Shown here: piece after piece, positions 1-64,000 of the stretch
How positions within the stretch are numbered: the first letter of the stretch is position 1
Layout: each line of letters opens with the position of its first letter
NCBI GenBank assembly: GCA_965153355.1
Contig: OZ231126.1
Coordinates: forward strand, 28,272,001 to 28,336,000
Source: Flaccisagitta enflata
Lineage: Eukaryota
DNA length: 64,000 bases
Reading direction: 5' to 3'
Notes under the pieces: model-generated
What the model saw: the letters and a program-made list of their open reading frames with translations, nothing else
Databases searched by the model: none
What the model was told of the DNA's origin: nothing
Program-made: the position numbers and the translations under genes

Positions 1-83
1 CACTTTGATATATTGTCCATTGTCTTTGACGCCGGCATCAGGCATCAGCGTGTCAATTGCTTATCTCAAATGTCTTGCAATAC

Positions 84-309
84 CTGTCGTTATGATGAAG
101 CTCTGTTTCCACTTTGATATCTTGTCCATTGACTTTGACGCCGGCGCCTGGTTTCGGCGTGAGAGTGACTGCGCTTCCGTCGGCGTCGCTCTCCAGCAGC
201 GCGTGATCCGCCTGAACGCTGAGACCATTGAGAGTGATTTCCGCCGGAGGATCGGCGCGCGAGTTGCCGATGCGTGACTGACCGGGATTGGCGAAGTGAA
301 ACACCATAC
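84..309 (-). CDS. KIF28: Kinesin-3 (KIF28/KLP-6-like) exon encoding most of the FHA domain
   Basis: Minus strand: cttgtcgcag|GTATGGTG...AACGACAG|gtattg, 226 nt. Its first 2 nt complete the Gly codon split by the phase-1 intron from the 25928 exon, and it ends mid-codon (AG|). Peptide (G)MVFHFANPGQSRIG...ITLNGLSVQADHA...VKVNGQDIKVETELHHNDR matches kinesin-3 FHA motifs (H, VNG, LHHNDR). Orthology to KIF28 is from motif recognition, not a search. Confidence 0.88.
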
Positions 310-486
310 CTGCGACAAGACACGTCATGATACATACACGCATGAATGACCACGGCCACGGAAAGAGGAAGATGGGAGGCGTGGGATGGTGTAAGGGAGG
401 GTACGACAGGGAAGGCATGAGAGAACAAGGAGAATTAGAACGCAGCAAAGATGGAGAAGAGGATGAAGAAGTAGGAGAAGATGGAG

Positions 487-575
487 AAGAAGAAAAAGAA
501 GAAGAAGAAGAAGAAGAAGAAGAAGAAGAAGAAGAAGAAGAAGAAGAAGAAGAAGAAGAAGAAGAAGAAGAAGAA
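487..575. repeat. (GAA)n microsatellite
   Basis: Direct reading. Confidence 0.95.
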
Positions 576-3500
576 GGAGAAGGGGGAGAAGAGGACGAAC
601 AGAAACAACAAAAAACAACGTCTATTCGTCCGTCGGTATGTAACGTTCATCGTTTTCTGAGCGGTGTCGGCCAAACCGGTCGCGCATGGTATCTGGCTTT
701 CTGATGATAAAGTTCACACCGCATTAGTTATGAACGCAACTGGAAATTTCAGTTGAAAGATGTACTAATGAATGAATAGATAAATGAACAGAAACAACAG
801 CAACAAAAACAAAACAACAATAACAATAACAAAAAAAAAAAACAAAAACAAAAACGAAAACAAAAACAACAACCATAACAACAACAACAACATCAACAAC
901 AAAATGCGTTAGCGCAAGAAGCACAAGTAAGGCAACGTTTGGGGACAATGCCAATGGGGAAACGAGGAGAAATAGAGAGCGTTGCTCAGGAGTCTGGAGT
1001 CTCCAGTGGAGAAATCTTTTTAGTCCCGGACTAGCGACTCTGTAAGAGGCTTTGTCCGTCCGTCCGTCCGTCCATCCGTTGATCCGTCCGTCCGTCAACG
1101 AAGGTCAAAAAGTGGAGAAGCAAGCGTTTTAGTAGAGCTTGAAAAAGGTTAGCCCGTAGATCTCAACAGTTCAGATTTTGCTCTGAAATCAAATTCAACT
1201 GCGTGTAAGATAAAATCACTACGGCCAAACGCTAGCTTCTACAATCCCGGCAACTTCACCGGCGGAGAGAGTGTTAAGTTCTGCTTTGGATTTCAAATGA
1301 AAATTAGGAGATCAAAGCACCCCCGATTTTTAATATTGAATCAATTGACACAATGTTTCATACAATTTTCTGTTCATGCGCTCAAAGTTAGAGTCCAGGG
1401 ACGTAAAGGTCAACTTAAGCACAGACAGTCATATTTTTTTCTAATCTACATTATTTCACATGTATTAAGGTCAATCTTTTTTTCATCGATGTTACTCATA
1501 GGGTTTGGCAGATATTTCACTTTTCTTACTAGACCTACTTCCCTACTCGGATGAAGACTAAAGTAAAGGGGATTTTTATGAAGCAATTTTCCTTGTCATC
1601 ATTGCCGTCTTATTATGCTGTAGTGAGAGACGCACTATCATTAACTCTCTATGGAAACATTTTTTTTGAGGCGCCAAATGGCGTTTTACAGATTACTGCA
1701 TGCAGTTGGATTCACCTTTGGTGTTCTGATGCAATTTATACGTATCAGCGTATCTCTTTGTCTTATTATTCGTTGGTTTTAGCCAGTCTGTCTTTCTTTC
1801 TCAACGCGTAATGATACATTGGAAAGTTAACTCTGACTTAGAGAAAATGTCGGTGGAGACGAGTTTTAGAAATAAAAATGTTTGTACAACATCAAAATGA
1901 GTAATGCTGAAGACATATGATTTCCACAGTTTTATTCAGCGCCGTCACTTTAGTCAAATTGCTGAAAATGATTTTCAAGCGAGCTTTTTTACCCCCGCTG
2001 ATATCGCCACCTAGTTTTAGATGCTTGGGGGATGGGGTGTGGATGGGGGTTGGATGCTCCAGTGAAATGTAGTGAAATGATGAAAACTGCCTCCACCTTT
2101 ATCATTGGGGATTTTTATTACGGTTTAGACCTTTAGGAAGTAATCCACGACACTTTCAGTACATATTTAGATGGTCTAGTTGCGCGCGATTTGACCACAA
2201 TATGCAAATGAGATTCGTGGATTTTTCAACTTTTGTTGTAGTGGCCTGAATTAGCCTCTACATGTAGGGTAGAAGATCGATTGCCTAGGTTGAAATCAGC
2301 TTTTGGTTATCATTTTTTCATCAAAATTAATGTGATAGAAGATGGATGTTACAATTTTTATACTCATTTTGATCTATTTCACCATGGGCCTACTTGTTTT
2401 AAGCAAGAGATAAGATGCGCGAAAATTGCGAAAATGGGAAGAACTGTTTGATTTATGACTCACCTTGTTCTTTTTATTTCTAATCAATGGATTGATTAAA
2501 AACCTTGGTATCGGTCTTGTTTGAACCTTATTTAGAAGAAAAATATGAATTTCTAAAAAATAGATGATAGTAGTTCCTATGGGCTCCTTTAGGGGTCCTC
2601 TTGGCTCCCCAAAATAGCTAAAATGTTTAATAATGAGCTTTTCCTCCCGGTTTCTCCTGAGAGGTTAATGGAGCTGTAATTTGTATGTTAAGATACTGTC
2701 ATCTGGTGTATATGGTGGTAAGGTACACAAATTAAGGCTAGGGATACCCAAGGGGGCCCATCTGGGGTTATCTAGAGGCTCAAAACAGGCATAAATGACC
2801 AAAACATGGGCGTTTTCAGTAACTTTTTTGGGCAGCGGCTCTAATGGGAAGTCCTTTTGAACACACAGGGACTTGTTCAAGCGTCTGTCCTGTCGTCCAT
2901 TTGTTTTTCCGAATGTCCCCCCCCTCTGGGCCTCTCAGGGCTAAAATCAGGTCTCACAGACGGTGACAGACCTCAAACTGGCCTATCGGGCTTCAAATCA
3001 TGCCTCTCAGGTATCAAACCAGGTCCTTCAGGCCTAAAATTAGCCTTCTTTGGCCTCTCAGGGCTCTTGGGCCTCAATTCAGCCCTCCCCAGCCTCAAAT
3101 CAACCCATTCAGTACTTAAATCAGGCCTCAAATCAGCCCTCTCAGGTCTTGAATGCAGGCCTGTATATTGTTCTACATTCCCCGCCCCCCGTGGGGGGGG
3201 GGGGGAAATAATCAAAGGGTTTGGAGGTGGGGAAGAAAATTTAAGGGAGAAAAAAGAGAAAAACAGAAAATTTAGGGAAAATAAAACTTTTGGCAGTACC
3301 AAATCATAGATACTGATTAGTAATACACAATTCAACACTATTTAAACCTTAAAAACACTGTTTTATAGCTATATGGGCAACATCAGCAAGAAAATCATTG
3401 ATGTTAGGGAAAAATGCCAGTGATCCGCCGTAAGCGTGCGACATTTTTGTCTTTTTATCTTATATTAGGAGAGTGGCCGCTAGGCTCCGGGTTTGTATGC

Positions 3501-3861
3501 CAGCCGTTTCTATGATAACCTTGAAAATGGGATGTTTTTACGATCCCCCCATGCATATAGATTGGAAAAATTACCCGGACTGTTGACCGCTATCAATACA
3601 TTCAGCCATATTTTGCAATAATTGACATTTACTTGGTCAAAAACTAAAGCGGGATTTGCCGCCGCAGCCTGATAAAACGGCATTGTTTTTGTCACCATTT
3701 CTAGCGCGATATGCCTCACGGTTTTGATCTTTTGTTTTGAACTCCTAAATGGACTTGCAAAATTCTTTTTGTTTTCATTTATTTACATTAGAACTTGACG
3801 TATGAGAAGGTCAATAGAGATTTTTCTTGCTAAGAAAAGAATCTGTGGGCCTTCCCACATA

Positions 3862-4416
3862 CAGTACCTTCCGAGCAAACCCGGCTAAAACTGGAGGATT
3901 ATTTTTTGTTACTTTAATTTCATTTCCCAAACTTCATTTTTTGTACATAACTTAATTAAAAGATACTTAATTCCTTGAACATATTTGGCTGTCAAAAAAA
4001 ATAACTTGTGAAATCAAAGTGCATGAAGACATCAATATTGAGTGTTCTAACCCAGACCATTGGATTTGGCAAAAAATTTTACCTATCCTAGACTACAAGA
4101 ACAGCTCAGTCAGATAATTATTTCAGATTTTACAGCCATTTAAAGTTTTTAAGGACAATTGTCTCAAAATAATTTAGGACAATTGTCCTTAAAAATGTAA
4201 ATCTGAAATCTGAAATGTCTGACTGAGCTGTTCGTAATTCACTGGATAGGTAAATACTGAGTCATCTGCGTTAGATTTCAATTTGATTTCATACCGCACG
4301 TATGTTCAGAGAATTAAATATTTTGAAAGTTGATGCAAAAATGAAGTTTGGGAAATGAAATTAAAGTATCAAAAATTAATCCTCCAGTTTTAACCGGGTT
4401 TGCTCGGAAGGTACTG
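3862..4416. mobile_element. Tc1/mariner-type MITE
   Basis: TA|cagtaccttccgagcaaacccgg...ccgggtttgctcggaaggtactg|TA, with long near-palindromic arms. Confidence 0.88.
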
Positions 4417-4728
4417 TAGCAATTGATAAGATTTTGAGCCATTTTTGGTCATTTTGGGTCATTCGAGCTATCTGGAAGGGTCCATCAGGGGTCAAAAGCC
4501 TTTACTCTTATCCACAAATAGTCCTTCTCTACTCTCCTCTCCTCTACTAGAAGACAGTATCTGAAAAGATAATTTGTCCATTTCATTGTTATTGAACCAA
4601 TGTTTTGGACATTTCTTACTATTTGCAGTTCATTAGGTTCCCTGAGGAGCCCCTGAATGGGCCCCTCAGGGGCCCATAAACTAGATTAGTGTATCTTGAG
4701 ATGGAATATACATCTCCATTAACCTCTA

Positions 4729-5255
4729 CAGTCAGTGGACAAAACACAATAGGTATATATATCACTCCGTTGCTTTTGATCCAACCCACTGATATTGAAC
4801 AAAATGCTGTAAACAACAACTGGTTATCGAAATTACAGCCGGCTGTTAGATTACAAAGTTGGCGATAATCCAACTTTCACCAAATAGAATGAGACCTGCA
4901 GATTCATAATCCTGATGACATTCTGAGAAGTTTGATATGTCACAACATATATTTTTATATGATAATTTTTTTTTTATAAATGCATGATTTGATTATAATG
5001 TAATGTTGAAAAAAAATACTTCTTACAAAAAGTGTTAAGTGTGACATGTCAAACTTCTCAGAATTTCATCAGGATTATGAATTTGCAGGTTTCATTCTTT
5101 TTGGTGAAAGTTGGATTTTTGCCAATTTTGTAACTGAACAGCCGGCTGTAATTTCAACAACCAGTTATTATTTACAGCATTCTGCTCAACATCAATGGGT
5201 TGAATCAAAACCAACAGAGTGATATATATACCTATTGTGTTTTGTCCGCTGACTG
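4729..5255. mobile_element. Palindromic Tc1/mariner-type MITE (family copy 1)
   Basis: cagtcagtggacaaaacacaatagg...cctattgtgttttgtccgctgactg, folds back over almost its full length, TA on the left. Confidence 0.85.
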
Positions 5256-6216
5256 TCTAGGAGAGACAGTTTGAACACATTTGCTCGTTCAATCAAAAGA
5301 GTGAAACCGGCCAAAATTACTAAAAACGCACATTTACCGTTTCTCTCCTCCTCCTCCTCCTCCTCCTCCTCCTCCACCTTGTCCACCACAACCACCTGCA
5401 CATTCCTCCAACCTCTGCAGTAATGATACAGTGACAAAAAATTTTGTAGTTCACATTTTACTTCAGCATTATGCATTTATTTCATATAATAGGGAAATCG
5501 CTTTAGTCAGTTTAAGTGGTATTTTTCAAAAATCATTGAAATCTCATTTGCATATTGTGGTCAAATCGCGCGCAACTAGACCCTTCAATATTGATGTCAA
5601 ATGAATTTCCTTCTATTCTTAAGACCCATACCCGTCATAAAAATCCCCAATGAGATCAGTGAGTGGAGAATTTATCTTTCAACTACAGCCCTGCCCACCC
5701 TGCCCACTTCCATACAGCTTTCGTCTCATTTTCGATTTGTCCGTCCGTCGTTTTGCATCCATTATCGGTTGCAAGCCATATCTACCCCGTCCACGTCAAA
5801 ACGTTCGAGATCAGCCGGTCGTATATCCGGCCTTGTTGTAAACACGCTCTCTGGAAGTCACGTCCATACCTCATTAGTTGTAAACACAGCTTGTTGTTTG
5901 CCTCGCAGGGTATTTCTTCAGTTGAATGCATGAATGAATAGATGGTAGCCATAAACCAAAAGAAAGAAAAATAGGAAAAAGAAAAAGACAAAGAAAAAAA
6001 AAAGACAAAAGATAAGAAGGAAAACCATTCAAGTGAAAGAAACTCAGCGACAAAAACCTTCACCACCAAAAGCAATGCGCAAGTGAGCGCAACCCTTGAT
6101 GTCATGGGAATGACACTCAGCATCTTTCCGAATCGATTTCGCTCTTTCTCCCTTTCTTTCTACGTTCGTTTCTATTCCTCTCCACTCTCATATCTTTCTT
6201 TCCTTCTTTCTTTCCT

Positions 6217-6279
<63 letters not shown>

Positions 6280-6280
6280 C

Positions 6281-6340
<60 letters not shown>

Positions 6341-8971
6341 TCCCTCAGATGAATTCGATGCATCCACTCTCCTTTCTTTCTTTCTTTCTTTCTCTGGTGA
6401 GCCCTTCTAAAGGACTATAAACCCAACCTGGTTGCGGCTGGTCAGGCAGTACCACCCACCAGGCCTCTTATGGTAGCATCTACCATACCCTTGGAGTGGA
6501 ACCCGGTGTGGGGCGGCGCGGGCCAAACCATAGTATATTGTGATAAGCCGGTAGTACCTCACCCCGAGGCAGCCTATGCCATGTCCATGCTGGAATCTTT
6601 ATGGAAGTCTGACTAGTAGCAAAGGGGTCATTCCCTTGGTCAATGCCTCTGAAGCATGCTTCAGAGGGCTCCCCATAAAGGATTCACTTGGACAGAAATC
6701 GGGCATTGTGACAGCTGGGGGTCACATCTTACTGGTTTCCAGAACATTTGGACGAAGTGGAGTGGTTGGCAGACATACCCTCTTAAGGGTTCCCTGGCGT
6801 AAGATTCCATATTTTTTAGCTCTCCTTTGGTACCATACTGTCGGACCAGTATCAAGGTCAGTCTGTGTGGTGGTTCACACTTAATATATCCATAAGCTGT
6901 GCCTGCGGTCTTGTCTGTCTGTCAAGACCAAAGGACCCTCAAGGTTATGCACAAGTCCTGGAGTCTGACCAGGCACCCTAACTTTGATTTCCATTGGGTA
7001 TTTACTGACTTAACTGACTTTAACCCACACACATTGCACCCGAAATCTGAGCTGCATCTCATTGAGTATCATCACCATAGGCACTGGCATATGTCCGGGC
7101 CAAACCGCATCAACTTTCTTCCCGCCGTATCGTCAAAAAAATTAAGCCCATTGCTTTTCTGTTCTTGATTTGGGCACATCGATGATCAAACAACCCAGGA
7201 GGGTTGTCCAACTCCGCTAACTCATCAAATTTTGACTTGTTGGATGGTCCCCGGAGTCGCGAGACAAAGGGGTCGTCGTTCTTACCATCCACAAGGAATT
7301 CCAACCAATCACGGCGAAGATCAGCGAAACGGTGATTACTCCTCAACGCTTTGGCCCAACATCAAAAGCCGCCCCATCATTATAATCGCAACCTTCAACA
7401 ATATCAAGTGCGGTGAACTTTTAACCAATCCCGACGCACCGTTCAAAAGTTACGGCCCGAAACGCGAAGATTAAGGGAAGAACAATACGTTTTGTCAAAT
7501 ATCTTCCAAACCGCTCAAGCTAACTCAAATCTGATTGGCTCCGCCTCCACTATATCGCACCTTGCGGTTCCATTGGTCATCCTACAAGACCATTTTGCTA
7601 AAGCCCCTGCCGCTATATGCAAATGAGCTGCTGCCTGAAACTTCAACGGCCTGTATCTCCTAAACCGTTGCTCCGATTCGAAATCCGATCGAATTTTTGG
7701 GTCCCCTTGGATCCCCTGAAGCCAACTCTTCTCTTTCCGGCAGCCTCCTCACACGCTCATTTTCTCCGTAATATGCAAATGAGGCTTTAGTAAGATCACC
7801 TTGAATTCTACCAAGAACAAAGACAAAAGGTAGCGGCCGAACGAATCGGGCTACTCGCGCCGTCATTCTCGCTCAAGAACACCGGTCCCCTAACCCCCTG
7901 GGGGCCGCTCAAAGTTCAAACATCCGAACTCCAGCGGTGTTGGAGTCGCCGTTCGTCGTCCCTGCCTAAGACAGGAACGGGGCATCATAGGGAGGCGCTC
8001 GGTGCAGGCACCGGCACCTTTCCCATAAGGTGAGCCGAGCCACGATAGCCGATCAATAGTCTTAATTAACTTTTGATTTTATCTTAACCGCTATCAATCA
8101 CTCTTCCTTTCATGCCTTCCCGCCTCAATGAGCTACGACGGCAACAACCATGCCTCCGACAGCCGTAGAGCAACCCGTTCCCAATCGGATTCCAATCCGA
8201 ACCTCCTCGCCCCGCCACTCACATCATTCCGCAGGCGTCGTTCCCCAACTCGCGACGAACGCCTCCTATCTCCGAACCACTGCGAGGAAATTTACGAGGA
8301 AGGAATCTTTCAATTCCCAGCTCCAACAGCAGCCATGGGCACTCCCGATCCAACCGTCGCAGCTCTCACAGAAGCCCTCCAGGGCGTCAGGGTGTCGAGT
8401 CGCAAGCCGGAACTCCCCGCATTCGATTCTAAAAACATCGATATCTGGCTCAAACGCGTCGACAACGCGTACAGGCGTTCGGGGGTTACGGACCCCAAAG
8501 ATAAATTCGCCTTCATCGAACCCAAGTTCGCGTGCGACACCGATCCCCACATCAATAGGGAAGGTCATATTGCGTACCTTGATGTATCTTCATGTAAGTT
8601 GGCAAAAACACTCGAGATGCTATTTATAAAAGATTGAGACCTTGCGCGACCTTCAACTCCTTGTATCTTCATTGTTCACAAAATGAAAAAAAAATCTTGA
8701 AAACAATTGAACTGAGTTTCCTCTCCGATTTAACCAGTTCGGTATGACAATTTTCCCCCCTAAAATCTCCAACAGCAAGTTTCTATATAACCATTTTATG
8801 TAGCGCGAACTTAAGCAATCATCTGTCAAGCAGTCTACGTGCGGTAGCGTACAGAGAGGCTATGCAGAGTGATAGCAAAGCGAAGCAGTCAATCTTTTTC
8901 ACGTTGGCGATTAGATCAGAACACGGATTGACTTTTTTCATCTATAAAATGTTATTCTTCATGTGAGCTTA

Positions 8972-9165
8972 TTTTTTTAGTCGCGTGCACGCGACTCTAC
9001 ACCCCGCTTTGTCCGTTGGTCGGTCGGTTGGTCTGTCACACTTTACTTTTTTTATATCTTTTATTCCGTGATGTCACTGCTCGTGCCCGAATGGTCTAGT
9101 GACCTCAAATATGGCCCCTGCCCACCCGCACGCGACTTCGGTAGTTGTGTATCCGGCCTTGTTTT
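8972..9165 (+). mobile_element. Helentron-associated short element (HINE/DINE-1-like), family A representative (~25 copies in window)
   Basis: T-run, 5' palindrome agtcgcgtgcacgcgact, (GGTC/GTCC)n core, 3' subterminal gcacgcgact, then ...gtgtatccggcc and ttgttt; no TSD. Other copies at ~1018, 9202, 24452, 26141, 27036, 27495, 29185, 35105, 41440, 46625, 47460, 55108, 59015, 60286, 60575. Confidence 0.72.
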
Positions 9166-9785
9166 CCTTTCCTTCCCTTATATTTCCCGCTATTTTACCC
9201 TTTTTTAGTCGCGTGCACGCGACTCTACACCTTGCCGTGTCGGTCGGTAGGTCGGTAGGTCGGTAGGTCGGTAGGTCGGTAGGTTGGTAGATCCGTCACG
9301 TTTTTGAAATTATGACTTTTTAAGGTTTTTTAAGGTATTTTAAGGTACTCTAGGGTATTTCAGGGTACTATAGGGTACTTCAGGGTACTTTAGGGAACTT
9401 AAGTTATTTTAGGGACTTAAGGTATTTTAGGGTACTTCCAGATATTTTTGGGTAATTTTGAGTATTTTTGAGTAATTTTGAGTATTTATGGGTATTTTTA
9501 GGTGTTTTTGGGTATTTTTGGGTATTTTTTGGTATTTTGGGTATTTTGGGTATTTTGTCAACTTTATATTGGACACTCGTTATTGGTTCAGAATGTAACT
9601 TTTTTTTGGGACAGGCGTTATGTAGTTTGAAGTTGTAGTATGTACTATGTAGTTATATAGTATGAAGTTATGTAGTATGAAGTTGTGTAGTATGAAGTTG
9701 TGTAATTGTGTTGTAACGAAGCACGCGACTGTTGGCCTGTTGGGCTTGTTTTCTTTTACTTTTCGTTTCTTTCTTTTATCTCCCA

Positions 9786-9787
<2 letters not shown>

Positions 9788-9818
<31 letters not shown>

Positions 9819-10676
9819 ATCTTTCCATCTGTCTTCCTTTCTTTCTTTCTCTCTGTCTTTCTTTCTCTCTGTCTTTCTTTCTCTCTGTCTTTCTTTCTTT
9901 CCGTCTTTCTTTCTTTCCGTCTTTCTTTCTTTCTTTCCGTCTTTCTTTCCGTCTTTCTTTCTTTCCGTCTTTCTTTCTTTCTGTCTTTCTTTCTTTCCGT
10001 CTTTCTTTCTTTCCGTCTGTCTTCCTTTCCATCTGTCTTCCTTTCCATCTGTCTTCCTTTCCGTCTTTCTTTCTTTCTTTCTTTCTTTCTTCCTTCCTTT
10101 CCTTCTTTCTGTCTGTCTTCCTTTCCTTTCTTTTTTTCTGTCTGTCTTCCTTTCCTTTCTTTCTTTCTGTCTGTCTTCCTTTCCTTTCTTTCTTACTGTC
10201 TGTCTTCCTTTCCTTTCTTTCTTTCTGTCTGTCTTCCTTTCCTTCTTTCTTTCTGTCTGTCTTCCTTTCCTTCTTTCTTTCTGTCTGTCTTTCTTTCCTT
10301 CTTTCTTTCTGTCTGTCTTCCTTTCCTTCTTTCTTTCTGTCTGTCTTCCTTTCCTTCTTTCTTTCTGTCTGTCTTCCTTTCCTTCTTTCTTTCTGTCTGT
10401 CTTCCTTTCCTTCTTTCTTTCTGTCTGTCTTCCTTTCCTTCTTTCTTTCTGTCTATCTTCCTTTCCTTCTTTCTTTCTGTCTGTCTTCCTTTCCTTCTTT
10501 CTTTCTGTCTGTCTTCCTTTCCTTCTTTCTTTCTGTCTGTCTTCCTTTCCTTTCCTTCTTTCTTTCTTTCTGTCTGTCTGTCTATCTGTCTGTCTGTCTG
10601 TCTTTCTTTCTTTCTTTCTTTCCTTCCTTCTTTCCTTCTTTCCTTCTTTCCTTCTTTCCTTCTTTCTTTCTTTCCT

Positions 10677-10716
<40 letters not shown>

Positions 10717-10717
10717 T
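9788..10717. repeat. Compound CTTT/CTGT pyrimidine microsatellite-minisatellite
   Basis: Direct reading. It generates the F/L/S-rich pseudo-ORFs at 9662-10863. Confidence 0.95.
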
Positions 10718-11178
10718 CCAGTTTTTTATTGTTTTTATTCCAAGCAGACGGTCACCTAGTAAGTCGGTCGGTCACGATTTTTTGCGATTCGCGAATGAGC
10801 GGACCTCCTCTCTTTTTAAATTGCCCATCTAGTCTTCTTCATCACTGTCCATACATGACTTGAGTTAATATTCGCGTGTATCTGTTATTCTGAATTATGG
10901 ACGAATGGATAAAAGGAAGAATGGACGTATTATCTGACAATTTGAGGACGATACTTTACGCTAAGTCGCAATGATTATGTACGAATCGTTTCATCCGATC
11001 CCCTAACTCGTATAATGTAATTATTGCACATGTCCGTTCACAGAAACTTGTCAACAAATAACGCAGGGTTGCGCTATCATCGCAGACGGGTGCGCAGCAG
11101 CAAACAGGCCCCCCCCCCCCCCCACAAACAGGATGTATCACACCCGCGATAATAAAGAATGCGTACTTTGCTCATTAG

Positions 11179-11416
11179 CAGCCCTGAAAATAGAGCGGGC
11201 CCGCGGGCCCGAGGCCCGCATATTGGCTGTCGGGCCCGCAAATTAAACTAGCTGCGGGCCCAATGGGCCCGCAGCAATTTTGCTTAGTATCCTGGAATCA
11301 TAATTTGATCCAACTTACATTCTTGTATTCCTATGGCGAACTGTCATTTTGTTCTGCGGTAAAATTGATATCAAACGTAAGAATAGCAAAACCACATTTT
11401 TCGTTCTCCTGGAGTT

Positions 11417-11468
<52 letters not shown>

Positions 11469-11471
11469 ACA

Positions 11472-11559
<88 letters not shown>

Positions 11560-11837
11560 CACACACACACTGAGAGGGACGGAGGGATGGGTAAAACTTC
11601 CCTGAGAAATGTTACCATTATTCTTTGCATAATTCTTTCCATTTATTAGGAAATAGTTTGCATAGATAGAAGAATTCACTGCAGTGTTGTAGCAGTGTGT
11701 TTACACAGGCTTAGGATAACAGAAAGCTTGGAATAACTATATTTAAGTCGGGCCCGCTGTTTTCCTGTCGGGCCCGCAAAAATTGGGTAGAGCGGGCCCG
11801 ACGGGCCCGCTGAAAAAAATTGCTATTTTCAGGGCTG
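11179..11837. mobile_element. hAT-type MITE nested in the gag insertion
   Basis: 15-bp TIR cagccctgaaaatag, perfect 8-bp TSD ctcattag, many GGGCCC subterminal motifs and an internal (AG)n(AC)n. Confidence 0.9.
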
Positions 11838-12970
11838 CTCATTAGCGAACATTTAATCAAAAGGATAGCGGTGCTCTATGATCAGAAATCGACACTCGCT
11901 ATCAAGAAGGAACACCGAGACCCGATGCAATCTCTCCTTTTTCCCTTATTTGCATAATGCAGTCAGTTCTCAACTAAGGATACGGAACTTTCGTTGAGAA
12001 CATTTGCTCATGAAACTTCCTAGCATAAACGAATGTTTTTGTTATAAGAGAAAAGTGGATATGCTTTAAGTGAGTTACTTAATTGTTATTAACTACTTGA
12101 AGATTAACTGACAAGCTGTGACTCTAATTGAACCCAACAGCGTCTATTGTGCTTTTTGTTAGCGAAAAGTGTTATGAACAATGAACATACAAGGATTTGA
12201 ACGCGGATTTTTTTGCCGTTATTCATCAATTTTCAAGTCGGTTGCTCTCCGTAACTTACATGGCAATCTGAGACAAAAACGCATATTGACCTACCCTACC
12301 GCATCAATGAACTCCTCTTTGGCGATTGCACTGCGGAGGACTGGACAGCTCTGGAGACGTATCTGCGCGGTCGCTACGGCCCCCACCAAGGCGCAACAAG
12401 CGTCAGTTATTCTCGACGGGGTCCAACGAGACGGCAAACTCCCGTCGGAAATGTTTGCTTTTGTGAAGGAGCGCGTCGGCACAATTACCGTCGACGACAT
12501 CATCAAAGAGATGGTCCTGAGGGAACTCCCGACAGACATCAGACGCACCATCCACGGTAAGGTGAAAGACCTCGGTGGCGCGGAAACCGTCAAGATAGCA
12601 GACGAATACTTTGATCGAAACGGCAAGCCACTTCACAAACCTGCCCCATCCAACGTCAACACCGTCAACGAAGTCCCAGGACTCATCGACACCGAAGACG
12701 AAGCGGATGAAGTCAATGCAGTTGGTGGCCGCCGCTTCCAAAGAAAAGGCATCCAAATCGCTTTCCAGCCCCGAAACCTCAACAGACAGCCAAACCGACC
12801 GGACAAAATCGTCCGCAAAACTCCTCTTTCACCCCTGCCTTTGCCGAAAAACGGACCCATTTGGGTAAACCGACCGTCAAACCCATCAATCTTTGCAAGT
12901 GGCACCAGCAATTTGGCAAGAAAGCCTACACCTGCGAGTCAGGCTGCGACGAGTTCCCAAAATTCAACGC

Positions 12971-14465
12971 GGGAAAAGCCAAGGCAGGCCGGCAGACGTG
13001 AATGCCGCGACCGGCCCAAAAGGTTCGTTACTTCACGTAATCGATCGAAATGAAGGCCACAAATGGCTCGTCGACGGCGGAGCATTGCTATCGATCATCC
13101 CACCCACAAACTCGCAACGACGTCAAGGCCCCAACAGCCTTGGTTTGTGTGCCGCGAACGGCACAAAAATTGATTGTTTTGGCAGCTAAGAAAAAACTCT
13201 TGTCATTGGCGACAGATCCTTTGCGTTCACCTTTACAATAGCAAATGTTCGTCAACGTATATTGGGTTCCGACTTTCTCGCCGCCTTTTACCTTGCCCCA
13301 AACCACAGAGACGGAACACTAATTGATCTTGATTCGTTAGACGTCATTCCGGCTATGTTCGCGTATAACGTAAAATCAAGCCCAATCTCCTTCGTCAACA
13401 AAATCAACGACCCCTATTACCGTCTCCTCGATTCTTATCCCAAAATTATCACCCCGTCCTTTCATCCCGTCGAAATAAAGCATGGCGTAAGGCATCATAT
13501 TCCGACGACCGGACACCCAATCCAAAATCGCGCGCGAAAACTCGATTCCGAAAAACTCCGAGTCGCAAAACAAGAGATAGAAAAACTCGTCAAACTCGGA
13601 GTGTGTCAAAGAGCATCTGCCTCTCAATCGGAATGGGCGTCCCCACTTATGGTTGCTCGTAAACCATGTATCAACCCTTGCAACTGCACTCCGCCGGTCC
13701 CGTGCGGCGGATGGCGCATTTGCGGAGACTATAGACGTCTCAACGCCATCACTCAGGATGATAAATATCCTGTAAGATCTATCCACGACTTTAACGCCGA
13801 GCTTCACGGCAAAACAATTTTTTCCAAGATAGATCTCATGAAAGGGTATCACCAGATACCGGTGGCCCCAGACGACGTCAAGAAAACCGGCATCATCACG
13901 CCCTTCGGTCTTTTTGTCTTCCCCAGAACACCCTTCGGACTAAAGAATGCTGGGCAAGACTTCCAGCGGTTGATGGATGCCATCCTCGGGGACATTCCGC
14001 GCGTCTACGTATATATCAACGACATACTCGTCGCTTCCGAGTCACCAGAGCAACACCTCGAGGACCTCAAAACCGTGTTCAAAATCCTCTCCGACAACGG
14101 CCTCGTGGTACAACGCTCAAAATGCGTCCTCGGCAAGTCCGAGCTGGAATTTCTCGGGTACCACGTCGACGTGAACGGTATCGCGCCACTCCCGACCCGA
14201 GTCGAAGCCATCCGCGCAGTACCAGCCCCAACCTCAATCAAAGAACTGCAAAGGTTCTTGGGGATGGTTAATTACTACCGTCGTTTCCTCCGCAAAGCCG
14301 CGCACCACCTTCACCCTATGTTCAATGCCCTCAAAGGCCCGACAAAGAAAAAGGGTGAACCACGACCGAAACCAAGAATTCTCACATGGAACGATGAACT
14401 ACAACAATCCTTCGATGCTATCAAGGAGGCCTTGGCAACGGCAACCCTCCTTCATCACCCGCGTC
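12971..14465 (+). pseudogene. pol: pol (PR-RT) of the left arm
   Basis: Protease frame has TAA at 13187-13189 (TCA in the right arm). The RT ORF from 13262 runs to the inversion junction. YIND motif. Confidence 0.87.
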
Positions 14466-16975
14466 ACAACGACGGCCGTAAGGAGGTAACGGAAGCTGTT
14501 TGATGTGGGAAGAGACAAGATGTCCACGTTCCAGTGTTGAAAACGTTTTGTTGGCATAATGTAATGACTGATTGGGGCGACGGTGTGCCTTGTAACCTTT
14601 GCTCGCTGGCATGATTGACACTCGCGGGCCCATCTTGAGACGTCTTGGCGTATGGAGGGCCAGACAAACTTTGCGCAGATTGCTTGGCGGGTTCTTTCAA
14701 CCCCGGGGTGGCCCAATCCGTGGATTGCGTCAAAGATGCGGCGTCTCCACGAATACGGGACAAACGGACGAGCGGGTCCGTTTGAGACGTCGACGATTAT
14801 TTCCGTTTCTCCCAGGTTGACTTTTTTGAAGTTCAGGTTGGTCCTGGCGTCCGACGACATTCATACGTATTCCGGGTCGAGAGCTTGCTCTTGAGCCATG
14901 TCATGGAGACTGACGTTGATGTTGCTAATCGCGTTCACAACGGCGGCGAGGTCGTCGGTTTTGTGAGGTTGGATCGCGTCGTGAGGAGAAACGTCTGGAT
15001 CGTTTAGGATACCCGCGTCAATCATTGCGATGATGAAGACGTGTTTCTTGTCCATGAAGCTTTGACCCTGGATTGACGAGACGACTCGTTTGTCGCACCC
15101 AGGAGGACGAGATAGTGCGTCTGCGACAACATTCAATTTTCCCTCGATGTATTGGATGTTCGTCGAATATTCGGATACGCAGGTTAGTTGGTACGTTTGC
15201 CTGGATGTTAGCGGATTGGATTTTTTCCGCATTGACGGAACGAGAGCCTGTTGGTCGGTAAATATGGTGAAGGCGTGTCCTTCGACCATTGGACGGAAAT
15301 GACGTACGGAACGGAACATAGCCAACAATTCCCTGTCAAAGGCTGGCCAATCAATTTGATTATCTTCGAGCTTCGCGCTGTAGAAAGATAATGGCTCCCA
15401 ACCGTTGGGACCGAGTTGCTCGAGAACTCCTCCGATCACGTATTTGGAAGCGTCTGTGGTCAAAGCAAGCGGAGCGTTTGGACGCGGGTGATGAAGGAGG
15501 GTTGCCGTTGCCAAGGCCTCCTTGATAGCGTCGAAGGATTGTTGTAGTTCATCGTTCCATGTGAGAATTCTTGGTTTTGGTCGTGGTTCACCCTTTTTCT
15601 TTGTCGGGCCTTTGAGGGCATTGAACATAGGGTGAAGGTGGTGCGCGGCTTTGCGGAGGAAACGACGGTAGTAATTAACCATCCCCAAGAACCTTTGCAG
15701 TTCTTTGATTGAGGTTGGGGCTGGTACTGCACGGATGGCTTCGACTCGGGTTGGGAGTGGCGCGATACCGTTCACGTCGACGTGGTATCCGAGAAATTCA
15801 AGCTCGGACTTGCCGAGGACACATTTTGAGCGTTATACCACGAGGCCGTTGTCGGAGAGGATTTTGAACACGGTTTTGAGGTCCTCGAGGTGTTGCTCTG
15901 GTGACTCGGAAGCGACGAGTATGTCGTTGATATATACGTAGACGCACGGAATGTCCCCGAGGATGGCATCCATCAACCGCTGGAAGTCTTGCCCAGCATT
16001 CTTTAGTCCAAATGGTGTTCTGGGGAAGACAAAAAGACCGAAGGGCGTGATGATGCCGGTTTTCTTGACGTCATCTGGGGCCACCGGTATCTGGTGATAC
16101 CCTTTCATGAGATCTATCTTGGAAAAAATTGTTTTGCCGTGAAGCTCGGCATTAAAGTCGTGGATAGATCTTACAGGATATTTATCATCCTGAGTGATGG
16201 CGTTGAGAAGTCTATAGTCTCCGCAAACGCGCCATCCGCCGCACGGGACCGTCGGAGTGCAGTTGCAAGGGTTGACACATGGTTTACGAGCAACCATAAG
16301 TGGGGACGCCCATTCCGATTGAGAGGCAGATGCTCTTTGACACACTCCGAGTTTGACGAGTTTTTCTATCTCTTGTTTTGCGACTTGGAGTTTTTCGGAA
16401 TCGAGTTTCCGCGCGCGATTTTGGATTGGGTGTCCGGTCGTCGGAATATGATGCCTTACGCCATGCTTTACTTCGACGGGATGAAAGGACGGGGTGGTAA
16501 TTTCGGGATAAGAATCGAGGAGACGGTAATAGGGGTCGTTGATTTCGTTGACGAAGGAGATTGGGTTTGATTTTACATTATACGCGAACATAGCCGGAAT
16601 GACGTCTAACGAATCAAGATCAATTAGTGTTCCGTCTCTGTGGTTTGGGGCAAGGTAAAAGGCGGCAAGAAAGTCAGAACCCAATATACGTTGACGAACA
16701 TTTGCTATTGTAAAGGTGAATGTAAAGGATCTGTCGCCGATGACAAGAGTTTTTTCTGAGCTGCCAAAACAATCAATTTTTGTGCCGTTCGCGGCACACA
16801 AACCAAGGCTGTTGGGGCCTTGACGTCGTTGCGAGTTTGTGGGCGGGATGATCGATAGCAATGCTCCGCCGTCGACGAGCCATTTGTGGCCTTCATTTCG
16901 ATCGATTACGTGAAGTAACGAACCTTTTGGGCCGGTCGCGGCATTCACGTCTGCCGGCCGGCCTTGGCTTTTCCC
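14466..16975 (-). pseudogene. pol: pol (PR-RT-RH-partial IN) of the right arm, with in-frame stops
   Basis: ORFs 15833-16948, 14861-15775 and 14399-14860 are one frame split by stops at 15833-15835 and 14861-14863. RT motif is YIND. Confidence 0.88.
16930..16975 (-). promoter_or_regulatory. -1 ribosomal frameshift signal gag/pol (copy at 12971-13016, +)
   Basis: In-frame slippery heptamer G_GGA_AAA, then a 5-nt spacer and the stem-loop GGCCGG-c-CGGCA-gacgtgaa-TGCCG-cga-CCGGCC. The -1 frame reads straight into the protease. Confidence 0.75.
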
Positions 16976-18066
16976 GCGTTGAATTTAGCGAACTCGTCGC
17001 AGCCTGACTCGCAGGTGTAGGCTTTCTTGCCAAATTGCTGGTGCCACTTGCAAAGATTGATGGGTTTGACGGTCGGTTTACCCGAATGGGTCCGTTTTTC
17101 GGCAAAGGCAGGGGTGAAAGAGGAGTTTTGCGGACAATTTTGTCCGGTCCGTTTGGCTGTCTGTTGAGGTTTTCGGGCTGGAAAGCGATTTGGACGTCCT
17201 TTTCTTTGGAAGCGGCGGCCACCAACTGCATTGACTTCATCCGCTTCGTCTTCGGTGTCGATGAGTCCTGGGACTTCGTTGACGGCGTTGACGTTGGATG
17301 GGGCAGGTTTGTGAAGTGGCTTGCCGTTTCGATCGAAGTATTCGTCTGCTATCTTGACGGTTTCCGCGCCACCGAGGTCTTTCACCTTACCGTGGATGGT
17401 GCGTCTGATGTCTGTCGGGAGTTCCCTCAGGACCATCTCTTTGATGATGTCGTCGACGGTAATTGTGCCGACGTGCTCCTTCACGAAAGCAAACATTTCC
17501 AACGGGAGTTTGCCGTCTTGTTGGACCACGTCGAGAATAACTGACGCTTGTTGCGCCTTGGTGCGGCCGTAGCGACCGCGCAGATACGTCTCCAGAGCTG
17601 TCCAGTCCTCCGCAGTGCAATCGCCGAAGAGGAGTTCATTGATGCGGGGATCGGTGTCGCACGCGAACTTGGGTTCGATGAAGGCGAATTTATCTTTGGG
17701 GTCCGTAACTCCCAAACGCCTGTACGCGTTGTCGACGCGTTTGAGCCAGATATCGATGTTTTTAGAATCGAATGCGGGGAGTTCCGGCTTGCGACTCGAC
17801 ACCCTGACGCCCTGGAGGGCTTCTGTGAGAGCTGCGACGGTTGGATCGGGAGTACCCATGGCTGCTGTTGGAGCTGGGAATTGAAAGATTCCTTCCTCGC
17901 AAATTTCCTCGCAGTGGTTCGGAGATAGGAGGCGTTCGTCGCGAGTTGGGGAACGACGCCTGCGGAATGATGTGAGTGGCGGGGCGAGGAGGTTCGGATT
18001 GGAATCCGATTGGAAACGGGTTGCTCTACGGCTGTCGGAGGCTTGGTTGTTGCCGTCGTAGCTCAT
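16945..18066 (-). CDS. gag: Gag (373 aa, open) with CHCC zinc knuckle
   Basis: KPELPAFDSKNIDIWLKRVD N-terminal motif and CKWHQQFGKKAYTCESGC (C-X2-H-X9-C-X3-C), the CHCC knuckle typical of CsRn1-clade gag. Confidence 0.85.
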   Translation of the reverse strand: MSYDGNNQASDSRRATRFQSDSNPNLLAPPLTSFRRRRSPTRDERLLSPNHCEEICEEGIFQFPAPTAAMGTPDPTVAALTEALQGVRVSSRKPELPAFDSKNIDIWLKRVDNAYRRLGVTDPKDKFAFIEPKFACDTDPRINELLFGDCTAEDWTALETYLRGRYGRTKAQQASVILDVVQQDGKLPLEMFAFVKEHVGTITVDDIIKEMVLRELPTDIRRTIHGKVKDLGGAETVKIADEYFDRNGKPLHKPAPSNVNAVNEVPGLIDTEDEADEVNAVGGRRFQRKGRPNRFPARKPQQTAKRTGQNCPQNSSFTPAFAEKRTHSGKPTVKPINLCKWHQQFGKKAYTCESGCDEFAKFNAGKAKAGRQT

Positions 18067-19789
18067 CGAGGCGGGAAGGCATGAAAGGAAAAGTGATTGA
18101 TAGCGGTTAAGATAAAATCAAAAGTTAATTAAGACTATTGATCGGCTATCGTGGCTCGGCTCACCTTATGGGAAAGGTGCAGGTGCCTGCACCGAGCGCC
18201 TCCCTATGATGCCCCGTTCCTGTCTTAGGCAGGGACGACGAACGGCGACTCTAACACCACTGGAGTTCGGATGTTTGAACTTTGAGCGGCCCCCAGGGGG
18301 TTAGGGGACCGGTGTTCTTGAGCGAGAATGACGGCGCGAGTAGCCCGATTCGTTCGGCCACTACCTTTTGTCTTTGTTCTTGGTAGAATTCGAGGTGATC
18401 TTACTAAAGCCTCATTTGCATATTACGGAGAAAATGAGCGTGTGAGGAGGCTGCCGGAAAGAGAAGAGTTGGCTTCAAGGGACTTAAGGGGACCCAAAAT
18501 TTCGATCGGATTTCGAATCGGAGCAACGGTTTAGGAGATATCGAGCGTTGAAGTTTCAGGCAGCAGCTCATTTGCATATAGCGGCAAGGGCTTTAGCAAA
18601 ATGATCTTGTAGGATGACCAATGGAACCGCAAGGTGCGATATAGTGGAGGCGGAACCAATCAGATTTGAGTTAGCTTGAGCGGTTTGGAAGATATTTGAC
18701 AAAACGTATTATTCTTCCCTTAATCTTCGCATTTTGGGCCGTAACTTTTGAACGGTGCGTCGGGATTGGTTAAAAGTTCACCGCACTTGATGTCATTGAA
18801 GGTTGCGATTATAATGATGGGCGGCTTTTGACGTTGGACCAAAGCGTTGAGGAGTTTTCACCGTTTCGCTGATCTTCGCCGTGATTGGATGAAATTCTTT
18901 GTGGATGGTAGGAACGTCGACCCCTTTGTCTCGCGACTCCGGGGACCATCCAACAAGTTGAAATTTGATGAGTTATGCGGAGTTGGACAACCCTCCTGGG
19001 TTGTTTGATCATCGATGTGCCCAAATCAAGAACAGAAAAGCAATGGGCTTTATTTTTTTGAAGATACGGCGGGAAGAAAGTTGATGCGGTTTGGCCCGGA
19101 CATATGCCAGTGCCTATGGTGATAATACTCAATGAGATGCAGCTCAGATATCGGGTGCAATGTGTGTGGGTTAAAGTCAGTTGAGTCAGTAAATACCCAA
19201 TGGAAATCAAAGTTAGGGTGCCTGGTCAGACTCCAGGACTTGTGCATAACCTTGGGGGTCCTTTGGTCTTGACAGACAGACAAGACCGCAGGCACAGCTT
19301 ATGGATATATAATGTGTGAACCACCACACAGACTGACCTTGATACTGGTCCGACAGTATGGTACCAAAGGAGAGCTAAAAAATATGGAATCTTATGCCAG
19401 GGAACCCTTAAGAGGGTATGGCTGCCAACCACTCCACTTGGTCCAAATGTTCTGGAAACCAGTAAGTTGTGACCCCCAGCTGTCACAATGCCCGATTTCT
19501 GTCCAAGTGAATCCTTTATGGGGAGCCCTCTGAAGCATGCTTCAGAGGCATTGACCAAGGGAATGACCCCTTTGCTACTAGTCAGACTTCCATAAAGATT
19601 CCAGCATGGACATGGCATAGGCTGCCTCGGGGTGAGATACTACCGGCTTATCACAATATACTATGGTTTGGCCCGCGCCGCCCCACACCGGGTTCCACTC
19701 CAAGGGTATGGTAGATGCTACCATAAGAGGCCTGGTGGGTGGTACTGCCTGACCAGCCGCAACCAGGTTGGGTTTATAGTCCTTTAGAA

Positions 19790-19799
19790 GGGCTCACCA
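19790..19799 (-). promoter_or_regulatory. Primer-binding site (tRNA-Trp-like); copy at 6395-6404 (+)
   Basis: TGGTGAGCCC follows the LTR end and differs by one base from the TGGTGACCCC tRNA-Trp PBS known for CsRn1-clade elements. Confidence 0.6.
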
Positions 19800-19800
19800 A

Positions 19801-19884
19801 TGTAGATAATCAGGAGATTAACTAACAGAGACATGAATGTTCCACAGATAATGCTGTAGGATTCTAATACAAAATTCTAATACA
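19801..19884 (-). repeat. Short or truncated 5' LTR remnant of the right arm
   Basis: Minus strand reads ...ATTATCTACA-T-TGGTGAGCCC, i.e. an LTR CA end, a 1-nt spacer, then the PBS. Possible TGTA starts at 19871 or 19884. No second LTR is visible in the window. Confidence 0.55.
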
Positions 19885-19889
19885 AAATG

Positions 19890-19913
19890 TTTCTTTCCTT
19901 CTTTGTTTCTTTG

Positions 19914-19987
<74 letters not shown>

Positions 19988-20214
19988 TAGTTCGTTGTTT
20001 CTTTGTTTGTTTCTTTGTTGCTCATTTTCTTTATTTCTTTGTTTATTTGTTTGTTTGTTTGTTTCTTTCTGTATTTGTTTGTTTATTTGTTTGTTTGTTT
20101 GTTGGTTTGTTTGTTTGTTTGTTTGTTTGTTTGTTTGTTTCTCTCTTTCTTCATTTCTTTCCTTCCTTCTTTCTTTCTTTCTTTCCCTCAGAGGAATTCG
20201 ATTCATCCACTCTC

Positions 20215-20293
<79 letters not shown>

Positions 20294-20465
20294 TCGTTGT
20301 TTGTTTGTTTGTTTGTTTGTTTGTTTGTTTGTTTGTTTGTTTCTTATTATCTTTATATCTTTGTTTATTTGTTTGTTTGTTTGTTTGTTTGTTTGTTTGT
20401 TTCTTTCTGTATTTCTTTGTTTGTTTGTTTGTTTGTTTGTTTGTTTGTTTGTTTCTTTGTTTCTT
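19890..20465. repeat. (CTTT)n/(GTTT)n microsatellite tract (partner (CTTT)n at 6193-6392)
   Basis: Direct reading. These tracts flank the retrotransposon palindrome on both sides. Confidence 0.92.
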
Positions 20466-21856
20466 TGTCATTTACTTTCTTCCTCCCTTTCCTTTACAGA
20501 GTAAAACTCCATTCCTCTCCGCTTCCCTTCTGTTCTGATGATTTATCCACTAAACACTTCCTGTCTTCCCACCTTCCTTTCTCCCCTTTTTTCTGCCCCA
20601 CCATTTCTCCGTCTTTGTGTTTGTTGACACTGTTAGATTGTCGGCGGTGCCGGTGGTGACGGTGGTGACCTCAGTAGCGGCAGTGACGGTGGTGACGGTG
20701 GTGACGTTCTATCGACTTGGTAAGAGACCTTTCCAGATCCCATTTCCTGAATGCTTGTCGGGATACAACCGAGTCAACGAACCTTTTATATATTTCTGGC
20801 CTTTAAAACCCATCTCTTTATTTCGTATAGATAAGTAGGTTTTGTTCTTACGCAGTATGACGTGTACGCGATTCTATAACTACTGTAAAACTGTGATGTT
20901 ATTTTTTTGCCCCTGCCCAAAGACTAAAATAGTTACTGCATCCAGCCTGCGATCATAGGGACCATTATACCAGTAATGGCGACTGTCGCCGTGAGGAGAA
21001 AAGTCATAAGCATTGGTCACTTTTCACCAAGTTTTTGTTTTCAGTCACTGAAATTTTTTTTATTTGTGAGATCAAATTAAGAGCAATTGTATGTATTGAT
21101 TGCACTGAAAACCAGAGAAAAATAGGACTGAGCCAATTGAGCTAGATGAGCTAAAATACTCAATCACTCAACAAGACAACCAGCTATGCTCACTGACATG
21201 TTTTCTTGTATTTGCATGCTTACATCAAAACACTTGAATATCCCATTTAAAATCAGAAAAAAACTGAGCTAAATGAGCTAAAATACTCAAAAACACCCTC
21301 ACAGATGAGCAGCTAAGCTCACTGACATGCTTTCTTGTATTTACATGCTCAATCATGTATCAAAACATTCATTCATTTATCCTGTTAAGAATCAGAAAAA
21401 AAGATAGAGCTAAATGAGCTAATTAAGCTAGAATACTGAAAAACACCCTCTCAGATGAGCAGCTGTGCTTATTAACATGTTTTCTTGTAGTTGCGTGCTC
21501 AAACAAACATCAATGCACTTCTTTATTGGTTCTACACAAAATCATGAGAAATAAAAAAGAATTCAATATGAATTTTCCATAAAACAAAATCTTTTAAAAA
21601 TCACAACTCCAAAAATATTTGTCCTAGAACATTCTGTTTGGTGCCAAATGAAAGAGAACTATCAAATTTAGTTACCCCATCTATTTCATCGGAGGACTAA
21701 ATCAGCCCTATGAGATTCCCAAATTTTGCATAAGACGGCGAATTTTTGAAGGAAAATTAAGTGTTTCACCATACTTTTTGCATCATTGTCATGACAATAA
21801 TGAAGCTGGAATGCTTTTAGCAGACATTTTGTCTCTAAAGACACTTGGTGTATACC

Positions 21857-22397
21857 TTTTTGGGCAGCGGCCCCAAAGGGCCGATGTCCTGTAGAACACA
21901 GGGGGGAATTTCCATACGTCCGTCCGTCCGTCCTTCCGTCCGTCCCCCCCCCCCCGTTGGCCATCAAGGCCTCAAATTTACCCTCCCAGCCCTAAATTTA
22001 GCCCTCCAGGCCTCAAATCAGCCTTCCAGGCTTCAAATCAGCCCCCCCCTCCGCCTCAAATCTGACCTACAGACCTCAGATCTGCCCTCCAGACCTTCAA
22101 TTAGGCCTCCAAGCATCAAACCTGCCCACTGTGGCTCAAATTTGCCCTCCAAACCTCAAATCCACTCTCCAAGCCTAAATTCTGCCCTCCAGCCTTCAAA
22201 TATAACTTCTTTGGCCTGAATCAGTCATCTATTGCCTGAAATATGCCCCCTCAGGACGTATGGAAATTTCCCCCTGTGTTCTACAGGACATCGGCCCTTT
22301 GGGGCCGCTGCCCTGCTCTCACTCCACTTCTTCACTGGATCACTCCCAGCAGGGCATCGGGTACCGCTGACCATGTGCGATCCTTGGATGACTAGTT
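21857..22397 (+). mobile_element. HINE-like family B with internal ~20-bp minisatellite
   Basis: ~60-bp asymmetric inverted repeat (gggcagcggccccaaagggccgatgtcc...) around (gcctcaaatcagccctccag)-like repeats, with 3' tail gggtaccgctgacc. Relatives at ~2825-3150 (+), ~44075-44515 (-) and ~47961-48535 (-). Confidence 0.68.
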
Positions 22398-23626
22398 ATC
22401 ATATTCTGACCTAAAAAGTAATTTGAACTATGCGATTCACATGGAAACACGCAGGAAAATGATGGTTTTTTGCAAATTTCTGCTTACACTTTTTTTCATT
22501 TTCTGTGGTCTAAATTCTAAGAAAGCCATACACAGGGAAATTTTGCATTTTGAAAAACATAGTTCTCTCTGTAATCGATTTGGGAAGAGAACTATGTTCT
22601 TTGTTTATTCATTTTTTCATTTTCTGTGCAAATTTAGAATTTAGACCAGCCCCCTATCAGTGACCAAAAATGAAAAAAGTAGAAATTTTCAATAAATTTT
22701 TTTTAGTAACATTGGCTAAAATTGATCTTTCTTTCTAAATAAATGCAAATTTTTCTTTTAAATAATATGTCTTAGCTATCTGAATCATTTTTATTCATTT
22801 TTTTTTTTCATTTCCATTCATTCAAAATTTTCATTTTAACCGTCTTTGAAACACAAATGTTGCCTTCGGGGGGACGCTGTCATAAGAAAATGAAAACCAG
22901 GTTTCTCTGGAATATGTCAAAAAGTCGAAGACTGACTGACTTCATCTAAATCATTGAAATACTAAAAAATAAGATTACATCACAAATATTAAATCACATA
23001 TACAAAAAAATACATATGAATTGAATCTGCTTATATGAATTTGCTTATATGCGTTTGCGCAAGAATCGAATTGAATTCGCCTAGGCGGTATTCTTCAAAA
23101 AATTCGGGGAGACGAATTTGTTTGTATACATAAACGTTAAACATTTGTTTTCTTAGCTCTTTACATAAGTATTATCGGTTTTCTATCGTTTCTCTTATTT
23201 TTTCCTTCTAGAATATATCAACACAAGCAAACACCCGCGTAAACGTATTCAACTTCTAGTTTGTCGCAAGAATACGAAGTTTGATGTAACGCACACCCAC
23301 ACGTACGCGCGCAAACGCACGCAACCCAGAAAAATGAGTCTCAAAAGAGCGCATGAGATGGAATTCCTTAGCTTGATGAGATACGCCAGATCCGGATTTG
23401 GATCTCATTACTTAAGTTAAATGCAGAGCTTGGTTAAATATTCGCGCGGCTTTATTGATTATAAGACTGGAGGAATAATGCTCGTCACGTAATTGTCAGA
23501 AACAACATTTACTATGTGAAGGTATCAAATCAATATCAATAAATATCAATGATGCTGATAGTCATAAATCATCATCATCAATGATACGTTTACTGTGCGG
23601 TGCAGCCTGTATATTTGCGTGTACCC

Positions 23627-23729
<103 letters not shown>

Positions 23730-23939
23730 ATCTCAGATGGTAAAGACCTCTATAGATAAAAAGAACCGATGTTGCAAGAGAACCGATGTCGGAACGCGTA
23801 GGATTCAATGAATCCAAATCCCCAACTTTCTCACGGCCCTCCACGATATCGTCAATTTCAAAACGAAGAGTTTGATTTACAACGGCCGCGGATGTTGCTG
23901 TGATGTGACTAAATACGTTAAATACGTTAAAACATTGTG

Positions 23940-24293
23940 CAATACGTCCCATGAAGCGCCCCAAACTTCGACTATGGCTTCCACCAATCTTTCCACAGTT
24001 GAGTCTTGGTAAAAAAACATTCCATGCAAAATTTTGGGCCTCTCAGAGAGCAGGAACCTTCGTTAGGCTGAGGTTGAAGTTTGCATTGAATTAGCATTGG
24101 AATCAATATTTCTATTATGCAAATTTTGTCTCTGCCATAGATTTCTATTGAAACTTCATGGTCTCCCTAACGAAGGTTCCCGCTATCCCAGAGGCCTAAA
24201 AATTTGCATGAGATATTTTTTTACCAAGCCTCGTCTATGGTAAGATTGGTGAGAGCCAGTGTTTAACTTTGGGGCGTTTTCATTGACGTATTG
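23940..24293. mobile_element. Foldback MITE
   Basis: caatacgtcccatgaagcgccccaaa...tttggggcgttttcattgacgtattg, with arms complementary for ~150 bp. Confidence 0.7.
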
Positions 24294-25233
24294 TGCAAAT
24301 ACGTGACTGGTTATCGGTCTAGAAGATGGCATCGTAAATCAATCAAAAAGAAACTCAAAGCCGGAGAAGAAATCTTGATTCAAGGAAAGAAAAAAAAACC
24401 TAAACGGCGTGTTCCCCTCTGAAATATTCCCTTTCTGATGCGTCATTTGGTTTTAGTCGCGTGCTACGCGACTCTATAAGCCACTTTTCGTTCGGTCGGC
24501 TGGACGGTCCGTCGGTCGGTTGGTCCGTCACAAAACTGTTTGAAAGGCTTTTTAAAGCGTTTTTTATGTTTCTGAATGGTAGAGAAGGAACTTTGTTGAG
24601 TAGACAGTCATTTCAAATGTCTCTATGAAAAAAAGATTGTTTGTCTGTCTGTCTGCTTGACTTTTGTTGAGAGTGGCGACGCACGCGCGCACGCGACTTT
24701 GGTCTAATGTCTTAATGACCTTGTTTCACTTGGAGCGTCTCGGGTTTAAATAGAATCCGGTTATCAATCGATCAAATTTTAAGATACGACTGGTACAAAA
24801 CCTTGGCCTTGGTCTTGGTCTTGGTCTACATTCCATTCAATGAAAGATGCAAAAGATAAATAGAGAAGTACATATAGAGTTATAGACAAAGGAAACCTTG
24901 ACTTTGGATTCCAGTGCAGAGGTTGGCCATCGTCAAGGTTATTCGCTGTTTGAGTTGGAGTTGGTTCATAAGCCGGGTTGTTGGGACATAAACATCAATA
25001 TCTTGTATTTGGATGTCTCAGTCATTTTCTTTTATTTCAATGATGTCAAATTTTGATCAGTACCATTCGAATTGGAAGTGCATGCGGTCTACAAGCCAAA
25101 GACTTTTTCCATTGGTTTACCTAACTCGAAACATCCAGTCTAAATCCAGTGGATTGTTTTTGTGTGCGCCAACGTGCATCACTAAGAGGCCGTGCCTGTC
25201 GGTCGGACTGTTTATCGGTCGGTCGGTAACATA

Positions 25234-25628
25234 CACTTCTTTTGTAAGAACCTAGTTTATAAGACCATCAAGGCTTTTAATGGCTCTAAAATTAAGAACA
25301 TCCCAAGTATATATGAAGGCTTCATTTTGGGAGAAAAATTTTTTGCTAATGATAATATGTAAGAAACATTATCAAAACACCTTTATCATTTTTCAGAAAA
25401 TATTGTAAAGATACCTCTTGATCTTGTAATTCAATATTTATTTCAGCAATTATTAAGTAATTATTAAGTAATATTAAATAGTAGTAAATTTTAAAGTTTA
25501 TCTATACTTTATATAGTATTTAGAATTAAGAACACTCTAAGAACATTGAAGCCTTGATTTTTCCTCAAAAATAAGAACATGAAGCCTTCAAAAAAAAAAA
25601 AAAATGACGTTCTTATAAAACAAAAATG
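25234..25628. mobile_element. TA-flanked MITE (related to 36315-36735)
   Basis: TA|cacttcttttgtaagaac...gttcttataaaacaaaaatg|TA. Confidence 0.6.
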
Positions 25629-25700
25629 TATTCATTCGACGATCCATTCGGCGTCGTATCGGTCACTTGACCTTGGACAAAAATGTGCTGGGGTTTGGTC

Positions 25701-25920
<220 letters not shown>

Positions 25921-25927
25921 GCGAAAC

Positions 25928-26066
25928 CTGTTAGTGCAGGGTCTTCCGCCAAGTTCCACATGTAAGGGACGACTTCCTTCTTCTTTTCGATGGCGTCTTT
26001 CTCAGCCAAAAGCGCGGCAGTTTTTTCTTGTTCTGATCGAAGTCGTTCTTCCCAATTCTCTTTCAT
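25928..26066 (-). CDS. KIF28: Kinesin-3 exon: coiled-coil end and pre-FHA linker
   Basis: ttttgatctag|ATGAAAGAG...CTAACAG|gtttcg, 139 nt (46 codons + 1). MKENWEERL...VPYMWNLAEDPALT(G) resembles the kinesin-3 WEEKL...PHLxNLNEDP motif and joins the FHA exon in frame. Confidence 0.88.
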
Positions 26067-26864
26067 CTAGATCAAAATCAATTGACAAATATTCACATTT
26101 GAACGATTTTGGTTAGATAGATGTGGTCTTAGAAATTTTGTTAGTCGCGTGCTACGCGACTCTACACCCCGCTTTGTCGGTCTGTCGGTCCATTCGTCCA
26201 TCCGTTGGTCCGTCGGTCCGTTCATCCATCGATCCGTCACACTTTACTTTTTTTTTGGTTTTTGCATATAATTGAGTCGCTTTTGATCTTCCCCCCCCCC
26301 GCCTTTGATTTTCTTCCCCGCTACGCGACGCGTTGCGTTTTAAAATCTATGATTTTCTTCCCCATAAAGCCATAAAACAGTGTAGTTAAGGTTTAGATAG
26401 TGTTAAATTGTGTTTTACTAACTAGTTTTTATGATTTGGTACTGTCAAAAGTTATTTTTTCCCCAAATTTTCTTTTTTTCTCTTTTTTCCCTCATTGATT
26501 TCCTTCCCCATCTCCAGACCCTTTGATTTTGTCACGTGCGGGTGGCCAATAACCGAGTCAGACACGACTAAGAAGGAAACTATGAGAAAAAAAAAGAAAC
26601 TGAGTGACCTTGTCTTACCCCTGATGCCACTCAAAATGAATTATCACAACTACGAGTTAAAAACTTAACCGTTTAGAGACAACGTAAGTACACATACTAA
26701 AAAAAAAACCATACCAGAAGTTAAAAACACCATCTATCGTTGCTATTGAATGCGCTTAGTATGGAAATGGCGTGAATTTTGTATTAAAGCGGGAGTCACA
26801 TACATACGTACATACATACATACATACATACATACATACATACATACATACATACATACATACA

Positions 26865-26896
<32 letters not shown>

Positions 26897-27412
26897 ATCA
26901 TATATACGTATATATGTAAGAGGCAATCTGTTGCTTCTAGCTTTTCCATGTACACATAGATCATCGTACTAAACATCAAATTGGAAATCTAATTTGCTCG
27001 AACAGGCAAAGATACATATTAGTGGCATTACGATGTAAACAAGGCCGGATACACGGCTACCACAGTCGCGTGCGAGTGGGCAGTGAAAGAAAAGGTCACT
27101 TGGGCAATTGGGGCAGGAGCAGAGCGCTCAAAAATATCAAAAAGTAAAATAAGAACCGACCAACTGGCCGACTGACCAACCGACCGACCGACCGAGTGAC
27201 CGACTGACCGACCGACCGACAGACGGACAAAGCGGGGTGTAGAGTTGCGTAGCACGCGACTAAAAAATGATAATCTTGAGAAAATGGTTATGGAGATGAG
27301 CAGATGCCATTAAATTCGCGATTTCGAGATCCGGTTGAACGCGTCAAAAAGTGACTGACGTCAGCAAACGACAATCGACAATTGGCCTTCCACAATTCAC
27401 GTTCATCTACAG

Positions 27413-27929
27413 TAGCGCGGAGCTTCTTGACTAAATATCGTCGGAGCCTTTATGGTCAGGAAATTTGCGCATCATTTTATAGTAGAATGTACCAAAACAA
27501 GGCCGGATGCTCGGCAATCCAGTCGCGGACGGTTGGGTAGGGGCGATAATGCGCGTTTTCACACTTAATGTGATCATTTTCAACTCGAGCGTGACAACTT
27601 GAGCGTGACGGACGGACGGACGGACGGACGGATGGATGGACGGATGGATGGACAAAGCCTCTTAAAGAGTCGCTTGTCCGCGACTAAAAATGGAGGACAT
27701 CGGATATCGGGAAATTGGTGCCCCCCCTCCTACCCCATTGAAAATATACAGGAAGGAATTTGACCTCTAGGGTTTCCTATGCTTTCTATGGAAAAGAGGG
27801 AGTTTGGCAGCGCCAATTTCCTGACATCTGACGACCTCCAAACTCTTTGGTGCATTCTACCTTGAAATGGTTTGCACATCTCCCAAACTTAAAGGCTCCG
27901 ACGATTTTTAGTCAAGGCGCTCCGTGCTA
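27413..27929. mobile_element. hAT-type MITE containing a HINE
   Basis: TIR tagcgcggagc...gctccgtgcta and perfect 8-bp TSD atctacag. Confidence 0.85.
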
Positions 27930-29892
27930 ATCTACAGCCATGCGCGCGCAAGACCACGCTCGCCTCATAACATGTATATTTTGTAGAATTCTTCATCCCG
28001 TTATCCCACTAGGGAATAAGACAAAAAAATAGCAACATTTTTCCCCGTTTTGTTTGCATGAGCAGTTTTGATATATCAGTTGCGAATCCCGGGCACATTG
28101 GCACTTTTGACTGATAAAAAGATGCATACATTTATCGAAATGATTTAGATTTTTAACGAAATGGTGAATGTCCTTCAAATGGCTGCTTCGTATTTGTCAA
28201 GAGAGGTGAATGCACTCGCTCACACCCGGTCACACGTGCGCACCCACGTGTACACACATACGAACACGCACCCACGTACACACACGAACACGCACACACG
28301 TACAGAGGCAACTCAATTATGAATATAAAAGAAAAAAGAATGAGGGCAAATTTAGCCTCAAAGGTTTTTGACGCCACCTTTTATTTCATTTACCGCCGTC
28401 CTGAATGGCTTTTGCCATCGCCGCCGCTTCGGTTTCTGCCGCTGTAACTCGTGGCACCGCTGCTGCTGCAGCTGCTGCCACCGCTGCTGCCGCCGCTGCT
28501 CACGCCACTGTCGCTGTTGCCACCCCTGACCCCCCCCCCCCTCCCTCACTCGGGAGGCACCTCCAACTCAACTCTCACTCTTTATGATTCTGCTTTGCAT
28601 CAATTTAGAGATAATGCATTGATGCATGCAATACAACGACCAAATCTTATGTTGCACTGTGCCACCAATGTAAATGGCGCCAAAGCTATCAGCTACAAAT
28701 TTCTTTCCATCTTTTCGTCGTTTTTCTCGCATCACCAATTATCAATCAATTGCTTCCATCATTATTAATTTCCTTACAGTAACTCGAGACAGCGCTGATT
28801 GCCAATTTCAAGGGGATTCGTTTTTTCCTTCTAAAAGCGATTTGGAAGATATGAAAGATTTTATCATTTCATCCTCAAGCTAGCCAATTGTCAATTGTCT
28901 GCGCTGATTGCAGCAACTTGTCCTGATTCCTTATGTGCGACTAAGATGAATCGCAAATCAGATTAATCGTCAAACCCCATCTCATCCCTTCCCATCCAGG
29001 GGCGTAGGGGAGTAAGCTTTTTTACAACTGGCATGCACTCCAATCTGTGTCTGACGGATTTAGTGTCCCAATAGAAACTAATAGATGTTTTTTATCCTAT
29101 AACTAAGAAACAGTGATAACTGCCATTGTTTCACAATAAACAACTTAGTTTTGCTTTCGTTCCCCCTTTTTTTCTTTATTACTTCTTAGATGCGTCCTCG
29201 CATCTCTATAATAGGCTGTGTCCGTTGGTCTATCGGTCGGTCAGTCGGTCTGTAACGCATTTGTAAAAAGCATAAGAATCTTGCATTTTTTCCAAAGAAA
29301 ATTTGTACCAACTCAGTAAAAGTAGCATACATTGAATAATTCATTCATTAAATCATTCATTCATTCATTCATAAAAAACATTCATTCATAAAAAACATTC
29401 ATTCATAAAAAACTTTCGTTCAAAGAGGACGCATCGTTGGCCTACTTGGCCTTGTTTTCCATTCATTTTTTCTGCATTTTCTAATTTTTCCTTCTTTCTT
29501 CTTTTTTTTTCTCTAGATAAAAGAAATTTGTGTCTGACAACTTTGATATCCCAACTCAATCATCCGGCGGCCATCGGCATGTCAGAAATACACGGGTAAC
29601 GAACTAACAATTTCGTCTGAGAAAATCTTTTACTAACTATTAAACTTAACCCCACTACGAGCCTCATCAGCACAACCACTATCATCAATGCGTTCGTAAA
29701 TTCCTTCAAAAATGCCATCGTGACCATCATAATCACTGCACCGGTACTCACTATCATCAACGCCAGTAACCCAGTACCTATGTCTACGTCACACCAGATA
29801 CGCCACAGTCATCGTCATTATCGTCAACCAGCCAGTGGCCCAGCACCCCTGTCTACGTCACACCAGATACGCCACCACACAGTCCATCATAT

Positions 29893-30587
29893 CCCACCCT
29901 GATGGGAATAAAACACCTAACACCACTTTATCCAACTCCACCCACCTACACAGTCCATCAAATCCCACCCTGATGGGAAAAAAACACCTAACACCACTTT
30001 ATCCCACTCCACCCACCTACACAGTCCATCAAATCCCACCCTGATGGGAAAAAAACACCTAACACCACTTTATCCCACTCCACCCACCTACACAGTCCAT
30101 CAAATCCCACCCTGATGGGAAAAAAACACCTAACACCACTTTATCCCACTCCACCCACCTACACAGTCCATCAAATCCCACCCTGATGGGAAAAAAACAC
30201 CTAACACCACTTTATCCCACTCCACCCACCTACACAGTCCATCAAATCCCACCCTGATGGGAAAAAAACACCTAACACCACTTTATCCCACTCCACCCAC
30301 CTACACAGTCCATCAAATCCCACCCTGATGGGAAAAAAACACCTAACACCACTTTATCCCAATCCACCCACCTACACAGTCCATCAAATCCCACCTTGAT
30401 GGGAAAAAAACACCTAACACCACTTTATCCCACTCCACCCACCTACACAGTCCATCAAATCCCATCCTGATGGGAAAAAAACACCTAACACCACTTTATC
30501 CCACTCCACCCACCTACACAGTCCATCAAATCCCATCCTGATGGGAAAAAAACACCTAACACCACTTTATCCCACTCCACCCACCTA
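29893..30587. repeat. 71-bp tandem minisatellite, ~9.8 near-identical copies
   Basis: Unit cccaccctgatgggaaaaaaacacctaacaccactttatcccactccacccacctacacagtccatcaaat starts at 29893, 29964, 30035, 30106 and so on. Confidence 0.95.
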
Positions 30588-30835
30588 TGCACCATGACTG
30601 TCATTATTACTGTCACCGACACAGTCATCGACATTTCGTCAATACCACCACTTCTCAATATTTGTCTAATCCATCGTTACAAAAAAATCGTCGTCGTCGT
30701 TGTTGTCGTCGTCATCGTCGTCGTTGTTGTCGTCGTCGTCGTCATCGTCTCCGTGAGAATAGTTTTGTTTATTTTTCCCATTTGTCTCTTTAGTTTCTTT
30801 TATCTGTTTACTCTCTCCATTCTTTATTTGTTTAC

Positions 30836-30943
30836 CTTTTCCATTTCTTGTTGGTTTCTTTTGATTGCTTCCTCGGCCTCTTGTTTTATTCTTTCCATTT
30901 CCTCTGCGTCCACCTCTGAGCCTTTTTCTTCGCCCGGCGCCGC
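30836..30943 (-). CDS. KIF28: Kinesin-3 exon: coiled-coil segment
   Basis: cttctgacag|GCGGCGCCG...ATGGAAAAG|gtaaac, 108 nt, phase 0/0. AAPGEEKGSEVDAEEMERIKQEAEEAIKRNQQEMEK reads directly into MKENWEERL. Confidence 0.8.
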
Positions 30944-31884
30944 CTGTCAGAAGCCCAAAGAAAATCAAATCAAAATTCCAAATCGAAATTTGAAAAATAA
31001 AAGAACAAACACGTCTGAGCGTCGCGATGACGCACATCGCCCCCCCCCTTAGGCAACGCACTTTCAAGAATGAGACAAAAGGATAATACATGCACTTAAA
31101 TGATATTCAGTCCCGTGTGCGCAACTCGATAATCTGCTAAGTTGGTCGGTCTGTCTGTCAGTCTGTTGGTCGGTCCGTTGATCCACCTGTTGTTAGTCCC
31201 AGTTGTTTTTACGTCGATGGGCAGTTTTTGAATCACTGCGCCTGCCCAAACACTTTTTAAGCCTACTTCAACATTGCCCCTGCCCGCCCGGCCGCCAGCC
31301 CGGCCGCCCGCCAGCTTTGTTCAAATCTTTTAAACTATAAAAACTCTTCGCATGTTTTACATCATATTCTGTAAGTTTAAGACTTCATCATCTTTAGAAT
31401 TATGATTTTAACTTTTATGTCAACTCCATTCAATTTTAAAGAATTGACAAATGACAATGGAACAGATGAGACACACCTGTGCCACGTACTCCTTTACTAA
31501 CGCACTCACTCACTCACTCACTTGCGCCCTCACTTGCTCACCCACTCTCTCACTCACTCATTCACTAATCTGGACGCCGGATTTGCGTCTGTTGGTCCGT
31601 TGGTCCTTCATGCTCGGGTTGAAAAGTGAAAACGCGCATCTCCGCCCCTGCTACCCCCCCCCCCTGCGCAATGACATTTCATAATTGTAACCCCGGGTCA
31701 CACGTTTTGTTACGTGCAAAGATTGTAAAGAACATTAAGTACAGGAAAGGGCCAAAGTCGTGCTTTTCTATTTTAGGTTGTCGAACTCTGCCTGTCTGAT
31801 TTCCATTTCCGATTACGAATCGGTTTCCAACGCTTTTTCGACGGTCTGATCAATCACACACACATACACACGCACGGAAGCGCA

Positions 31885-31971
<87 letters not shown>

Positions 31972-31991
31972 TGCGCCCATGACGTTATAAC

Positions 31992-33761
<1,770 letters not shown>

Positions 33762-34745
33762 GTTTTAACACTAGTAACAGTCACGGAGAAATAATGAAAT
33801 GTCACATGGTTGAAACATGGAGTAATATCAAAACAGAATCGGCAATTATACATGAATATAAGAATGGGCTCAATTTGGTCATTCGAATGAAACATTATTT
33901 CCAAGCAATTTTTGTAATCCAATTGCATGATAAGAGCTCAATCTTTTTGGAAAATTCAAAATTGATTTGGACTAGGCATTCCGTAATCAATGCTGCAGTC
34001 ATAAAGAAAACATTGTTGTAGCTTCAAGAGAAATTTCCTCCATAGTAATTCTATGCAACTGAAGCATTGATTAAGGAATGCGTAGATCAAGTCCAAATCA
34101 ATTTTCCAATGAGATAGAGCTCTAATTATGCAAATAGAGCATGAAAAGTGGTAAGAAATAAGGTTTCTTTGTTATACCCAAGTTGGGCCCACTCTAATGA
34201 ATATGACATATTGATAAATCCGTATAATGCCCTTGGCAATAATTACATACAATGCCTCACAGTACTTATTACCAAATCCATTCTCTCGTTAATTAGTTAT
34301 TATATAGAATATTTATCAAACATCATCTAGAATGCGCGAGAATTACTTTGCACAAATGAACGGGACATTTAGGCCTCCCAAAACGTCAATGCGTGCAGCA
34401 AACCAAAGGGTTAACTGATTTTGTAAGCAATTGAATTCAATTAAGGTTGATGATCGTCGATGTCTGGCTGACTGTCTGCCTTTCTTTCTCTCTCTGTCTG
34501 ACTATCTGTCTAGCTTTGTCTGTCTGTCTCTGTGTGTGTGAGTCTGTCTGTCTGCCTGTCTGTCTGTCTGTCTCCGTCTCTGTCTCTGTCTCTTGCTTTT
34601 CTCCGCCCCTCAAGCAAGAATGATGACGACGCATCAGTATGAAGAGGTGAAAGGGTTAACAGATGAACACTTTCTTCCAGTGACCCGCGCGAGGGCGTCA
34701 CTGATGACCTACTTGACCCCAGCCCAACAATGACTAGGAGGAGTT

Positions 34746-34953
<208 letters not shown>

Positions 34954-36314
34954 TTTTTCTGAAAATGCCGACGTTCGTCGTATGACCTTGTTTTCACTTA
35001 TCTTTGTCTTTGTAATTCATTTCTTTTTCTTCGCTGCATATTTTTCCAAACATTATAAAACACTTAAAAGAGTTTATGCAAATGATATATTTAGTGCTGT
35101 TTTCTTTCAACAAGGCTAACACCTATAAGTCGCGTGCGAGACTTACAGACAAAGAATGACTTAGAATGACTAAGAATGACTTTCAATGATTTAGACTGAC
35201 CTAAAATGACCAAAATTGTCTTAAAATGACTAAAAAACTTAATTACCAAAAATGACTTAAAATAACTTAAAATGACTTAAAGTGACTTAGAATGACTCAA
35301 AATGACTTAGAATAACTATAAATGACTTAAAATGACCTAAGAATTGACGTTATAGTAAAAAAAAGTAAAGTGTGACGGACGGACGGACGGACCGACGGAC
35401 CGACGGACGGACGGACGGACGGACGGACCGACAAAGCGGGTTGTAGAGTCGCGTGCACGCGACTAAAAACTTTCTATCCAACTGACGATTGACGTCTAAA
35501 GAATATTTAATGTCTTTTGAAATCTTGGATCAAGAAAAGAGTAATTCGATTTTTTTTTCAAACTCGACGTTAATAGTTTTGCCTCACTCAAAGCATAGAA
35601 TCACTGCACTCACGATTCTTAAAATGATAACTACTACTCTACAATCGTATGTTAACTTCCCTTACCCACCCAATCCCATAAGGTCATATATCTATACCCC
35701 TCAACTCATCTGCTGGCAGTTTCTATAATCTCGTTTTTTGCGAGATGGCGAAAAAAGGTCAATTATAGAATGGAGAAAAAAATCAGATAGCTTATGTCAA
35801 TATGAACATGGATCAAAAACAGAATTTTGTTACTGATCCTCGATTTTCATGTAAATTAGGCTGAAACGCAACAAATAATGATCGAAAATAAGCAAATATT
35901 GAGTTGTTGTAGCCAGCAAAACCAAAAAAAGGTCAAAAATTGAATAAGACCCAATTCTGCTGAAAAAAATTCTCTATAAGCAGCTTTTTTGGCTGGTTGG
36001 GCCAGTTGGAAAAAATTTACTAAATCTTCTTGCAACGATCAATTAAAGTGGACATTCTCTGAAAGAACCACTGTTCAATTTTCATCCAAATCGGAAAAAT
36101 ATTTTTGAAGTTATACTGTTTTTAAAATTTTTTGGTGGTAGGCTGGTTGGGTTGGTTACTGGTTAGATATATCCGAGATGCACCAAAAGCTCTGTTCGTT
36201 ATCGTCCCAGTACAGTATTGATCCATGCAAAAAATCTTTCGTCTTTCTAGGAGGGCTTCCAAGATATGGACATTTCGTGATTTTTTTGGATTACCATTTA
36301 GCTGGGAGTGCATA

Positions 36315-36735
36315 CACGCTTTTCATTTTATAAGAACATGGATTTTTGAAGTGAGCCTCAGCGTTCTTATTTGTAATCTTGTTTTAAGGCTCAAGCGTTC
36401 TTAACATGTTCTTATTTTTTAATAAGATAATTTATTTTGGTGATATGTTTATATATCATTATAATGGTATATTTTAGGCAGTTGTTAAAAAAAAACATTT
36501 TTATTATTTAAAAAGAAATATTAGATTGATATGTCGAATAATGAATTATCATTTTAAAAATCATTATCAAAATATCAATCATTAAAGGTTTTTCATCAAA
36601 TTTTACTAGTTTTTTGAGGAAAATATTATTATCTTCAAATCTGAGGCTCAGCATGTTCTTAAGATGTTCTTATTTTTTGGCCAAATCTGAGGCTGATGTT
36701 CTTATAAACAGTGTTCTTATAAAAAGAAAAGCGTG
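36315..36735. mobile_element. TA-flanked Tc1/mariner-type MITE
   Basis: TA|cacgcttttcattttataagaac...gttcttataaaaagaaaagcgtg|TA, with repeated gttctta motifs. Confidence 0.8.
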
Positions 36736-38094
36736 TACATGCGCCGATAACAACGAATTAACTACGAAGATTCATCGTGAAGCGTGATTATTCTGCAACA
36801 ATTTACCGACCAATCACATTGAAAATTTCATTATGGCTGAATGCCCGGGAGTTAAGACCTGAAATTTTCAGTACAGATGCAAAATTTCACGTTCTTTCTC
36901 ATCGTCTCATCCAAATTTCCATCATCAGTTTCACAATGGCGTGACAGTGACAGACTTAAAGTGTGACATGAGCGTGACAGAAGAGCTGGGGGGGGGTGTG
37001 CGGAATAAACTCGCTTGAAGAAAAGTGTCATTACTCCGGATCGAAGTGTCACAGTGGCATGAAATTTGGAGCATATGTCCTTCAAGTAGTCCTCTATCTT
37101 TTAATCAATATTGCTTCTAATCAATATTGCTAGTGTCAGTACTTCCATCAGTACATTAGTAATCTTTGATTGTAACTTTTGTAAGATATTTTGTGTATAC
37201 TAAATGGTATAGGCCTGTCCAACCCTATACTAATGAGGTATGCAGTCAAGCTGATTGTTTTGTCAGGTAAGCTTTTTTTTGTCAGTAGTAAAGGATAGTT
37301 GTGAGCAATCCGGAGTAAACACCATTGAAAGCTTGCAAGGCTTTCATACTTTGTTAATTGGAGAATTCTGGCCTCCTTTTATAAGGGCAATGTTGTTTCA
37401 ACTTTCATAGAAACCTGAAAGTGATTAACTTTGAGAATAAATAGTGTTCTAAAAAGAGATAACCGGCATACTCGGATTTTGCCGTAAAATGGCGAAAAAA
37501 TTTGGAGGATCAAAACTTGATGATAATACAACATTTGGACAATTAAGCATTTACGCACTGGGATGAAATTTTTTGTATATCACATCAGATTGATGATAAC
37601 TGATTAAAAGCTGAGAAATGATCAGATGATCTTTTTTTTGATAGGTTTTGCTTGTTTTTTGCTTGTCCCAACAAAATCCGGACATGCCAATGTGGCCATT
37701 TTGAACTTATTTTCAGCCCCCCTGGGAGTAGGGATGGTCACTGAAAATGGTTTGGCAAGGTAATCCAGGTAGTTTGTAGGTCATCAAACTATAAAAACTT
37801 GTCACGATGCAATAGACATAGCGGTAACACTGTTAACGTGGTGGTAAGTCGGGTTCTCGCGTCGAAAAGAGATTGTGACATTAGCCTGCTGCAATCAAAG
37901 TCCCGTCGTCCCATAAAGGCCATGATTCCCAACCTCATTTCCCACTCGATTCTATTGGTCACTTCTTCAACCGTTCTTCGTCTTTCCAACTCCCCCTCTA
38001 GCCCCTTTCGCCAAATCTTTTTAGTCTCTTCCAGTTCCACCACGCGAAAAGTCAGACTTTGACACCCCAACACCTGATACCTCGCCCCCATCTT

Positions 38095-38440
38095 CCTTCC
38101 CCATCTTCCTCGCCCAAACCCTACTGAATATTTCACCACCATAACACCCCCCCCCCATCTTCCTCGCCAAAACCCCTTAAGAATATTTCACCATCCTAAA
38201 CCCCCACATCTTCCTCATCCGACCCCTTAAGACGCTCTCACTAACCTAAACAAAAAAACTTCCTCACCTGACCCCTTCAGACTCTTTCACCATCCAAAAC
38301 CCCCTCATCTACCCACCCGATCCCACTCAGACTCTTCCACCACCCTAACCCCCCTTTTCCTCAATCAACCCCTTCAGACTCTTTATCCACTCAAAACCCC
38401 CTTATCTTCCTCGCCCAAACCCCTTCAGAATATTTCACCA
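38095..38440. repeat. Degenerate ~60-bp C-rich tandem repeat
   Basis: Recurrent atcttcctcgcccaaaccccttcagaatatttcaccat, lying just 3' (gene sense) of the micro-exon donor. Confidence 0.7.
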
Positions 38441-38454
38441 TTCAACGTCCTTAC

Positions 38455-38508
38455 ACCACCTCCACCACCTCCATCACCTCCACCACCTCCTTGAGTTTCT
38501 TCCACCAC
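38455..38508 (-). CDS. Candidate Gly-rich 54-nt micro-exon of the kinesin gene
   Basis: ttctgacgtatcag|GTGGTGGAAGAAACTCAAGGA...GGTGGT|gtaagg, 18 codons VVEETQGGGGGDGGGGGG, phase 0/0. Compatible with both flanking phase-0 exons, at the Gly-rich hinge after the neck coil. Confidence 0.55.
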
Positions 38509-38664
38509 CTGATACGTCAGAAATCGTAGTTGCAATCAAAGGCAGTTGTTTCCTCGAGAGTTTCTGCGCACGCGCCAACGTGAAGTGAAACGGCCGTACT
38601 GCGGCAAATAGTACGGCCGTGAGTGCGGCCCCGAGTACGGCTGCGGGTTCGGCCGTGCACACCA

Positions 38665-39025
38665 TACCTGAGTGTGACATGGGCTGCGCAGGGCACACCG
38701 CAGGTTTGACAGGGACATGGGCTGCATAGCGCTCCCCGAGAGTGCAGAACAGGATGCGTTGCACTCCCTACAAGTGTGATGCAGGCAGCATAGTGCACCC
38801 TACGGGTTTGACAGGGACCGTACAGCGTACCATTCAAGAGTGTCAGGAGCAGCATAGTACTTCCCTCCTCGAGTGTGGCGGGGACAGCGTAGCGCATTCC
38901 GCGACAGTGATAATGGCTATTCAGCGCATTCTACGATAGTGATAGGGGCTGAGCGTACTTATTGGGTGTGACAAGGGCTACATAGTGTAGTCTGCGACAG
39001 TGACAAGAGCTGCGTGGCGCACCGT
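38665..39025. repeat. Degenerate GC-rich ~30-bp tandem repeat
   Basis: Recurrent gtgaca(g/a)gggctgcatagcgca-like units. Confidence 0.55.
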
Positions 39026-40014
39026 TATAGCGGCCGCTGGTGGCCGCCTGGGGAAGGATAATTTTCCCTCAACTGAAATGTCAAATTCAAGGCATGCGCC
39101 GCGACCACCGCACCGAACAGAACCGCGCCGCGACCACTGCAACCAATTTCTTTCTTTATTTCTTTAGTTTTTCCCCTACGCGGAAAAATGGAAAGGAAAT
39201 TTAGTGAAATAAGAATGACGAATGTTGAATTCACTGGTTTCTAAAAATGACGAATGCTGACTTATATGCTGTTGTCTGTTGTATGGCGAAAGTTTCACGG
39301 GGCTGACCTATGCCAGAGCATACTTTGTGAGTTGCATCTTCCATTCCACACCATTTCCATATTCTTTGAGAGGAATACTCTTTCTGACTTCTGAGAAAAA
39401 CAATAACATCACGTACACCGGGTGGATCGTTGAACATGGGACGGACGAACAGACAAAAGAAAGCATGGACGGGCGTGATCTCTTGCAAATTTGCTCTGGC
39501 AAATGAAAATGTCACGTACATTCATGTAAATTTTTGGTTTCTATATAGAATTTGCATTGCTTAAAGAACTAAATTAAGACATCCATTGCAGTCTGTTGCC
39601 GTCGGGCAGATAAGTATCGCGATGAATTGACGAAGCAATGGACCGACGGTCCAACTGACTCTGTTACGTTTAGGTTTGTGTACATGAAATTTAACGACAG
39701 CAGCCGCTCACCTTGTATTAAACTTTAATTTAAAGAGAGGAATGAAATTGAGTAGGGAATGATGATAAAAAAACACCTCGAAATTAAAAATCTATATTCA
39801 CATATGAAACAAGGAGTAAAAAACTGACATTTGAAGTGTTTTTCTCATCATTATGGACTCAGTCTTGAAATGCATAAGACATGGCTAGAATTTTGAAGCT
39901 TTCATACCTCCTTGTCCGAGAGTAACGGAAATCCGCCTGTAATTGACAAAAAACTTTGGTCTCTTCAGTGCAACGGGGAATATCCCGCCAAAAGAAACAA
40001 AAGAAAACGACATA

Positions 40015-40229
40015 CAGTGGGAACCCGATTTAAGGACCCTGAAGGGACTAGAGATTTTTGGTCGTTAAATCCGAATGTTGTTAAATCGAATTTCTAATTT
40101 TCTCCTATGCACAAAAACTGTTTCATGAGCAATTAAGACTAGCATCAGTTTCTAATTGATTATCATAGTTTTCAAGCATTTATGCAAATGGTAACAAACA
40201 TAGAAACAGTCAGAGCTAAAGACAAACAA

Positions 40230-40274
<45 letters not shown>

Positions 40275-40791
40275 AAGACAGACAGACAAACAGATAAACA
40301 ATCAGACTTGTAAAAACTCACAAAGGCAAGTAAAAGAAGAAGTATAAGATACCATAAGTAATTTGTGGGATAAAAAATATCATTCAAAAAATAGTTGATT
40401 TTGATTTAAATTCTTTTCAATAAAAAGTTAACCTACTAATGATAATTTCATCTTTTTGTTCACAGTTTTTTTCATTCTTCATCAGTTATTTTGTTCACTT
40501 TTGTGTTTAAAGTCTTAGTTTGATATATAAAAATGATATAACAAAGCTTCAATGAAAATTTAAAACAAAAAAAATCACAAAAATTAAATGTCAATGTCAC
40601 TAAATCGGGGAAAAAAAATTCTAGGGACCTGACAATAGTGTCTTTAAATCAGGTTTGGCTGTTATATCAAGTGTTGTTAAATCAGGTAAAATTAGCATTA
40701 CAAAAGCCTGCAAAAATTTGGGACTAAAGAAACTTGGATGTTAAATCCGAAATGTCATTAAATCAGGTGACGAAAAGGCGGTAGTCCACTG
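40015..40791. mobile_element. pogo/Tigger-like MITE
   Basis: TA|cagtgg...ccactg|TA, with repeated ttaaatc(c/a)g subterminal motifs. Confidence 0.7.
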
Positions 40792-41629
40792 TAATTCTGC
40801 AATGGAAAAACATATTCTAAATCTGAAAAAAATGTTAGAAAGCCCTAAGAAAACGATTTTATCCTGTTTTGATAGATTCCATCCTTCTATCGGTTTTGGC
40901 TCTCCGTAAAATGTGTCTTAAAAACATTTGTTTTAAAAAAATGCATTTTATCAAATTTCTCTTATTTAAAGCAGCTGAACCTTACATCTTTAATTCAATA
41001 TCATTTCCAAACGAATTGAGCTAAATACATAAGATTGGGCTCAAATTAAAGACATTTATTTCCCATTTTGGCAATAATGGAAATCCGTTAATGATAGATG
41101 AAATTTGTTAGTCCCTTGACATCCGTTATTTTGGGGTGTAACTGTAAGCTAATCGAGGTAAAAATCGTTGTTGTCAGGAACTTAGGGATTAGGGGTGGGG
41201 TAGGTAGTTGGGGAGGAGATTTTTTGAATACGTTTGTTTGACAGAAAGACAGACTCTGACGGACCATCCAAGATTAGAAACACAGACAGACACGCAGAAA
41301 GTCTGAAAGCTGAAGGAGAACCAAACATGAAGTCAGACAGACAGAAAGTCTGAAATACAGATAATGCAACTGAGTTAGGCGGTTAGCAAAAAGAGTTAAA
41401 AGAGAGCGAGAGACAAAAAGGTTTCTGCAACTTGATTTAAAACAAGGCCGGATACACGGCCAATACCAGTCGCGGACGGGTGAGCAGGGGCGGAAATGCG
41501 TGTTTTCCCACTTTTCGACTCGATCACCACGGACCAACCGACGGACGGACGGACAAAGCCTCTTATAGAGTCGCTAGTCCGCGACTAAAAAGAGAAGTAG
41601 ATCGCATTTGATGACCACCATCAACCTGA

Positions 41630-43379
41630 CAGCCGGAGACCCTAGAAAAGCTGATTTTTCAGCTTTTTCTTTTTTTTCCGATTTTTCCTTAGTTTCTCAT
41701 GGGTAAATGCGCTCATCAAGTGGGCTAATTTTTTTTTCATGGTGGATCTATGGTCTGTAGCTACATTGTGTGAAAAAACTGTGGTTTAAAATTCGATTTT
41801 TATATTTTTTCTCAAAAAATGAAAAAAATCGCGTTCAAATGGCACCTTTTGAATCTTCTTATTTTTGGCTTACAGATAGATTTTGAGACGAGGAATTCAT
41901 CTAGAATGTCAAATCCCTTAGCACTCATCAATAAATAGGCCAAAACGAGCTTTTTAATATTTAAAAGCTCAGAAATCAGCTTTTTGAGCCCAAAGCTTAT
42001 CTTCGAGTTGTTTGAGCTCAAAAAGCTCAATTCTGAGCTTTTAAAAAGCTCAGAATTGAGCTTTTTGAGACTTCAGTCTTCCTTATCTCCTATGGTTAAA
42101 TAATTTACTTGGGGAGCTCAAACTAGCGCGTCCATGATCGTTTATGACGATTTTTAGTCGCGTGCTACGCTACTCTACACCCCGCTTTGTCGGCCCGTCC
42201 ATCCGTCAGACATGCAACTCTATAAGAGGCTTTGTCTGTTGGTCCATCCATCCATTGTACTATTGTAGTCGAAAAGTGAAAAGTATTTTTGGCGCATGTT
42301 TGTGTACATGTGTGGCGTTGGGGTGTAGTTTTTGTACTGGTAGCAACCATTACTGTGATTTATTCCCCATGATACTCGGTTGCTGAGGAAACACATTTTC
42401 ATGTATTCTTGCTGAAATATCAATATTTTGAGAGATTTTTTTAGGAAACATTGCTTAAAATCAAATTTGCTTCAACTTTCCCACAGTATGTTCGGTAAGA
42501 ATGTCGCTCGTTTAGCGGTTGCTATGGGTTGTCACACATGGATACGCTCCCTAGCAACAGCCAAACAGGCAATATTCTTACAGAACATATTGTGGGAAGT
42601 TATGTAGCAATTTAACAAAGTTCCTAAAATCTCTCAAATATTGATACTTTAGCGGGAATACATGAAAATGTGTTACCATGGCAACCGAGTATCATGGGGA
42701 ATAAATCATTCTTTTATCAGTCTATATTCCAAATATCAACCCTCTACCTTCATTTGTTCTCCCATAATGCTTGCCCCCGTTATCTCAAGTCTAGACGAGA
42801 TCTACTGTAGCTAATTTCAGTATACCTACCTAAGATGGGACAGTTGAAGGTTTAAATCAGAGTATTTTAGGGCTTATATTTCATTTGGGAGGTTTTTCTC
42901 TCCAGTTTTTCATTCGGGGGAGATAAGGAAGACTCGAGTCTCAAAAAGCTCAATTCTGAGCTTTTTAAAAGCTCAGAATTGAGCTTTTTGAGCTCTAGCA
43001 ACTTGGAGATAAGCTTTGGGCTCAAAAAGCTGATTTCTGAGCTTTAAAATATTAAAAAGCTCGTTTTGGCCTATTTATTGATGAGTGCTAAGGGATTTGA
43101 CAATTCTCGATGAATTCCTCGTCTCAAAATCTATCTGTAAGCCAAAAATGAGAAAATTTAAAAGGTGCCATTTGATCACGATTTTTTTCATTTTTTGAGA
43201 AAAAATATAAAAATCGAATTTTAAACAGCAATTTTTTCACACAATGTAGTTACAGACCATAGATTCACCATGAAAAAAAAATTAGCCCACTCGATGAGCG
43301 CATTTACCCATGAGAAATTAAGGAAAAATCGAAAAATAAGAAAAAGCTGAAAAATCAGCTTTTCTAGGGTCTCCGGCTG
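41630..43379. mobile_element. Long-TIR (~460 bp) foldback DNA element, 5-bp TSD
   Basis: cctga|cagccggagaccctagaaaagctg...cagcttttctagggtctccggctg|cctga. Arms are ~41630-42090 and ~42918-43379. It contains a HINE and a palindromic insert (~42356-42708). Confidence 0.85.
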
Positions 43380-43399
43380 CCTGAGATGAAATGATTTGT

Positions 43400-43498
<99 letters not shown>

Positions 43499-44816
43499 TG
43501 TGTGTGAATGTGTGTTTCTGTGTGTGAGTGAACATTTAGTCGTCACGATCGAGACTCGAGAGTGCAGTGAGAAGTCGTATGACAATTCGTATCAAGCCAA
43601 TCCTGAACAAGTACCCCGGGGGTACAACGATGCGTCCACATGCTGCTTAGCTTGTTAAGAATGATGCAATATTGCATCAATCATGTGATTCCCTTGAGTT
43701 TTCACCATGTATGACTCGTGTCCACGGACCCACCAACCAACCAACCGACCAACCAACGGATGGACAAAGCCTCTTATAGAGATGCGTGGACGCATCTAAA
43801 AAACGGGAATCACACGAAAGAAGAATGAACCGGCAAAACTGAAGGAAAACATTTTTTTGGTTTTGCACTCTCAATCTAAGTCCAGCGATGTGGAGGCGGT
43901 TCAAGTTCACTGGTCTAACGCTTCCAAGTCCAGCGATGTGGAAGCGGTTTACCGGTTTAACGCTTCCAATTTGGAGACCAGTATGAGACCAGTCTGGCAT
44001 CAGGGGTTGATGCCATTCAGGAATGAGAGTCTTTTAGAAAACAAGTTGCGTGCGGGTAGGCATGGGCAGTTATAAATAGTCGCAAAAGCGTTAGATGGTC
44101 AGCGGTACCCGTGCCCTGCCTTAGTGGGTCCATCCATCTGTTCCCCCCCTAGTCTCGAGGCCCAAATCCCAGTCCCAAGACCCAAATCCCTGTCTCATAG
44201 CCCAGATCCTGGCCTCAAGGCCCAAATTCTAACCTCAAGGCCCAAAACCTAGCCTGGAGGCCCAAATCTCATTCTTGAGGCTGGGATCTTGGCCTCTTGG
44301 CTGGGATTTGGACCTTCAGGCTGAGATTTGAGCCTCAAGGCTGGGATTTGGGCCTTGAGGCTAGGATTTGGGCCACGAGACTGGGATTTGGGTCTCGGGA
44401 CTGGGATTTGCGCCTTGAGACTGGGGGAGGGGTGGATGGACGGACGGAGGAGGAGATTCCCCATATGTGTGAAAGCATAGGACATCGACCCCTTCTGAGC
44501 CGCTGCCCAAAAAAGGGCTAACCATGCATTCCGGCAAGAGCAGTGATGCCATAACCGCCTGCAAACACCAAAAAAATAGAATAAGAAAAGATTGAAGGAT
44601 CAATGGACGTACCGACAGATGGACTGATGGACGGAAAGACAGACAAAGCAAGTTGTAGTCGCGTGCACGCGTGCACGCGACTTGAAATCTGCTGATGAAA
44701 ATACATGTTCTACTTGATGAAGAAGAACATTGCATTTGGGATACACATATGTTGTTTTTTTATTACAAAAAACAGGAATTTTCATCCTATATGGCTAGGA
44801 CATCATCAGCTGTTCA

Positions 44817-45337
44817 CAGTCAGCGGACAAAACACAATAGGTATATATAGCACTCCGTTGGTTTTGATCCAACCCACTGATGCTGTACAGAATGCTGTAA
44901 ACAACAACTGGTTGTTGAAATTACAGCCGGCTGTTAAATTACAAAGTTGGCAAAAATCCAACTTTCACCAAATAGAATGAGACCTGCAGATTCATAATCC
45001 TGATGAGGTTCTGAGAAGTTTGATATGTCACATTGTATATCTTTATATGAAAATTTTTTTTTGTAAATATTTCATTTTATTATAATGTTAAAAAGAAACA
45101 TTTCTTACAAAAAATGCTAAGTGTGACATGTCAATTTTCTCAGAATTTCATCAGGATTATGAATCTGCAGGTCTCATTCTTTTTGGTGAAAGTTGTATTT
45201 TTGCCAATTTTGTAACTGAACAGCCGGTTGTAATTTCAACAACTAGTTATTATTTACAGCATTCTGTTCAATATCAGTGGGTTGGATTAAAACCAACAGA
45301 GTGATATGTATACCTATTGTGTTTTGTCCGCTGACTG
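44817..45337. mobile_element. Palindromic MITE (family copy 2; degenerate split copy at ~50488-50550 and ~51340-51540)
   Basis: Same termini and internal sequence as 4729-5255. Confidence 0.85.
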
Positions 45338-45752
45338 TTCAAGAGAGACAAGAAAGAGAGAGACAGAATTTATAAGGAAATGGAAAAGAGAGAGACAATC
45401 AAGGATTAGTCAGACAGAGGTCAATCAAGAACCACTGAGAGGGGAATAACCCCTGGCCCCCGCCCCTCCACCAAAAGTCGAGACACTAGTCATTCCAGAT
45501 TCTTCTTTTTCCGTAGTTCGGCGAGGACAGGGTCCCATTGTCTAAACAAAGTGCATAAGGAGAAAAATGATACCGGATCAATGTGATAATGCATCTACGA
45601 GTAAAAGCTTAGTACTTTTTTATCAGTTCAGATCGATCAAGAATTTAAACCGCAAGTTGGAGCGGAAGCAGAGGCGGTAGCGATGGAAGTGGCATGAAAA
45701 TTGACCGCTTCCGCATCTCCGAACGTTGTCCTCGGCAATCAGCATCAGGCTT

Positions 45753-46128
45753 TCATCATCGTCATCATCATCGTCGTCATCATTGTCGTCATCATCATCG
45801 TCATCATCATCGTCGTCATCATCGTCGTCATCATCGTCATCATCATTGTCGTCATCATTGTCGTCATTATCGTCCTCATTATCATCGTCATTATCATCGT
45901 CATCATCATTGTCATCATCATCGTCGTCATCATTGTCGTCATTATCGTCCTCAATATCATCGTCATTATCATCGTCATCATCATTGTCGTCATCATTGTC
46001 GTCATCATCATCATCGTCGTCATCATCATCATCGTCGTCATTTTCATCATCGTCGTCCTTATCGTCATCATCATCATCGTCATCATCATCATCATCGTCA
46101 TCATCATCGTCATCATCATCATCGTCAT
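45753..46128. repeat. (CAT/CGT)n mixed trinucleotide repeat
   Basis: Direct reading. Confidence 0.92.
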
Positions 46129-46918
46129 CCCCGACGTCAAAGAGAATCCGTCATAATGGAATCCCCTTTACTTCTATAAAGGCACCGAACGAGAAGGAAG
46201 CACCAGAAAAACATATTCCTCACAACTGGAACAAGTGACGCGGGGTCACAATATCGTTGCAGACGGGTGGGCAGGGGCATCCAACCCCCATGCCCCTACA
46301 CATACACAAAAACCATCTAAGACACTCATTTTCGCACTTTTTTACTCATGTCCATGGACCGACGGACCAACAGACTGACAGACCAACGGACCAACGGACG
46401 GACAAAGCCTCTTACAGAGCTGCGTCTCCGCAACTAAAAATGTCTCCAATTTCCAGTTGCTGAAAGTCTGAAAGAAATAGACACTGGCTGGGAAAATGAC
46501 TGCCTTGGAAAATGGAAAATAGCATAGAAAATGGCATGGCTGGCTAGGAAAATGACTGCCTTAGAAAATGTTGCCCTCTATTAACAATTCATTTAAATGG
46601 AAGACAAAAGATAGTACCAAACCAACAAGGCCGGATACACGGCAATCCAGTCGCGGACGGTTGGGCGGGAGCAGTAATGCGAAAACCGCTCGGAATTCAA
46701 AAATGTTACGGACGGACCGACCGACCTACCGACCGACACGGCAAGGTGTAGAGTCGCGTGTCCGCGACTAAAAAGAAAGCAAAAGCTTCGGATAACTGTT
46801 TAAAGTTTGCATTTCCACAAGCTTTGGTTGGACCATCGACCGAAAATCAATTCTAGCCATTTTCCATCTTAAGCTGCCCTTAACCCAAGTCTGCTGTGAC
46901 CTAGCAGTGCACTCTGGC

Positions 46919-46991
<73 letters not shown>

Positions 46992-47006
46992 GCAATAATC
47001 AAACGA

Positions 47007-47173
<167 letters not shown>

Positions 47174-48566
47174 CAATAAATCATCGGTAACGCGCACGCG
47201 ACTCTTGGGAAAGAGGGTTGGTTGGTCGGTCGGAACGTCAATTGGATTTATTTCCATTGCGAGCGGTTGATGCACTACTGCCCAGCCGCACGCGCGGGTG
47301 GTCCCTGTTTCTAGTTATATTTCAGTTAAGTTCAGGATGCAGCTGTCTTTTTCTTAAATTCCACGTTATTCATCAAACGTCTGTCAAAAGTCTGTCTAAC
47401 GTAAATCCTTGGAGATCTTTTCCCTTCCATTCCTTATCTCTGTTACGTCTTTTATCTTTTTAGATGCGTCCTCGCATCTTTATAAGAGGGTCTATCCGTC
47501 CGTCCGTCCGCCCGTCTGTCCGTCCGTCGGTCAGTCCGTCAGTCCGTCAGTCCGTCCGTCCGTCCGTTACGCCTCTTTAAAAATCGCGTTTCTCAGCTGT
47601 TTTGGCCACGGCGAGATCGTATACTGTATTAAACGATCGAAACACGTGTTTTGAGAGACTCCTTTGACTCTTATGTCAGATATTCCAGCAGTTTGTCTAT
47701 CTGCAATCTGTTCATCCTTCTGTCTAACACAATCAGCGTGAATTTCGCTCCATGTAAGGACACAGTCAGGACGCATCGTTGCCCGGTCGGGCTTGTTATA
47801 TGAAATACGATGCTGACATAAGATGAGTATTTACTTCGATGGAGATATACGAGATGACAGAATTATACGTCACGTCCGTGCCTCTGTACTGAGCAGGAGA
47901 AGGAGAAGGGAAGAGCAGGGGGAGAGGAGGGAAAATACAGAAGGAGAAGAAGAAGAAGAAATAGTCGCAAAAGCGTTAGGTGGTCAGCGGTACCCGTTGC
48001 CCCTATTTGAGTGTATGTGGGTGTGAGTTGGTTGGTGGGGCAGCGGCCCCGAAGGGGCTGATGACCTATGCTGATTTTATTTGAGCCTCAAGGCCTGGAG
48101 GCTGGGATTTGAGCCTGGAGGCTGGGATTCGAGCCTCAAGGCTGGGATTTGAATTTTGAGGCTAGAATTTGAGCTTCATGGCTGGGATTTGAACCTCAAT
48201 GCTGGGATTTGAGCTTCGAGACTGGGATTTGAGCTTGGAGGCTGGGATTTTGGCCTCAAGGTTGGGATTTGAGCGTCGAGGCTGGGATTTGAGCCTCGAG
48301 ACTGGGATTTGAGCTTGGAGGCTGGGATTTGAACTTGGAGGCTGGAATTTGAGCTTGGGGGCTGGGAGTTGAGCGTTGAGGCTTGGATTTGAGCCTCGAG
48401 GCTGGGACTTGAGCCTTGAGTCTAGGATTTGGGCCTCAATGGGGGGGGGGGGTACGCTGGAGGAGGAGGAGGAGGAGAAATTTCCCCATGTGTGAAAGCA
48501 TAGGTCATCGGCCCCTTCGGGGCCGCTGCCCAAAAGGAAGAGAAGGAGAGAGGGAAGAAGAAGAAG

Positions 48567-48598
<32 letters not shown>

Positions 48599-49161
48599 GA
48601 AGAAGAAGAAGAAGAAGAAGAAGAAAAAGAAGAAGATCAAGAACAAGAAAAATGACAAGAAAGAGAAGAAGAAAAAGAAAACAAGAAAGACGGAGGAGAT
48701 GAGGAGGGACACGTAGAAGCAAGTGAAGTAAGAAAAAAACATTAAGAGGAAAAAGACATAGCAGTAAAGGAGATCCCGGAGAAGGAATAATGTTTGGAAG
48801 CAAGGAGGAAGTGTAACAGAGAGAGAGAGATCGGTCATCAGAGAGGCAGGTAGACGGAACGACGTGCAGACAAATAGACAGTTGACTGATTGATCGACAG
48901 AGAGATTGACACACACACAGACAGACAAAGAGAGAGAGAGTGACAGAGATTCAGACTAAGACTGACAGACAGCGAATGGAAAAAAGAGTAATCCCATAAG
49001 TCATGAATCGTATCTTGTCATTTTCCATCAAGAACCTTTAGCCCTCAATTTCCCCTTTCCACTCTTGCATCTTTTTCTTTGATTGTAAGACAAACCAAAC
49101 GATACCAGAAACTCGGCATCAGTTTCTCTGCTTGTCCGTCTCTCCTTATTGACATTAAGTG

Positions 49162-49347
<186 letters not shown>

Positions 49348-49928
49348 TGTGATTGCCATTCAACGTTTCCCTATTTATTTGTTTTCGCTGATTAAAACGG
49401 AATCTTTACCGGTTGTCAACAACACCTGCTCTTCATCTCCCTTCCCCTTACTTCTACCAAACAATCTCACGTACATCTTCATTCCTGTTAATTCTTGTTG
49501 ATTCTTTCGATTCTAATTATTTCCTCTTTTGTGTGGGAACGCGGAATTTTTTTCTCCAACATTGTCAATTTGGAGGAAGAGGGTTAAAAACAAAAAGTAT
49601 CTCCATTCTCATTCCGTGAGCACAAGATTGCACTTCATTTTAGAACTCTATTCAACTGTTTATTTCCTGATGTAACTATTTCCGAAGTTAGCAAACGTTT
49701 GCAAATGACCTTGTCACCGGTAAAGGACAATTCACTGTTGGAGGGTGCCTCTTCCAATCAACAGCACAGTCTGTACTTGCCATCACATTATCCTTTCACT
49801 TATCGAATTATCATATCATATAAACATTCCCACACACACTGCCACCCATTCCCCCAACGCCAGCCCCCCACACCTCACCCCCCTCACCCTCCATCCCCGA
49901 ACACCTTGCCACTGTCCATAGGACACAC

Positions 49929-50061
49929 CTGAGGGATTCCTCCTTGAAGGAGGGCAGCTTTGAGTTTTTCATTTTCTTCTCTCAATTCACGGATGAGTTT
50001 TTCTGTGGGACTTTCGTTGATGACAGCAGACGTCTTCACACTTTTGGCTCGATCAGCGAAC
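49929..50061 (-). CDS. KIF28: Kinesin-3 exon: end of motor domain, neck linker and neck coil
   Basis: catccaccag|GTTCGCTGAT...ATCCCTCAG|gtgtgt, 133 nt. (R)FADRAKSVKTSAVINESPTEKLIRELREENEKLKAALLQGGIPQ is the canonical kinesin-3 RYADRAK...AVVNE.P..KLIRELREE signature. Confidence 0.92.
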
Positions 50062-50648
50062 CTGGTGGATGAAGAAAGAAAGAAAATAAAGAAACAAAAG
50101 ATTATCTATGGCAGAACATGAATCTGTTTTTACACTTTTTGCTTGATCAGCGAACCTGGTGGAAGAAAATCGAAAACAATGGAGCAAAAGAAGATGATAA
50201 GAAAATGTTTTCTTTAGCATTAATTAACAAGACATATCTTCATATTGTTTCGCGAGATCACCGAGGTGTGTATTTCCTCACCCCTCTTCCCCCCCCCCCT
50301 CCGTCCTTTGGTTTCCTTCGCTGCGCAGTCAAAAAATCTTCGTTTTTATCCCCCATACATCATTGATATCATGATATGGAATGTATCAGTATGAATTGGT
50401 GTTATAGTAATGAAGTATCACTCTCAGTACAGAGTAAAAAGAAGTATAAAATCTACTCAGATTTTATCACTTCTCTCCTCCCCTATTCAGTCAATGGACA
50501 AAACATAGTAGGTATATATACCATACCGTTTACTTTGATCCAATTTACTGTTTACCAATAAGGGCGGCTAATCGCCGTAGGAAAAAAGTCGTAAATGCTG
50601 CTTGAGAAAATGAGAGAGGGAAACAGTGTGAGTGAGAAAAAAAGAGAA

Positions 50649-50745
<97 letters not shown>

Positions 50746-51868
50746 TAGATAGATAGATAGACAGACAGAAAGAGAGGGAGAAAGAGACAGAGGGGGAGGG
50801 GGAGAGAGAGACAGAGAGAGAAACAGAGAAAAACAGGTAACGCGGGGTTACAATATTGTTGCGGACAGGTGGACAGAGGCATCCAACCCCCATCCACACC
50901 CCAACCCTACACACTCAGACAGACAGACGGACCAACAGAACGATGGATGAACTGATGGAAATGCCTCTCATAGAGTTCGGAGTTGAAATGAGAGAGAGAC
51001 TGTGCTGCCAGGATGCACAATCCTCACCTGGGAGATCTCAAAATTCAAATAGACTTCAACTAATTCGATTCCTCGTTTTTGGGAAAAATGCAAAAAATTT
51101 GTAGAAATAAATAAAGATTCAAAAAATCATAGCTCCAAAATTATCGCTCGCACAGAATTTAGTTCTTTCTTAGCTATGAATTTCATGCGTAGTCCCATTT
51201 GGCCCCAAAAGCTTATCAACTTTCTCAAACGCTTCATGAGAAAAAGGGAAATCCAAAAAACTCTGTAGGACTCAAAAAGACCGAAGGGACTTCGTCTCTT
51301 CGACTTTTTTCCAAATCAACAAAATATTGTTTATAACAATCAAATGGTGAAATAACAGCCGGCTGTAATGAACAAAATCTTGTTTGCAATAGTTGGTTGT
51401 TTGAATTACATCCGGCTGTAATGTACCAATTTTGTAAGATTACAGCCAGCTGTAATTGCCATTACCATTTGGTGCATACAAGATTTTGTTTATTTTCAGT
51501 AAGTTGGATCGAAGTTAATGATATGTTTTATCCACTGACTCTTTTCTCCCTTTTTAAATGGGAGAAGAAAGAAAACAATGAAGCGGAAAAAGATAAAGAA
51601 ATGAAAGATTATCTACAGCAGAAATGAATTTGACGGAATTTGAATAAAAAAAAAAAAAAAAAAAGAAAACGGAGGGAAAAAAAAGATGGAAAAACGAAAG
51701 ATCATCTTCATGGAAGAAATGAATATGACATCTTTGCACATTTCGCAGGTTGTGTGAGAATCCTGGTGGAAGGAAAAAAGAAAACAATTGGTAGGAGAAT
51801 CAGGTAACGCGGGGTGTCAATATCGTCGCGGACGGACAACCACCCTGAAACACACTCAAACACACTCA

Positions 51869-52065
<197 letters not shown>

Positions 52066-52384
52066 TTCTGATAGAGTCGCGAGTCCGTGACTATAACAAA
52101 TGCCTAATTTCTTGCGTGAACGAAGACGACGCGTCTTGGGCTTTTCGCTCGGTCAGCGAACCCAACAGAAGAAAAGAGAAGACAACGAAGGAAAAGCGTA
52201 GCATGGGGTTTCAATTTAGTTGTGGAAGGGGGTGTGACGGGTGAAAATGCTCGCTTTTTTACGATGGGGTATGGTATCCCCCTACGGCTTTCCTTGGGGA
52301 AAAATACTTTCAGTATAAAACTATAAGATCCATCGCTCTTTTTGCAGAATTTCAACTTCATGTATTAGCTTGTTTTTCAAAACC

Positions 52385-52465
52385 AGCTTGGGATTGGAAC
52401 CGGGTACCTTTAAATAACCTGATGACAATAAATCTGAAGTCAAGTGAGCAGACCACTAGACCTAA
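52385..52465 (-). pseudogene. Possible degenerate tRNA/SINE-head remnant
   Basis: A-box-like aggtctagtgg and B-box-like ggttccaatcc at plausible spacing, but the stems pair poorly. Confidence 0.25.
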
Positions 52466-53928
52466 AATCAAGTATCAACTTTGGAGTAGTCCTGCTTGTA
52501 AACGAATTAAGCTACCACAACCAGATTGGTCTCATATTGAAGAGTTGCTTTAACTGTTTAAAATGAGACCAATCTGGGGTCTGTAGCTCGATTCGTTTAG
52601 GAGCAGCACTCCTTCAAAGTTGATGCTCATTTTAAGGTTGGAACCTTTTTTTGGATGATAGCATTAAGGAGAATTTTCTGTCTACAGAGCAGCCATACCC
52701 CATCGTCAACTCTATAGGACATGAGCATTATACACACACAGTTTCATTTCAATTGGATAAATGATATTTAGGATGGGAGGGCCCCCATATTTCCAAGTAC
52801 CATCTTGCTCAAAAATATCGTCTCACCTTTATGGCTAATTTGTAACCAAACAACTGGCAAAACCACATTGAAATCAGTGACCATTAAAAAGAGCAAAAAA
52901 AAATCTTTAAAATGCCACCAAGCAGAGCTCAGTAGCTCGATTCGTTTAATTTTAGAGCTTAAAGAGTAAAAATGTTCACATCCATAAAGCGCAAGAAATA
53001 TGCAAAAGATAAGGAGAAGAATATTGGCCAATTTGATTTGACTTTTTCTTGGCTTATCATCATAAAATCATGTACAAATTGGTGGCCATTAGAAAGAGTT
53101 TCAAAAGATCTGTCAAATACCACCAAGCAGATTTATTGAGTTCAAACTGTTTAAATCCTATATCAAAATGAATTTCATAGGTGTAAAAGTGCCGAAAGAA
53201 AAAATTGCTGGAATGTTTGAAGAACTCATTTAACAAAATTATATATAAATCCTTCATCTATGCCATCCCAATTGAATACAAATAATATATGGTACCATAA
53301 AAGCCTACACTAAATATTTGTGCAAAGATATATGATTTTTTTACGATTTTCTATAGGAAATAACAATAATAAATAACAATTTTGTTTTACTGAAACAATA
53401 TTTTTGAGCAAGATGGTATAGACGATATCTACCGTAGCGACTAGGTATGTGTTTAAAGATAAGTGTGCAATTTTTTTTTTCGTCACGGTTAAGCAGGGAG
53501 ATTGGGTGCAATAAAAATCGCGAGTGCAGTGCCTGACCAAATCTCAAGACTTACAAAGGCCTTAGCAAAGCTAGAGCAATGAATGAAAGGCTAGACGAAA
53601 GGGAGCAAGGAAAAGGAAAAAGAAGGAAGCGGAAATTGAGGAGGAAAGTGAAACGGTCATTGGTTTCTAGTATCAACTGAAAAGTGACAACCAACTGGCG
53701 AAGGAAATTCGATTCGGGCAGCGCAGAGTAAAGATAAAAGAAGTCCAACGCACAGGAAATGTCCCAGCAAATCAGGGCGGAAGTAAATGGGAGTAACAGA
53801 GATTCAGAAAACATGGGGAGGAAATGTTCCTGTAGATCATGGCGGAAGTAACTTGGGATTAGGAGAGATTTGGAAAACCAATGAAGGACGAAATCAGGGT
53901 GGAAGTAACATGTTGTTGTTGTTGTTCC

Positions 53929-53967
<39 letters not shown>

Positions 53968-53993
53968 GGTTGTGGTTGTGGTTGTGGTTGTGG

Positions 53994-54060
<67 letters not shown>

Positions 54061-55753
54061 AGTAGTTAGAAATTAGGGTGGACGTAACATGTGAGTTGGA
54101 CAGATTCAGAAGACCAGTGAAGGAGTAAATCGAGGTGGAAGTCACATCGGGAAACGTTGAGGAAAAGCTGGAATGAAGGGAGGAATAACTGAGGGAACAA
54201 GAAAATGGTAGAAGAAACATGAGGTGATACGTCTCATGAGCAAATCTCCCTGATGGTCATAGATGCGTAGTTATGTGGGTGCATGAAGGGAAGAATAAAG
54301 GGATGAGATGGGAGATGTTGCATTTATGATTATGAAGCGTCGCTCGGAGAAACGAGATATAAGAAGATCAAGTTAGTAACTCAAAAGTTAGACTGCTGTT
54401 AGTAATATAAAACGAGATAGAATCAAAATAACAACATCTCACTCGAAGTAAAAGGTTATCGACATGAATAAGAAATGGAGACCTGGACAGTGGGTACCAT
54501 GAGGATACAATGTTGGAAAAAAGTTTGAGGACTTTAACAGACCGTCCTCCGGCACATTATCACAACAATGCTTACAATGGAATGAGGCTATTGATAATAA
54601 CTCCATTCATACTGTCTATGCTATGCAAATGGACGTTGGAGATAGGCTAAGATGCAAAAATTGCACTTCTGCAGTTTCTAATACAGTTGTACAGATGGGC
54701 GGTATAAAACATTTTTAATGGCGGTTATGCTGTGTCGGTCAGTCGGTCTTTTGTTCGGTCGGTCGGTTTATCGGTATGTATGCGCCTCGTTTATTTTTTG
54801 TAGTGCAGCTTCTGCCCGACCGACCGCGACTTTTGAGTGTTGCCCTCTGTTGGGCTTGTTTCAGATCCATCCATGCAGATTGTTCATTTTCAATTATCAA
54901 TAAAAGAAAAAGAAAAAAAGATGGAGACATTCCTTCATATTTATCCTGTCGATGAAAAGGTTGAAAGGCTCCCAAAATCTAAATACTGAACATAGAAATA
55001 AAAAAGGCCTAGTGCCCTTATGCCCTAGATGCATTGGTCACAAACATTTTTATTCTCAAGATCATAGCATCAGAGAAAAAAAATGTATATGCTTCCGATA
55101 TAGAAAAAACAAGGCCAACACTTTGCAGTCGCGTGCGGTTGTTAAGATCATAAGACCAAAAGATTAAAATATCAAATGTAAATAGTCTTGAAATAACTTA
55201 AAATGATTTAAATAATGTAAAATGACAAAAGAAAAAAAGACAGCTAAGCGTGATGGACGGACGGACCGACTGATGGACCGACCGATAGACCAACGGATAG
55301 AGCGGGTCATAGAGTCGCGTGCACGCGACTAAAAATAGAACTTGGCCAACTAAAAGATAAAAGAGATGAAAAACAGATATCAAATGCGCTTAAAAATAGC
55401 TGCCAGAAACGAAAAGGTGAAGACGGCTTGAGTAACTTGAGCACATTACAAAAAACAGATCATCCGACGTTTTGGATATGAGTTATTGGATAAATAGATG
55501 ATAAATCTTAGTGACAATGATAAGCTCTATAATCTCTGATTGGCTTGATCTACCACTTCAATCTACATCATCCAACCTGTGCGCTGCCCTCCCAACCTCT
55601 CCCTCTGTCAATATCTGTTTCTATTCATCTGTCCGTCTGAATATGTCTTTTCATTTGCCTCTATCTCTGTCTTTGTTTTGCTATTGGTCCTGGCCTTAAT
55701 CTAGGTTTTGGAATGACTTGGTCCCTCATCCCGTCATCACCTCTCTCTATATC

Positions 55754-55893
<140 letters not shown>

Positions 55894-56248
55894 GTGCGTG
55901 GTGTGGCATAATTGATTCATGGGGAAAAGTACTTGAGGTGGGGAGGGCATAAAACATCTTGATAAGTTGTTACGTGAATACGGACAAGCAAGGTTGCTGG
56001 ACATTGAAGAGCTTATTACGAATTACAAATATCAAAGCTAACTATCACGTTACTTGACACTTCGAGCAAAACTAATGAGCTTTTAACAAAGAGCAGAGAG
56101 AGAAAAGACTCAGAGATCTAGAAAAATGTTGACAGATAGGCGTAACAGGAAGAAAAAAGATATTCATGGACGAAGCATGAAAAGTCATGGATAATGGTAG
56201 AAAGGCAGAAACTCAGAAAGGAGCGGCTGAAAGGAGATGAAATTAAAG

Positions 56249-56282
<34 letters not shown>

Positions 56283-58169
56283 AAGAACGGACTAAACACG
56301 GAATAACCCATTTAGCCGTAACGAAATACGCCGTGAATAAAATGAAAAATATCTCTGTGGGTAACTAATTAAAGCGAGACTCTCTGCTGTCATTAGTAAA
56401 TAAAAAGTAGTCTTTGACCTCCTGCGCTTTTTGTCCCTCTTCCTCCATCTGACCATCTAAACCCCCACTTCATATTTTTCTATTTCTCCCCTCCATTCAA
56501 TCAACATTCACTGACATTTCTTCACTCATGGAAAGTGTACATCATTTATGACACATCACCATTGAGCCTTTCGTCCCCATACAGTGGTTTTCTCTCGCAT
56601 TCCACCCATCTGCTACCACCCACGATTACCCCGATATTACCCACGATATCATATAACTGATATAAGCCACAAATCCCCGACACATCTTTTTCTTTTACCT
56701 ACACAATCAGTGGACAAAACAGTATTTGTAGCTATGTCAGCAGTTTGACATATTTCAACGCATTGAAATCTCTCATTTTGGCATATTTCAATATGTGGAG
56801 ATTTTCTATTCTAATGAGAGATTTCAATGCATTGAAATATGCCAGAATAAGAGATTTCAACGCGATGAAATATGCAAAACTGCTGACATATCTAGAAATA
56901 TCGTTTTGTCTACTGACTGCACACGCTTACATCTCCATTTCCAACTTACATTCACAGTCCATTCGTTCTTCTTTTCCTTATCAGCTAATGGACTATGGAG
57001 TACCATCGCCATTATCGATACTGGTTGCAAAACCTGATCACGGTTTGTACATTTGTTCAAGCAATGATCTTGGGGAAAGTCCGTGTTTCGATTCTTTTTG
57101 AAATGAAGTAACGAGTAAAAGAGGATTCAAAAAGCGAATGGTGAATTTTAAATTTCTCAAAGATAGGCCAGGCCTTGTTCTTTCGTAGCTACTATCTTGG
57201 AAAAAAGTTTATCGCATTATTGATCAAGGGGCATTTTATGGACAAGATAGTACAATTAACGTGTCCGTGACAAGCTTGATACTTGGTCATGCCCTCCTTG
57301 ACCTTTTCAAACGCTTCCCTGCGTCTTTGCATGCTTTTGTACTGCGACTAAAGGTATGATAGTGTGATCTTCCTCCAGACTTTAGCGCGATTTTTTTCGG
57401 TCCTGCCATCCGTGTTGCACATTCTTGTCTTTGCCATCGCCTCAATTGGGACCATAGACTCATAGAGATTCTATCAGCTTGAGTTTTGGGCTGTTCCTGG
57501 GCTAACTGGAGAAGTGTTTGACCTTTGACACTGCGCCTTTGATGCCATTGCTTCGTTGAAACAGCCTGATGAGCGGGTGCACAATCTCCCATGAACCACG
57601 TTTTAAAAATGCCATTTTTATGCCATTTTTCTAATGAGGTACCTAACTTCGTTCAGCTCTCATTTCTAAACGGTTAGATGCACAGTAACGCGGTTGGCGC
57701 CAACTGCTAGAAAAATTAAAGATGTTTCAGAACCTCACCAATTTTTCTTAGATTTTTTTATTTGTAAAGGAGATATGAGGCTTTAAGTGATGCGATAAAC
57801 TTATTTCCAAGGTTGTAAGTTTCAATAAGCAACAGAGCATAGTTTCGCGTTTGCGACATGTCAAGATTCATGACGCGTCGGATTAACACTGCCTCTGTTC
57901 CCGCAATACAAAACTCCAAGTTTGCAAAAAGGTTGCTCTCTATTCTATAAGGTTTTTAGTTTTGGTTTGGAGCTGAATGAAGTTGGAATCCTGAATTCTG
58001 AGTTTTTCTCCCTGAAATTCAGACTGAATGACGTTTTCCTCGTGAACGACTGAATAAGGTTTTCCCCCTGAAATTAATTTCAGACCAAAGTTTTCCTGTT
58101 GAACGACTGAATCCATTATTTCCGGAGTTGAATTCGGATTTGTTCCATTTATTGCAAATTAGCTTCACG

Positions 58170-58760
58170 GAAACATCTGAGATCTCTGTTTCATCTGCGT
58201 TTCTTGTTTTACCTAAGGTTCCATTTGCAATCATTGTTTTATCTGAGATCTTTGTTTCAGCTGCAGTATTTGTTATATCTAAGATCTTTGTTCCATCTGC
58301 AGTATTTATTTTATCTAAGATCTTTGTTTCAACTGCAATCTTTGTTTTATCTAATATCTTTGTTTTAACTGCAATATTTTTTTTATCTAAGATCTTAGTT
58401 TCAGCTGCAGTATTTGTTTCACCCAAGGTCTCTTGTGCAACCTACAATTTTTGTTTTATCTAAGATCTTTGTTTCATCTTTAGTATTTGTTTTGCTCATG
58501 GTCTCTTATTCCATCTGCAATCTTTGTTCGTTAAATGTTAAATGTTAAACGTTAAATGTTAAATGTTAAATTTTTTGTTCAAGCTGCAGTATTTGTTTTA
58601 TTTGAGATCTTTGTTTCAGCTGCAATCTTTGTCTAATCTAAGATCTTTGATTCAGCTGCAAACTTTGTTTTATCTGATAGCTTTGTTCATCTGCAATTTT
58701 TGTTTTATCTGAGATCTTTGTTTCAGCCGCAATATTTGTTTCATCTGAGATCTTGTCTTC
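58170..58760. repeat. 36-bp degenerate tandem repeat
   Basis: Unit atctaagatctttgtttcagctgcagtatttgtttt, which translates on the minus strand as repeated DKTxIAAETKIL. Confidence 0.85.
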
Positions 58761-59692
58761 GTCTGTAGCATTGTCTTGAATCTTGAATTTCTGGTTTATC
58801 CTGAATTTATATATCTTTCTCTGTCTTTAGCGGCAGCACACAAATTTGATCTAAGCTACCTTGCCGACTTTTCAGTATCTTTGTTTTATCTGTGGCTTAT
58901 CTTGCTTCAGCCGTAACTCTTGAGCAAACTCTATTCTGAGACGATTATCTCAGTGGCTCATCCAGGCTCATTTGTTCTGCGTTGTGTCTACCTAGCCATG
59001 ACTGTGGAAAACAACAAGCCCAAGAGGGCAACAGTCGCGTGCTTCTGGAAATGACAAACAAAATGTTAAGAAATGTTAGAAAATGTTAAACGGCAATCCA
59101 GTCGCGGACGGTTGGGCAGGAGCAGTAATGCGAATTCAAAAAGGTTACGGGACCGACGGACCGACCGACCGACACAGCGGGGTGTAGAGTCGCGTGTCCG
59201 CGACTAAGAATGTTTAAAAAAAAGAAATGTTAAAAAATGTGAAAAAAGCCAAAAATGTCAGAAAATGCGAAAAAATGATAAAAAATGTTAAAAAATGATA
59301 AAAAATGATAAAAAATGATAAAAAATGATAAAAAATTACGGGACGGACGGACCGACGGACTGACGGACCGACCGACAGACCAAGGTGCAGTGTCGCGCGC
59401 ACGCGACTAAAACGCGGCCACACTCAATTACTCTAGTTTCTGGTTTCTCACAGTCGAAAGCCGAAAAATAAACTACGGTTGTTGGCAGAGAATTTCTGAG
59501 GCGAAAGGCAGGGAACACCTTAGAAACCTTTGCCAGCGTTAAAAATACGAAAAAAAAAGTCGCTATTCCCAAAAGATCTCGAAAGGTTGGTCTGTCCGTT
59601 CGTTCGTCCATCCGTCAGTCCTTATGTCGATCTGTTGCGCCTCTTTGAAAAGAAATGCGAGGATGACGCATTCTGTTTCCCAAACAAGGACC

Positions 59693-59783
<91 letters not shown>

Positions 59784-59842
59784 CGACAACAAAAACGACA
59801 ACGACAACGACAACAACGACAACGACAACGACAAAGACAAAG

Positions 59843-59953
<111 letters not shown>

Positions 59954-59985
59954 CCAACACCAACACCAGTACCACCAACACCAGC

Positions 59986-60046
<61 letters not shown>

Positions 60047-60067
60047 TTAACAACAACAACAACAAAT

Positions 60068-60165
<98 letters not shown>

Positions 60166-61884
60166 CGACAAGAAAATGTCAGATGCTATCACATGCATGA
60201 AATATAATCTCACAAGAAGTCCCTACTCTGTTCTTCCATGGGAAAAAAAAAGAGAGGATGTGGGAGAAGAAACTATAGGCAAAGAGAACAAGGCCGTACA
60301 CACGGCAGCAATAGTCGCGGACGGATGGACAGGAGTGGAAAACCTCAAAAAACAACTTTGTGATGGACCGACGGATGGACCGACAGACGGATGGACCAAC
60401 GGACGGACCAAAGGACCAAAAAGTGGCTGATAGAGTCGCGTGTCCGCGACTAAAAAGAATAAAAATACACAGAAGTCTTTGCGAAGAAAGACACAATGTG
60501 AAAAGAAGATGGGCGACTCAACAGACAGTGACAAAGGGGAAAAAAGAATATATTAGCTTTTGATTTATAGTTTTTAACACGTAATTCTATAAGAGGCTTT
60601 GTCCGTCCACCAGTTGGTCCGTCCGTTGGTCCGTTGATCCATTGGTCCGTCTATAATCAGTCATAATTAGTCAAAAAGCATGAAAACGCGAATTATAGAT
60701 GCGTGAACGCTCTGTCGGTCAGCCAGATGGTTGGTCGCTCGGTCGGTCACACTTTGCTTTTTTGGCGTTTACGGGCGTTTTTCGTATTACTGCTCCTGCC
60801 CAAATGCTTGGTTAGCCATTTTCATCACTGTCCCTGCCCACCCGGAGGTGGTTTGGGTAGCCGTGTATCCGGCCTTGTTTGATAAATGTATAACTAAGAG
60901 TTGGACCAACAACCTGACGGGCAAACGGAACGAGACAATCCATTGGTTCTCACAGAGCTGAGTTGCTTGCGCACGACCAAAGAGAGAAGAATGAAGAATA
61001 CGAAGGATTGTGTCTCTTTTTGAAGAGGAAAAAAAAGTATAAAAGAGAAAAGATCAAAGGTGGAAATGAGTTGGGAATGACAGAGGAAGGCCAAGATGAA
61101 GGCTCACAAATCAGAGACCTGATAAAGACAAGAAAACCATAATGGTGGCTTACTGAGTAAAGCTTTTATAAAGGCAGTAAACCGAGAGGATAGCTCACAA
61201 ATCACAAACCAGATGAGGGCAGGAAAAAGAAGATTATGAGGCACATTTCAGATGCCAAGTAAACACAAGAAAACTAGAATCAAGAAAAAGAAACCGAGAT
61301 AACGACATGTATCATTTATGTATACAGAGGGAAGAACTGCAGGGCTATATTGGGTACTTGACCTCGTGTTGTTTCTGGTCAACTAATCTACATTCTGGAA
61401 ATCATGATGGTAAACGCGGTAAATTCAGGGTAAACAGCGAAGTATTATAAATTACCTTTTCATTTCTCTCTCTCTTTCTCTCTTTCTTTATCCCATTTCT
61501 ATCTAGAATAGCAGTGATGTATGTAAAAGAGACAACATAAAAGGCTTGTAACCTGGGTCAAAATATGGTCGCAAATCCGGGGGGGGGTGTGGAGCAGGGT
61601 AAAGCTGAGGTGGAAATGCACATTTTTTTACAATTTTGAACTCGATCATGAGGGACCGACCAGCAGAGGGACGGGCTAATCCTATTGTAGAATGTCAAGT
61701 CCGCGACAAAAAGATTGAATCAAAACACCCCGGATAGAATAAAGATTTCAAAATAAAAAAGATAAAACCGGTTGTGCCAATTGAATGACATCTGAAGCTT
61801 TTAGTCGCCAACGACGTCGTCGTTGTCGTCGTTGTTGTCATTATCACTGCCGAATTCAAATTTTAAATGGATATTATTGGTTAG

Positions 61885-61959
<75 letters not shown>

Positions 61960-62473
61960 GCTTGACTTTGATAATTGCTTGCGTTGTCTACATTTACAAA
62001 AACACCCTATAATCATAAATGCTATCGTCTGTTGCATCTTCGTTCCGACGTTCCATCCATGGTTCGTAACGCCATGCATATGCATGCCGGTTTGTCGGAG
62101 TACAACGCAACACAAGGCTTTCCTGTCAATATAGTCAAGACAGTTTCACAAATAGCAGGAAATTTCGCTGTTTTTCAGCCGTGTAATGTCTACATATTTC
62201 AACGTCGGCCGGTCGGTCGGTCCATCAGAAACATATCTAAATTGCATTCTTTTTTGCATTATTGGCCATGTGTTATCGTAAGAAACTAAGTGGATCATGC
62301 TAATTTTTTTCTCCAAAATCGATGCCCATGTCTGCAGGTTTACCACGAGGTGGAAAAAAGAATGGCGTAACTTTTTAAAAAAGTTCGGGTCTACTTTTAC
62401 AAGAGGACCACACTCAAATTTTCAACTATCCTGGATATATAAGTATGGTTGACTGGTTGAGTCAAGGGTAAAG

Positions 62474-62810
62474 GTTGAGTTTAGGGGTAGGGGTGAGTTT
62501 AAGGGTAGGGGTGAGTTTAGGGGTAGGGGTGAGTTTAGGGGTGAATCTAGGGGTAGGGGTGAGTTTAGGGGTAGGGGTGAGCTTAGGGGTAGGGGCGAGT
62601 TTAGGGGTAGGGGTGAGTTTAGGGGTAGGGGCGAGTTTAGGGGTAGGGGCGAGGGTAGGGACGAGTTTAGGGGTAGGGGCGAGTTTAGGGGTAGGGGCGA
62701 GTTTAGGGGTAGGGGCGAGTTTAGGGGTAGGGGCGAGTTTAGGGGTAGGGGCGAGTTTAGGGGTAGGGGTGGGGATGGGGGAAGGGGTGGGAGTAGGATT
62801 GAGTTTAGGT
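62474..62810 (+). repeat. 18-bp G-rich minisatellite (G-quadruplex potential)
   Basis: (gagtttaggggtagggg[c/t])n, roughly 16-17 units, each with two GGGG runs. Confidence 0.92.
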
Positions 62811-62981
62811 TGTGTTAAATACAAAAACAGACCATAAGAAAGTGTGGTCTTCTTGTAAAAGTTTGCCAAAGTTCGATACAAAGACCATATTTATGAAATT
62901 TGTAAAACATGAACAATAAAGAATCGGCTCTTCATCACTGTAAGTTCCATAAAAGAATTCGCTTCATCCTCCGATCGAACT

Positions 62982-64000
62982 ATGTCTCGCCATCACTCGC
63001 TTCTCGCGCACGACTCGATCAAATCAGCTGAAGAGGAAGGGGAAGATGAGGAAAAGCAGGAAACAACTGCAGTTAACAACAGTGCCAGTGTCGCTGGACT
63101 CGATCCTCGCCACCAAAACGACTGTTCATCAGACGATATGGAGTCGAGTTTTCCTACTCGATCACTGCCATTTCAAAATTCGCCAAATGTATCGCGTCAA
63201 AATGTTCCGACCATTTCTCTCGAATCACCCGCCCAAAATTCGCCTTCACGCTCAAATTCCGACTCACAAGGAAACAGCAGCAGTACTATCAATTCATCTC
63301 ATTCAAACAGTAACATTAAAACAAATTACGTGGCAAACAATGTATACCAAACCACCAACAACAACAACAACAACTTTTATTTACCACAATTACAAAACAT
63401 CTTTGACCTCATTTCAAACGCATCCCAGTCATCAAACGATAACCAAAATAACGGAGAAGGAAAGCGACTGAAACCTGAGACGCCAGCGATTGCGAAGGAC
63501 AAAATTGTCGTGCGACAGAGTAAGAGCGGAACCAATTCGATTCAGACTAGTTTGGCCTTGCCAATACCCCAACACGAAAATAACTCAGTGAGTAAATTCC
63601 CTAAGACAGGAAGCACGGGGTCACCATATGAGCTAATACCCAACGAACCTATCAAAGTTCAGGTGCAAGAACTACGGGATGAGGCAGTGAATTTATCAGG
63701 GACGATAACGCTCTCCGCCGAGACTGATGTGACACTCGGTCTCAAAACCTCTTATGTGAAGGACCAACATGGTGTTTCGTATGCTGCAGAGTTGGAGGGG
63801 CCTGAAGTATCTTCTGTCCAGCCTTCATGTTCAATGATGTGTTCAAAACCGAAAAGAGGGAAAATGAACTGGGAAGTGAACAATGAAGATGAGTCAGAAA
63901 CGGACGAGGAACTCTCTCCGGATGAAGAAGACATCAGCAAAAAAAAGAAAAAAAGATCGTTCTCGAGAACCAAAAGTTACATCAAAAAACCAAGAAGTCA
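62982..64000 (+). CDS. Uncharacterised long ORF, open to the window edge (~339 codons)
   Basis: Read by hand: ATG at 62982 (MSRHHSLLAHDSIKSAEEEGEDEE...) with no stop through ...EDESETDEELSPDEEDISKKKKKRSFSRTKSYIKKPRS. Absent from the track because the stop lies outside the window. Confidence 0.55.
   Translation, partial: MSRHHSLLAHDSIKSAEEEGEDEEKQETTAVNNSASVAGLDPRHQNDCSSDDMESSFPTRSLPFQNSPNVSRQNVPTISLESPAQNSPSRSNSDSQGNSSSTINSSHSNSNIKTNYVANNVYQTTNNNNNNFYLPQLQNIFDLISNASQSSNDNQNNGEGKRLKPETPAIAKDKIVVRQSKSGTNSIQTSLALPIPQHENNSVSKFPKTGSTGSPYELIPNEPIKVQVQELRDEAVNLSGTITLSAETDVTLGLKTSYVKDQHGVSYAAELEGPEVSSVQPSCSMMCSKPKRGKMNWEVNNEDESETDEELSPDEEDISKKKKKRSFSRTKSYIKKPRS

What the first reader, a model, noticed from the sequence alone, without database searches (positions are those of the whole stretch)
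6395..19799. Tail-to-tail fused gypsy retrotransposons form a giant intronic hairpin (candidate endo-siRNA trap locus)
Seen: 6395-8555 plus 12308-14465 (~4.3 kb) is the near-identical reverse complement of 19799-15481, separated by a 1015-bp spacer (14466-15480) of RNase H and integrase. Neither copy has a 3' LTR, and they are fused directly at 14465/14466. The structure lies in an intron of a phase-consistent kinesin gene, so host pre-mRNA should read through both arms. Known: long inverted repeats in transcripts are Dicer substrates and can silence cognate transposons in trans (e.g. maize Mu killer, Drosophila hpRNAs); they are also ADAR substrates. Inference: this could be a host-transcribed dsRNA source covering leader, gag, PR and RT of a CsRn1-like family.
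Basis: partly seen in the sequence, partly recalled or inferred. Interest (0 to 1): 0.78.

Follow-up and report, generated by a model that had tools for sequence, protein, structure and literature searches.

The report
Inverted retrotransposon pair in kinesin intron
Two broken copies of one gypsy-type retrotransposon sit tail to tail inside a 25.6-kb intron of a kinesin-3 gene, so RNA read across them should fold into a very long hairpin, but nothing yet shows that this hairpin is used for anything.

Summary
6395-8556 plus 12299-14471 is the reverse complement of 19799-15475: 4,323 aligned bases, 97.5% identical. The 1.0-kb spacer is the right copy's RNase H and integrase zinc domain.

Both copies start at the same element end (TGGTGAGCC...) next to different flanks. 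Both lack their 3' parts. They stop at residues 489 and 826 of an intact 1,305-aa Pol relative.

The left arm later took a 3.74-kb terminal-inverted-repeat transposon with a 9-10 bp target duplication. Together with 107 substitutions, 49 of them at CpG, this argues against an assembly fold-back.

The kinesin claim also holds. Three phase-compatible minus-strand exons (50061-49929, 26066-25928, 309-84) match C. elegans KLP-6 residues 351-390, 417-461 and 465-537 in order. The whole structure therefore lies in the 25927-310 intron.

The Gag carries the CsRn1-clade CHCC motif.

Most likely origin: two convergent insertions joined by one deletion. dsRNA formation is predicted. Transcription, small RNAs and editing are untested, and the junction has no independent read support. 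This is a new member of a known kind, of modest interest.

The parts
6395..8556 (+). Left copy, part 1: element 5' end (starts TGGTGAGCC), long leader or LTR region and start of gag. This is the outer half of the left arm.
   Evidence: Inverted blocks I3, I5 and I2. Shared 5' end with a different flank.
8557..12298 (.). Later insertion splitting the left arm: a 3.74-kb non-coding element with imperfect terminal inverted repeats, rich in microsatellites. It is flanked by a 9-10 bp target-site duplication, CC[A/G]CATCAA(T), at 8547-8556 and 12299-12308.
   Evidence: Contigs of RNA-library run X13 stop exactly at 8556 and 12298 (table 8, records 12 and 14), as expected if other copies share these termini.
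12299..14465 (+). Left copy, part 2: rest of gag (CHCC motif), then RT and the first 28 residues of the RNase H domain. It is truncated at Pol residue 489 of 1,305.
   Evidence: Pfam RVT_1 E 3.5e-28 and RT_RNaseH_2 positions 1-28 of 100. tblastn of P0003.
14466..14471 (.). Tail-to-tail junction. These are about 5-6 bases that cannot be assigned to one copy (possible short microhomology or filler).
   Evidence: The left copy matches its expected continuation up to 14465. The right copy matches P0003 down to 14471.
14472..15474 (-). Spacer, the loop of the hairpin. It is the continuation of the right copy (RNase H and the integrase H2C2 zinc domain) and ends at Pol residue 826 of 1,305. The integrase catalytic core (rve) is missing.
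   Evidence: Pfam PF17919, PF17917 and PF17921. P0003 carries PF00665 rve. tblastn.
15475..19799 (-). Right arm: right copy from its 5' end (19799) through leader, gag (18117-16945, CHCC motif) and RT. The pol frame has two in-frame stops.
25928..26066 (-). Host kinesin-3 exon upstream of the hairpin intron (MKENWEERL...NLAEDPALT plus 1 base). Acceptor AG at 26068-26067, donor GT at 25927-25926, ends in phase 1.
   Evidence: PDB 7wrg_A (KLP-6) residues 417-461, E 4e-4.
84..309 (-). Host kinesin-3 FHA-domain exon downstream of the hairpin intron. Acceptor AG at 311-310, starts in phase 1, donor GT at 83-82.
   Evidence: Pfam FHA E 4.5e-6 for 1 of 150 ORFs, located. Splice sites. PDB kinesin-3 FHA chains, including 7wrg_A residues 465-537.
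49929..50061 (-). Host kinesin-3 exon with the end of the motor domain and the neck coil (FADRAKSVKTSAVINESPTEKLIRELREENEKLK...). It ends in phase 0.
   Evidence: Pfam Kinesin_assoc E 9e-6 for 1 of 150 ORFs, located. Splice sites. PDB 7wrg_A residues 351-390 E 4e-9, also KIF1A and KIF13B.
310..25927 (-). The 25,618-nt intron that holds the whole inverted structure.
   Evidence: Exon boundaries and phases. KLP-6 residues 461 and 465 are contiguous across it.

Best explanation
This is a real, ageing transposon rearrangement. Two copies of one CsRn1-like Ty3/gypsy retrotransposon family inserted separately, in convergent orientation, into what is now a 25.6-kb intron of a KLP-6-like kinesin-3 gene on the minus strand. 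A single deletion with end-joining then removed the 3' part of both copies and whatever lay between them. That left copy A (Pol residues 1-489) fused tail to tail to copy B (Pol residues 1-826). Later a 3.74-kb TIR transposon landed in copy A, and both copies gathered CpG-type substitutions and stop codons. The result is a 4.3-kb-arm inverted repeat with a 1.0-kb loop and a 3.7-kb one-sided bulge. Any transcript that crosses it will fold into long dsRNA. Such a transcript could be the kinesin pre-mRNA, in which copy B is sense and copy A antisense. It could also, in principle, be read-through from either copy's own 5' promoter, because no 3' LTR terminator lies between them. The dsRNA would then be a substrate for Dicer or ADAR-type enzymes. 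Shown here: the repeat, the truncation points, the later insertion, the intron position and the predicted fold. Inferred: the order of events, the deletion mechanism, transcription and any processing. I regard the hairpin as a by-product of transposon turnover that may leak siRNAs, not as an evolved device.
For: - **Repeat:** inverted repeat of 4,323 nt at 97.5% identity.
- **Separate insertions:** both arms end outward at the same element base (TGGTGAGCC) next to unrelated flanks...TTTCTC| on the left and |ATGTAG on the right. This means two separate integration ends and no shared target-site duplication.
- **Truncation points:** an intact 1,305-aa Pol relative, P0003, is 96% identical and carries the RVT_1, RNase H, H2C2 and rve domains. 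It aligns at residues 1-826 to the right copy and 1-489 to the left copy, with no hit elsewhere in the window.
- **Age and authenticity:** 107 substitutions (77 transitions, 49 in CpG context); different in-frame stops in the two copies; and the TIR insert with its target duplication in one arm only.
- **Flanks belong together:** the exon at 26066-25928 and the FHA exon at 309-84 are on the same strand, phase-compatible (phase 1 to phase 1), and match consecutive KLP-6 residues 417-461 and 465-537.
- **Fold:** the minus-strand RNA of 14272-15674 folds with its two 200-nt arm ends paired almost base for base, at -690 kcal/mol.
Against: - No read or contig independent of the assembly was shown to cross the junction. 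The table of contig pieces was cut and listed none across 14466, and an exact 32-nt junction probe found 0 matches in JGI metagenome contigs.
- The deletion model cannot be checked by target-site duplications, because both 3' ends are gone.
- The LTR boundary and primer-binding site were not delimited. That 6395 and 19799 are true LTR termini rests on the shared end and the TG start only.
- Transcription of the kinesin gene and of the arms is not shown.
Confidence: 0.6

Rival explanations
1. Functional hairpin-RNA locus, the reader's 'trap'. In this reading the inverted pair is transcribed within the kinesin pre-mRNA or from its own promoters. It is diced into siRNAs that silence the still-intact members of the family in trans, and it is kept because of that.
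For: A long near-perfect stem is predicted and the structure sits inside a gene's intron. Cognate targets plausibly exist: an intact Pol (P0003, 1,305 aa, 96% identical) and an intact Gag (P0123, 373 aa, 97% identical) are found in ENA metagenome assemblies. RNA-library contigs match the family's leader region at 6481-7209 and 19160-19456. That run may contain DNA, and the contigs cannot be assigned to this locus.
Against: No small-RNA or editing data exist. The arms decay like neutral DNA, with CpG transitions, stops and a 3.7-kb insertion that splits one arm. The origin is fully explained without any function. This rival concerns function and is compatible with the origin given in the best explanation.
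Confidence: 0.12
2. In-situ inverted duplication. In this reading a single inserted copy (the right one) was partly duplicated in inverse orientation by replication template switching or fold-back repair.
For: The two arms are very similar (97.5%). The junction has at most a few ambiguous bases, as template-switch junctions do.
Against: The duplicated arm would have to end by coincidence at exactly the element's own first base, because homology stops at TGGTGAGCC on both sides and the flanks are unrelated.
Confidence: 0.1
3. Unit insertion of an aberrant inverted-dimer cDNA, such as a snap-back reverse-transcription product with two 5' ends.
For: Both outer ends are the same element terminus, and no 3' LTR is present.
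Against: There is no common target-site duplication around the composite (TTCTC against ATGTA). The arms differ by 2.5% and carry different stops, although that could have accumulated later.
Confidence: 0.08
4. Assembly artefact, either a chimeric fold-back read or a mis-join inside a repeat.
For: The region is surrounded by very high-copy repeats.
Against: Fold-back artefacts give near-identical arms. Here there are 107 substitutions, 5 indels and a 3.74-kb insertion with its own target duplication in one arm only. The unique flanks on the two sides carry consecutive, phase-matched exons of one gene, so the two halves come from one locus. The window contains no N.
Confidence: 0.07

Closest known systems
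CsRn1 clade of Ty3/gypsy LTR retrotransposons (CsRn1, PwRn1, AgCR elements; PMC2582038, passages read)
   Same: The Gag carries the clade's unusual CX2HX9CX3C (CHCC) signature in place of CCHC. It is present in both copies here and in 92 of 95 Gag relatives, while 0 of 95 have CCHC. The Pol order is RT, RNase H, integrase. Gag and pol lie in different frames with a short overlap.
   Different: A tRNA-Trp primer-binding site was not found with a recalled 17-nt probe. The LTRs could not be delimited. No phylogeny against named clade members was made. The host is a marine organism whose DNA also occurs in marine metagenomes, whereas the paper describes the clade from trematodes and insects.
Hairpin-RNA (hpRNA) and inverted-repeat endo-siRNA loci, such as Drosophila hpRNAs and maize Mu killer (recalled, not read). 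PMC4423592 states that endogenous siRNAs come from TEs, cis-NATs or long inverted-repeat transcripts (passage read).
   Same: A long inverted duplication of a transposon's 5' part, with no terminator between the arms, placed where a longer transcript can read through it. The predicted RNA is a kilobase-scale duplex.
   Different: Here nothing beyond the DNA architecture is shown: no small RNAs, no Dicer dependence and no effect on the family. The arms are much longer (2 x 2.16 kb blocks) than typical Drosophila hpRNA stems, which I recall as a few hundred nt. One arm is also interrupted by a 3.7-kb bulge.
Nested or clustered, truncated LTR-retrotransposon remnants in long introns of large invertebrate genomes (general knowledge)
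   Same: The copies are dead, with stops, truncations, later insertions and CpG decay. They lie in a repeat-dense 25.6-kb intron.
   Different: The exact tail-to-tail fusion of two copies of the same family is a less common outcome than tandem or nested arrangements. It gives 4.3 kb of complementarity.
Kinesin-3 family, C. elegans KLP-6 (PDB 7WRG, identified as full-length KLP-6 in bioRxiv 10.1101/2025.02.11.637744, passages read). This is the host gene only.
   Same: Three exons align in order to KLP-6 residues 351-390, 417-461 and 465-537. Weaker hits go to KIF1A and KIF13B. Pfam finds Kinesin_assoc and FHA.
   Different: No motor-domain motifs (P-loop, switch I, switch II) occur anywhere in the window. 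The motor exons must therefore lie beyond 64000. Orthology to KLP-6 rather than to another kinesin-3 was not tested by a tree.

Membership tests
Ty3/gypsy (Metaviridae) LTR retrotransposon | Pol domain order protease, RT, RNase H, integrase | tested here: met
   Right copy on the minus strand: RVT_1 (E 6e-22), then RT_RNaseH_2 (7e-30), then Integrase_H2C2 (3e-18). P0003, a 1,305-aa relative 96% identical to the arms, adds rve PF00665. Pfam did not call the protease.
Ty3/gypsy (Metaviridae) LTR retrotransposon | Two long terminal direct repeats and a short target-site duplication | tested here: not met
   No second copy of the first 1.7 kb exists in the window in direct orientation. Both 3' ends are deleted, so neither the LTR length nor a target-site duplication can be read. 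This reflects truncation of these copies, not the nature of the family.
CsRn1 clade | Gag CHCC signature CX2HX9CX3C in place of CCHC (PMC2582038) | tested here: met
   CKWHQQFGKKAYTCESGC at residue 356 of the right-copy Gag translation P0002. The same stretch appears in the left-copy ORF list. Of 95 Gag relatives, 92 carry CHCC and 0 carry CCHC.
CsRn1 clade | Primer-binding site complementary to tRNA-Trp (PMC2582038) | tested here: inconclusive
   A 17-nt tRNA-Trp primer-binding-site probe recalled from memory gave 0 matches at up to 3 mismatches. The probe is not from this host, and the paper's primer-binding-site figure is a supplement I could not see.
CsRn1 clade | Groups with named clade members in an RT-RH-IN tree | not tested
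   No named reference sequences were returned. All hits were unnamed.
hpRNA / inverted-repeat endo-siRNA precursor | Long inverted repeat able to form an intramolecular duplex | tested here: met
   4,323 nt at 97.5% identity. The sample fold has its arms fully paired at -690 kcal/mol.
hpRNA / inverted-repeat endo-siRNA precursor | Both arms present on one transcript | tested here: inconclusive
   This follows from the intron position if the gene is expressed. The one RNA run laid gave no contig on 12338-19007, which the tool says proves nothing.
hpRNA / inverted-repeat endo-siRNA precursor | Dicer-dependent 20-23-nt small RNAs from the arms and depleted in the loop | not testable with these tools
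   No small-RNA libraries were available.
Kinesin-3 (host gene) | Neck and Kinesin_assoc region followed by an FHA domain, in order on one strand | tested here: met
   Pfam PF16183 (E 9e-6) and PF00498 (E 4.5e-6) among 590 ORFs scanned. Hits to KLP-6 are collinear. Phases are compatible.
Kinesin-3 (host gene) | Kinesin motor domain with P-loop, switch I and switch II | tested here: not met
   Recalled motif patterns found none in six frames of the window. Only the last motor helix (FADRAK) is present at 50060. The motor exons are presumably upstream, beyond the window.

The most novel reading that the evidence does not exclude
The locus could be a naturally arisen 'killer' hairpin in a marine invertebrate. 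In this reading it is transcribed inside the kinesin-3 pre-mRNA, or from either copy's own 5' promoter with no terminator between the arms. It then yields siRNAs covering leader, gag and RT. These hold down a CsRn1-like family that still has intact Gag and Pol genes elsewhere (96-97% identical relatives). That would make it an animal counterpart of maize Mu killer, embedded in an essential motor gene's intron.
Probability: 0.12. Interest if true: 0.6.

Novelty: new member of a known kind. Interest (0 to 1): 0.3.

Why it matters
If the hairpin is transcribed and diced, it would be a clear case of a transposon family disarmed by an accidental rearrangement of its own copies. It would be arm-specific and could be tracked by 107 diagnostic SNPs, in a group of marine animals where small-RNA defence is little studied. 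As it stands, it is a well-documented example of how insertion plus deletion creates kilobase-scale inverted repeats inside genes. It is useful as a candidate locus and as a caution for assemblers and annotators, but it is not in itself surprising.

Tried and rejected
- **Whole-genome search:** no genome is held for this window.
- **Earlier findings of the scan:** nothing by place, sequence or words.
- **Laying reads (runs X1, X3, X2 and X13, all short Logan contigs):**
  - No listed contig piece bridges 14466. The tables were cut.
  - No joint linking 6394 to 19800 was listed.
  - The RNA run X13 had zero depth on 12338-19007.
  - None of this is evidence either way.
  - Depths suggest that the leader or LTR part is far more abundant than the internal part, but the tool warns that depth is not a copy number.
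- **Junction probe:** an exact 32-nt probe found 0 matches in JGI metagenome contigs.
- **Related loci:** The search for related loci with the RNase H ORF returned only one 60%-identical fragment at a contig end (L001). It was of no use for the 3' structure.
- **Composite target-site duplication:** absent.
- **tRNA-Trp primer-binding site:** the recalled probe found none.
- **Kinesin motor motifs:** none in the window.
- **Six-frame Pfam scan of whole flanks:** I replaced it with a scan of 590 stop-free ORFs of at least 38 aa. These lay outside the arms and had passed a low-complexity filter (590 of 950 ORFs). That filter dropped the exon at 26066-25928 because of its poly-Val tail. I found that exon by motif instead.
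- **ORF 62913-63998:** no Pfam hit and no Atlas hit.
- **Literature:**
  - The 'tail-to-tail' passage in PMC4423592 concerns neighbouring genes, not transposons.
  - PMC10945585 did not contain the term 7WRG in its main text.
  - Searches listed no paper on tail-to-tail LTR-element hairpins in introns. They were not exhaustive.


Full report
**1. Observation**

The repeat finder on 5000-21500 returned six collinear inverted blocks. Together they pair 6395-8556 and 12299-14471 with 19799-15475, at 93-99% per block.

I took the left arm without its insert and aligned it to the reverse complement of the right copy. The result was 4,323 aligned positions, 107 mismatches (97.5% identity) and five one-base indels. 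Of the mismatches, 77 are transitions, 30 are transversions, and 49 lie in a CpG context.

**2. What the repeated unit is**

On the minus strand the right copy reads as follows:
- a 390-codon gag frame at 18117-16945;
- an overlapping pol frame with RVT_1 (E 6e-22), RT_RNaseH_2 (7e-30) and Integrase_H2C2 (3e-18).

The left copy, on the plus strand, has RVT_1 (3.5e-28) and only the first 28 positions of the RNase H model.

The Gag ends with CKWHQQFGKKAYTCESGC. That is CX2HX9CX3C, the CHCC signature which PMC2582038 gives as the hallmark of the CsRn1 clade (passages read). Of the 95 Gag relatives found in the protein collection, 92 carry this signature and none carries the classical CCHC. The tRNA-Trp primer-binding site could not be confirmed, and no tree was made.

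A search for longer relatives found an intact 1,305-aa Pol, P0003. It is 96% identical and carries RVT_1, RNase H, H2C2 and the rve core. tblastn of P0003 against the window hits only the two arms:
- residues 1-826 match 16948-14471;
- residues 1-489, before the match breaks down, end at 14464.

Both copies are thus 3'-truncated, at different points. The 1.0-kb 'spacer' is simply the extra 337 Pol residues that the right copy keeps. The right pol frame has two in-frame stops. The left copy has a stop at a different place. Both copies are dead apart from the truncation.

**3. Ends, junction and later history**

Both arms end outward at the same base of the element (TGGTGAGCC...), and the sequence beyond differs at once...TTTCTC on the left and ATGTAG... 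on the right. There is no target-site duplication around the composite. This fits two separate integration ends.

At the inner side, the left copy follows its expected sequence to 14465, and the right copy follows P0003 down to 14471. Five or six bases are therefore ambiguous.

The left arm is split by 8557-12298. This stretch starts and ends with imperfect inverted termini (TAGGGAAGGTC... and ...GACCTACCCTA). It is flanked by a 9-10 bp duplication of the retroelement sequence, CC[A/G]CATCAA(T). The uninterrupted right arm has that sequence once. Contigs of an RNA-library run stop exactly at 8556 and 12298 (records 12 and 14), as expected if other copies of this TIR element exist. The one mismatch in the duplication is again a CpG transition.

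These features make a fold-back assembly artefact unlikely:
- the arms have diverged;
- each copy has private stops;
- a private insertion carries its own duplication.

**4. The host gene**

No kinesin motor motif occurs in any frame of the window. I therefore scanned 590 stop-free ORFs against Pfam in four batches. These were the ORFs of at least 38 aa, outside the arms, that passed a complexity filter (590 of 950). One ORF matched FHA (E 4.5e-6) and one matched Kinesin_assoc (E 9e-6). The other hits were weak and unrelated. The tool does not name the matching members, so I located them by motif. I found a third exon the same way; the complexity filter had dropped it.

Splice sites and phases were read from the sequence:

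| Exon (minus strand) | Start | End | KLP-6 residues matched (PDB chain 7wrg_A) | E-value |
|---|---|---|---|---|
| 50061-49929 | after an AG acceptor | phase 0 | 351-390 | 4e-9 |
| 26066-25928 | phase 0 | phase 1 | 417-461 | 4e-4 |
| 309-84 | phase 1 | before a GT donor | 465-537 | 3e-3 |

The first and third exons also give hits to KIF1A, KIF1B and KIF13B. A preprint identifies 7WRG as full-length C. elegans KLP-6 (passages read).

KLP-6 residues 461 and 465 are contiguous across the 25927-310 interval. That interval is therefore a single 25,618-nt intron, and the whole inverted structure (6395-19799) lies inside it. The gene is on the minus strand, so a pre-mRNA would carry the right copy in sense, then the loop, then the left copy in antisense with the 3.7-kb insert as a bulge.

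**5. Would it fold?**

The minus-strand RNA of 14272-15674 covers 200 nt of each arm plus the loop. It folds with the arm ends paired almost base for base at -690 kcal/mol. Over the full length there are two 2.16-kb duplex blocks.

**6. Independent data**

No genome is held for this window. Sequencing-run look-up found the stretch in runs of one coded organism and in marine metagenomes of several studies. The largest share of sampled words was 0.45.

I laid four runs. They gave only short contigs:
- none listed across the junction;
- no empty-site joint listed;
- in the RNA run, contigs only on the family's leader region (6481-7209 and 19160-19456) and on high-copy repeats.

The tool itself warns that uncovered parts prove nothing and that the RNA library may hold DNA. 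An exact junction probe found nothing in JGI metagenome contigs. The junction therefore rests on the assembly plus the internal arguments above.

**7. Mechanism**

The simplest history is two convergent insertions into the same intron, followed by one deletion that joined them by end-joining. The TIR-element insertion and neutral decay came later.
- An in-situ inverted duplication would need its outer breakpoint to coincide with the element's first base.
- A unit insertion of an inverted-dimer cDNA should have left a common target duplication, which is absent.

Because no 3' LTR lies between the arms, read-through from either copy's own promoter would also make a hairpin. That is inference.

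Whether any RNA across the locus is made, diced or edited is unknown. Intact, 96-97% identical Gag and Pol genes exist in public assemblies. Targets for such siRNAs may therefore exist, but this is not evidence of function.

**8. Comparison and verdict**

In architecture the locus resembles hpRNA and inverted-repeat siRNA sources. PMC4423592 names long inverted-repeat transcripts as one source of endo-siRNAs (passage read). Mu killer and the Drosophila hpRNAs are recalled, not read. Only the structural criterion for such loci is met here.

It is a new member of a known kind: a transposon-derived long inverted repeat in an intron. I score interest at 0.3. I give a 12% chance that it is a working, biologically meaningful silencer, which would deserve about 0.6.

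Noticed in passing
window 8557-12298: A 3.74-kb non-coding element with imperfect terminal inverted repeats and a 9-10 bp target-site duplication. It is filled with (TTTC)n, (AG)n, (AC)n and other microsatellites. RNA-library contigs end exactly at both termini, so other copies exist. Its superfamily was not determined.
   Followed up: partly
window 8973-9290, 21800-22400, and short copies near 24451, 27170, 35391, 41529, 46711, 55276, 59351 and 60394: A short repeat (TTTTTTAGTCGCGTGCACGCGACTC...) followed by a (GGTC)n-type microsatellite. In the runs of the coded organism its summed word depth is 1e5-1e6, against about 1e2 for the unique flank. It is probably a SINE- or MITE-like family that dominates this genome.
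   Followed up: partly
window 62913-63998 (+): An open frame of 362 codons running to the window's end. It is Ser/Asn-rich with an acidic and a basic tail. It has no Pfam family and no Atlas hit. It lies on the strand opposite to the kinesin gene, upstream of the last kinesin exon seen.
   Followed up: partly
window 25635-25927 (-): A long (GTT)n run starts immediately after the donor site of the kinesin exon at 25928. In frame it would read as about 75 valines, so a donor-site shift would add a poly-Val tract.
   Followed up: no
window 29900-30600: The ORF list shows a ladder of overlapping frames spaced 71 nt apart on both strands. This suggests a tandem array with a 71-nt period in a strongly C-rich region (GC skew -0.40 at 30001-32000).
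   Followed up: no
window 49929-64000 (-): No further kinesin motor exon was found in the 14 kb upstream of the FADRAK exon. About 26 KLP-6 residues (391-416) are also unaccounted for between the first two exons. A small exon may lie in 26067-49928, or the proteins may differ in length there.
   Followed up: partly
proteins P0003 and P0123 (ENA metagenome assemblies): Uninterrupted Pol (1,305 aa, 96% identical) and Gag (373 aa, 97% identical) of the same family exist on contigs of 5-6 kb, among 2,490 Pol and 95 Gag relatives. The family is diverse and may still be active somewhere.
   Followed up: partly
window 7035-7209 and 19160-19456: One 473-nt contig of the RNA-library run X13 is laid partly on the left arm and partly on the right arm, in element order (record 11). 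It is a leader-region sequence of the family that matches each arm best in a different part, so it probably comes from a third copy.
   Followed up: no
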